From assembly GCA_029571125.1 (NCBI GenBank), contig JAKPTH010000283.1, positions 1 through 50,963 on the forward strand: a stretch of 50,963 bases of DNA, written 5' to 3'. This stretch comes from a bacterium (GTDB lineage: Bacteria > Muiribacteriota > UBA9980). Under the pieces are notes generated by a model. It did not search any database. It was given only the letters and a program-made list of their open reading frames with translations, and was not told the origin of the DNA. Shown here in pieces: positions 1-50,963 of the stretch. Position 1 is the stretch's first letter; every line of letters starts with the position of its first letter. The position numbers and the translations under genes were made by a program.

Positions 1-1859
1 TGAGGTTGCTTAATTTCTTCGCGGACAGCGGCGCTTTCTATCAAAGCTCCGGTTTCTCCGGGCGATTTGTCTTCGGCGGCGGCCGGGATTTCACCGGCCT
101 GCCGTACCGCGGAATCCGCCGTTTTATTTTCCGGCAGGTCCTGAACCTGAACCGGCGGTTCTTCTTTTGCGCCTGAGCCTTCCTGCGGCAAGGCTTCTTC
201 AGTCTGCTTCAAAGCCGCCTTGCTTTTAATTTCAGCCCTTATTTCCTCGCCTTTTTTAGGGGAAATTTCAAACTTAAACCAGTCCAGAATATCTTTTTCA
301 AGCCCTACGCTTTCTTTGTCCTTGGTGATGAAATTCACGTAGCATTTTACGAAAAGTTGCTGCAGAGCTGCAAAAGTGAGTTTTTTATTGCACTTAAGCG
401 AGTTGAAAGACCTTTTGAGGTTGCCTTCGTCGTCGCATTCCCAGCGGTACAGCGCCAGGGCGGTTATCACAAGAACGTTATAGTCTTTTATAGGGAACTC
501 CGGAAGAATAAGAGTGTTGGTTTCTACGTTGTAAATTCCGTTTCCGCAGCCCGGAACGAAAAGTATTTCAGGTATCCCTGAGTTTTTGGATATCTTCGAT
601 TTAAAAACCTGCGGATCGGCCTCTAAAAATTTGGCTATCACCTGAAATACCATGTCTGGTATTTTTTTATAGATTTTTTTGGTCATGAATAAAATCGGCT
701 CGATTTCATTTCTTTTAGCCACCTGGTTAAGGATGTTTTTAATATATTCGATTTTCGACACTAAAAAATCTATATTTGATTGCGCGCTCGCGCGTTTTCT
801 GCACAGATCGTACTTTTCTATTTCAGCGAGGCATCTGGCTTTCAAGGAAACGAGCTTCAATAGCTCGCACTCCTTATTTATAAGCTCCGTTTCAAGGCTT
901 ATCAGCTCGGTGTTATATCTTTCGCCGTAAGCTATATTTTTAAGCTCTTCCCTGCGCTCGTTTCTGAGGCTGTTTATCAAAAAATTTTCGATATTCACGA
1001 ATTCGAGAAGCTCTTCTTTCGTCATCGAAAAACCGCTTCCGGTTTTATATTTATAAAAAGAATACGCGTCTATTATCCTTTCGATTTTTTCGCTCGTGGC
1101 CATCATGGCTTTAACCAGAGGCTTTCCGGCGTTCTGTTTGGCTATTTCGTATATAAGCAGCTTGCGCGTTTTAAAGCTGATTTCTTTTTCCATATTCGCC
1201 ATGCTAAGCTTTGAATTAATGCTTTCATACTCGGCGTTAAGCCTTTCCAGAGCGTTGGCGCTCGTGAATTCCTTCAGGCTCGCGCTGAGCCATGAAGTAA
1301 TAGTGTGTATTTTAAAATCGTAATCTTTGATATAACTTTCAGAACCGAGCGCGTCGTTGAGCATGGAGTCGTCGAATCCGCTCGAAGAAAGAACCAGACG
1401 GTCGGACAGATAAGCGAAATCGATAATCTTTTTTTCATCTTCGCTGAAAGTCAGTTCGAAAAGATTATCGCCTTCGTTCCTGAATTTTTTATTTATTATA
1501 TACGTTACTATATCCCAGTACTTTGCGTTAAGAGCGTTTATGGTAAGCGCGTCAAGCGAATTTTCAATGTAGTTATCGATATAATGGTTGGTGAGATTTT
1601 TAAGCGCCACGGCTTCCTGTGAAGCGTCTCCGGCGAATATGGCTTCTATAAGGCGGTTAACTGCTCCGGCCTTCTGGTGAGCGTATTTGGTGGATTTTTT
1701 CGGTTCATGGACAGCCGCCGGTTTCGGACGGGTGAAATATTTAAAATAAACGAATATAGCCAGAATAACGAATATAACGATGGCGAATATCAGTCCGGCG
1801 TTGCTTCTGTTGGCGGCGAAAGCGTCCGACACGCCCTTAAAAAAATCATTTACATGCAT
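1..1859 (-). CDS. Uncharacterised coiled-coil family protein, paralogue A, with N-terminal transmembrane anchor; 3' end runs off the window
   Basis: Not in the ORF track because it has no stop inside the window. Manual translation from ATG 1859: MHVNDFFKGVSDAFAANRSNAGLIFAIVIFVILAIFVYFKYF...NAKYWDIVTYIINKK...FSEDEKKIIDFAYLSD...EADPQVFKSK..GIPEILFVPGCGNGIYN..LIIPEFP..ALALYRWECDD..DWF. These motifs match the genes at 1925-4003 and 6096-7805, and the frame is still open at the window edge. Confidence 0.9.
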   Translation of the reverse strand, partial: MHVNDFFKGVSDAFAANRSNAGLIFAIVIFVILAIFVYFKYFTRPKPAAVHEPKKSTKYAHQKAGAVNRLIEAIFAGDASQEAVALKNLTNHYIDNYIENSLDALTINALNAKYWDIVTYIINKKFRNEGDNLFELTFSEDEKKIIDFAYLSDRLVLSSSGFDDSMLNDALGSESYIKDYDFKIHTITSWLSASLKEFTSANALERLNAEYESINSKLSMANMEKEISFKTRKLLIYEIAKQNAGKPLVKAMMATSEKIERIIDAYSFYKYKTGSGFSMTKEELLEFVNIENFLINSLRNERREELKNIAYGERYNTELISLETELINKECELLKLVSLKARCLAEIEKYDLCRKRASAQSNIDFLVSKIEYIKNILNQVAKRNEIEPILFMTKKIYKKIPDMVFQVIAKFLEADPQVFKSKISKNSGIPEILFVPGCGNGIYNVETNTLILPEFPIKDYNVLVITALALYRWECDDEGNLKRSFNSLKCNKKLTFAALQQLFVKCYVNFITKDKESVGLEKDILDWFKFEISPKKGEEIRAEIKSKAALKQTEEALPQEGSGAKEEPPVQVQDLPENKTADSAVRQAGEIPAAAEDKSPGETGALIESAAVREEIKQP

Positions 1860-1924
1860 ATTCAATCTTCCGTATACAATCGGCGATTTGACACGCCGTC
1901 GTTAATTAAGGCCGGATAATCCGG

Positions 1925-4003
1925 CTAGCTTATCTCTTCTTCCTTCAATAAAGACGACATAAATTTGTAATACTTGCTCTGAAGCGACATAAGGTTAAGA
2001 AAATGCTTAACCTGATTTGCGTCGAGGTTTGAAATGGTTATATTGACTTTCTGATGGTCTTTTGACGGTTCGACCGTCACGTCGTCCAACTTAAAAACCG
2101 ATTTTATGCGTTTTTTTATTATAGCCGAATTTTCCTTGAGAAGAAGCGATATGGTTTCGCTGACTTCTCTCGCCGCAGGGCTTTCTTTGATAAAAGGCTT
2201 TTCGGCCGGAGAGCCGTTGAACTCGCCCGGAAGTTTTACGGATTTTTTATAATCGTTCAAAGCCTGCGAAACTTGAGGCGCGGCTTCTTCGCCGGGGCTT
2301 TCGCCCTGCGTTTCGTCGGGAGCGAATTCGCCGGGAAGCTTTAGCTGCGATTTTTTTCCGGATTTTAATTCGGCGGATATTATTTCGACCTTCAGGCCTT
2401 TTTCTTTCGGAAGCGTTTTCGGCTGCGGAATTTTTTCGGCTGCGGGCGTATCGGAAGGCTGCGCCGCGATTACGTCCTTTTCCGCTCCGGCGTCCGGGCT
2501 TTCAAGGCCAGTTCCGTCCTCTTCAATTTCGAAAGTCTCTTCCGCGCCCGAAAGGCCAGGCGTCTGCTGGACTTCTTTTTGAGAAATATAGCCGATGAAC
2601 CAGCCTCTTGTTTCGTAATCGAAATCGCTGAGAATGGCAGTTTCCTCGCCTGAAAGGCTTTTTGAAATATACAGACAGTAATTTTTTATGAACGACTGCA
2701 TTAATGTAGTCGTGTTCGTAAAATATTTATTTGATTTTAAAAAAGAGTAGGAGTTTTTGAGCTTATTCTCGTCGTCGCATTCCCATCTGTAAATGGCCAT
2801 GGCATTGAGAAAGGAATCCGTGAAATCTTTAGTAGGGAACTGGGGAACTATAAAGGCGTTCAAATGGTAATCGTAGTCGCCCTTTCCCTTGCCCGGAACG
2901 AGGATTATATCAGGATAGCCGTACATTTTGACTTTCTTGTTGTCGAAAAAATCAGGGTCCAGCTCCATAGTGCCTTCTATAAGCTGAAACATCTGCTGCG
3001 GAATGTTTTTGACTATGCCCTGCGTGAGAAATATCACCGGCTCTATCTTATTGCTCCTGGATATGACTTCAATAATATTTTTTATGGCCGATATTCTTTC
3101 CTTTAAAAAATCGTCTTTTTCTTCGTCTAATATTTCCTTTTTTGAATATATGAACTCTTCGATTTTTTGCCTGCTTTTACCTATTAAAGTTACATTGTCG
3201 AAAATTTCATGCTCTTTCTGTATGATCATATCCTCGAGAAAATAAAGGTTGGCGATATAATCCTGGTTGAGGCCCGGCCTGGACTTGCAGAACCGCTTTC
3301 TTTCTTCGCGGGTTTTATTGATCTGATTTTCCAGATTGACGAATTCCACGCGCTCGTCTTTCTTGAGCAGGAGCTCGTTTTGTATGCGCGATCTGAGCGC
3401 GCCGTATTTTTCGAGCGCCTCGTCCACTTTTACGTTGTAGGCAAGAAGTTTGTCTACATCGGCGCGGGCTATATTTTTAGGAGGATGTTCGGAAAAGCTT
3501 TTATCCAGTTTTTTCTTTGACTCTATAACGACGAGTTTTTCATCCCTTAAATTATTTACAGTCGCCACGAGCGCTTCATATTTTTTTTCGTATTCCTTAA
3601 GCTTATTGACGCCCATAAAATCCTGAAGCTGTTCATAAAGCCAGGAAGATATGGAGAAGCATTTTACCGGGCAGCCGCTTTCGGCGGCGGCGGCGACGCT
3701 TTCGGACAGCGATTCGGGGGTTATAGCGTTATTTTCGCCCAGCAGTTCGTCAGAAATATATCCGAAATCAATCGCCAGTTTTTCACTGTCGCTGAAGTGA
3801 AGCTCGCCCGTAGATAAAAGCCGTTTTTTAACTATAAAAAAGACCATATCCCAGTACTGGCTGTTTAAATACCTTATGTGCGCGATATTCGAAGGGTTGG
3901 CGTTAAAGCTGGCTATCGCTGTTTTAATATTATTTTTAAACGCCACGGCTCTTTCCGAGTGATCGGTGGAAAAAATATCGTCGAAAATTTTATTCGTCGC
4001 CAT
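1925..4003 (-). CDS. Uncharacterised coiled-coil family protein, paralogue B (692 aa)
   Basis: Long ORF; start moved to ATG 4003, which follows GGAG. Motifs YWD, DFGYISD, SWLYEQL, DPDFF..YGYPDIILVPGKG, YRWECD, then a Pro/Glu/Ala-rich linker and a small C-terminal domain. Confidence 0.9.
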   Translation of the reverse strand: MATNKIFDDIFSTDHSERAVAFKNNIKTAIASFNANPSNIAHIRYLNSQYWDMVFFIVKKRLLSTGELHFSDSEKLAIDFGYISDELLGENNAITPESLSESVAAAAESGCPVKCFSISSWLYEQLQDFMGVNKLKEYEKKYEALVATVNNLRDEKLVVIESKKKLDKSFSEHPPKNIARADVDKLLAYNVKVDEALEKYGALRSRIQNELLLKKDERVEFVNLENQINKTREERKRFCKSRPGLNQDYIANLYFLEDMIIQKEHEIFDNVTLIGKSRQKIEEFIYSKKEILDEEKDDFLKERISAIKNIIEVISRSNKIEPVIFLTQGIVKNIPQQMFQLIEGTMELDPDFFDNKKVKMYGYPDIILVPGKGKGDYDYHLNAFIVPQFPTKDFTDSFLNAMAIYRWECDDENKLKNSYSFLKSNKYFTNTTTLMQSFIKNYCLYISKSLSGEETAILSDFDYETRGWFIGYISQKEVQQTPGLSGAEETFEIEEDGTGLESPDAGAEKDVIAAQPSDTPAAEKIPQPKTLPKEKGLKVEIISAELKSGKKSQLKLPGEFAPDETQGESPGEEAAPQVSQALNDYKKSVKLPGEFNGSPAEKPFIKESPAAREVSETISLLLKENSAIIKKRIKSVFKLDDVTVEPSKDHQKVNITISNLDANQVKHFLNLMSLQSKYYKFMSSLLKEEEIS

Positions 4004-4790
4004 AGTCAGCTCCATTAACGATTTCATCGAATTTATCGCCCACGCGCTTTTGTATAGAGGCGTTTTTATCCCTGACGCCTTTTTCGAATTTATCGAGCGC
4101 TATAGATATTTCTGAAGTGGCGCTTTCATAGGGCGTTTTCGACATCAATACTTTTTTCTGAATATCGAGGGAAGTTAAAAAAGCTTTAAAAAGACCGTCG
4201 AATTTATCTTTGACGCGGCCGGCCTCCAGGCCGTAATAATCTATATGCTCTTTCTTCAAAACCGAGAGCATCGATTTTAAACTCTGCGCTCTTTGCGGAT
4301 CGGAACTTTTGCTTATGCCGCGCTTGATTTCGGCCAGCTCCGACTTGTGGCGGGAGAAAGCCCTGCCGAGGCACTGCGCATACCGGGCGTTGGCTGAATC
4401 CACGGCGTTTTTTAATTCCTTTTTGAATTTATCTATATCGTCAGCCAGAGCCGAATAAATCTGCATATATTCCACTTCGCCAGTCGCGTCTTTAAAAAAA
4501 TTAATGTTTAAAATATCTTTTTCAAAAGCCCTGTCTATAAGCGCGGCTGAAGCGGCCGGGCGGACGGCTGCGGGCCTCTTTTTTTCTTCAGGCGCCGAAG
4601 CCGCATTTACATTGGGACGAACTGCGCCGCGGGCTTTTTGCGGCGCCGCTTTGACGGCGCCCGGCTTTCGGGCCTGCTGCGCTTCGGCCGGAGCTGGCGA
4701 AGCGCAAAAGAAAGCCAGCGCGAAAGGTAAAAAAGCTGCGGCAGATAACCGCGGCAGTTTTCCTGCTTTATTATCGAAGAAAAATCCCAT
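3990..4790 (-). CDS. Secreted alpha-helical hypothetical protein
   Basis: GAGG RBS; signal-peptide-like N-terminus (AAAFLPFALAFFCASPAPAEA), Ala/Pro/Lys-rich linker, amphipathic helical body; stop overlaps the start of paralogue B. Confidence 0.8.
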   Translation of the reverse strand: MGFFFDNKAGKLPRLSAAAFLPFALAFFCASPAPAEAQQARKPGAVKAAPQKARGAVRPNVNAASAPEEKKRPAAVRPAASAALIDRAFEKDILNINFFKDATGEVEYMQIYSALADDIDKFKKELKNAVDSANARYAQCLGRAFSRHKSELAEIKRGISKSSDPQRAQSLKSMLSVLKKEHIDYYGLEAGRVKDKFDGLFKAFLTSLDIQKKVLMSKTPYESATSEISIALDKFEKGVRDKNASIQKRVGDKFDEIVNGADYGDE

Positions 4791-4836
4791 AAATTCCTCC
4801 GTTTTAAATGAGCGTAAATTAACTAAATCTTAAAAA

Positions 4837-6177
4837 CTATTTAATAAGCTCGCTGAATTTTTGCAATTTCGATTGTATCAGAAGCGTGTTTAATATAAGG
4901 TCGAGTTCTCCGCTGGTAACGTTGATGTTGAGCAAATGTATGTTCACCGCTTCGGCGTTCTTGGGCGACGGCAGAATCGCCAGCTTATCGCCGACGTTTT
5001 CCGATTTTATGATGGCTTTTATCTTGCTGTATATAAGGCTTCTCGCAACGTTAAAGCGTTCCTCAACGGGCACCTGCGAATAGTCGACGGCCGACGGCGC
5101 AGCCGCGCCCGCCTGCGAGGAAGTTTGAGCGGAACCCGGGGAATTTTTAAGCTCCGAATTTTCTTTTTTGAGAGCTTCGATTTCTTCCCGGAGCGCCTTT
5201 AGCTGCTCTTCGAACAAAGCCCGCGTGTCAAAATCGCCGTCGCCGCCTTCCTGAAGCGCCTGCTCGCCTCCCTGAGATTCTATTTTAGAAAAAGCCTCAG
5301 TTTTGAGCTCTTCATAATTTTTAATTTTAAGCAGCTCGGGCCCGTTTAATTTAAGATATCCGTTGACGGCGCTTAAAACTTCAGACGCGGCTTTATAATC
5401 GAGCTCGGCCTTTATGGCTTCGGCGTACTTTTGCTGAAGCTCTCCTTTAACCTTCTCGGCTTCGTTTTTAAGCTTTTCGGCCAGTTCTTTAGCGGTGTTA
5501 GAATCCGCTGCGGCCGTTTTCAGCATTTCGCCGAGCTTCACTTTCGCTTCGGCTATTTTAGCGTCTTCGGCCGCCTTGGCTTCGTTGGCCCGCGCCGCTT
5601 CGTTTTTGGCGAGACTTTTTACGGTTTCGGCTTCGGCCTTGAGCTTTTCAAACTCGGCCTTTTTGCTTTCAAAAGCTATTTTAGCCTCGTTTTCGGCTTT
5701 GGCAGCTTCGGCCGCCTTGACGGTGGCTTCCATCGCTTTTCCAGACGCTTCGGCGGCTTTCACCATAAAGTCGGCCTTCACCGACATATCCGCGCGGGCC
5801 GCCTCCACGGATTTATTGGCCGCCTCTTCCGACAGGCGCGCCGCTTCCGATGCTATCTGGATGGCTGCCTCGTGCGCTTCGTTAAGGGCTTTTTCGGCGT
5901 CCTCCAAGAGTTTTGCGGCTTCGTCCCTTTTCATTTCGGCTTCCGAGGCTTTAGCCATTATTTCGCCGACCCTGTCTTCCGGTTTTTGAGAGCCGAGGCC
6001 GGATTTCTTTTCATGCTTCGCCTCGCCGTGTTTTAAAACCTCGAACTCGACGACCTCGTCTTTTTTGGGCGCCACCTGCCATGTAAACCAGTCTCTTATT
6101 TCTTTGTCGAAAAGCTTATAGCCCTTGAGCTCCTTGGTGATATATATGGTGAAATCCTTAATGAGAGCGCGCTGCAA
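4837..6177 (-). CDS. C-terminal part of paralogue C (Ala/Glu/Lys-rich coiled coil plus conserved C-terminal domain), separated by a duplication-induced frameshift
   Basis: The N-terminus LQRALIKDFTIYITKELKGYKLFDKEIRDWF repeats sequence in 6096-7805; the C-terminus (VNI..N..LN...QSK..KF) resembles that of paralogue B. Confidence 0.7.
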   Translation of the reverse strand: MQRALIKDFTIYITKELKGYKLFDKEIRDWFTWQVAPKKDEVVEFEVLKHGEAKHEKKSGLGSQKPEDRVGEIMAKASEAEMKRDEAAKLLEDAEKALNEAHEAAIQIASEAARLSEEAANKSVEAARADMSVKADFMVKAAEASGKAMEATVKAAEAAKAENEAKIAFESKKAEFEKLKAEAETVKSLAKNEAARANEAKAAEDAKIAEAKVKLGEMLKTAAADSNTAKELAEKLKNEAEKVKGELQQKYAEAIKAELDYKAASEVLSAVNGYLKLNGPELLKIKNYEELKTEAFSKIESQGGEQALQEGGDGDFDTRALFEEQLKALREEIEALKKENSELKNSPGSAQTSSQAGAAAPSAVDYSQVPVEERFNVARSLIYSKIKAIIKSENVGDKLAILPSPKNAEAVNIHLLNINVTSGELDLILNTLLIQSKLQKFSELIK

Positions 6178-6540
6178 ATCGACGAACGATAATTTTTTAT
6201 AAGGCTTGAGGCTGTTATAAGCTTCGCGGCTTCGTCCCTTTTCATTTCGGCCTCGGAGGCCTTCGCCATTATTTCGCCGACCCTGTCTTCCGGTTTTTGA
6301 GAGCCGAGGCCGGATTTTTTTTCGTGTTTCGCCTCGCCGTGTTTTAAGACCTCGAATTCGACGACCTCGTCTTTTTTAGGCGCCACCTGCCAGTTGAACC
6401 AGTCCCTTATTTCCTTGTCGAAAAGTTTATAGCCTTTGAGCTCTTTAGTGATGTATATGGTAAAATCCTTAATGAGAGCGCGCTGTAAATCGACGAACGA
6501 TAATTTTTTATAAGGCTTGAGGCTGTTATAAGCTTCGCGG
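5915..6540. repeat. 311-bp tandem duplication, two diverged copies joined at a GCGG microhomology
   Basis: GCGG occurs at 5915, 6226 and 6537 (period 311). About 22 mismatches counted by eye, all synonymous except one codon (Thr/Asn). Confidence 0.95.
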
Positions 6541-7805
6541 AATTCCTTGTCTTCGTCGCAATCCCAGCGATATAGCACCATGGCCGAAATCACGGATTCC
6601 TTGAAATTGGTGAGCGGAAAAACAGGCACTATGAAAGAATTATAATCGTAACTGTAAATGGCGTTTCCGCAGCCGGGAACGAAAATGACCGACGGATAGC
6701 CGAACCTCTTGAATTTTTTAGTTTTAAAAACGCGGGGATCGGCTTTTAAATATTCACAAAGCGCTTCTATTATCATATCGGGGATGCGCGGCGATATTTT
6801 TTCGCTCAGGCAGGGCGTGGGCTCGATCTTATTTCTTTTAGAAACCAGCTCGAACATATTTTTTATATAAGTTACGCGGTCGTTTATGAAATCTTCTTTT
6901 TTAGAAGCCGGAGTTTCGTTTTTAGCGACTATGAAGCTTTCCAGGTCCGCTTTAGCCTTCGCCAGACCGGAAACCAATCCCAGCAATTCTATTTCGTTTT
7001 CTATAACGTTGTCTTCATATTTGCAAAGATCGTTATTGAGCCCGGCAAACGATTTTATGAGCTCTTTTCTTTCGTTGCGCGAAGTGTTTATCTCGTTTTC
7101 AATGTTTATAAGCTCGAGGCGCTCCTCTTTGGAAAGGGCCATTCCCGAATTGCCCTTAAATTTAAAGAGGGAATATTTATTGGTATTCTGGTTGATCTTT
7201 TCGGAAAGGTTATAAATCCTCAAAAAAAGCTGGGGGTTGTTCAGCTGCCTTCCGATGCTCGCCAAGACCTGTTTTTTAAGCATCACGTTGTCTTCGATGC
7301 TCTTCTTGTATTCCTGGGTTTTATTTACCTTGGCGTCGTATTCCGTGCGCAGCTTCTCTATTTCATATATGCCCATGAATTCTTTGAGCTGCTCGTTGAG
7401 CCAGTCTGTAATGCTGTAAAATTTTATTTCGATATCGTTGATGCGTGTGGATGAATCGAAAACATCGTCTATGCCTTCAAGAGAGAATTTTTCACTCGAT
7501 TTCGCCACCATATCGGAAACGTATCCGTAATTTACGGCCAGAAGCTCGTCGTTCGAAAAAGTCATCGGCGAGGCGCCTTTAGTGGCCGCCACCTTTTTTT
7601 TCAAAACGTACGTGATTAAATTCCAGTATGCGTAATTAAGCGAGCGCTTCGCGAAAGGATCGCGAGTATTAGCCAGATGCTTGGATATATTGGAAATCAT
7701 ATCGTTTTTGATTTCCGCGCACTTATTGTCAGAACCTTCGTTTTCCAACAGCTTGTCAAGGATTATGTCGTTAATTTCACTGCCCATATCACTCACGTCT
7801 TTCAT
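6096..7805 (-). CDS. N-terminal part of paralogue C of the coiled-coil family; removing one repeat copy gives one 885-aa ORF (4837-7805)
   Basis: Motifs YWN, NYGYVSD, DWLNEQL, DPRVF..FGYPSVIFVPGCG, YRWDCD. It goes out of frame at the duplication junction near 6226; 2969-311 = 2658 nt = 886 codons. Confidence 0.85.
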   Translation of the reverse strand: MKDVSDMGSEINDIILDKLLENEGSDNKCAEIKNDMISNISKHLANTRDPFAKRSLNYAYWNLITYVLKKKVAATKGASPMTFSNDELLAVNYGYVSDMVAKSSEKFSLEGIDDVFDSSTRINDIEIKFYSITDWLNEQLKEFMGIYEIEKLRTEYDAKVNKTQEYKKSIEDNVMLKKQVLASIGRQLNNPQLFLRIYNLSEKINQNTNKYSLFKFKGNSGMALSKEERLELINIENEINTSRNERKELIKSFAGLNNDLCKYEDNVIENEIELLGLVSGLAKAKADLESFIVAKNETPASKKEDFINDRVTYIKNMFELVSKRNKIEPTPCLSEKISPRIPDMIIEALCEYLKADPRVFKTKKFKRFGYPSVIFVPGCGNAIYSYDYNSFIVPVFPLTNFKESVISAMVLYRWDCDEDKEFREAYNSLKPYKKLSFVDLQRALIKDFTIYITKELKGYKLFDKEIRDWFNWQVAPKKDEVVEFEVLKHGEAKHEKKSGLGSQKPEDRVGEIMAKASEAEMKRDEAAKLITASSLIKNYRSSICSALSLRISPYISPRSSRAISFSTKK

Positions 7806-7898
7806 TATATTTCTTTAAAGCTGGTTTATAAACGCCTTATATATTTATGGCTTTCCGATGCGATTTCTCGATGCTACTGAAACCTATGAATAATTTAT

Positions 7899-9242
7899 CT
7901 ACCTCTTCGATTCCGAAGCGAAAGCTTCGAATTTTTTGGCCATTTCGTCCAGCGTTTCGTCAAAGCCTTTCTGCCCGCTGAGAAGCTTTTCGAGCGCTTT
8001 ATTGAGTTCGTCCAGATAGCGGGGCTCGGGTATGTTATAAGCATGAAGCGCGGCCAGTTTCATCTGTTCGAATAACACCTTTCTTATAGAAGCCGCGCTT
8101 TTGCCCGGATCGGCCTGAAGATGATCCATGACGGATTTTCTGGTCGGTATTATATAATTATCGCGGGCGAATCTGGCCTGCGCGTCTTTGGAATTGATGA
8201 AATTTATGAAGTCGTAGGCCTTCTCAGGGTGTCGGCACGCCGAAGATATGCACAGATACTGTCCGCCGACGGGAGAAGCCGAATCGTGCTTGCGGGGAAT
8301 TACTGCTACGCCGAGGTTTTCAGGATTTTTAAAAGCCTGGCCCTTCATTATCTTTTTTATATTCCACGGGCCGTCGATTATCATCGAAACCCTGCCGTCC
8401 ATAAATTCCATCAAAGTGAAGTCATGGCCGAACTTAGGGTCTATTTTCGAAGGAACTACGTTATATTTGCTTTTTAAATCGTATATGAACTTTAACGCGG
8501 ATTTCGTCTTTTCGGATTTGATAAGCGGAGCGCCCGATTCGTCGCAGAGGTTTCCGCCGTAGCTGAATATGAACGGAAGCAGATAATAAGATTCAAAATG
8601 ATACGAAAAACCGTATCTGGATATTTTATACTGGTTAAAAAGCGTTGTGTCGGCCGAATTTCCATCTTCATCGACGGTCAGTTTGCGAGAGTACGATAAA
8701 AATTCCTCCATGGTTTTCGGAGCGTCGTTGATTTTAGCGTCTTTAAAATGCGACTTGTTGTAGAAAAGGACCAGGCAGTCGGTGACCTGAGGTATGCCGT
8801 AAAGCTCTTTGGCGTTCAAAACGCTGAACTTATACAAATAAGGGAAGTAATCGACGTAATCCGCCGTAGCTATGTAAGGATCGAGCGCCATAAACATTTT
8901 CTGCCTGGCGTAAGGAAGGATAAGCCTTATTTCGACCCTCATTATATCCGGCAGATTTTTCTGCCTGAATTTTTCTTCGAGATAGTTTTTGGCGTCGTAA
9001 AAAGACACGTTTTCAATCTGAATTTTGACGTCGGGATTTTTGGCGCCGTATTCTTTTATGAGCTCGAAAAGCGTTTCGTTTTCCTCGTCGTTCATGGTGT
9101 TCATGAAGCTGAGCACCGTTTCTTCGGCCGTTCCCGCTGACTTTTTATCGGCGGCGGCCGCCGGCGCGGCGTATGAAAAGAGTTCAAAACAAGCGATTAT
9201 ATTAACAATTACAATCAAAATGAGCGCGTTTTTTCTACTCAT
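7899..9242 (-). CDS. Extracellular solute-binding protein, sugar ABC-transporter type (SBP_bac_1/8-like)
   Basis: Signal peptide; motifs LYGIPQVTDCLVLFYNK, FMDGRVSMIIDGPW, GGQYLCIS, AYDFINFI; GAGG before ATG 9242. Confidence 0.9.
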   Translation of the reverse strand: MSRKNALILIVIVNIIACFELFSYAAPAAAADKKSAGTAEETVLSFMNTMNDEENETLFELIKEYGAKNPDVKIQIENVSFYDAKNYLEEKFRQKNLPDIMRVEIRLILPYARQKMFMALDPYIATADYVDYFPYLYKFSVLNAKELYGIPQVTDCLVLFYNKSHFKDAKINDAPKTMEEFLSYSRKLTVDEDGNSADTTLFNQYKISRYGFSYHFESYYLLPFIFSYGGNLCDESGAPLIKSEKTKSALKFIYDLKSKYNVVPSKIDPKFGHDFTLMEFMDGRVSMIIDGPWNIKKIMKGQAFKNPENLGVAVIPRKHDSASPVGGQYLCISSACRHPEKAYDFINFINSKDAQARFARDNYIIPTRKSVMDHLQADPGKSAASIRKVLFEQMKLAALHAYNIPEPRYLDELNKALEKLLSGQKGFDETLDEMAKKFEAFASESKR

Positions 9243-9301
9243 GGATTGACCTCTCAATTATATCGAAAATTTTAAGCCATGATTATTATGATAACGGAAT
9301 G

Positions 9302-9330
9302 ATTATAATTGTTTTTATTATAATTGTCAA
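9302..9330 (-). promoter_or_regulatory. Consensus sigma70 promoter for the solute-binding protein gene and probably the paralogue cluster
   Basis: Minus-strand TTGACA (9330-9325), 17 bp, TATAAT (9307-9302). Confidence 0.75.
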
Positions 9331-9354
9331 CCTTTAGTTTGACTTTGGCCGACT

Positions 9355-12300
9355 TTATTTTTTGGAATCGGATACCCCCGAAGAGCTTAAAAGTTTGAGC
9401 GCCGATATTATCGTCTGGACAAGGTTATCGCCTTTCATATCCGCCTTCACCAGATACAGGATAGTTATTTCCTCCTCGTGGGCGAAACTGACGCTCGAAC
9501 CGAATTTTTTGCGCAGCGTTTCGACTGAGGCCGGCTCTATCTGCCCGGCGTTTTGAAACTTGATGATTATGTGCTTCTTTTCCTCCTTGACCGAAATCGC
9601 TTTAAGCGCGCGGCCGAGGATTTTTATTTTAACTATCTGGAAAAGGTTGTACACCTGTTCGGGATATTTTCCGAACCGGTCGATCAGCTCGTCGTTCAAC
9701 TCGCTGAGTTCTTCAAAACCCGCCGCCGCGACCATTCTTTTATACACGTCTATTTTTTGATAAGTGGAAGTGATATAATTGGTCGGAATATAAGCGTTGG
9801 TATTTATCTCTATTTCGCAGTCGGATTCGACCTTCTGATCTATCGATTCGCCTTTTATCTTTTTGATTTCCTCTTCTAAGAGCCTGCAGTAAAGCTCGAA
9901 GCCTATGGTGCAGATATGGCCGTGCTGCTCATGGCCGAGAAGATTTCCCGCGCCCCTTATTTCAAGGTCGCGCATGGCGATTTTATAACCCGAACCGAGT
10001 TCCGAAAATTCCTTCATAGCCTGGAGGCGCTTTTTAGCTATATGGCTCAATATAGATTCATGCGGGAAGAAAAAATACGCGTACGCCTGATTTTTAGCCC
10101 TTCCCACGCGGCCCCTCAGCTGATAAAGCTGGGAAAGTCCGAAGGTGTCCGCGCGCTCTATAATTATCGTGTTTACGTTAGATATGTCGAGGCCGTTTTC
10201 TATAATGGTCGTCGAAACGAGCACGTCGAACTCGCGGTCGTAGAAATCCACCATTATCTTTTCTAGCTGCTTTTCGTCCATCTGGCCGTGCGCGAACCTC
10301 ACGCGGGCGCCCGGCACAAGGGCCGAAATCTTGCTCACTACGCTGCTTATGGTATCGATGCGGTTATGCACGTAATACACCTGGCCGCGCCTCATCAGTT
10401 CTCTGGTTATAGCCTCGCGCACCACGTCTTCGGAATATCTTAAAACGAAAGTTTTTACTGGAAGGCGTTCCGCCGGCGGCGTGTTTATAGTTGAAATATC
10501 GCGCGAACCGACGAGCGACATGTAAAGCGTGCGGGGAATCGGCGTAGCCGTTAATGTAAGCACGTCCACGTGGTTTTTAAGTTCCTTAAGCCTTTCCTTG
10601 TGTTTCACGCCGAAACGCTGTTCTTCGTCAACTATAAGAAGCCCGAGGTCCTTAAAACCCATATCTTTCTGTATAATGCGGTGCGTGCCAACGACCACGT
10701 CCACCTTGCCCTCTTTCAGTTTTTCGACGGTCTCCTTCTGCTCGGCCTTGCTTCTGAAACGCGACAGAAGCTCGACAGTGACGGGATACGACGCGAACCG
10801 CGAAGTGAGCGTGTTATAATGCTGCATGGCAAGTATGGTTGTCGGCGCAAGAAAGGCGACCTGTTTTCCGTCCATGCACGCTTTAAAAGCGGCCCTGATG
10901 GCGACTTCCGTTTTGCCGAAGCCCACGTCGCCGCATATAAGGCGGTCCATTGGTTTTTCGCTCTCCATGTCGCATTTGACCTCGATGATGGAATTCTGCT
11001 GGTCCGAAGTTTCCTTATACGGGAAAGACTCTTCGAACTGACGCATCAGATCGTTGTCGAGATTGAACTTATGCCCTTGGGCTATGGAGCGGCGCGCGTA
11101 AAGCGTAACCAGATAAGCGGCCAGTTTTTCGATGGACTTACGGGCGGTGGCCTTCTGGCGCTTCCATGAAGACTCGTCGAGCTTTCCTATTTTAGGCTCG
11201 GCTCCGTCGAGGGCTATATATTTATGGAGCATCGAAAGCGCGTCCACGGGGACGTATAGCTTATCGGTGTCGGCGTATTCCAGCAGCAGATAGTCGGCCT
11301 CGCGTCCTCCGGCCGAAAGGAGCGTGATGCCCCGGTAAACGCCTATTCCGTAATTTACGTGCACCACGTAATCGCCGTCGGAAAGTTCGAGATGCGAAGA
11401 AATTTTGCGGTAGCGGTTTTTCGCCTTCGCTTTGACGTCGAGCTCCACCTGTTTGTCGTAGATCGGCTGGTGCTCGCCGTAGGCTTCGTAACTGGAAAAA
11501 AACGCTATGTTTTCGTCGTTATATATAAACCCTTCGTGAAGGTAGCCTTCGTTGACATAAACGGTTTTGCGCGCGGGCGGCGACGAAAGGAAATCGTCGT
11601 TTACCACGACGGCGAGCTTCATCGACGATAAAACCTCCACCATACGACCTATCTGGCCGGCGGTAGGCAGCATCATCACGACGGTGTTCGCCCTTTCTAT
11701 AAGTTCGCCGACCTTACTCATGAACTGGTTGAATTTCCCCTGAAACCTCGGAAGCGCCGAGACGTTGAAATCGAATATCAAATGCCCCGGCTCTTTAAGG
11801 TCTATCGCGTCATAGGCGCTCATATCGATTTTAACGGTCGCATTGTTATGTTCGATGTCTTTAATTATTATATCGGGATGTTTGTAATAATGATCGGGCG
11901 CGAGCGAATAAATATCTTCGGCTTTATTTTCTTCGTAAAGCTTTTCGACTTTCTTCAAAAATTCCGCGCCTTCGTTCACCGCGTCTTCTTTTGAATAATA
12001 AAATACGCAGTATTTATGGACATACTTATTAAGGTAGTCCACCAGGGTCGGCATCGAATAATCGTACATGAAAGGCGCGTATCGCTCTATATTGGCCACC
12101 CTGACGCCGTCGGCGATCTGGCCGGCCTCGTGCGACTGGGGAACGCGCGATATCTTATTCATGTTGGCGTACATGGATTCGATCTCTTTTTTACCGAAAA
12201 TATATTCGCTGGCCGGAAGCACGTATACTTCGCTTATCTGCTCTATAGCGCGCTGGTCTTCTATATTGAAGGTTTTGATCGAATCCACCGTGTCGCCGAA

Positions 12301-12984
12301 AAAATCCAGCCTCACCGGGTTTCGGTGCCCCGGAACGAATATGTCCAGTATTCCGCCCCTCACAGCGAACTGTGCGAGGTCAATAACCGGGTCTTCGGCC
12401 GTGTAGCCGGCTTCGGACAGGCAGTTGACCAGTTTTTCTATATCGAGCGTATCGTTTTTAGATATTTTGATTCCGGCGTTCTCTATGGCCGTGTAAGGCC
12501 CGCATTTCTGCATGAGGCCCGTAACGGGGGCCACTATGAATAATTTTTTAGGCGTCGGGCCTTTATTTTTTCCGGCGGCCGCTCCGCCGTAATCCACGAC
12601 GCTTTTGAGAGTGGATATCCTGTCCGACATGAGGTTTTGAGATGGGGAAAGAAATTCGTATGCCGACCATTCGAGAGACGAAAAAAGGCAGACCTTATAA
12701 TCAGGAGCCTGCGAGCCGTTGCGCGCGGAGGCGGAAAGGCGGCTTTTCATAAGAGTTTCGATCTGATAGCACGCCCGTTCCGCGCTGTCCTGACAAGGAG
12801 TAACTATCAGAAAAACTTGATAATTGGAAAATTCAGGGCCGTTTAATTCCGCCGCCAGCCGGTTGATTATGAACGCGCCCATATTTTCGCCGGCGCCCGT
12901 GAGAGTGATTTTACCGGCTTTGGTCTGCTTTATCTTTCCTATGAGACCGTCGAATAATTTATTACCTATTTTTTCCCCAGCCAT
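9355..12984 (-). CDS. mfd: Transcription-repair coupling factor
   Basis: FAVRGGILDIF, GDYVVHVNYGIG (CarD/RID), MDRLICGDVGFGKTEVA, DEEQRFGV, TATPIPRT, QLRGRVGR, RDLEIRGAGNLLG, TRCF C-terminus; start at ATG 12984 after GAGG. Confidence 0.97.
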   Translation of the reverse strand: MAGEKIGNKLFDGLIGKIKQTKAGKITLTGAGENMGAFIINRLAAELNGPEFSNYQVFLIVTPCQDSAERACYQIETLMKSRLSASARNGSQAPDYKVCLFSSLEWSAYEFLSPSQNLMSDRISTLKSVVDYGGAAAGKNKGPTPKKLFIVAPVTGLMQKCGPYTAIENAGIKISKNDTLDIEKLVNCLSEAGYTAEDPVIDLAQFAVRGGILDIFVPGHRNPVRLDFFGDTVDSIKTFNIEDQRAIEQISEVYVLPASEYIFGKKEIESMYANMNKISRVPQSHEAGQIADGVRVANIERYAPFMYDYSMPTLVDYLNKYVHKYCVFYYSKEDAVNEGAEFLKKVEKLYEENKAEDIYSLAPDHYYKHPDIIIKDIEHNNATVKIDMSAYDAIDLKEPGHLIFDFNVSALPRFQGKFNQFMSKVGELIERANTVVMMLPTAGQIGRMVEVLSSMKLAVVVNDDFLSSPPARKTVYVNEGYLHEGFIYNDENIAFFSSYEAYGEHQPIYDKQVELDVKAKAKNRYRKISSHLELSDGDYVVHVNYGIGVYRGITLLSAGGREADYLLLEYADTDKLYVPVDALSMLHKYIALDGAEPKIGKLDESSWKRQKATARKSIEKLAAYLVTLYARRSIAQGHKFNLDNDLMRQFEESFPYKETSDQQNSIIEVKCDMESEKPMDRLICGDVGFGKTEVAIRAAFKACMDGKQVAFLAPTTILAMQHYNTLTSRFASYPVTVELLSRFRSKAEQKETVEKLKEGKVDVVVGTHRIIQKDMGFKDLGLLIVDEEQRFGVKHKERLKELKNHVDVLTLTATPIPRTLYMSLVGSRDISTINTPPAERLPVKTFVLRYSEDVVREAITRELMRRGQVYYVHNRIDTISSVVSKISALVPGARVRFAHGQMDEKQLEKIMVDFYDREFDVLVSTTIIENGLDISNVNTIIIERADTFGLSQLYQLRGRVGRAKNQAYAYFFFPHESILSHIAKKRLQAMKEFSELGSGYKIAMRDLEIRGAGNLLGHEQHGHICTIGFELYCRLLEEEIKKIKGESIDQKVESDCEIEINTNAYIPTNYITSTYQKIDVYKRMVAAAGFEELSELNDELIDRFGKYPEQVYNLFQIVKIKILGRALKAISVKEEKKHIIIKFQNAGQIEPASVETLRKKFGSSVSFAHEEEITILYLVKADMKGDNLVQTIISALKLLSSSGVSDSKK

Positions 12985-13766
12985 TTTAACGCCTCGCTGA
13001 ATAAAACGTAAACTATATATTTTGGTATATTTAACATCCTCGATATTCTCGAAGGCTGCTGCATAAGCCTGTAAAGCCATTCGAGATATAACTTCTGCAT
13101 AAAAACGGGGGCGCGCTTGAGAGCGCCCGACAATACGTCGAAAGTGCCTCCTACGCCCATCAAAACGCAGCCTTTTACGAACGGTTTCAAATCTTCGATG
13201 AACTTTTCCTGCGCGGGATTTCCGAGAGCGATAAGCGCTATGTCGGGTTTGAATCCGGAAAGCTTTTCGATGATGGAAACGCGCTGCGCCGCGGTAAAAT
13301 ATCCGTGATGAAAAAAAGTTTCGCCTATCCCCCGGTAATCAGATAAAACCGACGTTTCGAGCTTCGATATGACTTCGGGGCGGGCCCCTATGAAAGCCGC
13401 TCTATATCCGCGCGCCGCCGCTTCCTTCAAAAGCCTCGCGCTCAGATCGACCCCGCTGACCTTGTTTTTAACGGCGCGCCCGCCCTTGATCTTAGAAAGC
13501 ATTTTAAGCCCCGCGCCGTCGCATGTGATAATTTCCGCGCCCGAGATGATCGAGCTGTAACGCTCGTCGAAAATACTGTTATACGCGCCGAGTATGTCGA
13601 GCGTAACTATGAAAAGGTTTCCTTTTTTTTCATTTATTATGATATTTGAATATTCGATTATTTCTTCGAACGAAAGATCGTCGAGCTCTATATTGGCGAT
13701 AGCGAGCCTGGGGCGGCCGAAGTAATCGCGCGGCGCCGCCGGGCCCGAGATGGCGTTTGCGTTCAT
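12966..13766 (-). CDS. WecB/TagA/CpsF family glycosyltransferase
   Basis: CDGAG, VSGVDL, HHGYF, ALGNPAQEKF, GVGGTFDVLSG..KRAP..MQKLYLEWLYRL. Confidence 0.93.
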   Translation of the reverse strand: MNANAISGPAAPRDYFGRPRLAIANIELDDLSFEEIIEYSNIIINEKKGNLFIVTLDILGAYNSIFDERYSSIISGAEIITCDGAGLKMLSKIKGGRAVKNKVSGVDLSARLLKEAAARGYRAAFIGARPEVISKLETSVLSDYRGIGETFFHHGYFTAAQRVSIIEKLSGFKPDIALIALGNPAQEKFIEDLKPFVKGCVLMGVGGTFDVLSGALKRAPVFMQKLYLEWLYRLMQQPSRISRMLNIPKYIVYVLFSEALKWLGKK

Positions 13767-13775
13767 AAGCCGCGC

Positions 13776-14429
13776 CTACCTTAAAGCGCCTATAGCGCTC
13801 TTGTAATCGGGCTTTGAAAACACCGACGAACCGGCCACCAGAACGTCCGCGCCGGCCGCGATGACGATATCCTTATTTTCGGCCGTTATGCCGCCGTCCA
13901 CCTGTATGTGTATATCGCGCTTATGTTCGAAGGCAATTCGCTTTACGCGCCTGATTTTTTCCGCGGCCGATTCTATGAATTTCTGCCCGCCGAAACCCGG
14001 ATTCACGCTCATTATTAAAACTAGATCGACGGCATGCATTATATATTCGAGTGGCTCAAGGCCGCTATGCGGATTGAAAGAAATTCCGGCTTTTTTGCCG
14101 AGCGAACGGATATGCGAAAGGAGCCGTTCGAGATGAAAACTCGCCTCGGCGTGCACCGTTATTATATCGGCGCCTGCAGCGGCGAATTTATCCACGAACT
14201 GCTCGGGATTCGTTATCATCAAATGACAATCGATAGGTATTTTAGTTATTTTCGATATTGAATTTAAAACGGGAAGCCCGAAAGATATATTCGGCACGAA
14301 GTGGCCGTCCATGACGTCGAGATGGATCCAGTCCGCCCCGGCTTTCGTAACGCTTTCTATTTCGGCGCCAAGTTTATTGAAGTCGGCCGACAGTATCGAC
14401 GGCGCTATTAATACGCTCTTTTCAGGCAT
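13776..14429 (-). CDS. rpe: Ribulose-phosphate 3-epimerase
   Basis: IAPSILSADF, HLDVMDGHFVPN, MSVNPGFGGQKF, VDGG. Confidence 0.98.
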   Translation of the reverse strand: MPEKSVLIAPSILSADFNKLGAEIESVTKAGADWIHLDVMDGHFVPNISFGLPVLNSISKITKIPIDCHLMITNPEQFVDKFAAAGADIITVHAEASFHLERLLSHIRSLGKKAGISFNPHSGLEPLEYIMHAVDLVLIMSVNPGFGGQKFIESAAEKIRRVKRIAFEHKRDIHIQVDGGITAENKDIVIAAGADVLVAGSSVFSKPDYKSAIGALR

Positions 14430-14578
14430 TTTTCCGCTCCGTTCATTTTTTTCTTTTCAGCCGGCGAGGCTTAAGGGCCGGCCGGATAAAAAAACGAAAT
14501 AGCGGATAAAGCCCGCAGACCGATTCAGCCGCCGCGCTAAAGCGAGGATGAAAAGCCCGCTAAAAAGCCGATTTTATT

Positions 14579-15847
14579 TTACCAGAAAACGTAAAGAAGA
14601 AAACTTAAAAATCCCGCTATTACGAATAACATACTATACCAGAAATTAGCTATTTTTGCAAGTACGCTTTTCGCCCCCGCGGTTTTTTTATTGTTCCACA
14701 TCTCGCCGGCTTCTTTTCTGCCGGAAGCTTTAGTATTAAAGTTTTTCAAGCCTGTTTCGGATACCTGATTTTCAGCCGCGTTAATTTCGCCATCCGCCGC
14801 CGCGCTTTTCTTTCCGAATAAAATGGCGTAAGCGTCGCCGTCGTTTTCGGCCTGAAACCTGGTTGCGGCGCCCGGAGCGTTATTGGCAGAATCGGACGCG
14901 GCCGGCTTTTTTTCCGGGCCTCCGAAGGAAGGTATTTTAATATCTATGAAATTTTCGCCGGCCTTATTTTTAGCGCCGTCGGCTTTGCGCGGCGCGTGAG
15001 GCGTTTCTTCTGCCTGTTTCATGAATTTAGAAGGATCGACCTGCATGGAAGACAGGACGTCGGTTTTGTTTATCTGGTCCGAAACGAATTTTACGAGAGC
15101 GTCGAGAAGCTCGTCTATGGACTGATACCTCGAGGAAATATCGCTGGTGACGCATTTGAATATTATATTTTTAATAGCTTCGAGCTGCTGCGGCCCTATA
15201 TTTTTAACGTTGTCCGAATCGAGCCTGAAATCCTTCACCACTCTCATATTTCTAACGCTCAGCCCGTCCGCCTCGAACAGGGGCTTATGGGTAAGAAGCT
15301 CGTAAAAAAGGCATCCCGTAAAGAAAATATCGGAGCCCACGGAGGAAATTTTATTTTCAAAATCCTTGTTGGATATGACGTCGCGCGGTATGTGGAACTG
15401 AAGTATCTTTATCTTGCCGCTAGCCTGATAAATTATATCGGAATATGTAAGCGAACGGTATTTCACGTTTTCGCGCAGCGCCTGCCCGAAAGCTCTGGTG
15501 AGCTGGGTTATGATATTGATTATCTGGGCCAGAGAAAGCTTTTCGCGTTCCTTTAAAATGGCGTGCAGGCTCTTTCCTTCGACATGCTCGGAGGCCACGA
15601 AGAAAACGTCCTGGTAAAAATCTATGTCGTATATTTTCAAAAACAGCGGCGAATCGAGCGCGGCCATAGTCTGGAACTCCTGAGTATAGCGCTGGACGAA
15701 ATCGGGATTTTTAAGGCGCCTCTGCTTTAAAGTCCTTATATTGATGTTCACTACCGGCTCTTTCACTGTCTGCGCGAGAAAAAGCATCACTTTTTCGTCT
15801 TCGTCTATCTTTTCGAGCAGTTTATATTTATCTTTCAGCAGTTTCAT
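14579..15847 (-). CDS. Hanks-type Ser/Thr kinase-fold protein, predicted catalytically inactive (pseudokinase), with C-terminal membrane anchor
   Basis: Aligns by eye with the PrkC/PknB kinase domain (KYKLLEKI, FVQRYTQE, IYDI, EHVEGKSL, GKIKI, SDIFFTGCLFYELLT, RYQSIDEL), but the Gly-loop, VAIK lysine, HRD..N and DFG are all replaced. It ends in a single hydrophobic helix. Confidence 0.85.
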   Translation of the reverse strand: MKLLKDKYKLLEKIDEDEKVMLFLAQTVKEPVVNINIRTLKQRRLKNPDFVQRYTQEFQTMAALDSPLFLKIYDIDFYQDVFFVASEHVEGKSLHAILKEREKLSLAQIINIITQLTRAFGQALRENVKYRSLTYSDIIYQASGKIKILQFHIPRDVISNKDFENKISSVGSDIFFTGCLFYELLTHKPLFEADGLSVRNMRVVKDFRLDSDNVKNIGPQQLEAIKNIIFKCVTSDISSRYQSIDELLDALVKFVSDQINKTDVLSSMQVDPSKFMKQAEETPHAPRKADGAKNKAGENFIDIKIPSFGGPEKKPAASDSANNAPGAATRFQAENDGDAYAILFGKKSAAADGEINAAENQVSETGLKNFNTKASGRKEAGEMWNNKKTAGAKSVLAKIANFWYSMLFVIAGFLSFLLYVFW

Positions 15848-17052
15848 CTTTTAACACCTACCTCTATATCTTTAAAGAAAACGTTGTCCAGATAAACGAG
15901 CACTTTCATCGCTCCGTAACCGTTGACGCTCAGGTCTATCTCTTCGCCGGGGTAATGAGGGTTCTTATAAATCTCGCGCGGCCCCATGTCGTCAAGCAGA
16001 ACCATCTTGACTTCACGGCTTTTCTGGCCGGGAGGGACTATGAATTTGATGATTTCGACTTTTTTTACCGCGTCGCCGCTTCCGGCTTCGACCAGGGGTT
16101 TAGCCGCGGCGGCCGGGGCTTCGGCGGTCTTTTCGCCGCGGGTTTCGATCAATGGAAGCGGAGCTTCCTTGCTGCCGGCGTCTATTTTAATCACGTTGCT
16201 TTCGCTGGATTCCATTTTAACGCCGTCCGTTTTTATTATTACCGCGTCCTTGTTTTCTTCGGGCTTCGCGGCGTCGGAATTTTCGCATACTATGAAATTG
16301 ACCGGAGTTTTATCGGCGACGCCGCTTCCTGCGGCGGGTTCCTGGGCCAGAACGATTCCCGAAGCAGTGCCTTCTTTTTTCTCGTATCCTATCTTGCCGA
16401 GGTCGAGGTTAATTTTGCTCAAAACGATCTTTACGGCCTCGATGCGCCTGCCTATGAAATTAGGCATTTTAACGGTCGAATTGGCCTTGCCCTGCGATAC
16501 CAGAAGGTCTATCTGGGCGCCTTTCGGCGCGGGCTTGCCGCCTTCGGGCGTCTGTGAAATTACCGTATCCACCGCAACGCTTTCCGAAAATATATACGAT
16601 TTTTTGCCTATCAAAAAGCCTTCTTTTTGTATAATGAACGCCACGTCGCGCAGGTCTTTTCCCGTGATATCCGGGCAGTCTATGGTTTTAGCGCCGAGCG
16701 AAAGTATTACTTCCATCACGCGGTTGGCTTTTACTATGGTGTCGGGAGGCGGATCCTGGGTTATGATGCAGCCTTCGGGAATGTTGTTGTCGTGCTTTTT
16801 ATCCTTTATGTCCAGCTGCAGCTTGCACTGCTTGCAAAGCTCGAACGCGTCCTCGATGCGCACCGGCATTCCGTCCTGCGAAACCAGGTTCGGCACCTTG
16901 GTCTCCTCCTTGTTGAAAAAGGAGTTCATCATTTTAATCGAATACATTTTAGCGAACTGGAAAAGTATCACGAAAAATATTATGAATATCAAAAATTTTA
17001 ATAACGCGATAAGAATATTTCCTTTTACCGCTCTGGATTGTGTGAATCGCAT
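15844..17052 (-). CDS. Membrane-anchored PASTA-domain protein (three PASTA repeats plus C-terminal beta domain)
   Basis: N-terminal TM; repeats VPNL..IITQDPPP..V, CPDITG..VISQTPEGG..IDLLVS, MPNFIG..VLAQEPAAG..VNFIV; ATGA overlap with the pseudokinase gene. Confidence 0.92.
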   Translation of the reverse strand: MRFTQSRAVKGNILIALLKFLIFIIFFVILFQFAKMYSIKMMNSFFNKEETKVPNLVSQDGMPVRIEDAFELCKQCKLQLDIKDKKHDNNIPEGCIITQDPPPDTIVKANRVMEVILSLGAKTIDCPDITGKDLRDVAFIIQKEGFLIGKKSYIFSESVAVDTVISQTPEGGKPAPKGAQIDLLVSQGKANSTVKMPNFIGRRIEAVKIVLSKINLDLGKIGYEKKEGTASGIVLAQEPAAGSGVADKTPVNFIVCENSDAAKPEENKDAVIIKTDGVKMESSESNVIKIDAGSKEAPLPLIETRGEKTAEAPAAAAKPLVEAGSGDAVKKVEIIKFIVPPGQKSREVKMVLLDDMGPREIYKNPHYPGEEIDLSVNGYGAMKVLVYLDNVFFKDIEVGVKR

Positions 17053-17147
17053 CGTATATATCCTCCCGATTATTTCGCGTTCGATAAATTTATTATTACT
17101 CTATACTTTTTAAAACAGTCGTTTAAATAATTAAGCGCAGCGGCCCG

Positions 17148-18227
17148 TCAAATGTTTTCGCCGTCGGCGCGGGCTCTTTTCATTTCCCTGTACAGCATTC
17201 CGCAGGCCGCGTTGATGTCCTGCCCGCGTGAACTTCTTACAGTGGCGTTGATTCCCGATCTTACCAGGATGTTTTTGAATTCGGATATTTTGCTTTTCAA
17301 AGGAGCCGAAAATCCGCCTTCGGTCTTATTCATGGGTATCAAATTAACATGGCACAATGTGTTTTTCAATAATTCAGCCAGTTTAACGGCGTCCGATTTT
17401 TTATCGTTGACATTATCTATGAGCACGTATTCTATGGTAACCCGCCTTCCGGTCGTCCTCGCGTAAGTCTTAACCGCATCCATAAGGCATTTTATATTAT
17501 ACTTGCGGTTGAGGGGAACGAGCTTATCCCTGAGCGCGTCCGCAGGAGCATGCAATGAAAGGGCCAGCGTTATGGGCATATTTTCGTTCATGAGCTTTTT
17601 AATCATCGGCGCCACGCCTGCCGTCGAAACCGTTATTTTACGCATGGATACGTTGAAAGCTTTCGGGCAGTTGATTATTTTAACCGATTTTACGACGTTG
17701 TCATAGTTTAAAAGCGGCTCGCCCATGCCCATATATACTACGTTAGAAAGACCTTCCGCGGATCCTTCCGCGTCGAAAGCCGCCGCGAGAACCTGCCCCG
17801 TTATTTCGGCGGCGCTTAAATTTCTTATGAACCCCATTTTAGCCGTCTGGCAGAACGCGCAATTTACGGGACATCCAACCTGGGTTGAAACGCAAACTGT
17901 ATATTTGTCGAGTTTTTCCGAATCATATATTTTAACGGCTTCTATAACGTTTCCATCGGCAAGAGAAAGAGCATATTTTACGGCCATTTTATCGCCGGCA
18001 ACCGATTTGCGCTCCACGCGGCACGTTTCGGCGCTAAAACGCACGGCCAGCCTGGCCCTCAATTGGGAAGGTATATCCGTCATGCCCGCAAAATCGCGAA
18101 CGCCCGCATTAAAAACCCATCCGTAAATCTGCCTGGCGCGGAAAGCTTTTTCTCCCATCTCCTCGATAAGACTTTCGAACTCGTTCAACTCCAGGCCGCA
18201 TATATCTATTTTCTTTTCTTCGTTCAT
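17148..18227 (-). CDS. rlmN: 23S rRNA (A2503) C2-methyltransferase RlmN
   Basis: CVSTQVGCPVNCAFC, MGMGEP, SLHA, VNLIPMN, RGQDINAACG; start probably ATG 18227. Confidence 0.96.
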   Translation of the reverse strand: MNEEKKIDICGLELNEFESLIEEMGEKAFRARQIYGWVFNAGVRDFAGMTDIPSQLRARLAVRFSAETCRVERKSVAGDKMAVKYALSLADGNVIEAVKIYDSEKLDKYTVCVSTQVGCPVNCAFCQTAKMGFIRNLSAAEITGQVLAAAFDAEGSAEGLSNVVYMGMGEPLLNYDNVVKSVKIINCPKAFNVSMRKITVSTAGVAPMIKKLMNENMPITLALSLHAPADALRDKLVPLNRKYNIKCLMDAVKTYARTTGRRVTIEYVLIDNVNDKKSDAVKLAELLKNTLCHVNLIPMNKTEGGFSAPLKSKISEFKNILVRSGINATVRSSRGQDINAACGMLYREMKRARADGENI

Positions 18228-18267
18228 AAATTTCTTTCCGCCGCTACGGCCTCTAAAAATAAATATT

Positions 18268-19629
18268 TCACTTTCTCGGCCCGTTTTTAACAAGTCGCGC
18301 TATAAAGAATCCGTCCATGCCGCACGTGTACGGGAAAAATGTCTGGTAGCCGCTTTCGATCGTTTCCGTATCGACCCCGGCCTTTTTGAACCATTCAACG
18401 ACGTGCGCCGGGAAGGGCGAAAGCTCGAATTCCGAATTGTTTTTAATGAATTTCTTTACCAGGTTTATCGTTTCGTTCGGCTCGAACGTGCATACCGAAT
18501 AAACTACCACGCCGCCCGGGACCACGTGCGAAGCGGCAACTTCGAGAAGCTGGTATTGTATCTTAGCGAGAGAATCGATATTCTTTTCCTCGAGCCTCCA
18601 TTTCAGCTCAGGATGACGCCTGATTATGCCCATGCACGAGCACGGCGCGTCGATAAGCACCCTGTGGGCCATTCTGCTCTCGTTCATCTTCAAGACGTCC
18701 TGTAATTTGGGCGTAATGCATGTAATGCCGAGGCGCTTCGCGTTATCTTTAATCTTTTGTATCTTGTGCGAGAACCTGTCGTATGCCAGTATCAGCGACT
18801 GGTTGTTGGACAGCTGGGCGAGGTGCGTGCTTTTTCCGCCGGGGCTGGCGCAGAAATCGAAAACCACTTCCATGGGCTGGGGATCGACGACGTGCGCCAC
18901 GAGCATCGAGGCTTCGTCCTGTATGTAAAAATATCCTTCTTTAAAATAATTGGTCGACGTGAGTTCCGAAAAATTCTTCAATATTATGCCGTCGGGCACC
19001 AGCGCCGAAGGCTCCGGCTGGAAAGCCGAAAGCGCCGTCATCATGGCGTCCGTGGTTGTTTTTAAAGTGTTCACGCGGATAGAGATTCTCGGGGCGTTGT
19101 TGTTCGCCTCGCATATTTTAATGGCGTTGAGTTTGCCGAATTGCGCTATCAGGCGTTCTATGAGCCATACGGGATGGGAAAGGTGAAGCGCGAGCTTGAC
19201 GTTTTCGGCTTCGTTTTCGAATTTTATAAGCCTTTCCGAATGTTCGCAGACGTTTCTGAGCACCGCGTTCACGAAGCTCGACGAGCCAACCGGGCCGTAA
19301 GATTTGGCGAGCTTTACCGACTCGTCCACGGCGCTGTAATTAGGCACCTTATCGAGATAAATTATCTGATATACGCCCAGGCGAAGCGCGAGCAAAAGCC
19401 ACTTATTGAGGCGCGCGAATTTTTCCTTATGCTCTATGAACTGTAGTATGATATAGTCGAGGGTGTTCTGGTGGCGGATAACTCCATACACCAATTGAAT
19501 GGCGAAGTTTTTGTCGAGCGTATTGAATACGTTCTTCTGGATTATGTCGTCGATCACTATATTGGAGTATGCGAGCTGGGTTTCGACCTGATACAATATG
19601 CGTATTGCGCACTCTCGGGCATTAATCAT
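18268..19629 (-). CDS. rsmB: 16S rRNA (C967) m5C methyltransferase with N-terminal NusB-like domain
   Basis: AVDESVKLAK, FVNAVLR, IQDEAS, DFCASPGGKS, DAPCS, YSVCT, DGFFIA. Confidence 0.96.
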   Translation of the reverse strand: MINARECAIRILYQVETQLAYSNIVIDDIIQKNVFNTLDKNFAIQLVYGVIRHQNTLDYIILQFIEHKEKFARLNKWLLLALRLGVYQIIYLDKVPNYSAVDESVKLAKSYGPVGSSSFVNAVLRNVCEHSERLIKFENEAENVKLALHLSHPVWLIERLIAQFGKLNAIKICEANNNAPRISIRVNTLKTTTDAMMTALSAFQPEPSALVPDGIILKNFSELTSTNYFKEGYFYIQDEASMLVAHVVDPQPMEVVFDFCASPGGKSTHLAQLSNNQSLILAYDRFSHKIQKIKDNAKRLGITCITPKLQDVLKMNESRMAHRVLIDAPCSCMGIIRRHPELKWRLEEKNIDSLAKIQYQLLEVAASHVVPGGVVVYSVCTFEPNETINLVKKFIKNNSEFELSPFPAHVVEWFKKAGVDTETIESGYQTFFPYTCGMDGFFIARLVKNGPRK

Positions 19630-19779
19630 AAATTAATCAACCTCATTATAAAACGTTCACTATATGAGAGCCCCGTTCTATCCGTGCTTCGTGCGATTCG
19701 CGGCGAAAGCGGCGCGCCTTTTCGAGCGGGCGCGGATAAAACTAAAACAACTCAAGTTTTATATCGGCTGATATTTTAA

Positions 19780-20724
19780 TTAGTTTAATATTATCCCTGC
19801 GTTAATTTTATTTCCTCTTAAAAAAGAGTCGAAACTCTGGATATTGCGCGAAGCGAGCTGAAGGGTCTTTACGCTGAGGGCGCCTTTTTCTCCGCAGGCT
19901 ATTATAAATCCTTTTTTTTCATCGGCCGTAATGACCGTGCCGGGCGCCAAATCGTGGCCGGAAAATCCGGATACGGGTTCCGCCTCGTGGATTTTAATCA
20001 TTTCGGAATTGAAAAAAGCGTAGGCGGACGGCCAGCTGTAAAGGCCGCGGACGAGATCGGCAATCGCTTTCGGTGACCGGCTCCAGTCGATCTTTCCCAT
20101 AGCTTTGTCGATTTTCTTAAAATAAGTGGCGGCGTTATCGTCCTGCGGGGTTCTTCGAACCGTTCCGCAGTCTATCATTCCCGCGGCGCGGCATAAAAGG
20201 TCCGCGCCCATAAAGGATAATTTGTCATGGAGGGTTTTGGCGTTATCGGAAGGCAGTATATCGCATTTTTCCTGTAATATGATATCGCCCGCGTCGAGTT
20301 TTTTGACCAGATATATTATGCTGACGCCGGTAACGGTTTCGCCGTTTAAGAGGGCCCACTGGTAAGGGGCCACGCCTCTATATGCCGGAAGCAGTGAAGG
20401 GTGGACGTTAACGATGCGGTCTTTAAATTCCGCAAGTATTTTATCGCCGATTATCTTGCCGTAAGCTACGACCGCGAGCAGGTCGGCGCCTGAAGATTTT
20501 AGTATTTCTAAAGTTTCTTCGGAGTTGAATTTTTCGGGCTGATAAACAGGCAAACCGAGTTCCAGCGCGGCCGATTTGACGGGAGACGGCTTAAGCTTAA
20601 GCTGGCGCCCGGAAGGCTGGTCGGGGTTCGTTATTACCGCGCACACCTTATGCTCCGGCGAGGCCGCGAGCGCTTTGAGCGACGGCACGGCGAATTCGGG
20701 CGTTCCAAGGAAAAATATCTTCAT
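19780..20724 (-). CDS. fmt: Methionyl-tRNA formyltransferase
   Basis: FLGTPEFAVPSL, VVAYGKI, NVHPSLLPAYRG, LDAGDI. Confidence 0.98.
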   Translation of the reverse strand: MKIFFLGTPEFAVPSLKALAASPEHKVCAVITNPDQPSGRQLKLKPSPVKSAALELGLPVYQPEKFNSEETLEILKSSGADLLAVVAYGKIIGDKILAEFKDRIVNVHPSLLPAYRGVAPYQWALLNGETVTGVSIIYLVKKLDAGDIILQEKCDILPSDNAKTLHDKLSFMGADLLCRAAGMIDCGTVRRTPQDDNAATYFKKIDKAMGKIDWSRSPKAIADLVRGLYSWPSAYAFFNSEMIKIHEAEPVSGFSGHDLAPGTVITADEKKGFIIACGEKGALSVKTLQLASRNIQSFDSFLRGNKINAGIILN

Positions 20725-21233
20725 CTGGCCTTCTGCACCGCTACTTTCATTCCGGCTTTTTTAAGGAGCTTTTCGACGGCCGGTTTGTCTTTGGGCTGGA
20801 GCCTGTCTATGAACAGAACGCCCGAAAGATGGTCGAGCTCGTGCTGAACCACGCGGGCTTCCATGCCGGTGACTTCTTTTTCGTACTTATAGCCGTCGAG
20901 ATCGAAAGCTTTAAACTTTACCGAGGCGGGTCTTATAATTTCAGCAGTTATGTCGGGGACGGAAAGGCATCCTTCTTCGTAAGCGGACATCTGCTCCGAA
21001 CATGATAATATTTCCGGATTTATGAGAACAACCGGGCCGTTTCCCGCGTCGTAAACGACGAGCTTCAATGATACGCCTATCTGCGGAGCGGCCAGACCCA
21101 CGCCGGGAGCTTTATACATCGTCTGGATCATATTTTCGGCCAGCGCCTTATACTGCGAATAAGGCTTAGCGCAGTCGGCCGCTTTCTGCCGGAGCACTTT
21201 GTCGGTGCATACGTATATCGGTAATATGGTCAT
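20721..21233 (-). CDS. def: Peptide deformylase
   Basis: GVGLAAPQIG, EGCLSVP, QHELDHL. Confidence 0.98.
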   Translation of the reverse strand: MTILPIYVCTDKVLRQKAADCAKPYSQYKALAENMIQTMYKAPGVGLAAPQIGVSLKLVVYDAGNGPVVLINPEILSCSEQMSAYEEGCLSVPDITAEIIRPASVKFKAFDLDGYKYEKEVTGMEARVVQHELDHLSGVLFIDRLQPKDKPAVEKLLKKAGMKVAVQKAR

Positions 21234-21288
21234 TAATAATCTCCTCTTTGAACGGATAATTTATAATTTCAACCAGATTAATCAGCTT

Positions 21289-23556
21289 TCAAAAAGTGTT
21301 ATTCGGCGAAACGTCAACCGATATTTTAACACATTGTTTTTTATTTGTAAAACTATATTTTTTGAGAATATCCAGCAGGCTGTCCCTTATTATTTCTTCG
21401 GAACCGGCGTATATGAAGATATTATACCTGTAAATATTTTGGATTTTAGCCACCAGAGAAGGCGCCGGACCTGTAAGCCTTATCCCGCCCTCGCCCGCCG
21501 ATTTTATTCTCTCGTTTATTTCTCCGGCGAGCGCGGCGGCCGTCTCCAGTATGAGCGTTTCCTCAGGATGGGCGAAGCTTATTTTTATCATTTTGCTGAA
21601 CGGCGGATAAAAAAGCCCTTTCCTTACGGCCGCTTCGTTCTGGTAAAAAGAGGTAAAATCGCTCGCGGCGGCGCATGTTATGGCGTAATTATCGGGGTTA
21701 TAGGTCTGTATAACGCATTCGCCTTCGGTTTCGCCGCGGCCCGTCCGGCCGATTACCTGGCATAGTATCTGGAACGTGCGTTCGGAGGCGAACATGTCGG
21801 GCATGTTCAGCATCGTGTCGGCAGATATTACGCCTACCAGGGTGATGTTATGGAAATCGAATCCCTTGGCTATCATTTGCGTGCCGATAAGAACGTCGAT
21901 TTTTTTCTTGGCGAAGTCGTCGAGTATTTTAGAGCTTATCTTCTTGCTGGTCAGTATATCCGAATCAAGGCGCGCCACGCGCGCGTCCGGAAATTTTATC
22001 CTGAATTCCTCTTCCACTTTTTCGGTTCCGGCCCCGAAAAACCTTATATACTGGCTGTCGCATTGCGGGCATCTGGACGGGGCCTTTTTCACCGCCGAGC
22101 AGTAATGGCATAAAAGCGTCTGCTGCTGCATGTGAAAGGTCATGGACACCGAGCAGTCGTCGCATTTTACGACATATCCGCAGGCCCGGCATAAAACGAA
22201 AGTGCTGTGGCCGCGCCTGTTTAAAAACAGGAGGCTCTGCTGGCGCTTCTGAAGCCTGTCGTTAATTTTTTCGCTCAATAGAGCCGAAAACATCGATTTG
22301 TTTTTATTGTCTATAAATTCCCGGCCCATATCCACGATATGGCATTCGGGCATCGGACGGTTCTCGACGCGTTTTTCGAGTTTAATTAAAGACGGAAATT
22401 CCCCGCAACGGCCGTTCTGGACGGCATCGTGATAGCTGTCTATCGAAGGCGTAGCCGTTCCAGAAACCAGGACGCCGTTACTTATTTTAAGGCGCATCTT
22501 AGCCACTTCGCGGGCGTCGTATTTTATCGCCGAATCCTGCTTATACGACGAATCGTGCTCTTCGTCGATTATAACGCAGCCGAGCTGATCGAAAGGCGCG
22601 AAAACGGCCGAGCGCGCCCCCAGAAGTATCTTGATCTTCCCGTCGGCGATCTGAGAATATATGGCGTCTTTCTGCGCCTTCGTGACGAGCGAATGCCATA
22701 TGGCGAGCCTGTCGTCGAAGGCCTTCTGGTAGCGGTGCTTCAAATGCTCGGTAAGAGCTATTTCCGGCACCAGCACTATCGCCGTTTTTCCGGCGTTTAA
22801 AATTTCCTTAATGATTTCGATATATACTTCTGTTTTTCCCGAGCCCGTGACGCCGAATATCAGGCTTTCGTGATATTCGCCTTTATTTATATAATGCGTC
22901 ACGTTAGCTATGGCCGCCTTCTGTTCGGGCGTAAACTCTATTCCCCTGTCGTCGCCGAGCTTATAAACCAGAGGGCCGGCCGCCCCGTAGTCGAACTTGC
23001 GCGGATCTAAAGATTTTGCGGCGTATTTAAGGCCTATCAGCTTGGAAAGCGAGTTCTTAACGGTAACTCGGGTTGAAAGCAGGCTTTTTTCGATATTTTT
23101 AATATCCGAAGCGCCGTGGTTATATAAAAATTGTATTACGAGCCTGTCGGTTTTATTCAGCGAGCGGTCTTTTATAGCCTCGAAAACGTCGGCTTTTCGG
23201 TTAAAATCGTAAAAAGGCTCGATCTTTTCATTCTGGTACGAAAGCGAGGGCGGGAATATCATTTCAAGCGCCATTCCCTGGGCGCAAAGATATTTTTCGG
23301 AAATCATTTCGGAAAGGCGCATCAGGTCTTCGGGCAGCGGAGCGCCTTCGACTATATCGTAAACGGGCTTCACCAGGGAAGGATCGTAATCGCATGTTTC
23401 GCAGCACGAAATCACGTAGGCCGCGACGGGGTCGGCCTGGTTTTTTATATTAACTAAAACCCTGCTGCCGCGGGTTACGAGCCCTGAGTATTTGTCGGGA
23501 ATTTTATAGGTATAAAGCTGGTCTACCGGAATGGAAACTGCTACTTTACAATACAT
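21289..23556 (-). CDS. priA: Primosomal protein N' (replication restart helicase)
   Basis: GVTGSGKTEVY, LVPEIAL, DEEHDSSYKQ, four CxxC pairs, GTQMIAKG, QVIGRTGR. Confidence 0.97.
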   Translation of the reverse strand: MYCKVAVSIPVDQLYTYKIPDKYSGLVTRGSRVLVNIKNQADPVAAYVISCCETCDYDPSLVKPVYDIVEGAPLPEDLMRLSEMISEKYLCAQGMALEMIFPPSLSYQNEKIEPFYDFNRKADVFEAIKDRSLNKTDRLVIQFLYNHGASDIKNIEKSLLSTRVTVKNSLSKLIGLKYAAKSLDPRKFDYGAAGPLVYKLGDDRGIEFTPEQKAAIANVTHYINKGEYHESLIFGVTGSGKTEVYIEIIKEILNAGKTAIVLVPEIALTEHLKHRYQKAFDDRLAIWHSLVTKAQKDAIYSQIADGKIKILLGARSAVFAPFDQLGCVIIDEEHDSSYKQDSAIKYDAREVAKMRLKISNGVLVSGTATPSIDSYHDAVQNGRCGEFPSLIKLEKRVENRPMPECHIVDMGREFIDNKNKSMFSALLSEKINDRLQKRQQSLLFLNRRGHSTFVLCRACGYVVKCDDCSVSMTFHMQQQTLLCHYCSAVKKAPSRCPQCDSQYIRFFGAGTEKVEEEFRIKFPDARVARLDSDILTSKKISSKILDDFAKKKIDVLIGTQMIAKGFDFHNITLVGVISADTMLNMPDMFASERTFQILCQVIGRTGRGETEGECVIQTYNPDNYAITCAAASDFTSFYQNEAAVRKGLFYPPFSKMIKISFAHPEETLILETAAALAGEINERIKSAGEGGIRLTGPAPSLVAKIQNIYRYNIFIYAGSEEIIRDSLLDILKKYSFTNKKQCVKISVDVSPNNTF

Positions 23557-24775
23557 CTGGCTTTTTTCTTTTCTCTTTTTTCATGAGCGCCTCTATATTT
23601 TCTAAAATTATTTCGGCGCACTCGAGCTTGGTGGCTTTTTCGAAATCGGCCGGAGAATTTTCCAGGCCTTTTTTTATTATGGTTATCTTATTGAAATCAG
23701 ATGCGAAGCCCGTTTCCTTTGTTGACACGTCGTTTAGAACTATCATGTCCATGGATTTAGCCTTCATCTTCCGAACTGCGTTTTCGAGATGGTTGTTATC
23801 TTCGGCTGCGAAGCCCACGACGATCTGCTTTTTCTTCTTTTTTGCCGCCGCTTTTAAAATATCTTCGGTCGCGGCTAATTTTAAACCGCCGTTATTTATT
23901 ATATCGATCTTGGCCGCTTTTTTAGAAAGTTTCCCGCTGAACGTAAAATCGCAGGGCGCGGCGGCGGAAATCAGAACGTGCGCGCCGTCGAAGTTGCCGA
24001 TGACCGCGTCGAGCATTTCTTTTGTAGTTACCACGTTTATTATTTCGCCGATTCCGGCTGGGGGCTTTATGCTTACCGGGCCGCTTATCAGGGTTACCCG
24101 CGCGCCGGCTTTTACCGAAGCTTCCGCGAGGGCGTATCCCATGCGGCCCGTGGAAGGATTGCTCAAAAATCTTACGGTGTCTATGTATTCACGGGTAGGC
24201 CCTGCCGTGATGATTATATTTTTACCGGCGAGCGGCGATTTTTTAACGGGCGCCGCCAGCGCTTCTATGCGCCCTATAATTTCTTCTACCGGCGCCATGC
24301 GGCCGCGGCCGCTCACGCCGCACGCGAGATATCCTTCGGCCGGCTCTATTATATCGTAATTTTTTAATTTTCTGAGCTTATCCAGGTTTTCTATTAAAAC
24401 GGGGTTTTCATACATCCTGGTATTCATAGCCGGAGCTATCAGAACTGGTTTTCTGCACGCGGCCGCGAGGGTGGTCACGGCGTCGTCGGCGATGCCGCAG
24501 GCTATTTTAGATATGAGGTTATAGCTCGCCGGGGCCGCCACCAGAACGTCGCACCACTCCGTAAGAGCGATATGGGCGATAACGGCGTCATCCGCAAATA
24601 AATCGGTAACCACTTCGTTTCGCGACAGCGACTTGAACGGCACCCTGGTGACTATTTTCTGAGCGTTACCGGTCATGGCGACCACTATCTCGTGGCCGGC
24701 CTGCTTGAGTTTCGAAACCAGGTCGAGTGATTTATAAGCCGCTATTGAAGAAGAAACGCAAAGCAGTACGTTCAA
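23546..24775 (-). CDS. coaBC: Bifunctional phosphopantothenoylcysteine decarboxylase/synthetase
   Basis: SIAAYK, APAMNTRM, GYLACG..GRGRM, TAGPTREYIDTVRFLSNPSTGRMG, VGFAAE; TTG start. Confidence 0.97.
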   Translation of the reverse strand: MNVLLCVSSSIAAYKSLDLVSKLKQAGHEIVVAMTGNAQKIVTRVPFKSLSRNEVVTDLFADDAVIAHIALTEWCDVLVAAPASYNLISKIACGIADDAVTTLAAACRKPVLIAPAMNTRMYENPVLIENLDKLRKLKNYDIIEPAEGYLACGVSGRGRMAPVEEIIGRIEALAAPVKKSPLAGKNIIITAGPTREYIDTVRFLSNPSTGRMGYALAEASVKAGARVTLISGPVSIKPPAGIGEIINVVTTKEMLDAVIGNFDGAHVLISAAAPCDFTFSGKLSKKAAKIDIINNGGLKLAATEDILKAAAKKKKKQIVVGFAAEDNNHLENAVRKMKAKSMDMIVLNDVSTKETGFASDFNKITIIKKGLENSPADFEKATKLECAEIILENIEALMKKEKRKKPDVL

Positions 24776-24782
24776 AACTATA

Positions 24783-25349
24783 TCATCCTTTTTTCATATT
24801 CTCTTCGATGATGCTTTCGCATTCGTCGACCGCCTGCGCGAGGTCGGTATTTTTAACGATATAATCGTATTTCGAGGACATTTCGATTTCCTGTATGGCG
24901 TTATGTATGCGCCTTTCGATTACGTCCTCGGAATCGGTATGACGTTTAAAGAGCCTCTGCCTGAGTTCTTCTATGGAAGGAGGGGCTATGAAAATCAAAA
25001 CTGCGTCCGGATAATTTTTTTTGATATTCTGAGCGCCGCGCGTGTCTATATCCAGCAGCACGTTTATTCCTCTGGCAACGGCGTTTTCTATCTGCTCCCT
25101 GGGAGTGCCGTAATAATTGTCATGCACTTTCGCATGTTCTACGAAAGCGTTTTGCCCTATAAGTTTTTCGAACTCCTCGACCGTCGTGAATTTATATTCG
25201 CGCCCGTCAAGCTCGCCGCAGCGGATGGGCCTGGTGGTCATGGATATTGAATATACGATGCTGTCCTTGAATTTGTCGAGTATCGCATGCGCTATGGTGC
25301 TTTTGCCGACGCCTGAAGGCCCCGATATAACGTAAAGTCTCGCGCCCAT
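24783..25349 (-). CDS. gmk: Guanylate kinase
   Basis: SGPSGVGKST, SMTTRP, NYYGTP, FIAPPS. Confidence 0.98.
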   Translation of the reverse strand: MGARLYVISGPSGVGKSTIAHAILDKFKDSIVYSISMTTRPIRCGELDGREYKFTTVEEFEKLIGQNAFVEHAKVHDNYYGTPREQIENAVARGINVLLDIDTRGAQNIKKNYPDAVLIFIAPPSIEELRQRLFKRHTDSEDVIERRIHNAIQEIEMSSKYDYIVKNTDLAQAVDECESIIEENMKKG

Positions 25350-25675
25350 TACTCATCGTCCTCTTCTTGAGCCGCGCCGTCGGAATCGTCTTCGGCGGCT
25401 TCTTCGAAAGCTTCTTCTTTTTCGAATTTAACTTCCTTATCCAGCAGCCTGCCCGCTGAAGTTTCAGGCTGAACGGCGGAAAGCACCACATGATTCGAGT
25501 CGGTAATTATTATAGCGCGAGTGCGCCTGCCGTGAGTGGCGTCGATAAGCATTCCGCGTTCGCGGGCGTCTTCTTTGAGTCTTTTCATCGGAGCGGAATC
25601 GGGGCTGACTATCGCTATAATTCTGTTCGCCAGCACTACGTTTCCGAAACCTACATTGAGCAACTTGATATTCAA
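25349..25675 (-). CDS. remA: RemA/DUF370 family regulator with acidic C-terminal tail
   Basis: [55 protein letters not shown]; conserved position upstream of gmk; TTG start after AGGAG. Confidence 0.93.
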
Positions 25676-25828
25676 ATTAATTCTCCTTAAACCGAATACA
25701 CTGACTATCCTATATCCGAAAATCCCGGAATACCGGAAAACATCATATATTCATAATATTTGTTATTTTTTCGTTCTTCAATACTTTAAAAAGATTCTGC
25801 GGCTGTTATGCTAAATATTGCGCTTGCT

Positions 25829-27181
25829 TTATTTTTTCGTTTCAGCGCCTGCCGATAGAATATTGACGAGCCCCTGGGCGACCACCCTTACGAATTCATG
25901 GAGCATTTCGGGGTTCAGGTTTTCGAGATGGTCGGTCGTTTTGTGATAATGAGGGTTCGCGCCGTATTCGTCTTCTATGAAAAGAAAAGCCGGAACGCCC
26001 GCGTTTATAAACGAAACGTGATCGCTGCCCCATACGTTGTACGACATGGTTATCTTAAGTTTTCCGCTCGCCTTCGCGACCGCCAGAAAATTTGATACGA
26101 AAGGATCGTAAGTCTGCCTGGTCTGCCACAGCGAAGATATGGGGGCGGTTTTATCGAAGCCTATCATATCGAGATTGACCATGCCGAGGACTTTAGTAAT
26201 TTCGCCGCCGGCTTTAAGCTGGCTCACATAAGCCTTGCTGCCGCGGAGGCCGAGCTCTTCTCCAGCGAAAAGGACGAATCTGACTTTATGCGCGAAAGGA
26301 TATTTAGATATTATATTGGCCACTTCCATAGCGCCCGCGGAACCGCTGGCGTTGTCGTCGGCGCCGGGAGCTTCGACCGACGGGTTCGGCGCCATGGCGT
26401 CGAGATGGCCGCCTACGACATAGAACCCTTCATTTTTTTGCGGAGCGGGAGATTTTTTCTGCGCGACAACGTTGTACTGTTTTTTTCCGCCGTCGAGGTA
26501 TTCTACGAGCCGGGCTTCGAATCCGAGTTTTTTAAATTCTTCGACCGCGAAGTTGGCGGCGTCGAGGTAGCCCTGCGAATAAGAATATCTGGTTTTATAA
26601 TTTTCGAAAGTTTTGATATAGTTTTTTATCCTGTTAAGATCGACGCTTACCGTTTCGGCGTCTTTGATTTCGGGGATATCGATATATCTTTCGTTAACGG
26701 CAGCGCGTATATTCTGCCTGAGCGATTCGAGCTTGAAGTGGTTGCTTTCTTTTTTCGCGATCTGATTTAAAACGCTGGGCGGCGCCTGGAATATAATATG
26801 GGCGCCCGACTCGTAAATCACTTTTACGTCTTCGGCGAATTCGTCAAGCGGCGAATCCATTCCGCGTTTGATGGCGAGCATGGGTTCGCTTAACTTATTA
26901 TCTGTAAGAGCGGATTTTTTTACGACGGCCTGAGCCGGAATGCGGGGCATTTTGCCGCTTTCGTACGATATGAAAAAGTCGTTATCCAGTTCGCACCAGT
27001 AGCTCATGTTTTTATCGTCTTTAAATCTTGAAAGATCTGCCGTTTCGACCTGGCTGATATCGAGCACCATATGCCTCAAAGCGGTTTTAACGCCTAAATT
27101 ACCGATTTCATCGGCCGCGAAAGCCGGCGCTAAATTTAAAATAATGGCAACCAGAGCTAATAACAAAGATAAACGACGCAT
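25829..27181 (-). CDS. Secreted M28 family metallo-aminopeptidase with N-terminal extension
   Basis: Signal peptide; GGHLD, PGADDNASG, FAGEELGLRGS, NLDMIG, SDH, YH. Confidence 0.93.
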   Translation of the reverse strand: MRRLSLLLALVAIILNLAPAFAADEIGNLGVKTALRHMVLDISQVETADLSRFKDDKNMSYWCELDNDFFISYESGKMPRIPAQAVVKKSALTDNKLSEPMLAIKRGMDSPLDEFAEDVKVIYESGAHIIFQAPPSVLNQIAKKESNHFKLESLRQNIRAAVNERYIDIPEIKDAETVSVDLNRIKNYIKTFENYKTRYSYSQGYLDAANFAVEEFKKLGFEARLVEYLDGGKKQYNVVAQKKSPAPQKNEGFYVVGGHLDAMAPNPSVEAPGADDNASGSAGAMEVANIISKYPFAHKVRFVLFAGEELGLRGSKAYVSQLKAGGEITKVLGMVNLDMIGFDKTAPISSLWQTRQTYDPFVSNFLAVAKASGKLKITMSYNVWGSDHVSFINAGVPAFLFIEDEYGANPHYHKTTDHLENLNPEMLHEFVRVVAQGLVNILSAGAETKK

Positions 27182-27274
27182 ATTCCGCTCCTTTAATATT
27201 TGATTATTTAATAAATCGATTCCGACGCCGGTGATGTATTTATGATCTATATATACTATACAACGGGCGAGTTA

Positions 27275-27303
27275 ATTATACATTAAAAAGGCGGACTTGT
27301 CAA
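27275..27303 (-). promoter_or_regulatory. Consensus sigma70 promoter for the M28 peptidase gene
   Basis: Minus-strand TTGACA (27303-27298), 17 bp, TATAAT (27280-27275). Confidence 0.75.
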
Positions 27304-27333
27304 TTTCAATTCGGCTTTTCGATGCGGCTTTTT

Positions 27334-28080
27334 TTAAAGCCGCCGGGCGGCCGCCAGGTCTTTAAAATCATTGATTTCTTTATAAAGCGAACCGCATTTT
27401 AGCTTCAAATTATCCTGATCGAACCGGCCGTCGTAAGTCAGGGACCCGTTTTCCATATAAATAAGCCTTTCGGAAACAGCCAGGGCGAAGTGGATATCCT
27501 GAGTCACTATTATTTTCGACTTCTTATAACCCGCAAGTGTTTCGATTAATTTGAGCTTGCTTACGTAATCGAGATTGGACGAAGGCTCGTCCAGCATTAA
27601 AACTTCGGGTTCTATAACCATCACAGAAGCAAGGGCCAGCCGTTTTTTCTGGCCGAAGCTCAGATGCTGCGGCTCTAATTTCATGAACTTTTCAAGGCCG
27701 AGCGAGACTGAATAAAAGTTTAATTTTTCCTCGGCCCCGGCGCGAGAGACGCCTAAATTTTTAAGGGCGAATAAAATTTCCTCTTCGACGGTATCGCAGA
27801 ACAGCTGATTTTCAGGGTTTTGAAAAACCAGATTTACCTTTTTATAAAGCGTACTATCGTCGAATTCTTTAAGAGGCAGGCCGGAAATTTTTATATCGCC
27901 GGAATAATTCTTTAAAACTCCTGCAATCGCAAGTAAAAGTGTGGACTTTCCCGCGCCGTTAGGCCCCATTATAGAAACGGTTTCGCCTTCGTTTATTTCA
28001 AAGGAAACGCCGTCGATTATAAGTGCGCCGCCTGCGTCATAAGACAATTTTAAATTTTCGATTTCGATTATCTTCTTCAT
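27334..28080 (-). CDS. nikO: ECF-type Ni/Co transporter ATPase (NikO/CbiO)
   Basis: GPNGAGKST, VFQNPENQLF, LSFGQKKR, LDEP; in an operon with M, N and Q subunits. Confidence 0.9.
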   Translation of the reverse strand: MKKIIEIENLKLSYDAGGALIIDGVSFEINEGETVSIMGPNGAGKSTLLLAIAGVLKNYSGDIKISGLPLKEFDDSTLYKKVNLVFQNPENQLFCDTVEEEILFALKNLGVSRAGAEEKLNFYSVSLGLEKFMKLEPQHLSFGQKKRLALASVMVIEPEVLMLDEPSSNLDYVSKLKLIETLAGYKKSKIIVTQDIHFALAVSERLIYMENGSLTYDGRFDQDNLKLKCGSLYKEINDFKDLAAARRL

Positions 28081-28118
28081 ATCTTTAAATCAATTCCATT
28101 TAGACGAACGGTTTCAAG

Positions 28119-28940
28119 CTATATGTAAAAGCAAAATGCCGTAAAGGCAAAAAAAATGGCCGTAAATTTATAATCGCCGGAATTTAAAGCGGGAGCCGGA
28201 TAAAATTCTTCTTTAAATGCCGCGTTAAAACCGCCGCCCCTGAGTTTCATGGCCAGATTGTTGTTTTCGGCGCGGTCGAAGCTTTTTATAAAAAGAGCCG
28301 AAAACATCATCGCAAAAGTCTTAATGCTCATCATGTTTTTGGGTTTAAAAAATCTCAGCCTGGAAGAAAATTCCATAATCAAAAGCTCGTTTATAAAATC
28401 CTGAAGGTAACGCCAGGTATTTTTAAAAAGCCTCACGAATACGGCCGGAAATTTAAAAACGTAAAGGGCGCCCGAAAGATCGTTAAACGAAGTGGCCGCG
28501 CTGAAAACGATCACCGAATTAAGGCCGATAAATATCTTGAGCATAAGAGCGAGTGCGAATATCTGCTCGTAGGTCTTTATTTTTAGAAAATCGATATATA
28601 TGAAACCCAGCGCGGAATCTTTCAGAACGTCATCCGGCCTGAGGCCGGAATCCATAAAAAGGCTTCCGCCCGAAATCATGCCGTAAAAAAAAACCGCGGC
28701 CGCATACAATACGAAAGGCGCCGCAGGAAGCGAGCGGCCGATAAAAGCCTTGAACGGTATTTTAGAAACGGCCGCCAGAGCGAGCGTAAAAAAAAATATA
28801 AGCAGCAGGCGTTCGGGCTTTTGGGGGGCCGCGGCGGAAGCCATTACCGGAAAAGCTATAATAAGGCCAAGTTTAAGCGCCGGATTTAACTTTTGTATCA
28901 CGCCGTCGGCGCCGTGATATTCGTCGATCTTAAAATGCAT
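28119..28940 (-). CDS. nikQ: ECF-type Ni/Co transporter T component (NikQ/CbiQ)
   Basis: Multi-TM; LNPALKL near the N-terminus, KSFDRAE...AMKLRG. Confidence 0.88.
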   Translation of the reverse strand: MHFKIDEYHGADGVIQKLNPALKLGLIIAFPVMASAAAPQKPERLLLIFFFTLALAAVSKIPFKAFIGRSLPAAPFVLYAAAVFFYGMISGGSLFMDSGLRPDDVLKDSALGFIYIDFLKIKTYEQIFALALMLKIFIGLNSVIVFSAATSFNDLSGALYVFKFPAVFVRLFKNTWRYLQDFINELLIMEFSSRLRFFKPKNMMSIKTFAMMFSALFIKSFDRAENNNLAMKLRGGGFNAAFKEEFYPAPALNSGDYKFTAIFFAFTAFCFYI

Positions 28941-28991
28941 GGCTATTCAGCCGCCGGGCGGCACGCAGACGTCAAAAAGATTGCAGCCCTC

Positions 28992-29435
28992 TTATTTTTC
29001 ACTGAAATGCTCCTCGTAAAGCAGTTTGAGCTCAAGAGCGCGTTTTTTGACGACCTCCAGACGCGCGCCCGCAGCAATAACACGGTACATGGTGCCTTCC
29101 TTTTTAGAATAAGCGGCCGCTATCAGCGCAAATTCAGCGTCGCGAAAAGCGATCCATGCGAGCTGCGCTTTTTTGAGCGCCGCCCTGGTCTCTTTATCAA
29201 AATTTTCGCTCAGAAGCCTGTAATATTTATTCAACTCCGCGTCCCATTTTTTTTCGCCTTCCTCCGCTGCCGCTATCATTCCCGCGGTGGAAGGATCTTT
29301 GTCCATCATGGCGTCCACCAGCTTATCTATTTCATGCTTCGCAGTTTCGGCGTTAACCTCAACAGCGGACATGCAGGTTAAAACTATTAAGGCGACAGCC
29401 GTGAAAGAAGCCCGAATAAAAAATGATATTTTCAT
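28992..29435 (-). CDS. Secreted DUF1311/LprI-like protein
   Basis: Signal peptide; STAGM....E..KWDAELNKYY..L...LKKAQLAWIAFRDAE; own AAGGAG RBS. Confidence 0.85.
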   Translation of the reverse strand: MKISFFIRASFTAVALIVLTCMSAVEVNAETAKHEIDKLVDAMMDKDPSTAGMIAAAEEGEKKWDAELNKYYRLLSENFDKETRAALKKAQLAWIAFRDAEFALIAAAYSKKEGTMYRVIAAGARLEVVKKRALELKLLYEEHFSEK

Positions 29436-29666
29436 ATATTCTCCTTATTGAATATTAAAACGTTTCAATACTTAATCCGGACGGCCGGAATGGCCGCCGC
29501 CGCGGTCCGGCGAGGCCGGATCGGATGACGAATAGCTCATAGTTTGATAAGAGGATAATTTTACTGACGGCTTGACGCCGTACGAATTGAATTCGAAGCA
29601 AAATCTCCCGCCGTAGACTTTATCCGTGAGTTTTATCGTATATATTAAGCATCCCATAAAAGACGG

Positions 29667-30053
29667 CTACCGGCATAAGTTATCGCCGGCTCCCGGCCTT
29701 GAGGACGATGCGTTTTTCCTGGCCGCCAACGGATAAAATTTAAAAAATATCAATATGAGCACGATTCCGGCAAAGCCTGAAAAAACCGTTGAAACTGATT
29801 CATTTTTAATGAAAGGGGTTTTATAATCGCCGAATATAAAATAACCCGGTTCGCCGCCTTCTTCCGTTTTAGATTTTTCGGCATCGCCCGCAGAAGAGTT
29901 TTCCGGGCCGGCCGGCGAATGTTTTTCGATAGTCCAGTCCAGCCCGTCGGGATTTTGCGAAGCCAGCGGCGAAAACATCGCAGCCACGAATGCGGCCGCA
30001 ATAATTATATAAAAAGAGTTTTTTATGACGGAACTTTTAATCGCAAAATTCAT
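29667..30053 (-). CDS. nikN: PDGLE-domain membrane subunit (NikN-like)
   Basis: TM helix, ASQNPDGLDW, DY, second TM helix (SGFAGIVLILIF); ATGA overlap with nikM. Confidence 0.85.
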   Translation of the reverse strand: MNFAIKSSVIKNSFYIIIAAAFVAAMFSPLASQNPDGLDWTIEKHSPAGPENSSAGDAEKSKTEEGGEPGYFIFGDYKTPFIKNESVSTVFSGFAGIVLILIFFKFYPLAARKNASSSRPGAGDNLCR

Positions 30054-30736
30054 CGGTTCGCCGCCGCCGTTTCAGCCGGTTTATCTTCAAAGGATTTATA
30101 ATATTTTTCGAACAACCCGGGCCGGACCGCCGTTAAAAAATTAAGAAGAACGAATACTATGGCGGCTTCTGCGCACGCAATAAAGCAGTGTATAAACACT
30201 ATCGTGGACAATATGGTCTTGACGCCGGCCACGCCGGAAAATCCGAGCTGAAGGCCGCACGAGAGAGAGGCCGAAAAAACCGAAATCCAGGCGCACGCGG
30301 CCGCCAGTATAGAAAAACCCGCCCTGGTTTTAAATGCGCCCACCGCGCCGTTAAGGCCGGAGAAAATGAAAAAAGGGACCAGGCCGCCCATGACGCCCAT
30401 ATTAAAAATATTGCTGCCGAGAGCGGTAATTCCGCCGTCGGCGAAAAAAAGAGACTGTATTACAAGGATGACGCTCATAGAAATAAAGCCGAGCGGCGCG
30501 CCCAGGGCAATCATGAGCAGCGATGCGCCGAGGAAATGTCCCGACGCGCCGAAACCGACGGGAAAATTTATCATCTGCGCCGCGAATACGAAAGCGGTAA
30601 GCGCGCCGGCAATATTGAGCCCCGCGTCGTCTATGGTTTTAGCCAGCCTGCCGTTGAAATAATAAAACAGGCCGCCGGAAACCGCGGCTGAAGCTATATT
30701 TATATTATTCGATAAGAGGCCGTCAGGTATATGCAT
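30050..30736 (-). CDS. nikM: ECF-type Ni/Co transporter S component (NikM/CbiM family)
   Basis: N-terminal MHIPDG (NikM-type signature), FVFAAQMINFP, SGHFLG, FADGGITALGSNIFNMG. Confidence 0.92.
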   Translation of the reverse strand: MHIPDGLLSNNINIASAAVSGGLFYYFNGRLAKTIDDAGLNIAGALTAFVFAAQMINFPVGFGASGHFLGASLLMIALGAPLGFISMSVILVIQSLFFADGGITALGSNIFNMGVMGGLVPFFIFSGLNGAVGAFKTRAGFSILAAACAWISVFSASLSCGLQLGFSGVAGVKTILSTIVFIHCFIACAEAAIVFVLLNFLTAVRPGLFEKYYKSFEDKPAETAAANR

Positions 30737-30745
30737 AACGACGCT

Positions 30746-30774
30746 ATCTTATCATACGTAAAAATTTTTGTCAA
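30746..30774 (-). promoter_or_regulatory. Sigma70 promoter directly upstream of nikM (near-leaderless)
   Basis: Minus-strand TTGACA (30774-30769), 17 bp, TAAGAT (30751-30746); ATG 9 nt further on with no Shine-Dalgarno. Confidence 0.6.
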
Positions 30775-30852
30775 CCGCAAAACGAAAAATCGGTGATATA
30801 AAAACGGTGATTTTTTTACGCCGGTTTGCATAATTCAATAAGGCCGAACGCC

Positions 30853-31251
30853 CTATTTTTCGATTTCAAATCCGCAGCCGTACCAGCCGCTCATTCCGCC
30901 CGACACGTTCACGGCCGTTATTTCAGGGCAAAGCTTTGATATTATTTTACATGCGGACGAAGAACGCGCCCCGCTGTAGCATATTACGTATATTTTTTTA
31001 AATCCCTTAAGCTCCGCGGCCCGCTTTGAAATTTCGCCGAGAGGTATATGGATTGCGCCTTTAATATGGCCTTCGCCGAACTCGTCCTTTTCGCGGACAT
31101 CTAAAACCGCGGCCCCGGAGCCGGCAAATCCGGCGTCGCTCATTATCTTCTTAAGCCCCTTCGCATCCACGCTTTCGCCGGCGTATGTCATCGAAGCTTT
31201 TAATACGGTTATAACAACAAGAGCGGCAGCGGCCCACATCAATATCTTCAT
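30853..31251 (-). CDS. Rhodanese-like domain protein with N-terminal signal/anchor
   Basis: LDVRE..EF..GHIKGA.HIP, ICYSGARS, GGM..W. Confidence 0.92.
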   Translation of the reverse strand: MKILMWAAAALVVITVLKASMTYAGESVDAKGLKKIMSDAGFAGSGAAVLDVREKDEFGEGHIKGAIHIPLGEISKRAAELKGFKKIYVICYSGARSSSACKIISKLCPEITAVNVSGGMSGWYGCGFEIEK

Positions 31252-31343
31252 GCAATTACTCCTTCATAAAATTAATTTTCCAGCGCCTCGCCTCGCGAAT
31301 GCGTTTAAAGGGTGCGGCGAAATATATCATGTATTAGTTATAT

Positions 31344-31372
31344 ATTATACATTAATTTTTAATATTTGGCAA
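31344..31372 (-). promoter_or_regulatory. Sigma70 promoter for the rhodanese gene
   Basis: Minus-strand TTGCCA, 17 bp, TATAAT. Confidence 0.55.
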
Positions 31373-31503
31373 GAACTTTTATGAAGGACTTTTTGAAGTT
31401 TTGAAAGTAAAGCTCGCGGGGCGAGCCCCGGCCTTAACTATTCAATGTCCGCTCTACACTATCCACTAATACCCGCCCGCATAAAATGATAATGAGCCAC
31501 TTT

Positions 31504-32508
31504 TTACTTACTCCACGGGCTTTTTTTCACGATCTTCTCCTGCGTGCTCGCGGAGAGGTTTTCGACTAAATCCGGGGTGTCGTCCAATAAAGAAGGTCTT
31601 TTGACGTCGTAAAAAGAGAAGGGGCGCATATCGCCCGACGCGCGGAGCTTATCGAATTCTCTTTCCCATTTTATGTGCCAGAGATATAGTTCGGCCACGA
31701 ACATCTGTTCGAGGTATATAGTGTAGCTCCACGCGAACGCTATGTAAACCATGGCAAGATACCATGCCTGCTCGGGGAATACGATTATCGGCGGCCTGCC
31801 TTTCTTAGCGCTTCCAAGCGCGAACATCAGCGCCACCGGGAAAAAAATTATAAAAGACGCCAGTTCCGTCAGCACGAAACCGGAAGTGAATTCGTATAAA
31901 TGGAGCCGGAAAACGCTCAGCCCTTTTTTAACGGCGTCGAAGCAGCTTCGGTTTTCCCAGGCGATTCCAGGCAGAATAAGAAAAACTATCATTCTGACGC
32001 CTTTTTTAAGCGCGTCTATAAAATAAGAGCTGAAAGAGAATTCGCCGTCGGCTCCTGCGAGGGTTTTGGCTGCATTTTCAGCGTTGAACTCGGAATCGTC
32101 TTCTTCGTTTTTCCGTCTTATAAGGGCGCTTATAATAGTGAGCAAAACCCATAAAACAGTCCACACTATAACTATAGGTATCATTTTAATAAGGTTTAAA
32201 GCGAAGGTTTCAAAAAAAGCTTTTAAAAGATTGACTTCCTTTCCCGATTCTATCTGCTGGATGAGTTCCAGAAGCACCGAGCAGGACACGGCCAGTAAAA
32301 AAGCGAATGCGAATATGAAAGCGGTCACTATCAAAATAGACTCGCCGCCGGAAAATTTTTCCCACTTCAAGCCGTATTTCATGTATAGTATCATGGGAGC
32401 GTAAACGCACCAGACCAGCAAAAGCGGAAATATCATCACGGGATATTTCATAAAAACCTTTATGGACTCCTTAAACATATCCCAGCCGTTTGAAATGCCT
32501 TCGAACAT
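31504..32508 (-). CDS. Hypothetical integral membrane protein
   Basis: 334-aa ORF, AGGAG RBS, about 5-6 hydrophobic segments. Confidence 0.85.
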   Translation of the reverse strand: MFEGISNGWDMFKESIKVFMKYPVMIFPLLLVWCVYAPMILYMKYGLKWEKFSGGESILIVTAFIFAFAFLLAVSCSVLLELIQQIESGKEVNLLKAFFETFALNLIKMIPIVIVWTVLWVLLTIISALIRRKNEEDDSEFNAENAAKTLAGADGEFSFSSYFIDALKKGVRMIVFLILPGIAWENRSCFDAVKKGLSVFRLHLYEFTSGFVLTELASFIIFFPVALMFALGSAKKGRPPIIVFPEQAWYLAMVYIAFAWSYTIYLEQMFVAELYLWHIKWEREFDKLRASGDMRPFSFYDVKRPSLLDDTPDLVENLSASTQEKIVKKSPWSK

Positions 32509-32709
32509 TTATCGAGCTCCTTTTTGCGGTATTATAAATTTAAAGCGTAGTTATATTATAATTCTTTTTTATTAAAAAATCAAATTTTTGCGGACGCACT
32601 TTCCGGATCAACACGACTAAAACCGTTATGTTGATTGAATTATGAGCGGCATTCGGGGTTTAATTAATTAACCGCAAAACCTATAAAAAGCATGCCGGAC
32701 GGCGTATGC

Positions 32710-32751
32710 AAAAAAGGCCGTTCGAAAATAAATTTCGAACGGCCTTTTTTT
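32710..32751 (-). terminator. Rho-independent terminator after the DEAD-box helicase gene (symmetric, potentially bidirectional)
   Basis: AAAAAAGGCCGTTCGAAA-loop-TTTCGAACGGCCTTTTTT. Confidence 0.9.
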
Positions 32752-32776
32752 ATTTAGATTGCGGTATAGTTTTTAA

Positions 32777-33922
32777 TTAAGCGTGAGCCTGTCTGGCATG
32801 GGACTGCGGAATGGCGATCCTGTCTATTTTGACCCCTTCGGCGCGCTGGATGCGCATTAAATCATAAAGCTGTTTCCCGACTACGAAAGTGAAGGCTTTT
32901 CCGCTTTTACCGGCTCTTCCGGTTCTGCCGATGCGATGTATATAATCTTCGTCAGCCTGCGGAAGATCGTAATTGATTACCGCGTCGATATTCTTGACGT
33001 CGATGCCTCTTCCGGCGACGTCTGTCGCCACGAGTATTCTGACCGCGCCTCCCCTGAAGGAGTTCATAACTCTCTCGCGGCGTCTCTGGTCTAATCCGCC
33101 GTGAAGGGCTTCGGCGGGATATCCCTCGTTTTTAAGTTTTTTAGCTATGCGCTCCACTTTAGATTTCGTATTCGAAAATACGAGAGCTACGTTAAGGTTA
33201 TGTTGATCGATGATATTGGTTAACGCATCCGGCTTTTCGCCTTCGAGCATATCGCAGTAAGCCTGCTCTATTTTTGGAACGCTTATTTTGTGCTGCGTGG
33301 TGTCTATATGAACGGGATTGTTCTGATAGCGGTTCATAAGCCTCATTATCTCGCGGTTCATCGTAGCCGAAAACATGGCGGTCTGACGCGTTTTCGGAGT
33401 CTGGCCGAGAATGGTTTCCATATCGTCGCGGAACCCCATATTAAGCATTTCATCGGCTTCGTCGAGCACCACGAATTTAATCGTATCGAGCTTTATGGTG
33501 CGGCGTCTCATATGGTCCATTATCCTGCCGGGGGTGCCGACTATTATCTGAGGCCTTTTATAAAGCGCCGATATCTGGCGGCTTATTTCCTGGCCGCCGT
33601 AAACGCATACGACCGAAAGGCCGTAATAATACTTATAAAGCTTGCGGAATTCCTCGGTAACCTGCATGGCGAGCTCTCTGGTGGGACACATTACAAGCGC
33701 CTGTAGGCTTTTGTCGGCGGTATCGACGCGTTCTATAATGGGTATTGCGAACGCCGCCGTTTTTCCGGTGCCGGTGCGCGCCTGGCCGATCATATCGCGG
33801 CCTTTTAAAAGCTGGGGTATCGTTTCCGCCTGTATCGGAGTGGCTTCGGTAAAGCCCATTTCCGTTACGGCCTTTCTCAAATTGCTGGACAGATTAAGTT
33901 CTTCGAATGTGGTTTTTTTCAA
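32777..33922 (-). CDS. DEAD-box RNA helicase (core only, CshA/DeaD-like)
   Basis: Q motif GFTEATPIQ, ARTGTGKT, PTRELA, TPGR, DEAD, SAT, HRIGRTGR; TTG start after AAGGTG. Confidence 0.96.
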   Translation of the reverse strand: MKKTTFEELNLSSNLRKAVTEMGFTEATPIQAETIPQLLKGRDMIGQARTGTGKTAAFAIPIIERVDTADKSLQALVMCPTRELAMQVTEEFRKLYKYYYGLSVVCVYGGQEISRQISALYKRPQIIVGTPGRIMDHMRRRTIKLDTIKFVVLDEADEMLNMGFRDDMETILGQTPKTRQTAMFSATMNREIMRLMNRYQNNPVHIDTTQHKISVPKIEQAYCDMLEGEKPDALTNIIDQHNLNVALVFSNTKSKVERIAKKLKNEGYPAEALHGGLDQRRRERVMNSFRGGAVRILVATDVAGRGIDVKNIDAVINYDLPQADEDYIHRIGRTGRAGKSGKAFTFVVGKQLYDLMRIQRAEGVKIDRIAIPQSHARQAHA

Positions 33923-34318
33923 AATATTTCACCTTTTTAAATAAAATCTTCACCAGCCCGGTTCCGTTAAACCGGCGAAGGTGTTTCATGTACTTTATGC
34001 CCGACGCCCATGAAGGCGGTCGAGGTCAATATTTTCTGAAATAATGGAAAAGGGTCGGAAGGATTTGCTAACGAACCAGTTCGTCTCAACGGAGAGACAT
34101 AAAATTTCATAACCCGATTTAATACGAAAGCGATAAAGCTGCCTGCGCGCATTACACGCAAAGCGGCCACCGGGTTTTTTAAATTAAAACGAAATATTTT
34201 ATAAACGGACCGAATAAAAAACAATTCGGATAAATAAATTGGATTTTAAAAGCTTTACAAATAAGTAGTTTTAATAATTAATGACCTGAGCTAATAATAA
34301 CATAAAAAAACGCGTATG

Positions 34319-35413
34319 TCAACATATTTGATATTCAACCGCTTTTTCCCTTAAGCGGCGGTACTTATAAACGAGTTCGGCGCGGTCCAGCTTTTCATCG
34401 CCCCATGAAAGCGCAGGAATGCCCGACAACGCCGCGGCGCCCGATTCGAAAGCGGATATGACCCTGTCGGCTTTTTTTAAAGTTTCAAGCGTGCAGCTGC
34501 GGCCGCCCACATCGTCGTGTATATCGAGGATATATGAGCGCAACGATTCGAGCGCATATAATTTTTCAAGCGCGGCGTGGTTTTCCAGCCCATTTTCCCA
34601 CAGCCCGATAATGCCGGTCTTCCAGTTTATTATGCCCTGATCGGCGCGGTTCGATCTCAGCCAGCTCAAAGTTCTGTGATAATATTCGACGGCCAGCTCT
34701 TTTTCCATGCGGTATTCTTCAAGCGCCGCAGCGCGCCCTTTTTCATCTTCGATATCCATGAGGTACTGCATGAAACTGCGCGTCTCGAACCTTTCTACCG
34801 GATGAAAGAGCGGCAGCTCCATTCCGTCGGCGTTATATTCGCCAAGCGGCGAAAAAGGATACATATATCCGAAATCAAAGAGCTTCACCGTCCCGTCTTT
34901 TTGCGCAAGTATATTGCCGGGGCAAAGGTCGTACTCGAACAGTCCGGCGGTTTCTATATGAAACAGCGTATCAAAAAGATTCGAAATTATCTGCGGCGTG
35001 TACTTTTTAACGGTTCCGCCCTCGATCCACGGTGAAACTATTATGCCGTGCTTAAGGCTCGCGTACACGGTATCGACGACTCCCGCAAAAGCCGCGGGGT
35101 TTTTCTTTTTAAGCGTTTCAAAATCACGTCTGCGCTGGACTTCGTTTAAAAACGAAGTCTGGCCGTCGGCGTTTTTAACCAGTATTTCTGCGCGCTTCTT
35201 TTTAAGGTTCCAGCGGCGGCCGCCGGCGGCGATCATGAAAGTATCGGCCGTCAATCCGCTGCCGATACGCTTTTCGACGCAAGACGAACGTTCGTTCACT
35301 TCGAGAAGTTCCGGCAGGCTTATCGGAAGCAGCGAAGCGTCTCCGGCTTCTATATCGCTTCCGGAGGCTAAAAATTCGAGCTGCTTATTTCTTCTAATAT
35401 CGGCATGTCCCAT
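34319..35413 (-). CDS. Kinase-like phosphotransferase (APH/AarF-like)
   Basis: IGSGLTA, LKK, NEVQRR, YDLCPGNIL, KLFDFGY. Confidence 0.8.
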   Translation of the reverse strand: MGHADIRRNKQLEFLASGSDIEAGDASLLPISLPELLEVNERSSCVEKRIGSGLTADTFMIAAGGRRWNLKKKRAEILVKNADGQTSFLNEVQRRRDFETLKKKNPAAFAGVVDTVYASLKHGIIVSPWIEGGTVKKYTPQIISNLFDTLFHIETAGLFEYDLCPGNILAQKDGTVKLFDFGYMYPFSPLGEYNADGMELPLFHPVERFETRSFMQYLMDIEDEKGRAAALEEYRMEKELAVEYYHRTLSWLRSNRADQGIINWKTGIIGLWENGLENHAALEKLYALESLRSYILDIHDDVGGRSCTLETLKKADRVISAFESGAAALSGIPALSWGDEKLDRAELVYKYRRLREKAVEYQIC

Positions 35414-35426
35414 AAAAATCCCTTTT

Positions 35427-35996
35427 TTATATATTAGTCAATTCAAACGAATTGAAGAACTCGCGCACCTTTTTGTGGTTTCGGTCTTCCGGAAAGCAGT
35501 TGACGATCATCTGGTAGGCCGTGCCTTTTACAATGAACAGCTTGACTTTAATGCGCTTATCGTCCGAAGTTTTGATCTCGCATTCCCTGCCCGGATAGCT
35601 TTTAAATTGCACATTTTGCTTATTTACGATCTTTCCGCCGCTATCCTGCACCATGCCGTTTATGGTGTTGTCGAAAAATAAATCAGCTCCGTCCGTTTGC
35701 ATGCGGCTTTTCAAGGCTTCGGGCAGTTTGAAATAAGAAACGCCGAATTCGATGCCCAGGTTTTTGTCGCGCGCAAGCTGAAAAAATACATTGATAGGTC
35801 CGGCCGGCGTGTTGAGGGTTTTCACTTCCGACTTATTCAGAGTGGGTATCGTAACGCGATAACCGCCGTCTTCCGATTTGAAGGTCTTGTAATGCGTTCC
35901 TGTTATAAAATATTGCGAAAACAGCTTTCCGGCTATCATGGCTATTATTATTAAAACGATCTTTAAAAATTTTTGTCCGTCCATTGATTTAACCAA
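35427..35996 (-). CDS. Hypothetical exported/membrane-anchored protein
   Basis: N-terminal hydrophobic helix; F.S..G.Y.V..P, YPGRE, C-terminal FFNSFEL (PsbP/DcrB-like pattern). Confidence 0.75.
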   Translation of the reverse strand: MVKSMDGQKFLKIVLIIIAMIAGKLFSQYFITGTHYKTFKSEDGGYRVTIPTLNKSEVKTLNTPAGPINVFFQLARDKNLGIEFGVSYFKLPEALKSRMQTDGADLFFDNTINGMVQDSGGKIVNKQNVQFKSYPGRECEIKTSDDKRIKVKLFIVKGTAYQMIVNCFPEDRNHKKVREFFNSFELTNI

Positions 35997-36020
35997 CCTT
36001 TCGCTACTTTAATATGCCTT

Positions 36021-36794
36021 TTATCTCAACGGCATGGAATAAGTCAAACCAAGCCAGTGCTGCTTCGGCGATTCAGTCTGCGAAAGGGGCATTGGATCGT
36101 GAACCGGTTTATAAAAGCAATAAAACCACGAAACCCTCGAATTCAACGGCTGGGAAATTCCGACGCCGTAAGTGGCCAGAGGGCCGCCTGCGTAATCTAA
36201 CATCAAAGAAACGGGGCGTACGGGGTGTTTCCATACGACTCCGTCTATGGCCGCGATCAAGCCGCGGCTGTTTTTATTATCCAGATCGGCCCGTTTGAAC
36301 CCGAGAATATTATTTTGATAACCGAGATGAAGCCTGACGCTTTTGAAAGCCTTTGAAAAAACCACGTAAGGCGACGGATAGTAGTATTGGCCGCCCGTAT
36401 ATTTTTCGGACCCCAGGTACATCGCGCCGACCGCCATCGAGATTTCATCGGACCCCTGGGTAAGGATTCTCCATTTGAAATTAAAATTAGAGCGTCCCGG
36501 ATAATTGCCGTTATCCACGAAAGAACGGCTTGCGATAAAATCGCCGCCGAGTTCCAGCTTTTTATAACCGTACTCGACGCCGTACATCATCGAAGCCGTA
36601 TCGGCGGCCTGCTGGGTCTTATAAGCGTATTTATAATAATTAAACATCAATACGAGAGTGTTATTGCCCGTGACATCCGTTGACGGCACATTGTTGAAAA
36701 CGGTCGGAATCGCATAAACGTTTACCGTTAATAAAAATAATACCGCCGCCGTTAATGTGACTATCCCCATAGAACGATTTACAAAACGCTTCAT
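36021..36794 (-). CDS. Secreted protein, possible outer-membrane beta-barrel
   Basis: Signal peptide ending VYA; alternating aromatic/Gly beta-strand pattern (YGVEYG, FNFKWRIL, LHLGY, WLGLTY); start probably ATG 36794. Confidence 0.7.
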   Translation of the reverse strand: MKRFVNRSMGIVTLTAAVLFLLTVNVYAIPTVFNNVPSTDVTGNNTLVLMFNYYKYAYKTQQAADTASMMYGVEYGYKKLELGGDFIASRSFVDNGNYPGRSNFNFKWRILTQGSDEISMAVGAMYLGSEKYTGGQYYYPSPYVVFSKAFKSVRLHLGYQNNILGFKRADLDNKNSRGLIAAIDGVVWKHPVRPVSLMLDYAGGPLATYGVGISQPLNSRVSWFYCFYKPVHDPMPLSQTESPKQHWLGLTYSMPLR

Positions 36795-37018
36795 AATTAT
36801 AAATTTCCCCCATCTATTTCCGATCGCTTCATTAAACCCGGATAATGTATCAAAAATAAGAATTTTAGTCAACAACCTGGATAAAATTTAAAAGAAAAAT
36901 TTTACATCTATTTAATTTTATGTTATCATTGAAAAGCGATTAATGATATATCTTTTACTTTTTGCTGTTTGAGCGATAAAGGCCAATATTTTTCGAATTT
37001 ACTTTCGGGAGCTGTCTA

Positions 37019-38602
37019 ATGAAAAGAATTATCTTTATGGCTTTTGTTTTTATATCGTTTTCATCAGGTGCGGCCTTCGCCTCGGCGTCGCAGGAAATTA
37101 ACCTGAAAGCCGGTTTTAATTTCATTGCGTTCACGCTGAAACCTTCGCTTTATCCTTCGCAATTTATCCAGCAATACTCTTCAGTAGAGGACATATATTC
37201 ATTTAATGCGGCGTCGGGCAGTTTCATGAGCGTGTCAGAAGGCACTATCGCGGCGCTTAACGCCGGCAGGGGATATATAATTAAATCAAAGACTGCCGAC
37301 GCGATAAAAGTAGAAGGTGCCGACGCCGGTCCGGCCGGCGATATACCCATGAAAGCCGGTTTCAATCTTATCGGAATTTCCAGGCCCGTCGCCGATCTCA
37401 CATTTTACGCTCTGATGGCCGCTAATGCCTCGCTCAGAGGGCTATACAAATTCCACGCGCCCTCCGGCTCGTTCATTCAGGTCGTCAGAAACGCGTCCGG
37501 CGCGGTGGAATTGCTCGACGGAGCAAACCCGGTTTTTACCGCCGGGCAATCATATTTTTTCAACATGGTTTCCGATAATACTATAAACTGTGATTCAGGG
37601 GAGATAAAGCTCGGCCCCGGTTACAATATGCTTTCGTCGATAGCCCTGAGCGTGAATTCGGGCGCGGTGAAATCTTCGTCCGATTTCGAGCTGAGCAACG
37701 TCATAGTCACCGCAAGCTATAGCGACATCGAAGCTAAAACGGTTACGCCGGTATGGACGGTCAAATCGGGCGGCGGCGTTGTCAGCGCGACAAAATACAC
37801 TCCTTCCGGGGCCGCAGAAACGGTCGTTTTAACCGCGGCATATACCGAAGGCCCGTTTACGGCGTACGCCGACTTCACTCTGACGGTAAATTCGAATCCG
37901 GGCCTGACCGGCTGGTGGAAGTTCGAAGAAGGCGCGGGAACGCTCATCAACGATTCGAGCGGAAATTATAATTTCGGCTTTTCGGACGGCGGCGCAACAT
38001 TCGTAGCCGGGGTCGCCGGCAAGGCTATAAAGCTCGACGGCAGCGGCTCCGTACTGTTTCAGACGACGCCTTCCATAGATATGGTCAACGATATGACCGT
38101 TTCGTTGTGGGCGAAGATCGATCCGGCATCCGCTCCTATGGGGACCATCATATCGAAAGGCCATACCGCCGCCAATGGAAACCACGGCTGGGTTTTTCGC
38201 GTATATTCCGACACGCTGAAGGGCGAGGCCGAATTTTTCGGCGGCATCGACGGCAAATGGCAGTCGGTCACTTTCGCCGGCATGAACCCGCCCGACAATT
38301 CCTGGCATCTTCTAACAGGCGTCAAGAGCCGTTCGGGAATGTTCGCTTATGTGGACGGGGCACTGCGCGGCTCGAACCCTTCCGCCGTAAACGATTTTAC
38401 CAGCGTTTCGGATTTCTTCCTGGTTGTCGGGGCCGATTCGGCCAACGGCGGAAGGTTCATAAAAGGCGTCTTTGACGAGGTCAGAGTCTATAACTACGCT
38501 CTTTCCGCCGGAGAGATACAGCAATATTACAACGCCACAAAGCCGGCCGGCACGGCGACTTATGCGCCAGCGTTCAACGATGCTCCCGCCTCTGCCCGTT
38601 AG
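37019..38602 (+). CDS. Secreted protein with N-terminal duplicated KAGFN module, Ig-like linker and C-terminal LamG-like jelly-roll domain
   Basis: Signal peptide; GWWKFEEGAG...DSSGN, TVSLW, WHLLTGV, YVDG, GVFDEVRVYNYALS..EI..YY. Confidence 0.9.
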   Translation: MKRIIFMAFVFISFSSGAAFASASQEINLKAGFNFIAFTLKPSLYPSQFIQQYSSVEDIYSFNAASGSFMSVSEGTIAALNAGRGYIIKSKTADAIKVEGADAGPAGDIPMKAGFNLIGISRPVADLTFYALMAANASLRGLYKFHAPSGSFIQVVRNASGAVELLDGANPVFTAGQSYFFNMVSDNTINCDSGEIKLGPGYNMLSSIALSVNSGAVKSSSDFELSNVIVTASYSDIEAKTVTPVWTVKSGGGVVSATKYTPSGAAETVVLTAAYTEGPFTAYADFTLTVNSNPGLTGWWKFEEGAGTLINDSSGNYNFGFSDGGATFVAGVAGKAIKLDGSGSVLFQTTPSIDMVNDMTVSLWAKIDPASAPMGTIISKGHTAANGNHGWVFRVYSDTLKGEAEFFGGIDGKWQSVTFAGMNPPDNSWHLLTGVKSRSGMFAYVDGALRGSNPSAVNDFTSVSDFFLVVGADSANGGRFIKGVFDEVRVYNYALSAGEIQQYYNATKPAGTATYAPAFNDAPASAR

Positions 38603-38859
38603 CGCGTCATCGCCGGCACTCGCGGACTTATTCTCTTAACTCAAGGCACTTTCGCAGCAGCGCGCAATTCCGAATTATGATTCATCATCATTGAGAAGAT
38701 AATTCAAATGCTTTGAATCCGGGCTATTATCCGTTCAAAATTTAATTGACATTAAAGTGAAAAAGTTATATTATTTGCGAAATGAAAATCAGTTTTTGCG
38801 TGTATGTAGAAATCGCTATAGCTCTGACTGAATTGAAATAATATTATCAGGAGAAAACG

Positions 38860-40062
38860 ATGAAAAAATTATTATGGCTGGCGGTATTCATTTCATTGAT
38901 TATGGCGTCCCCGGCGTTCGCCGAAAACATGTTCGAAAAAATGAAAAGCTCCGCTGAGGCGGGAGACGCGGTTGCTCAATACAAGCTGGCAATGGAATAT
39001 TATAACGGCGATTACTTTCCTAAGGACCTGAAAAAATGCGCCGAATGGTGTGAAAAATCCGCGGCGCAGGGCTATGCCGGGGCCCTTATGCAGCTCGGAG
39101 TCCTTTATACTTATGGCGAGGGCGTACCGAAAGACCTTAAAAAAGCTTTCGAACTGGAGGAAAAGGCCGCCGTACAGGGTTATGACGTCGCCCAGTTCGG
39201 TCTCGGCGGCAAGTACATAAGAGGCGAAGGAGTGGCCAGAGATCCGAAGAAGGCCGTGGAGTGGCTCGAAAAAGCCGCCGCGCAGGGAAATCTCGGCGCG
39301 CTGAACGGCCTGGCGCTCGCATATTACGAGGGCAAAACCGCGGGCATCCCTAAAGACGCGGTCAGAGCTTACGCATATTTTGAGCTTTCAATCAAAAACG
39401 GGGACAAAAAAGAGCAAACAGCCGCTTCCATGAACGGTCTGCTTAAAACAATGAGCAAAACCCAGGCCGATGAAGCCCGGAAGATGAGCAAAGACATTCT
39501 CGATAAAATTGAAAATAACAGGAAAAATCACATAAAAGCCACGCCGGCGCGCAAAGTTCCGGCAAATGTTCCGCCTCCGCCAATAGTCGAGACTCGCGGC
39601 AATGATAATCAGATGAAAAAGGATATCGGCGCGAGCGTGCCGGCAGGCGCTAATTTCACGTGGAAGCCTTTTAAAATGGCTTTATCGAATAAAAAAATCG
39701 AAGACCTCAAGCTGCTTCTCGAAAAAGGCGTCGATCTGAAATTCACAAACCAGAACGGCGAGAACTGCATTTTCCAGTTGACGGCCGGAGTCATAGGCGG
39801 GGATAACGATGAAAAATCCGCGGTAATGGCCGGAATGCTCGTGGAAAAAGGAGCGGAAGTGAACGTCAAAAATAAATTCGGCCAGACTGCATTAATGATG
39901 GCCGCCAAATACGGAAACGTGCCTCTCATGAAGTTCCTGGTGGAAAAAGGCGCCGAGGTGAACGCCAGAAGCGATAAAGGCATGACGGCGCTGGGCTACG
40001 CGAAAAATGCCGGGCAGGAAGAGTCCGTCAAATATCTGGTTTCCGTGAATGCCGCAGAGTAG
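38860..40062 (+). CDS. Secreted Sel1-repeat plus ankyrin-repeat protein
   Basis: Signal peptide; four Sel1 repeats (AQYKLA..Y..G, KAAAQG); Pro-rich linker; ankyrin repeats (GQTALMMAA..G, KGAEVNA). Confidence 0.93.
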   Translation: MKKLLWLAVFISLIMASPAFAENMFEKMKSSAEAGDAVAQYKLAMEYYNGDYFPKDLKKCAEWCEKSAAQGYAGALMQLGVLYTYGEGVPKDLKKAFELEEKAAVQGYDVAQFGLGGKYIRGEGVARDPKKAVEWLEKAAAQGNLGALNGLALAYYEGKTAGIPKDAVRAYAYFELSIKNGDKKEQTAASMNGLLKTMSKTQADEARKMSKDILDKIENNRKNHIKATPARKVPANVPPPPIVETRGNDNQMKKDIGASVPAGANFTWKPFKMALSNKKIEDLKLLLEKGVDLKFTNQNGENCIFQLTAGVIGGDNDEKSAVMAGMLVEKGAEVNVKNKFGQTALMMAAKYGNVPLMKFLVEKGAEVNARSDKGMTALGYAKNAGQEESVKYLVSVNAAE

Positions 40063-40131
40063 TATAGGCGCCATTCGCATTTCGGGCAGTTAAAAATAGG
40101 CAGTAACAATTTCTTATATCAGAGGAGACAT

Positions 40132-40617
40132 ATGGAGCAATACCACCCCAAAAGAAAGCGGAATGAAATTATCGGCGAAGACGAGAAGAAGGCGCTTATC
40201 GCGCGTGGAACCTATATAACCATAGCCCTCTGCGACGATAAAGTCCCTTACGTCGTCACGATGAGCTATGGCTATGATCGCGAGCGTTCATGCCTTTATT
40301 TTCATTGCGCTAACAGCGGCGACAAGATAGATTTTATCAGCCGCAATCAAAACGCCTGCGGGACTATCATAAAAGACAACGGTTATATTGAAACGAAATG
40401 CGATCACGATTATGAATCGCTGGTAATACGCGGCAAGATGAATATAGTGAGCGAACTTGACGAAAAAAAGCACGGATTGCAGATTTTACTCAACCATCTC
40501 GAAAAAGACCCGAAGCCTATATTCGAAAGAAATATTAAAAGCGACCGCTCTTATGATTCGGTGACGATATTAAGGTTCGATATGGAATCTATAATAGGAA
40601 AAAAGCATATAGATTGA
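40132..40617 (+). CDS. Pyridoxamine 5'-phosphate oxidase / NimA-like flavin-nucleotide-binding protein
   Basis: PYVVTMSYGY, LYFHCA..G.K, YESLVIRG, GKK. Confidence 0.88.
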   Translation: MEQYHPKRKRNEIIGEDEKKALIARGTYITIALCDDKVPYVVTMSYGYDRERSCLYFHCANSGDKIDFISRNQNACGTIIKDNGYIETKCDHDYESLVIRGKMNIVSELDEKKHGLQILLNHLEKDPKPIFERNIKSDRSYDSVTILRFDMESIIGKKHID

Positions 40618-40618
40618 T

Positions 40619-41146
40619 ATGTTTAAAACGATACTCACAGCTATTTTTCTTGCAATAAATCTGGCGCTTCAGATCATCGGCCTTCCAAAACTGGCGACCG
40701 GAATTATCGTGAACGCGATTTATATATTTCTTTATCATTCATGCGGCCTCAGGCATGTTTTTATGCTGGCCGCCTTTACGCCGCTGCTCGCTTTTTTTAC
40801 GGGGCACCTTCCGCCGCCGCTTATTGCGATGGCGCCGTTCATAGCTATCGGCAATATCTTAATGGCGCTGTGCTATCATATAACGAAAAACAGGAAAACC
40901 GCCGTCAGAGCAGCGGTTCCGGCCATGGTCAAAGCGCTCGCCATAGCCGTTCCAGGCGTTTTTATCGCCGATAAGATCGGCCTGAATAATGCGGCGCTGC
41001 TTGCCGTTCACATTGTAATATCCATTCAATTTTTTACGGCCGTCCCCGGAATTCTGATCGGAGAATATATTTTCTTAAGATTGGCGCCGGCGCTCAGCCG
41101 GTATAAGGGCGCGGCAAAATCAATACCGCCTGAAGACACTCTTTAG
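40619..41146 (+). CDS. ECF transporter S component, substrate unknown
   Basis: Six hydrophobic segments; TGIIVNA, TP..A...G, PFIAIGN, QFFTA..G. Confidence 0.78.
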   Translation: MFKTILTAIFLAINLALQIIGLPKLATGIIVNAIYIFLYHSCGLRHVFMLAAFTPLLAFFTGHLPPPLIAMAPFIAIGNILMALCYHITKNRKTAVRAAVPAMVKALAIAVPGVFIADKIGLNNAALLAVHIVISIQFFTAVPGILIGEYIFLRLAPALSRYKGAAKSIPPEDTL

Positions 41147-41302
41147 TTTCCCTTAAACATCTTTAACTTCCTTTAACTTTTTTAACGTTCTTAAACTTTT
41201 ATTTTTTCGCTTTAAACCCGCATTCGTCTTAACTAAACCGTCTCCACAAAACCTGTTAAAAACCCGCTTTAAATTTATAATCATAAATTTTTTTATATAA
41301 AC

Positions 41303-41356
41303 TTGACATCCAAGGTACTATGTGCTACAATGTACTATAGAGTACACACAACCTTG
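41303..41356 (+). promoter_or_regulatory. Sigma70 promoter of the PadR operon overlapped by palindromic operator candidates
   Basis: TTGACA (41303-41308), 17 bp, extended -10 TGcTACAAT (41323-41331); inverted repeats GTACTATGT-gct-ACAATGTAC and TGTACT-atag-AGTACA. Confidence 0.8.
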
Positions 41357-41370
41357 AGGTGCATAGTAAC

Positions 41371-41715
41371 ATGAGCGACAACGAAAGCCTGGTTAAAAAC
41401 AAGATAAAAGAGCTTAGGAAAGGCGTTTTGGAGCTGGCCGTGCTCAAGATAATTTCGGACAGCGAGCGCTACGGGTACGATATTATAGAAGTTTTAAAGG
41501 ACGGTTCGCTCGCGACTTCCGAAGGAACTATTTATCCGCTTCTGACCAGACTGAAAAACGAAGGCCTTATAGTTTATAAATGGGAAGAATCCGACAAAGG
41601 CCCGCCCCGCAAGTACTACACAATCAGCGATAAAGGCCGGGATTTAATGGACGAACTTTTAGAGGAATGGCGCAAGATCGATTCAGGCTTGCGTAAAATC
41701 ATAGGAGGCAGATAA
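41371..41715 (+). CDS. PadR family transcriptional regulator
   Basis: LRKGVLELAVL, YGYDI, EGTIYPLLTRL, GPPRKYYTI; ATG 41371 follows GAGG. Confidence 0.95.
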   Translation: MSDNESLVKNKIKELRKGVLELAVLKIISDSERYGYDIIEVLKDGSLATSEGTIYPLLTRLKNEGLIVYKWEESDKGPPRKYYTISDKGRDLMDELLEEWRKIDSGLRKIIGGR

Positions 41716-43592
41716 TGAGAAATCTGATGGACTATTACACATTTACTAACGAAGCGCGAAAAGCCCTTGAAAATTTTTATGAAAGCATTAAGAGAGAAGG
41801 AAAGAATTATCCGGCGGAGGATATCGCGGAGCTTCTCGAATCGTTGAATGAGCATATTGAAATAGCAATAAAAGAAAAATTGAAATACTCGGGATCGCAG
41901 CGCATCGATGCGCAGATGGTTCTTGAAATATTATATTCTCTCGGCGATCCGGCCGAGATAGTTTCCGAGCTTGGCGGCTCATCCGAAGAGCGCGCCGAAA
42001 AAACCACCGAGAGGATAACCATAAAATATAAATATATACCTATCCAGAAAACGCTCTGCCGCTCTTCAAGAGACCGCTGGTTTTTCGGCGTTTGCGGCGG
42101 CTTCGCCGAATATTTCGGCGTTTCATCCCTGCTGATGCGTCTTCTGTTCATATTCAGCGGCGTCGGCATATTGTTTTATATACTGCTCGCTCTTCTGATT
42201 CCTGATGAAGCGCAGGCCAAAGCCGGCGGAAGAAGCGCAGGAGTAGATCTTATAGTTTCGGCCGTACGCGGGCTTTTCTTATTGTTCATGTGCATTATTT
42301 ATATTCCGGTGCTGTTCGGTTTTGCCGTGGCGGCCCTGGTATCGTTCAATACGCTGATCGGCGTCAATGCATTTTTCAAGGCGCCCTTCACCACGTTTAT
42401 ATTCGGAACCACATCGAGTTTCCTGCTCGGCTTTTTCGGGCTCATCCTGAGCGTTTCGGTTCTGGCTCTTTTGATCAATTTCATAATGCAGGCGCATTTC
42501 AGCGGCGGCTTTCTCAAGATAGGCTCCCGCAACGTTTACGCCTTCGCCATAGTCGCCTCGATCATCGGCATATCGATGGTATTCGGGCAGTTCAACAGAT
42601 ACAACAGATTTGCTGGCGAGTCTATCGAGCATTTCGAATTTGCTGCGCCCGCCCAATCGGTCAACATGGTATTCAACGAAAAAGAAACGGGCGCGCCCAT
42701 ATTCGATAAAAGCATCGAAATAGCCGGCGCAGAAGACGGAAGCGACACGATCCAGGTGGACGTGATAAAGACCGCATACGGCCCCAACGAAGACGCCGCG
42801 CGCGAGCATTCGAAAGACATGGACGTTAAAATCGAAATGCTGTCCGGCGACAAAATGTCGTTTCTGGTTTCGTCCAGAGACGCCGGCAGGAGCTACTACA
42901 CCTTTCCGAAGATGAAAATGAAAATCAGGGTTCCGTCCAGGCTCGCCTGCCGCGTTGAAGCCGACAATATAGAAAAAGACTGGCACAGCCAACTGCACTG
43001 GATGAATATCCGCGGCGAAAACGATCTGAGCGTTTCCAAACGCAAAGCCACTACCGAAATCGAAGTCAAAAACACCAACGTATCCGTCGAAGACATCGAT
43101 AGCGGCAAATTTTCGCTTACCGGCGCCAGCGGCAACCTCGTCGCCAGCAATGTCAAATCGGCCGAATTCGCCGTAGAGGTCACCAACGGCAACGTAAACG
43201 CCGAAAAGATCGAATCGAATAACTGCACGATCAAAAGCACCACCGGAAACATTAAAACAAGCGTAGTCAAGGCGGACGTCATCAAATGCGAATCTAACGT
43301 AGGCAACGTTTCGCTCTACAAAGCGTCGGTAAGCAGGGAATCGGTAATAAATTCCAATATCGGCAACATAAAAGTAAATTTCGACGCCCTGAAAAATAAA
43401 TCCACGCATCGTATATCCAGCGATGTAGGCAACGTCAGCCTGACGATACCCGAATCGGCGTCGCCGAAAATCGTCGCCAAAAGCTCCATCGGCAACACCA
43501 CCAACGCCTTCGACGACGCCAAATTCACCGACGAATCGCCCGTAGTTACAGTCAGCACCAACGTAGGCAATATCAGGATCAAAAAAGACTGA
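41715..43592 (+). CDS. HAAS-PspC-transmembrane-DUF4097 (Toastrack) envelope stress protein
   Basis: N-terminal L.EHI...LGDPAEI (HAAS-like); PspC LCRSSRDRWFFGVCGGFAEYFG...YILLALLIP; TM block; C-terminal beta-solenoid repeats (TNGNV, TTGNI, NVGNV, NIGNI); TAATG coupling to padR. Confidence 0.92.
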   Translation: MRNLMDYYTFTNEARKALENFYESIKREGKNYPAEDIAELLESLNEHIEIAIKEKLKYSGSQRIDAQMVLEILYSLGDPAEIVSELGGSSEERAEKTTERITIKYKYIPIQKTLCRSSRDRWFFGVCGGFAEYFGVSSLLMRLLFIFSGVGILFYILLALLIPDEAQAKAGGRSAGVDLIVSAVRGLFLLFMCIIYIPVLFGFAVAALVSFNTLIGVNAFFKAPFTTFIFGTTSSFLLGFFGLILSVSVLALLINFIMQAHFSGGFLKIGSRNVYAFAIVASIIGISMVFGQFNRYNRFAGESIEHFEFAAPAQSVNMVFNEKETGAPIFDKSIEIAGAEDGSDTIQVDVIKTAYGPNEDAAREHSKDMDVKIEMLSGDKMSFLVSSRDAGRSYYTFPKMKMKIRVPSRLACRVEADNIEKDWHSQLHWMNIRGENDLSVSKRKATTEIEVKNTNVSVEDIDSGKFSLTGASGNLVASNVKSAEFAVEVTNGNVNAEKIESNNCTIKSTTGNIKTSVVKADVIKCESNVGNVSLYKASVSRESVINSNIGNIKVNFDALKNKSTHRISSDVGNVSLTIPESASPKIVAKSSIGNTTNAFDDAKFTDESPVVTVSTNVGNIRIKKD

Positions 43593-43634
43593 CGCGCGAA
43601 AATATAAAGCGATAAAATAAATATCTAATAAATT

Positions 43635-43677
43635 AAACCGCATTCCAGTTGGTGCAAGCCACGGGATGCGGTTTTTT
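43635..43677 (+). terminator. Rho-independent terminator after the PspC/DUF4097 gene
   Basis: AAACCGCATTCC...GGGATGCGGTTT followed by a T run. Confidence 0.7.
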
Positions 43678-43698
43678 AAACTTTGTTTTTGGAGTTAG

Positions 43699-43729
43699 TG
43701 CCGGCAAATCGCTTAGCGATTTGCCGGCA
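43699..43729. repeat. Perfect 15-bp inverted repeat with 1-nt spacer
   Basis: TGCCGGCAAATCGCT-T-AGCGATTTGCCGGCA. Confidence 0.9.
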
Positions 43730-44035
43730 GCGAAAGCGCCAGAGTGAATTAACATGATGGTATTTGAAAAAGATAAAACAAATCAAAATAAATTGATGAA
43801 AAAATTCAAAAAAAACAAAATTAGTCACTACTGTCCAAAATAAGTTAAAAGTCTCCAATCGAATCAAAGTTTAATATATTTTTCGAGTTTAAAAATAGAT
43901 CTTTGAAAAATCCCACACCCTGTTTTTAATCGTTCTAAATTTGATTTCCCGGTCCGACAGTGTGCTGTTTGGACGCCTTAAGCTTCCTAAATAATAATAG
44001 ATACCGCATTTATTGTTATTCCTAAATTCCTTTTC

Positions 44036-44064
44036 TTTACATTCTCACTCGAATCGGTTATAAT
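44036..44064 (+). promoter_or_regulatory. Sigma70 promoter directly upstream of the radical SAM/SPASM gene (near-leaderless)
   Basis: TTTACA, 17 bp, TATAAT; ATG 9 nt downstream with no Shine-Dalgarno. Confidence 0.6.
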
Positions 44065-44073
44065 TGAATTAAG

Positions 44074-45468
44074 ATGAGCATCATAAGTAAAATTCTCAAT
44101 TACAGGCTCAACCGGTCGGTATTCAAATTCCGGCGGCCCGACCTCGTCGATGAACGGCGCGGCCGGACTTTGATGGTATGGAACGCGCAGGCGTACTGGA
44201 ATGTGATCGACAACGAGCTGAAGGAATTCGTCGGAGCGTTTGACGGCAGGCGGACGCTTCTCGAGATCGTCGAGTCGGCGCCGGCGTGGGCCGCGCAGTA
44301 CGATGCGATCGTCGGATGCGTTAAAGCTCTGGCCGGTAAAGGCGTTCTGTATTCGTCGGACGGCGCCGTTAAAAACGCCGCACCCGCGAGCGCGATCGAG
44401 AACGTGACCGTCAACGTCACCGGACGGTGCAACCTGAAATGCACTCACTGTTATTATAACGAAAAACTCAACCGCGGCGGGCACGAGATCGGCGGCGCCG
44501 ACGTCGCGCGCTTTCTGCGCGCCGTCAGGAAACACTGCGCCGAAAAGCCGGCGCTTTTCCTGCTGGGCGGCGAGCCCCTGATGGCGCGCGACAGACTCGA
44601 GCAGATTCTCGCCGAGGCCGCCGTGTCCGGATTCAGGACGAGCGTATCGACCAACGGAACGCTTGTCGACGACATATTTATCGACCTTGCGCTGAAGTAT
44701 AAATTTTCCGTCCAGGTCTCGCTGGACGGCCCCGACGCCGAAACCAACGACCAGGTGCGCGGAAGCGGCGCGTTCGCGCGGGCCGTCGCCGGGGTAAGGC
44801 GCCTCGCCGATAAGGGCGTCGAAACGATCCTTTGCATGACCTGCCACGGCGGCAATATCGAGCGCATCGAAGATTATTACAAACTCGCGCTCGGCCTTAA
44901 CGCCGCCGAAGCCAGGGTCATCCCGCTTAAGATGATCGGCAACGCCATGCATAAGAACATGACGCCCGCCGGCGTGTCGGCGATCGTCGAAAAATGCGCC
45001 GAATTGCTGGTTCGCCGCCCCGAATACCGCAGGCTGTCCAGGACCGACGCCCTGTCGATCATGCTCGAAACATGCCGCTACTCGCAGTCACGTGCGTCGT
45101 GCGGCTCCGGCACGCAGACCGTGCTGCTCGACGCCGATGGAAGCGTATATCCCTGCCTGAACACCAACTTCGATTTCCTGCGGATAGGAGGCGTCGGCGA
45201 CGCGGATTTTTCCTTCGACCGCGAATGGGCCGGCTCGAAGCCGCTGAACGAGTTCCGGCAAGATATTTCCTCGGACTGCGAGGCTTCCGAATGCCGCGGA
45301 TGCGGCGTGTGGAACTGGTGCCTGGGCGGCTGCCACGGCGAAACCTACATAATGAAAGAGTCTTTTGCGGCCAGGCCTTACAACTGCGAAGATCTGAAAC
45401 GCGCCATCGTAAATTGTTTCTGGCTGATATCGGAACACCCCTGCCTGACCGCAACCGAAAAGGATTAA
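44074..45468 (+). CDS. Radical SAM/SPASM domain protein with N-terminal PqqD/RRE-like region
   Basis: CNLKCTHC, GGEPL, TNGTL, SLDG..ND..RG.G.F; SPASM CGSG..VYPC..C..C.....CLGGC....C; N-terminal FDGRRTLLEI..L..KGVL. Confidence 0.93.
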   Translation: MSIISKILNYRLNRSVFKFRRPDLVDERRGRTLMVWNAQAYWNVIDNELKEFVGAFDGRRTLLEIVESAPAWAAQYDAIVGCVKALAGKGVLYSSDGAVKNAAPASAIENVTVNVTGRCNLKCTHCYYNEKLNRGGHEIGGADVARFLRAVRKHCAEKPALFLLGGEPLMARDRLEQILAEAAVSGFRTSVSTNGTLVDDIFIDLALKYKFSVQVSLDGPDAETNDQVRGSGAFARAVAGVRRLADKGVETILCMTCHGGNIERIEDYYKLALGLNAAEARVIPLKMIGNAMHKNMTPAGVSAIVEKCAELLVRRPEYRRLSRTDALSIMLETCRYSQSRASCGSGTQTVLLDADGSVYPCLNTNFDFLRIGGVGDADFSFDREWAGSKPLNEFRQDISSDCEASECRGCGVWNWCLGGCHGETYIMKESFAARPYNCEDLKRAIVNCFWLISEHPCLTATEKD

Positions 45469-45471
45469 ATT

Positions 45472-45963
45472 ATGAAAATAATCACTCAAAGCTCCACGCC
45501 GAAATTCCCGTTTTATTTGCACCTGGGCTACGTTTCCGCTTCGGAGAGGACGCCGGAGTATTTCGTCGCCGGCATGGCGGCGTTTATAGTGATGACGGTA
45601 TTTTTTCTTGTGCTCAAAGCGATAATGAAGGCTGTAAAAGCCGTCGGCCCGATGTTCGAGGTCGAACTCAACCGCCGCGGCAATCGGCTCTTCGACGCCG
45701 GAAAATACGGCGAAGCGCTCGAATGTTTCGATAAGGCCATCGCCAGAAATCCGCATTACGCCGACAGCTACTTCAATAAGGGCCACACGCTCGTCAAGAT
45801 GAGCATGAAAAACGAGGCGCTCGAAGCTTTTAACCGCTACCTCTCGCTGGCTGAAGACTCCGGCGCGATCGAGGCGGTCAAAGAGATCGTCGCCAGCCTG
45901 AGCGGCGCGGAGCCTGCCGAACGGACCGGCGGGACGGAGCCGGAAGGATCGCAAAAAAATTAA
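45472..45963 (+). CDS. Membrane-anchored TPR protein
   Basis: One TM helix, then two TPRs (GNRLFDAGKYGEALECFDKAIARNP; YFNKG..L.....EALEAFNRYL). Confidence 0.85.
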   Translation: MKIITQSSTPKFPFYLHLGYVSASERTPEYFVAGMAAFIVMTVFFLVLKAIMKAVKAVGPMFEVELNRRGNRLFDAGKYGEALECFDKAIARNPHYADSYFNKGHTLVKMSMKNEALEAFNRYLSLAEDSGAIEAVKEIVASLSGAEPAERTGGTEPEGSQKN

Positions 45964-46001
45964 TTTCATTATTAACGCTGGATATCGAAAGGAGAAGTTT
46001 T

Positions 46002-46601
46002 ATGAAGAAGGGTTTTATCGCGTCGATCATGGTTTCAATTATTGCGGTTGCTTTCTGCTGCGCGCCGGCCGCGCAGGCCACCGAGGAAACCGCCTTCTCT
46101 AAAAGTCTTGGAAAAGCCTCTGCCGGAGACGCCGAAGCGCAGTTTTACGCCGGCGTTTCTTATCTGACCGGCTCCGACGGAAACGCAAAAGATTCCGTCA
46201 AGGCGCGCGAATGGTTCGAAAAAGCGGCCGCGCAGAGCCATACTCAGGCCATGGCGCAGCTTGCAAAGTTATACGAGAACGGCGAGGGCGTGGAACAAGA
46301 TTATAAGAAGGCGTTCGAACTTTACGAAAAATCCGCCATGCTTGGTGAAGAGATAGCGCAGTCGGGCATCGGGAAACTTTACTTTTTCGGCCGTGGATGC
46401 GAGAAAAACCTTGTGAAGTCATACGCCTATGCGACCATGTCGGGATCGACCGACGAGGCGGCTCTGGAAAGCATTAAATTCCTCTTCGACGGCAAATTGA
46501 GCGACGCCGAACTCGCCGAGGCGAAAAACCTGGCCGGTAAATTGCGCGCCGAAGCAGCGAAGAACAAGTCAGGCGCCGGCAATAAAAATGTAAAGAAATA
46601 A
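46002..46601 (+). CDS. Secreted Sel1-repeat protein
   Basis: AGGAG RBS; signal peptide; three Sel1 repeats (GDAEAQF, WFEKAAAQ, YENGEGVEQDYKKAFELY). Confidence 0.92.
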   Translation: MKKGFIASIMVSIIAVAFCCAPAAQATEETAFSKSLGKASAGDAEAQFYAGVSYLTGSDGNAKDSVKAREWFEKAAAQSHTQAMAQLAKLYENGEGVEQDYKKAFELYEKSAMLGEEIAQSGIGKLYFFGRGCEKNLVKSYAYATMSGSTDEAALESIKFLFDGKLSDAELAEAKNLAGKLRAEAAKNKSGAGNKNVKK

Positions 46602-46666
46602 AGAATTCGAAGATAATGAACTACAATAATTGTTAATTTTGCCAAAATATCCCCGAAGAAATTTCA

Positions 46667-46759
46667 TTCGACGGGCTCGCCGCAGGAGGACTCCCGCCCA
46701 AAGCTTTCAAGCTAAGGGACGCGCGGGGCAAACCTCCCGAACCCGGCCGTGACGTCGAA
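46667..46759. other. Long bulged hairpin between convergent genes (structured RNA or REP-like element)
   Basis: Nested arms TTCGACG/CGTCGAA, GGGCTCG/CGAACCC, GGAGG/CCTCC, CCC/GGG and AGCT/AGCT around a TTCA loop. Confidence 0.55.
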
Positions 46760-46772
46760 ACTAAACTGAGTA

Positions 46773-47117
46773 TTAAAGGTCGATCCTGTCGCCGTTTTTT
46801 TTTGGCGCAGTTATAACTAAAAATTTAACCTGTGCATCATATATATTCTTAAATTGATGTTTTTTTCCGGGTTCGACGGTGATTCCCTGCCCGGCTGCTA
46901 TTTCATAATCGATGCCTTCTATTTCCATAACCGCTTTTCCACTCAGAATATAGAAAAATTGTCTGCCTTCGATATGGTAATGGCGCCTTTCAAATTTTCC
47001 TGCCGAAACCTCTTCCTCAATAACGCACAGTTCTTCACGGTTCAGAAGCTTCCAGCCCAGACAGCCGTCTCCCCAGCAATATTTTTCTGAATTGCTTTTA
47101 TCCGATATATTTATCAT
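46773..47117 (-). CDS. Cupin domain protein
   Basis: Y.WGDGC.GW.L, E..HYH....QFFYILSG, V.PG..HQ. Confidence 0.92.
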   Translation of the reverse strand: MINISDKSNSEKYCWGDGCLGWKLLNREELCVIEEEVSAGKFERRHYHIEGRQFFYILSGKAVMEIEGIDYEIAAGQGITVEPGKKHQFKNIYDAQVKFLVITAPKKNGDRIDL

Positions 47118-47139
47118 AACCCCAATATAAGCCTTTTCG

Positions 47140-47640
47140 TTATTTTAAAAGTGTTTTAATTAGTGATTGAAGCGCCGCCGCCTGGAACCCGAGTATGGCT
47201 ATAATAATAAGAAGATTCGTCTGGCAGAACGCTCTTAAATGCTCGATGACTATTCGCTGCGCGATCAGTCCCGATACTATCGCGAGAATCGAACCGGCAG
47301 GAGCGTGGTTTACGTCCATACACAGCAGCGCCGGAATAATTAAAAAGCATGCGTAAGGATACGCAAGCACGAGCCATGACGGAAGAAAAGCCAGTGCACG
47401 GTTCCACATGCTCGCAGGGCGGACGTCTTCTATTTCGCCGGGCGAAAAATCCAGAGGGTATTCGAGGGTTTTGCGGTCGCATCTGATTCCGACGCATAGG
47501 CGCCGTTCATCGAATACGAGTATTCCTTCCCATCTACCGTTAACTTTGACGTCTACAAAAATAAAGCCGTCGCGCGACGGTTTCGGAAGTTTTGCTTCGA
47601 GTCCGGGCGTAAGACTGAACGGATATATTTTTTCACTCAC
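47140..47640 (-). CDS. Hypothetical membrane protein
   Basis: GTG start after GAGG; soluble N-terminal half and three C-terminal hydrophobic segments. Confidence 0.7.
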   Translation of the reverse strand: MSEKIYPFSLTPGLEAKLPKPSRDGFIFVDVKVNGRWEGILVFDERRLCVGIRCDRKTLEYPLDFSPGEIEDVRPASMWNRALAFLPSWLVLAYPYACFLIIPALLCMDVNHAPAGSILAIVSGLIAQRIVIEHLRAFCQTNLLIIIAILGFQAAALQSLIKTLLK

Positions 47641-47817
47641 GATAAGCCTCGTTATTTATTTTGATATAGATTCTCTGCAGCAGGCTATTTCAGGCTCAAG
47701 CCCGCGGATATGGCGCCTGAATTTTTTCAAATCATTTTACCGATCATAGCCGTTTCTACTTGATTATAATTTTATTATACAACCATACGCAGCGTCAAGT
47801 TTAATCTTAAAATAAAG

Positions 47818-47846
47818 TTGTATAAAATTCTGACGTATAGTATAAT
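47818..47846 (+). promoter_or_regulatory. Sigma70 promoter for the B12-radical SAM gene run
   Basis: TTGTAT, 17 bp, TATAAT. Confidence 0.5.
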
Positions 47847-47978
47847 GAAAGCTAAAGAATAAATAAAAATTTGAATGATCGGCACGCGTAATTTCGGAAA
47901 AATTTTGATGCCAAAAGACTTTCAAAAAAATAAAAGAAAAAAGTTCACCATTAATCGACCTGATGCGGACATTTTCGA

Positions 47979-49325
47979 ATGAAAATAAAATTAATCTCCC
48001 CCAAAATGAGCCTTAGGCCTATGGATTCCGAATATAAGAGGCGGATGTCGCCCTCGTTATCTCTGGCGACCCTGGCATCGTTGATAGGGGCCGAACATGC
48101 CGTTTACATCGAAGACGAAAATGTTCAAAATTTGAATTTTAACGACGGACCTGATCTGGTCGGCATTACCGTAAACGTCGATACGTCGAGGCGGGCGTAC
48201 GAAATAGCGTCGGTTTACAGACAAAAAGGAATAAAAGTTATACTTGGCGGAATACATGTAAGCGCCAACCCGAATGAAGCGTTAGAGTATGCCGACTCGG
48301 TATGCGTCGGCGAGGCTGAGCGGCTGATGCAAACCATCATTAACGATGCGCAAAAAGGCGAGCTGAAAAATATTTACTATAATCCGGATCCGACCGATCC
48401 GCAGGATATACCTTTGCCTGACTGGTCGCTTGTCAATAGATCGAAATATTTATACACGAATATCATCTGCTCGAGCAGAGGATGCCCGTTTAAATGCGAA
48501 TTCTGCTATAACAGCAGCGAATATGTGCATCACCGGTATAGAAACCGGCCAATTACAAACGTAATGAACGAAATTAAACGGATGGGCACCAGGCAGGTAA
48601 TGTTCATCGACGATAATTTTATCGGCGACCCCCGGAACGCCATAAAATTAATACATGAATTGAAAAAGCAAAATATCGTATGGCACGCCGCCGTCTCTAC
48701 AAATATCGTTCACATGCCCGAATTGATGGACTTAATGACGGACGGCGGATGCAAAAGCCTGTTTATCGGATTTGAATCTATAAACCGGGAATCGATAAAA
48801 AATTCAAATAAGCTGCAGAACAACATAGATCTTTATGAAAAACTTATAGCCGATCTTCATTGCAGAAACATTATGGTCAACGCCAGCCTGGTTTTTGGCT
48901 TCGATACCGACACATTTGAAATATTTAAAACCACTCTCGACTGGCTGGTTAAAAATAAGGTAGAAACTATGACGGCTCACATCCTAACGCCATACCCCGG
49001 CACGGCCCTGTATAAAAATCTCTTGAATAAAGGCAGAATAATCGATTATAATACAAATAATTACAATACGGCTAACGTCGTCTTCCGGCCTGAAAATATG
49101 TCGGCGGAGGAGCTGAAGAAAGGTTATCTGTGGATTTATGATCAATTTTATTCGTTTAAAAACATTTTAAAAAGACTTCCCGATAATAAAAAACAAAGGA
49201 TACCCTTTTTGTTGTTTAATTTTGGTTATAGAAAATTCGGAAAGCTTACCTCATTATTAGGAAAACTTGGATTTATGAGTTTTATAGGAACTCTGGGAAG
49301 AAAACTGTCTTATAACATCGAATAA
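47979..49325 (+). CDS. Cobalamin-binding domain radical SAM protein
   Basis: [48 protein letters not shown]. Confidence 0.95.
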
Positions 49326-49366
49326 GAATATTCGCCGGAAAATATATTGGATTAAGGAGCATACAA

Positions 49367-50140
49367 ATGGCTAACGATGAAATATTGATTCACGATTTCG
49401 ATCCTGACTTGATTTGCGATTACTTCGGAAGGCTCGAGCGGCAGGGGCCCGGCAGCCCCGAGTCCACAGTCAGGGCGTTAAGTTTTATCGACGATCTTTC
49501 GAATGAATTGAAAATCGCGGATATTGCCTGCGGAACCGGCGGCCAGACGATGGTCCTCGCGCAAAACACCAGAGGAACCATCACCGGTGTTGATATTTGC
49601 CCTGATTTTATCGAAAAATTCAACGTAAACGCTCAAAAGTTCGGCTTTCGGGACAGGGTAAAAGGCGTCGTCGGCTCGATGGATAATTTGCCGTTTCAAA
49701 ACGAAGAGCTCGATGTCATATGGTCCGAAGGGGCTATCGCCAATATAGGTTTTGAAAAGGGCCTGAATTATTTGAAACGCTTTCTAAAAAAAGGCGGCTA
49801 TATAGCTTTAACTTATGAGTCGTGGTTCACCGATGAACGCCCCGCCGAAATTGAAAAATTCTGGGTTAGCGCCGTTCCTGAAATGAGTACGATAGCCCAT
49901 AATATTTCAACGATACAGAAAGCCGGCTACAGCCTCGTCGCCGCTTTTACATTACCGGAAAAATGCTGGACCGATACTTTTTTCATTCCGCAAAAAGCCA
50001 TACAAAAAGCGTTTCTTGAAAAAAACGCCGGAAGCAAGGCCGCGGTAACTTTCGTTGAATATATGAAGTATGAAGCTGAGTTGTATTCGAAATACAAACA
50101 ATATTACGGATATGTTTTTTATATTGGTAAAAAAATATGA
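49367..50140 (+). CDS. Class I SAM-dependent methyltransferase
   Basis: [41 protein letters not shown]. Confidence 0.93.
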
Positions 50141-50199
50141 AAAAATCAATCTCGACGCCGCTTTTTATAACGGCCATTAAAAATCTTTAATGGAGTACT

Positions 50200-50883
50200 A
50201 TGAAAATACACGTCAGCCGAGAAGGCAATGCTTATATTTATAAAGTTTCAAATCGTTCAGGCGTTTCTGAGAGCGAATTAAAATCGATGTATTATGAGTG
50301 TGACGAAAACGGCCTCTACAGAAGAATTTATCCGGCCAGTCTGATGTTCGAACACGACGGGCGATTGCTTGAAAATAATTACAACAACTATCTCATGGAT
50401 AAAGAAAATGAAATTCACACCGACGACAGAAAAATCATCGATAATGCCATTGAATGGATATGTTCCGTTCATGAAAATAACGGAATAAAATGGTGGCTTG
50501 CCGGCAGCGCCGCTTTATATGTCCGCGGAATCGACGTTTGGCCGCACGACATCGATGTAATGACCTATAAAACCGAGATCGAAAAACTGCAGCAGGCCGT
50601 CGGAAAATATATTTCCGAGCCTTTTCATCACGTCACAAACTGGGTGGTGAAGGGATTTGGGGTCGTGTACCGGCAATACAAGATCGATTATGCGTTCGAG
50701 CCTGAAGAATGGGTCGATGGAAACGGCCGCGTCGATTTCGGGCCTTACGCGCAAGCGCACCTTGAAAAAATAAAATGGAATGGCCGCACTATATCGGTCC
50801 CGCCTCTCGAACTTCACATCAAATCGAATGCGGCAAGAGGAAGAACCGGAGTGGTCGATAAAATAAAGGCCGCAATCTTATAA
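50200..50883 (+). CDS. Nucleotidyltransferase-fold protein
   Basis: WWLAGSAAL..RG....PHDIDV (Pol-beta-like GS...DxD motif); GGAG RBS. Confidence 0.8.
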   Translation: MKIHVSREGNAYIYKVSNRSGVSESELKSMYYECDENGLYRRIYPASLMFEHDGRLLENNYNNYLMDKENEIHTDDRKIIDNAIEWICSVHENNGIKWWLAGSAALYVRGIDVWPHDIDVMTYKTEIEKLQQAVGKYISEPFHHVTNWVVKGFGVVYRQYKIDYAFEPEEWVDGNGRVDFGPYAQAHLEKIKWNGRTISVPPLELHIKSNAARGRTGVVDKIKAAIL

Positions 50884-50920
50884 GTATTTTATTTAAAATT
50901 TAATTATCAGGAGCGTCTAT

Positions 50921-50963
50921 ATGGATAAATTTATTGCCTCGTCAGATGAAACTATGATACATT
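50921..50963 (+). CDS. Start of a CDS running off the window (MDKFIASSDETMIH...)
   Basis: AGGAG RBS followed by ATG 50921, open to the window end. Confidence 0.55.
   Translation, partial: MDKFIASSDETMIH

Follow-up and report, generated by a model that had tools for sequence, protein, structure and literature searches.

Gene cluster, promoter and secreted components

The window, i.e. the whole stretch of DNA that was analysed (50,963 nt), corresponds to the complete contig C630 of an uncultured sludge bacterium. Its minus strand carries five co-oriented genes, namely, in this order, those of a solute-binding protein (SBP), of paralogue C, of a secreted helical protein and of paralogues B and A, A being truncated where the contig ends (Table 1). 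The arrangement behind a single consensus promoter, as stated in the original prediction, was corroborated by the gene calls and by a promoter-like site which agrees with the consensus at every position. Likewise, the first gene is followed by no terminator, as had been claimed: minus-strand terminator-like sites were found in none of the intergenic gaps of the cluster, all minus-strand matches being located within coding regions. A single strong promoter and genes that overlap or are separated by short gaps (−1 to 21 nt in the related cluster of genome G079) make it probable that the transcript of A, B and C also includes the SBP and helical lipoprotein genes. The cluster would then represent an operon, and the gene order suggests a possible functional link of both proteins to the paralogues. 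One 270-nt contig was recovered from one RNA library, which is not sufficient to demonstrate transcription.

Table 1 Features of the cluster in the window (zincin-like assignments are model-based)
Feature	Coordinates	Strand	Remarks
Sigma-70-type promoter-like site, TTGACA-17-TATAAT	9302..9330	-	12/12 matches; 45 nt 5' of the SBP start codon
SBP gene	7899..9257	-	452 aa; Pfam SBP_bac_1, SBP_bac_8
Paralogue C	4837..7805	-	885 aa after removal of the duplicated 311 nt; core + linker + tail
Secreted/lipoprotein-like helical protein	3990..4790	-	266 aa; matches no family
Paralogue B	1925..4027	-	700 aa as ORF; core + linker + tail
Paralogue A	3..1865	-	truncated 3' at the contig end (621 of about 699 aa)
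Predicted zincin-like (M34/ATLF-like) domain of B, without HExxH	2579..3019	-	domain model + VIA-align
Predicted zincin-like equivalent in A	within about 225-797		
Predicted zincin-like equivalent in C	within about 6345-6920		
C-terminal tail domain of B	1928..2182	-	alignments A7-A9; ~70-85 aa
C-terminal tail domain of C	4840-5094		
Extra copy of the 311-nt segment splitting C	6176..6486	not assigned	repeat analysis + outside contigs

According to Pfam the SBP belongs to family 1, carbohydrate type (SBP_bac_1, 3.5e-33; SBP_bac_8, 9.5e-33; residues 59-384). Its orthologues in G079 and G081 match the same two models, and against NCBIfam weak GanS/MalE-type matches far under the cut-off were obtained. 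It is probably a lipoprotein, since its N-terminal hydrophobic segment terminates in ..NIIAC (lipobox read by eye). No permease or ATPase partner was detected in the cluster or among the 36 Pfam-scanned ORFs of 12966-50883, and the scanned ORFs surrounding the orthologous clusters of G083, G079 and G081 likewise included no transporter partner genes. The secreted protein consists of a hydrophobic N-terminus leading to an invariant cysteine (C29 in an alignment of four orthologues), a Lys/Pro/Ala-rich stretch and a helical domain of ~170 aa. It matches no family in Pfam or NCBIfam and was found in seven of the eight other genomes of family f1, always within the cluster, from where alone it is known.

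In the window paralogue C is divided into two ORFs (6096-7805 and 4837-6177) by a 311-nt tandem repeat (5909-6208 vs 6220-6519, 92% identical), whose copies differ at 25 positions, 24 of them at codon position 3. The upstream copy is identical to the single copy in the relative G083 at 308 of 311 nt, the downstream copy at 288 of 311. In contigs of the DNA runs X1, X3 and X5, each from a different study, position 6175 is directly followed by 6487, so that exactly 311 nt are skipped. As the duplication is lacking in three independent metagenome runs, the split in C is an assembly artefact, the extra copy having arisen by strain-chimeric MAG assembly. With a single copy, C forms one open frame of 885 codons, whose product agrees in 849 positions with the uninterrupted G083 orthologue of 883 aa. 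The case is a cautionary one, in which public contigs exposed a strain-chimeric MAG error that mimicked a split gene.

The A/B/C family and its distribution

A, B and C, the only three copies of the core family in their own genome, are 33-35% identical in pairwise comparison and share a core of ~480 aa. In an alignment of 18 core sequences the invariant columns comprise L53, N54 and W58 (YW helix), E81, Y89 and S91 (FS..E...DFxYxSD), W128 and L129 (WL.E.L..F), P329 (IEP), D356 and F360 (DP..F), P377, G378, G380, Y384 and P394 (VPGxGxG..Y...P), R413 and D417 (YRWxxD) as well as W475 and F476 (WF), confirming the common order of motifs that had been read from the three paralogues. C alone possesses an additional Ala/Glu/Lys-rich helical linker of ~250 aa, followed by a small C-terminal tail domain; in B, which has no TM segment, core and tail are connected by a Pro/Glu-rich disordered linker. 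The tail displays a helix-strand-strand-helix pattern, lies beyond the contig end in A, and recurs in the remote members P0148 and P0061. As the B protein on record has 696 aa vs 700 aa for the ORF, B probably starts at the second Met. A tree of the family resolves A, B and C into clades of their own, each spanning two or three genera (99/99 support for the whole group); on this phylogeny the three are ancient paralogues, and their triplication is older than the split of the three genera.

A begins with a conserved peptide of ~20 aa (MxVNDFFxxVSxxFxxNRSN), followed by one TM segment, a Lys-rich flank and the core, and this peptide is conserved across three genera. By inspection, a hydrophobic N-terminal segment occurs in A only among the paralogues, and TM anchors were found in two of 81 full-length family representatives, both of A type, so that A indeed stands as the sole TM-anchored paralogue. 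Judged by eye from the positive-inside rule, the bulk of A would be cytoplasmic like B and C, in which case the SBP and the secreted protein could contact only the N-terminal peptide of ~20 residues.

Neither Pfam nor NCBIfam returned a family above threshold for A, B and C, and a PDB sequence profile search of the family gave no match (best E 0.061). Peptidase family models were listed neither in the Pfam hmmscan of six window proteins (E<=0.1) nor in that of the 32 members of alignment A4 (E<=10), and NCBIfam contained no peptidase family for the cluster proteins. When the intact A, B, C, secreted protein and SBP of G083 and, in addition, P0044 were compared with PADLOC-DB 2.0, zero families were matched at E<=0.01; the fused member P0035 matches Pycsar-type models, solely in its cNMP-binding region (residues 236-345).

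The family comprises 250 clusters at 50% identity (178 at E<=1e-10) and was found in Wallbacteria-like bacteria, Fibrobacterota, Planctomycetota and Raymondbacteria, including a cultured member, CHISP_1504 of Chitinispirillum alkaliphilum (Fibrobacterota). Members from Fibrobacterota, Planctomycetota and Raymondbacteria are single-copy and soluble, with TPR fused or adjacent, in housekeeping surroundings and without an SBP. A C-terminal TPR was detected in seven of 24 scanned remote members, two of 24 scanned members are fused to two cNMP-binding domains, and three of four f5 loci have a separate TPR gene (285 aa) downstream, which in two of them adjoins directly. The median length of the C-terminal extension is 119 aa (81 full-length representatives).

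With respect to conserved gene order and SBP linkage the picture is divided. Within one family, three genera share the order SBP-(C)-secreted-(B)-A, the most divergent genus, represented by G081, having SBP-secreted-A with gaps of 12 and 21 nt; the cluster is kept in all eight other f1 genomes, and the nine genomes that carry it are close kin. Outside this family, at 40 loci from Fibrobacterota, Raymondbacteria and Planctomycetota and at five from the same phylum, a single homologue has unrelated housekeeping neighbours (for the single-copy relatives miaA, der, gpsA or a class-I tRNA synthetase) and no SBP. The original prediction had named single homologues with unrelated neighbours as evidence against a system; such loci were encountered outside the Wallbacteria-like family, which partly contradicts the prediction. 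As far as the compared genomes reach, triplication and SBP/lipoprotein linkage are confined to this family.

In the relatives the cluster continues into a DegT aminotransferase gene and pyrG, and the SBP-side flank varies (mfd in G083, PmbA/TldD in G079, LysE and FMN reductase in G081). Downstream of the G083 cluster lies a hybrid histidine kinase gene, which the clusters of G079 and G081 lack. In the window, gmk, coaBC, priA, def, fmt, rsmB, rlmN, a kinase gene, rpe and mfd lie upstream of the cluster, and a WecG/TagA gene is a neighbour; WecG/TagA and the DegT sugar aminotransferase are envelope-sugar genes. A CbiMQO-type cobalt/ECF transporter is encoded at 27334-30736. The synteny across the three genera, which extends into the housekeeping genes DegT and pyrG, may reflect shared ancestry.

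Predicted fold of the core

The AlphaFold2 model of the core (pLDDT 84.8, pTM 0.76) is composed of a helical N-domain, an intramolecular five-helix bundle and a C-terminal domain (domain model pLDDT 88.0). Of the long coiled coil originally read from the sequence, the long helices were retained; they are modelled as an intramolecular bundle. This bundle (core residues 138-297) matched the McpS ligand-binding domain (Z 10.4), JetABC (Z 9.3) and PhoU (Z 8.2-8.7), all under the helical-bundle background of ~13, and its structural matches spread over many unrelated families.

Among the 50 matches listed by an unbiased VIA search, which covered 48,161 chains, 37 belong to named peptidases, to lethal factor or to metal-dependent hydrolases; PPEP-2 (Z 7.9, 131 aligned) headed these matches of the C-terminal domain. 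Alignment with VIA-align yielded Z 8.9 for lethal factor (141 aligned, chain 591-773) and Z 8.1-8.4 for PPEP-1/Zmp1 (chain 48-220), both matches covering residues 41-188 of the domain model; by the tool's own calibration Z values of 7.9-8.9 are middling and denote fold-level likeness, homology not being proven. Among ESM features the nearest named clusters were Peptidase_Mx1, ATLF and Peptidase_M90 at 0.88-0.89. On the basis of these models the C-terminal domain is predicted to adopt a zincin-like fold with a mixed beta-sheet, an active-site helix and a second helical layer. The statement that no named domain can be recognised consequently remains valid for Pfam, NCBIfam and PDB sequence searches and not for structure, where the C-terminal half resembles zincin metallopeptidases (clan MA); mapping to a known enzyme, named beforehand as an argument against a new system, was found at the level of this fold, but the catalytic HExxH is missing.

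Indeed, HExxH is absent from the A, B and C sequences, an invariant or near-invariant His was found in none of the 18-sequence core, 32-sequence domain and 14-sequence TPR-type alignments, and the family-wide alignments contain no conserved Cys in the zincin-like domain. The family-wide invariant columns are P, G, Y, P and D plus D, P, G, Y and F. The helix that follows the sheet has the sequence ..AIYRWECDD or ..EYRLDVDED, and from secondary-structure order and linear mapping this 'YRWxxD' helix is presumed to be the former HExxH helix. With regard to a possible third zinc ligand (Glu, His or Asp, expected on a later helix), the domain alignment, a comparison at the sequence level, exhibits a near-invariant Tyr (KDY) and an invariant Asp.

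Interpretation and comparison with known systems

Our best explanation, held tentatively and at somewhat less than an even chance, is that A, B and C are cytoplasmic pseudo-peptidase adaptors, one copy of which is membrane-tethered; they are read as pseudo-peptidases because the zincin-like domain lacks HExxH. The core of ~480 residues would unite an N-terminal helical domain, a bundle of five long helices and a zincin-like domain that has lost its HExxH zinc site. The degenerate substrate cleft would hold a peptide or protein ligand and a C-terminal interaction module would recruit partners, this module being TPR in most phyla (fused or next door) and the small helix-strand-strand-helix tail in the Wallbacteria-like lineage. 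In the Wallbacteria-like family A would have gained an N-out signal anchor, bringing one copy to the inner membrane face and leaving B and C soluble. Both the non-catalytic adaptor role and the topology of A are what we infer. That pseudopeptidases act as scaffolds is a general point made in PMC11266112.

A non-canonical active site could be built from the acidic cluster (YR.D.DED) together with the invariant Tyr and Asp residues, so that catalysis need not have been lost. An active hydrolase with such a site of invariant Tyr, Arg and Asp (Y..YRxDxDED, KDY), whose substrate might be peptides or an envelope precursor and of which A, B and C would be isozymes or subunits, nevertheless appears unlikely: its zincin-like domain has no conserved His or Cys at all, all Wallbacteria copies have Ile or Leu in place of the Glu that opens the TPR-type 'EYRLD', and no peptidase family was matched by sequence. 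It gains from the fold, which is typical of hydrolases, from the clustering of conserved polar residues on or after the presumed active-site helix, from the cNMP-binding fusions, which recall ligand-regulated enzymes, and from the envelope-sugar neighbours WecG/TagA and DegT. Also unlikely, in our estimate, is that there is no system, the gene order being inherited within a housekeeping region while A, B and C act alone and SBP and lipoprotein have unrelated roles. The classic housekeeping run upstream (gmk to mfd), the continuation of the conserved block into DegT and pyrG, the similar surroundings of the single-copy relatives and the close kinship of all nine cluster-bearing genomes would fit; yet SBP, lipoprotein and paralogue stay together where the SBP-side flank changes, the lipoprotein is known solely from the cluster, and gene overlaps with gaps of 4-21 nt suggest translational coupling.

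The original prediction regarded A, B and C as a membrane-tethered hetero-oligomeric signalling complex, to which SBP and secreted protein might deliver extracytoplasmic input via A. In line with it, SBP, lipoprotein and A-type paralogue adjoin even in G081, three genera have kept the presumed extracytoplasmic peptide of A, the surroundings of the SBP gene contain no partner genes for transport, and in G083 the cluster is followed by a hybrid histidine kinase gene. However, only ~20 residues of A would lie outside the membrane, members of other phyla do without SBP, lipoprotein and TM anchor, the kinase is missing from the G079 and G081 clusters and no output domain is recognisable, so that we consider this complex quite unlikely. 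Highly doubtful is a pseudo-zincin hetero-oligomer of A, B and C, joined via the tails and tethered by A, whose outside peptide docks the SBP and/or the lipoprotein; if true, dead proteases would make up a device for transmembrane signalling or scaffolding that has no kinase, cyclase or other known output domain.

A sizeable family is newly defined here, with no Pfam or NCBIfam model and no solved relative found by sequence, and it is provided with a structural hypothesis, a zincin fold minus the zinc site coupled to TPR or tail interaction modules. Should this hypothesis be true, a large bacterial group would be added to the pseudo-peptidases. Cultured Fibrobacterota, having one copy only, offer a tractable entry point.

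Orphan family-1 SBPs can be co-sensors of membrane receptors, e.g. sugar-binding proteins docking on chemoreceptors or sensor kinases. The SBP of the cluster resembles them in its SBP_bac_1 signature and in having no permease or ATPase gene nearby; unlike in those systems, the cluster encodes no receptor with a periplasmic domain, and A would expose only ~20 residues. The regulatory zincins IrrE/PprI, ImmA and CapP exhibit a weak fold likeness (PprI Z 6.4-6.8 over about 92 residues; CapP as top Foldseek row, E 0.14) and, as is presumed for the A/B/C family, occur in the cytoplasm as fusions with sensor or interaction modules, but they keep HExxH and cleave repressors, and the match is partial with scores under those of M34.

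In structure, the C-terminal domain comes closest to the M34 zincins (domain IV of anthrax lethal factor, PPEP-1/Zmp1, PPEP-2 and PPEP-3; Pfam ATLF), the PPEP-1 match spanning nearly the whole enzyme. In contrast to them, A, B and C have no HExxH, conserved His or sequence match (superposition identity 8-14%), are presumably cytoplasmic and carry a helical N-terminal half of 340 residues. Zincin-like binding domains of toxins were matched as well, namely the lethal factor N-terminal (PA-binding) type (6psn_L, Z 7.5; 3kwv_C, Z 7.4), Certhrax (4fxq, Z 7.4) and edema factor (1xfv, Z 5.8), all of which we take to be without a working HExxH. Although these are secreted toxin parts of Bacillota, i.e. 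of another context and with no sequence similarity found, they constitute a precedent for a zincin fold retained for protein binding.

Gene cluster and reading frame of paralogue C

As outlined in the table, the five genes lie on the minus strand behind one promoter-like site, which matches the TTGACA-17-TATAAT pattern at every position, in agreement with the original prediction of a consensus promoter ahead of co-oriented genes. That no obvious terminator follows the first gene was likewise borne out, since minus-strand terminator-like sites were absent from every intergenic gap of the cluster. The gaps measure 93 nt from the solute-binding protein (SBP) gene to C, 46 nt from C to the secreted-protein gene and 59 nt from B to A, and the secreted-protein gene overlaps that of B. 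Given its position, the second promoter-like site would be of use only to a start further downstream. The SBP gene has neither an ABC permease nor an ATPase gene beside it. The source MAG comprises 725 contigs and is 94% complete; because the window is the whole contig C630, paralogue A is cut by the assembly and not by biology. Two of the 24 runs listed were RNA, each with 0.05 of the words, and one of these, X20, yielded a single 270-nt contig at 5824-6093, which does not bear on co-transcription.

Features of the window
Feature	Position	Strand	Basis or remark
TTGACA-17-TATAAT promoter-like site	9330..9302	-	pattern match, 12/12
SBP gene	7899-9257	-	ORF
Second promoter-like site	7804-7832	-	10/12 matches; ends at start codon of paralogue C
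Paralogue C, two ORFs	6096-7805 and 4837-6177	-	ORFs
Tandem 311-nt segment, two copies	5909-6208 and 6220-6519		92% identical
Secreted protein, 266 aa, hydrophobic N-terminus	3990-4790	-	ORF
Paralogue B	1925-4027	-	ORF
Paralogue A	3-1865	-	ORF, running off the sequence end
PASTA-repeat protein (402 aa) and Ser/Thr kinase (422 aa) genes	14579-17052	-	4-nt overlap
ORFs of 166-364 aa	31504-32508, 34319-36875, 43987-44952, 45088-45969, 47140-47640, 50200-50883		no Pfam family (E<=1e-5)
Protein combining Sel1 and ankyrin repeats	38860-40062	+	
Second Sel1-repeat protein	46002-46601	+	

The two halves of paralogue C are out of frame due to the tandem 311-nt segment. A real split of the gene by an in-situ frameshifting duplication was ruled out on three grounds. 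The copies differ at codon position 3 in 24 of 25 cases, a bias that marks two alleles of a functional gene and not a decaying duplicate. Furthermore, the close relative G083 holds the segment once, with 308/311 identities to the upstream and 288/311 to the downstream copy of the window. Finally, three DNA runs, each from a different study (X1, X3, X5), have Logan contigs that join 6175 to 6487, omitting exactly 311 nt. The split is an artefact. In its single-copy form paralogue C is an unbroken frame of 885 codons, matching the 883-aa G083 orthologue at 849 of 883 residues. The G+C content rises to 0.51-0.53 at 5000-6500 of the window versus about 0.42-0.46 around it; as this rise covers the Ala/Glu/Lys-rich linker of C, it is a composition effect and no sign of foreign DNA.

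The promoter is preceded by mfd, a WecG/TagA glycosyltransferase gene, rpe, the Ser/Thr kinase gene, the PASTA-domain gene, rlmN, rsmB, fmt, def, priA, coaBC and gmk. The PASTA-repeat gene directly precedes a separate kinase gene, the reverse of the usual order, in which kinase and then PASTA follow within one PknB-type protein. Among the Pfam-less ORFs are some that overlap others and are perhaps not genes.

Distribution and gene neighbourhood of the family

The source genome carries only these three copies. With B as single query, 9 of the 87 phylum genomes matched, the source included; these comprised 8/8 other genomes of the Wallbacteria-like family f1 and 0/78 of the remainder, and the close named matches were Candidatus Wallbacteria MAGs. 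The C-terminal-domain profile A4 matched 14/87 genomes (f1 8/8, the same-phylum families f4 1/2 and f5 4/4, remaining families 0/72). When 1.84 billion representatives were searched with a profile, 250 clusters were obtained at E<=1e-3, 178 at <=1e-10 and 92 at <=1e-30; those bearing a name were called 'hypothetical protein' or 'TPR repeat protein' and came from Fibrobacterota, Chitinivibrionales, Chitinispirillales (including Chitinispirillum alkaliphilum CHISP_1504), Planctomycetota and Candidatus Raymondbacteria. By ESM features and not by alignment, the nearest ESM Atlas clusters were unnamed proteins of ~553-574 aa, commonest in Spirochaetota. It is a fairly large protein family without a name. 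Titles and abstract openings of the papers retrieved on Wallbacteria held nothing on it, and those retrieved on zincin-like folds, HExxH or pseudoproteases indicated general papers only.

In a maximum-likelihood tree, rooted at midpoint and containing several long outgroup branches, the Wallbacteria-type sequences formed a clade at 99/99, within which C, A and B were separate clades with A and B as sisters (97/93). The triplication is therefore older than the three genera. Genome G081 contributed one A-type and one C-type copy and no other.

Within f1 the gene order was mfd-SBP-C-secreted-B-A-DegT-hybrid kinase-pyrG in G083, SBP-C-secreted-B-A-DegT-pyrG with gaps of -1 to 21 nt in G079 and SBP-secreted-A-DegT-pyrG in G081. 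The secreted protein was found in 7/8 other f1 genomes, every time within the cluster; the exception was G085 (91% complete), and beyond the f1 cluster only two weak matches (E about 1e-4) were obtained. The C-type copy of G081, which represents the most divergent genus (ORF 7169-9724 (-) of locus L023, G081:C31:170000-188000), is flanked on one side by HydABC-type [FeFe]-hydrogenase genes and on the other by a hydrogenase-like PAS sensor (593 aa), a 616-aa protein without family and a SpoIIE/PP2C phosphatase, surroundings that may hint at a regulatory setting.

Outside f1, 40 of 43 loci were analyzed, L034, L047 and L067 being left out as partial or very short; the loci were collected with the TPR-type alignment A5, whose two patterns bias toward Fibrobacterota. 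In all 40 the family gene was single-copy. The commonest neighbours were an unnamed 248-aa protein (15), miaA (14), der (11), a MerR-type gene (9) and gpsA (8), and in another subgroup a class-I tRNA synthetase (5) and PmbA/TldD (5). A relationship of the 248-aa Fibrobacterota neighbour to the secreted protein of Wallbacteria was rejected (BLASTP E 1.8). In 5 loci of Raymondbacteria and Fibrobacterota (L063-L070), PmbA/TldD metallopeptidase genes occur two genes downstream of the family gene; in G079 they lie divergently upstream of the cluster (L022, 13704-16483 (+)). The proximity may be coincidence. What links SBP and lipoprotein to A/B/C is their conserved adjacency in a single bacterial family, the common promoter and tight spacing. 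The proposed SBP linkage and gene order stood within f1 and failed elsewhere, where homologues are single and none of the 40 loci has an SBP gene nearby; the link breaks down in every other lineage examined.

The f5 homologues measure ~490 aa and have no TPR tail. In 3/4 loci a 285-aa TPR protein is encoded separately downstream, immediately so in 2, just 2 ORFs having been scanned in the G007 locus. This is the split form of the fused Fibrobacterota architecture. Upstream of the homologue, L078, L079 and L081 (G008, G006 and G009) carry speE, speD and two ~160-aa unknown genes.

Architecture, fold and proposed role of the paralogues

Pairwise identity among A, B and C is 33-35%, and they share every motif that had been listed for them; when 18 cores from six genomes are aligned, 33 columns are invariant. 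Each consists of a ~480-aa core, a low-complexity or Ala/Glu/Lys-rich linker and a ~70-aa tail of helix-strand-strand-helix pattern. For the three tails, with the C tail as partner, complex prediction gave a median of 0.52 compared to 0.35 for the chain-1-replaced control, which speaks neither for nor against binding. A-type proteins additionally begin with a conserved peptide (MxVNDFFxxVSxxFxxNRSN), followed by a single hydrophobic segment and a Lys-rich flank, so that A was correctly singled out as the only anchored paralogue. According to the positive-inside rule, applied by eye, the bulk of A would be cytoplasmic, and B and C, lacking a signal sequence, would be so too. The SBP N-terminus has a hydrophobic stretch ending in ..NIIAC and that of the secreted protein is closed by an invariant Cys; both are probably lipoproteins. 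Among 81 full-length family representatives an N-terminal hydrophobic segment occurred in 2, both A-type, and the median extension beyond the core was 119 aa. TPR was recognisable in the C-terminal extension of 7/24 scanned members, and two cNMP-binding domains preceded the core in 2/24 (P0035 and P0046, about 1010 aa, metagenomic). The cNMP region resembles that of Pycsar-type effectors in PADLOC.

In line with the original prediction of no named domain, Pfam, NCBIfam, PADLOC and PDB sequence profile searches gave no match for A, B or C. The AlphaFold2 core model from the 18-sequence alignment (pLDDT 84.8, pTM 0.76) comprises short helices to residue 137, five long helices in one bundle (139-324) and an alpha/beta domain (341-481). 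Foldseek returned no PDB match at E<=0.001 for the whole core or the C-terminal domain. With the whole core, VIA searches matched nothing but generic helical bundles, led by the McpS ligand-binding domain (Z 10.4); the C-terminal domain was then folded alone from 32 sequences (pLDDT 88.0). Against 48,161 chains, 37 of the 50 VIA matches listed were named peptidases, lethal factor or metal-dependent hydrolases and 3 were clearly unrelated. The best of these 50 was PPEP-2 (Z 7.9, rmsd 4.1, 131 aligned), with the lethal factor N-domain (Z 7.5), Certhrax (Z 7.4) and lethal factor (Z 7.4) among the other top rows. VIA re-scoring of Foldseek's 218 candidates gave Z 8.9 for lethal factor domain IV (141 aligned) and Z 8.1-8.4 for PPEP-1/Zmp1 over chain residues 48-220. 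Peptidase_Mx1, ATLF and Peptidase_M90 were the nearest named clusters by ESM features (0.88-0.89), a lead only. Against the calibration that the tool provides, these Z values are middling, and we therefore claim for the modelled domain a zincin-like fold, that of zinc metallopeptidases, and not proven homology. No HExxH, conserved His or conserved Cys occurred across the family alignments; the helix after the sheet ends in YRW(E/D)xD in the Wallbacteria-type lineage and EYRLDVDED in the TPR type, and the residues invariant throughout the family are D(P), PGxG, Y, P, D, (KD)Y and (W)F. Judged from these alignments, the absence of a zinc site is clear.

The best-supported reading is that the family would act as cytoplasmic pseudo-peptidase adaptors. 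The degenerate zincin cleft would bind peptide or protein, and partners would be recruited by fused or adjacent TPR repeats or by the small tail; the occasional cNMP-binding fusions point to regulated behaviour. In the Wallbacteria-like family the gene was triplicated and one copy anchored to the membrane. The proposed five-gene 'system' is lineage-specific and unproven, and the zincin fold class to which the C-terminal domain is likened is already known.

Follow-up and report, generated by a model that had tools for sequence, protein, structure and literature searches.

The window analysed here, a 50,963-nucleotide stretch of DNA (contig JAKPTH010000283.1 of the Muiribacteriota assembly GCA_029571125.1), encodes a kinase-fold protein in which all catalytic motifs are replaced, together with a separate membrane protein carrying three PASTA domains, and the two probably constitute a split, non-catalytic PASTA receptor made of an extracytoplasmic sensor and a tail-anchored dead kinase-fold protein (Table 1). 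The kinase fold is retained, catalytic residues are lost in every member of the family examined, the gene is under purifying selection, the gene pair and its locus are conserved, and no fused PASTA kinase was found in the candidate phylum (Wallbacteria, Muiribacteriota and relatives). A sequence-only reading of the window had identified the gene as a PrkC/PknB-derived pseudokinase at the prkC locus, and a Pfam Pkinase match, motif alignment, structure prediction and locus synteny all agree with that assignment.

Table 1. Positions in the window of the pseudokinase gene, its PASTA partner and the flanking genes
Feature	Position	Strand	Description and evidence
Pseudokinase CDS, 422 aa	14579..15847	(-)	Intact ORF, ATG start; kinase-fold domain, disordered linker and C-terminal TM tail anchor
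Kinase-fold domain, aa 1-265	15053..15847	(-)	AF2, Foldseek, dN/dS; catalytic motifs all replaced (DEDEK, INIR, YRSLTYSD, QFH), activation segment short
Juxtamembrane linker, aa 266-394	14666..15052	(-)	Largely disordered; short conserved motifs
C-terminal transmembrane helix, aa 395-422	14582..14665	(-)	AF2 helix 395-421, pLDDT ~90; protein terminus …FWYSMLFVIAGFLSFLLYVFW
PASTA sensor CDS, 402 aa	15844..17052	(-)	Short N-tail, TM helix, 3 PASTA, disordered linker, C-terminal beta domain
TM helix of PASTA protein, aa 9-46	16915..17028	(-)	AF2 helix 9-46
ATGA overlap	15844..15847	(-)	Sequence: PASTA-gene stop overlaps pseudokinase start
rlmN	17148..18293	(-)	Pfam Radical_SAM and RlmN_N; synteny; upstream flank of conserved locus
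rpe	13776..14429	(-)	Pfam Ribul_P_3_epim, 274 bits; synteny; downstream flank of conserved locus

The pseudokinase scores 56.5 bits against Pfam Pkinase (PF00069; gathering cut-off 31.7), which places it among Hanks-type folds, and 116.6 bits against NF033483, the NCBIfam Stk1/PknB equivalog, below the 450-bit cut-off for membership of that family. Structure prediction, proposed earlier as a check, returned a confident AF2 model of the kinase domain (pLDDT above 90 for residues 1-150 and mostly above 85 up to residue 265) whose top Foldseek match is PknB (6b2p, E 3.8e-16, TMt 0.78), and TMt values of 0.70-0.78 to PknB structures correspond to a bilobal kinase fold. The linker has pLDDT values below 50 across most of residues 268-394 and is the least conserved part of the protein (mean pairwise identity 0.22 over residues 286-385 among f1 orthologues, f1 being the family of the window protein); three motifs within it are conserved in the f1 alignment, QVDPSKF, D-A/P-Y-D/A-I-L-F-G-K and MW-x-NKK. 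Mean pairwise identity of the transmembrane helix (residues 398-422, 14 f1 orthologues) is 0.72, compared with 0.70 for the kinase domain, and a hydrophobic C-terminus is common to every family member read. These identity figures leave out P0014, the N-terminus of which is cut by a run of N. The sequence-only reading mentioned neither this helix nor the separate gene, encoding a TM helix and three PASTA domains, that overlaps the pseudokinase start. The protein appears to represent half of the ancestral receptor only, with the ectodomain encoded by the overlapping upstream gene and a tail anchor of its own.

Alignment to active PASTA kinases bears out the motif substitutions described from sequence alone. 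The Gly-loop is IDEDEKVMLF compared with IGEGGMANVY, beta3 is NINIR compared with NVAIK, the catalytic loop is YRSLTYSDI compared with HRDLKPQNI, and the DFG position is QFH, such that the VAIK Lys, HRD Asp and DFG Asp are replaced by R, S and Q respectively and the Gly-rich loop by DEDEK. The spacing from the DFG position to the alphaF 'SD' is 19 residues, as against 36 in active kinases, making the segment ~17 residues shorter, and across the pseudokinase family the activation segment spans 16-25 residues compared with 36 in five active PASTA kinases. The structural motifs are intact, as reported earlier, with an open reading frame and retention of the alphaC Glu (E57), the E-x-x-E-G hinge, the SDIFF-G segment of alphaF, and RYQS; the alphaC Glu is conserved, as are the HRD-motif Arg (R131) and the Asp (YSD) that takes the place of the catalytic-loop Asn. 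Identical dead motifs are present in all 14 full-length f1 orthologues (47-82% identity), and the catalytic triad is fully replaced in all eight f1 rows compared. Among the 30 pseudokinase-family rows examined, none keeps the HRD Asp, none the DFG Asp, and none a GxGxxG motif; one sequence, L046, contains a run of X and was left out of one family alignment (A4). The accessible part of a recent atlas defines a pseudokinase by the lack of at least one of the VAIK Lys, HRD Asp and DFG Asp (10.1101/2025.01.12.632604), and substitution of this triad is conserved across the family of the window protein.

Retention of these residues in close relatives had been named as a sign that the decay was recent. 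None of the f1 relatives retains them. Of the 22 members outside f1, 18 have the beta3 Lys, most have the alphaC Glu and the catalytic-loop Lys and Asn, and none has the HRD or DFG Asp. Because the beta3 Lys and other pocket residues persist outside f1, nucleotide binding by these relatives is possible. Degeneration in f1 goes further than in f6, with beta3 Lys changed to Arg, and the catalytic-loop Lys and Asn to Thr and Asp. Judged from these alignments, the loss of catalytic residues is ancient and phylum-wide.

Catalysis with displaced residues is a feature of WNK kinases, Escherichia coli YegI and SelO-type pseudokinases, and the pseudokinase could be an atypical active enzyme that performs phosphotransfer, or another nucleotide-dependent reaction, in the same manner. 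The conservation of R131, the alphaC Glu and the YSD Asp, together with the beta3 Lys in the members outside f1, is in keeping with this, and the DEDEK loop is so strongly constrained in f1 that the pocket region must matter. However, the Lys, both Asp residues and all of the Gly-loop glycines are replaced together in the window protein, the acidic loop should repel phosphates, the activation segment is deleted including the APE/SPE region, and none of the 30 members offers an Asp that could substitute at the HRD or DFG positions, so that we regard an active enzyme as very unlikely.

The same alignments place K7 and D74 of the pseudokinase opposite the Arg and Asp of the 'xRY' and 'xDxG/D' motifs of StkP and Stk1. 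The PknB back-to-back dimer involves Arg10, Leu33 and Asp76. D74 is the same residue in every row, active or dead, of the alignment of f1 with active PASTA kinases, and a link to a dimer interface is a lead only.

The proposal that the gene is selected rather than decaying is confirmed, as it is under strong purifying selection comparable to that of its housekeeping neighbours. The dN/dS of the kinase domain is 0.052 (window and L015, dS 0.475) and 0.040 (L016 and L017, dS 0.36), values that come from the only two unsaturated pairs, and that of the linker is 0.15-0.19 (residues 286-385, unsaturated pairs); the neighbouring genes give 0.040 (def), 0.035 (rpe), 0.056 (PASTA), 0.10 (fmt) and 0.12 (rlmN). 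At full length the pseudokinase gene shows the lowest conservation in the locus (82% identity to L015 compared with 89-99% for its neighbours), as might be expected of a decaying remnant or an assembly artefact of a prkC gene, although this low value arises because the disordered linker diverges. With a reading frame that is unbroken in every orthologue read, the low dN/dS of the kinase domain, and an architecture shared by 10 of the phylum's 11 families, we find decay or artefact scarcely credible. An apparent frameshift in the orthologue L018 was rejected, as it corresponds to a run of N.

The PASTA protein scores 105.2 bits against Pfam PASTA over three stretches and 108.5 bits against NF033483 (cut-off 450), the latter match covering positions 336-562 of 563. 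The top Foldseek match of its model is the entire extracellular region of Staphylococcus aureus PrkC (3py9, E 2.3e-16, 358 columns), and outside its own orthologues it is nearest to the PASTA parts of Stk1-type kinases. Its TM and juxtamembrane segment (residues 11-55) has a mean pairwise identity of 0.87 compared with 0.73 for the PASTA domains (12 f1 orthologues), such that the TM helices of both proteins are at least as conserved as the folded domains. A complex prediction using residues 1-60 of the PASTA protein and residues 335-422 of the pseudokinase, both as alignments, scored 0.02 and gives no verdict either way. The only other PASTA match in the genome, on contig C699, is a penicillin-binding protein (Transpeptidase and PASTA).

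The gene pair lies at a def-fmt-rsmB-rlmN-…-rpe locus, with wecG and mfd also among the neighbours, and is syntenic with the Bacillus subtilis prkC locus, which is likewise located between rlmN and rpe. The PASTA gene is directly upstream of the pseudokinase in all five f1 loci that include sequence on that side (a sixth, L020, begins inside the pseudokinase gene and is outside this count), in 15/15 loci from eight other families, and in G063 and G068; the adjacency at L043 is based on tblastn and HMM coordinates. In the loci examined from other families, the two genes meet at a junction of -4 or -1 nt in f2, f4 and f5 and are separated by 8-28 nt in f6 and f8; the f6 loci have the order rlmN-PASTA-kinase-rpe with a dead kinase half. 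Of the 11 families that make up the candidate phylum, 10 yielded the split pair. This adjacency and overlap show predicted co-expression of the two genes, and not binding of their products. In RNA library X16 two 151-nt contigs map within the pseudokinase gene with no differences, and in libraries X18 and X19 the contigs on the PASTA gene measure 151-498 nt and show 2-42 differences, all three being libraries that may contain DNA; most of the X18 and X19 contigs derive from relatives, given their 5-42 differences, and because the libraries may carry DNA and none of the contigs spans both genes, they are not proof of transcription or co-transcription, and stretches without contigs carry no meaning.

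A profile of 20 family members matches StkP (162 bits), Stk1 (149), PknB (139) and PknA (109) in the PDB, with the rest at 83 bits or less among the matches listed. These comparisons, with the closest relatives of both halves and the conserved locus, support derivation of the pseudokinase from a PknB/PrkC-type PASTA kinase at the prkC locus. Kinase, TM and PASTA are not on one polypeptide here, the PASTA repeats being encoded by the separate upstream gene and the pseudokinase stopping at its TM. Because the PASTA gene corresponds to the whole PrkC extracellular region and the pseudokinase has a TM of its own, an ancestral PASTA kinase appears to have been split into two membrane proteins. Both halves are closest to the PASTA kinases (B. 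subtilis PrkC, S. aureus Stk1/PknB, Streptococcus pneumoniae StkP, Mycobacterium tuberculosis PknB; NF033483; 'KAPD' family of the atlas), with which they share the kinase fold, juxtamembrane linker, TM, three PASTA domains, C-terminal beta domain and rlmN-rpe locus. Unlike those kinases, the window pair consists of two polypeptides with one TM each in a swapped gene order (sensor first), its kinase half is without the catalytic Lys, both Asp and the Gly-loop and has a shortened activation segment, and its locus is without an adjacent PP2C phosphatase or rsgA/cpgA. None of 87 genomes of the phylum reaches the NF033483 cut-off and three of 14 control genomes do. The ~600-aa kinases of f6 and the 644- and 673-aa kinases of f1 relatives were considered as fused PASTA kinases and rejected, as tblastn with the PASTA protein was negative at 5/5 loci; their NF033483 matches end at about position 300-370 of 563.

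The split-receptor explanation supposes that an ancestor of the candidate phylum divided a PrkC/Stk1-type receptor kinase into two co-transcribed membrane proteins. The upstream gene would encode the sensor, with a TM, three PASTA domains and an Ig-like beta domain, and the pseudokinase would be the cytoplasmic half, apparently without the residues for ATP and Mg binding and phosphate transfer. The two proteins may come together in the membrane by way of their TM helices, which are unusually conserved, and the PASTA domains would then read wall or lipid-II status, relayed as altered oligomerisation or conformation of the pseudokinase. The latter could be a scaffold or allosteric partner of cytoplasmic proteins, acting through kinase-domain surfaces and the conserved linker motifs, and would itself phosphorylate nothing. 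We infer both the physical pairing and the signalling output. A more specific version, which we hold tentatively and consider somewhat doubtful, is a phylum-wide non-covalent receptor in which PASTA ectodomain and dead kinase pair by co-evolving TMs and report peptidoglycan or lipid-II status by allostery and scaffolding alone, with back-to-back N-lobe contacts that switch a soluble or FHA-linked Hanks kinase as one possible route, and with an origin in prkC duplication and complementary loss. If real, such a receptor would parallel, in bacteria, pseudokinase signalling of the HER3/KSR type.

PASTA kinases are the model for Gram-positive coupling of wall status to growth, division and beta-lactam tolerance, with phosphorylation taken as the output. 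Here a deep bacterial lineage has kept all of the receptor parts under strong selection, with catalysis removed and the sensor cut from the kinase fold, which suggests wall sensing without phosphorylation by the pseudokinase. The split receptor is a natural separation-of-function experiment, and makes testable both the non-catalytic roles of PASTA kinases (localisation, scaffolding, allosteric dimerisation) and signalling through TM helices alone. The listed families of bacterial pseudokinases are few, and the present one is an addition to them; those of the atlas were drawn from RefSeq and UniProt, and the portion available includes no PASTA-kinase-derived member (10.1101/2025.01.12.632604). 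No published description of a split PASTA/dead-kinase pair was found in the accessible portions of the literature, and a few of the MAG proteins studied here may belong to one of the 42 atlas families.

The sequence-only reading also noted that the partner phosphatase is missing from the locus, and there is indeed no PP2C gene there, the sole PP2C match in the genome being on another contig. Its wider suggestion of a loss of phospho-signalling is too broad, since the genome search that it called for finds at least seven other full Pkinase matches, together with the PP2C match and six FHA matches. For two of the FHA matches, a kinase match is no more than ~1 kb away on the same contig and strand (C228 and C706). 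With this complement the pseudokinase could be a phospho-acceptor docking scaffold, a substrate of the active Hanks kinases whose linker pSer or pThr recruits FHA proteins, while the PASTA neighbour localises it or acts independently. The linker is disordered and its conserved motifs contain Ser and Thr, and the available part of the published account describes this mode for the MviN pseudokinase of M. tuberculosis (PMC12599244). However, the linker is the least conserved part of the protein and phosphosites in it are hypothetical, MviN chains are missing from the top 60 PDB sequence matches to the family profile, and the tight phylum-wide coupling to the PASTA gene favours a function common to the two genes; we think the docking scaffold unlikely. 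It concerns the output step, and is compatible with the split-receptor explanation.

MviN (MurJ), of the ActPs3 family, is described in the accessible parts of two reports as membrane-associated, involved in cell-wall control, and degraded in all three catalytic motifs with an activation-loop deletion (PMC12599244, 10.1101/2025.01.12.632604), and the window protein is likewise a membrane-bound pseudokinase with degraded triad motifs and a deletion in the activation loop. ActPs3 is actinobacterial, with the MviN domain fused to a flippase, a deletion of ~40 residues in the family, and an ATP pocket filled by aromatic residues, according to the same partial sources (PMC12599244, 10.1101/2025.01.12.632604), whereas the window protein has a deletion of ~17 residues, is a stand-alone tail-anchored protein, and has PDB matches led by PASTA kinases. 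EssB/YukC of type VIIb secretion is described, in the portion available, as a pseudokinase that crosses the membrane once and serves as a scaffold, its Gly-loop degraded and its activation loop reduced (PMC12599244). EssB/YukC has an extracellular domain after the TM and is encoded in T7SS clusters, neither of which applies to the window pseudokinase, which has nothing past its TM, lies in a def-fmt-rsmB-rlmN/rpe context and has a PASTA partner.

The pseudokinase gene and the PASTA gene that overlaps it upstream constitute a two-gene split PASTA receptor, which is conserved across a candidate phylum. The two genes stand where prpC-prkC-cpgA would, and the sequence-only reading was therefore right to place the pseudokinase at the canonical prkC locus; it also noted correctly that the partner phosphatase is missing there. 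The genes are joined by an ATGA overlap, in which the PASTA-gene stop codon overlaps the pseudokinase start codon. At its core that reading, of a selected non-catalytic PrkC-derived protein at this locus, stands, but it is incomplete: the unit is the two-gene receptor.

Features of the prkC-type locus and of other segments of the window
Feature	Position	Strand	Basis
def, fmt, rsmB, rlmN, PASTA gene (402 aa), pseudokinase gene (422 aa), rpe, WecG/TagA-type glycosyltransferase gene, mfd	9.3-21.2 kb	minus	ORFs + Pfam
PASTA gene, 402 aa	15844-17052	minus	ORF + Pfam
C-terminal beta domain of the PASTA protein (aa 326-402)	15847-16077		
Pseudokinase gene, 422 aa	14579-15847	minus	ORF + Pfam
rsmB	18268-19629	minus	
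Overlap of the called mfd ORF with the wecG-type gene	12966-13080		
364-aa ORF	34319-35413	minus	
Weak Pkinase match in the 364-aa ORF	34865-35002		

The 422-aa protein exceeds the Pfam Pkinase cut-off (56.5 bits vs 31.7), and its best NCBIfam model is NF033483, the equivalog model for Stk1/PknB PASTA kinases, at 116.6 bits and thus under the cut-off of 450. Among solved structures it is closest to StkP, S. aureus Stk1 and M. tuberculosis PknB. Structure prediction and alignment to PknB/PrkC, the check proposed with the sequence-only reading, recover the PknB fold: AlphaFold2, from an alignment of 35 rows, models with confidence a kinase domain at residues 1-265 (pLDDT mostly >90) and a terminal helix at 395-421, with disorder from ~268 to 394 between them, and the top Foldseek matches of this model are PknB structures (E 3.8e-16, TMt up to 0.78). 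Residue-by-residue alignments bear out every motif substitution listed earlier. The G-loop is IDEDEKVMLF vs IGEGGMANVY, beta3 is NINIR vs NVAIK, the catalytic loop is YRSLTYSDI vs HRDLKPQNI, the DFG position is QFH, and 19 residues vs 36 separate the DFG position from alphaF; the structural motifs described as intact (alphaC Glu, hinge, alphaF and the alphaH-I Arg) are indeed retained. A 'P-R' directly after the DFG remnant is family-specific and nearly invariant, with P154 in 20/20 rows of the family alignment. Two N-lobe residues, K7 and the invariant D74, fall in the alignment at the Arg and Asp of the StkP/Stk1 motifs 'xRY' and 'xDxG', residues that may form the back-to-back dimer salt bridge of PknB. 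Overlooked previously, the C-terminus is a hydrophobic helix with no residues beyond it, and the protein is therefore tail-anchored. The linker between domain and anchor carries short conserved motifs (QVDPSKF; D-A/P-Y-D/A-I-L-F-G-K; M-W-x-N-K-K).

The PASTA protein begins with a short basic N-tail and a TM helix (modelled at aa 9-46), which are followed by three PASTA domains and then, after a disordered linker, by a C-terminal beta domain of six strands. It covers positions 336-562 of the 563 in NF033483, outside its orthologues it is nearest to the PASTA parts of Stk1-type kinases, and the best PDB match of its model is the entire extracellular region of S. aureus PrkC (3py9; E 2.3e-16 over 358 columns). 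With the pseudokinase, all of the parts of a PrkC-type receptor kinase are therefore present, but unlike in such a kinase they lie on two polypeptides, each has a TM segment, and the sensor gene comes first. Among orthologues in the window's own family (f1), the TM and juxtamembrane segment is the best-conserved part of the PASTA protein (0.87 vs 0.73 for the PASTA domains). The C-terminal beta domain is as conserved as the TM region (identity 0.80 in f1), and its motifs F-V-M/V-P-D/P-G … G-x-R-x-I/V-Y … Y-L/I-D/N are common across the phylum.

Database searches returned 20 pseudokinase orthologues at 47-100% identity and one 252-aa fragment. Recent decay had been expected to leave K/HRD/DFG in close relatives; all 14 of the full-length orthologues aligned have the degenerate motifs (DEDEK, I-R or once I-L, Y/H-R-S/A-L-T/N-Y-S/E-D, and Q/K-F-H/R). 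The six genome loci obtained belong to MAGs whose titles name Candidatus Wallbacteria, UBP16 and ADurb.Bin243. All five f1 loci with sequence upstream of the pseudokinase gene have the order rsmB-rlmN-PASTA-pseudokinase, preceded in four of them by def and fmt, and rpe-wecG-mfd lies downstream in four f1 loci, including the partial L020. An apparent break of the pseudokinase frame in locus L018 was rejected; a run of N at L018:8108-8120 (CAYQWL010000017.1) makes the deposited protein (P0014, 395 aa) begin at residue 66, and mimics a truncation or frameshift.

Selection was estimated by Nei-Gojobori for the two pairs of loci that are unsaturated, the window vs L015 (dS 0.475) and L016 vs L017 (dS 0.36), every other pair being saturated at synonymous sites. 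Kinase-domain dN/dS is 0.052 and 0.040 respectively, not near 1. The values are 0.040 and 0.041 for def, 0.035 for rpe, 0.056 and 0.059 for the PASTA gene and 0.08-0.12 for fmt, rlmN and wecG, and the dead kinase domain is thus constrained like its housekeeping neighbours. The pseudokinase TM tail (0.12 and 0.07) and linker (0.15 and 0.19) are higher. Mean pairwise identity among f1 orthologues is 0.22 in the linker vs 0.70 in the kinase domain, so the low full-length identity reflects divergence of the linker; the tail anchor is conserved like the domain (0.72). The low domain dN/dS, the intact frames and the motifs common to orthologues show a selected protein rather than a decaying pseudogene, as had been proposed, and decay or artefact of a prkC gene is contradicted by these data and by the phylum-wide family.

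Only 12 proteins fell below E 1e-30 in an exhaustive search of representatives, which also brought out a second tier of 320-403-aa proteins with the same build (24-37% identity), one of them annotated from a Candidatus Muiribacteriota MAG. The 20-member family profile was then run on all 87 species genomes (11 families, f1-f11) of the window's GTDB phylum. Most have one match far above ordinary kinases (~125-135 bits), with scores of 240-488 bits in f1, 310-384 in f2-f5, 160-250 in most of f6, and 130-190 in f8, f9 and f11. In 15/15 loci fetched from eight families (two from f2, six from f6, two from f11, and one each from f3, f4, f5, f8 and f9) a PASTA-protein match lies directly upstream of the pseudokinase, with a junction of -4 or -1 nt in f2, f4 and f5 and of 8-28 nt in f6 and f8. 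Directly downstream is rpe in 13/15, the other two contigs ending there; rlmN is upstream in 7/15, the f6 loci displaying rlmN-PASTA-kinase-rpe, and rsmB is the upstream neighbour in f11. The PASTA protein abuts a kinase-like match in f9 (genome G063) and f10 (G068). In f7 the contig ends ~1 kb away from it, and among the matches listed there is no pseudokinase-like one on that contig. Fused PASTA kinases were not found: 0/87 genomes reach the NF033483 cut-off (3/14 control genomes do), and the matches listed stop no later than model position 370 of 563, apart from a single one that extends to 471.

Across 30 sampled rows of the family the HRD Asp (0/30), the DFG Asp (0/30) and GxGxxG are all absent, and activation segments measure 16-25 residues; in 5/5 active PASTA kinases aligned alongside, the motifs are canonical and the segment has 36 residues. 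At beta3, 18/30 rows retain the Lys and four have His, and the window's family has Arg (7) or Leu (1), these rows being related, so that the counts are of sequences and not of independent events. Residual or non-canonical catalysis is conceivable on sequence grounds, above all in relatives that retain the Lys, but the window's protein lacks the Lys, both Asp residues and the glycines, and its G-loop is acidic, which makes such activity unlikely for it. In a protein atlas, the phylum most often represented in the two nearest clusters is Rifleibacteriota; a third (~399-aa kinase-domain proteins, Chloroflexota commonest, score 0.99 by language-model features) may include comparable short dead kinases with a membrane anchor from outside the phylum.

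The search for other kinases in the window's own genome (a MAG of 725 contigs, 93.9% complete) identified seven other strong Pkinase matches, together with one PP2C match on another contig and six FHA matches. The loss of phospho-signalling suggested earlier is not borne out, and Ser/Thr phospho-signalling as such is, judging from this gene content, still present in the organism. The sole other PASTA match is a penicillin-binding protein. The 364-aa ORF elsewhere in the window matches Pkinase weakly (19 bits over model positions 99-144, under the cut-off) and may encode a remote kinase-like or APH-like protein. Genomes of f6 each encode a kinase of ~600 aa with an NF033483 match only to ~300-370 of 563 (e.g. 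L047/G020, L048/G055 and L049/G014), in which tblastn with the PASTA protein found no PASTA; these are predicted to be active-looking membrane kinases with a different ectodomain alongside the dead split pair, and are candidate partners. Hanks kinases are very greatly expanded in genomes G061, G062 and G068 (f7, f8 and f10), each with 330-440 first-look kinase candidates, where most others in the phylum have 5-40.

A 2025 review describes seven bacterial pseudokinase families (ActPs1-3, GLW, CP1, DYD and DLHK) plus EssB/YukC and the MviN domain (PMC12599244), and a preprint atlas of bacterial STKs, drawn from RefSeq and UniProt, has the same seven and MviN, with PASTA kinases as the canonical 'KAPD' family (10.1101/2025.01.12.632604). 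A tail-anchored pseudokinase derived from a PASTA kinase, with a separate PASTA partner, is not among the families in the available portions of these sources. The PDB ranking of the 20-member profile groups the family with PASTA kinases and sets it apart from MviN. Full-text searches gave, among the papers listed and mostly judged by titles and abstract openings, no published description of such a split dead PASTA receptor, which is of solid interest for the bacterial Ser/Thr-kinase and cell-wall field.

Beyond a non-catalytic protein paired with a PASTA gene, we infer a mechanism in which the PASTA sensor and the pseudokinase would assemble via their TM helices, since both TM segments are more conserved than a mere anchor needs. 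The pseudokinase could then turn PASTA-dependent clustering or localisation into cytoplasmic protein-protein contacts, its N-lobe and the short linker motifs being candidate surfaces. An MviN-like phospho-acceptor that recruits FHA proteins is a compatible role, which fits the kinases and FHA proteins in the genome and the account of MviN in the review (PMC12599244); it concerns the output step and can coexist with the two-protein receptor. The split receptor itself may derive from a tandem prkC duplication in which the kinase part was lost from the first copy and the ectodomain from the second, as the swapped order and a TM on each half would be expected after such complementary loss.

Two other features of the locus are of note. 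As called, with its ATG at 13080, the mfd ORF shares 115 nt with the end of the wecG-type gene, which lies on the same strand, and the real mfd start is probably further downstream. Finally, rsmB is far better conserved than its neighbours, its protein being 99% identical to that of L015 and 94% to those of L016/L017 (neighbours 67-96%), with dN/dS of 0.006 and 0.013 vs 0.04-0.12 for other genes of the locus.
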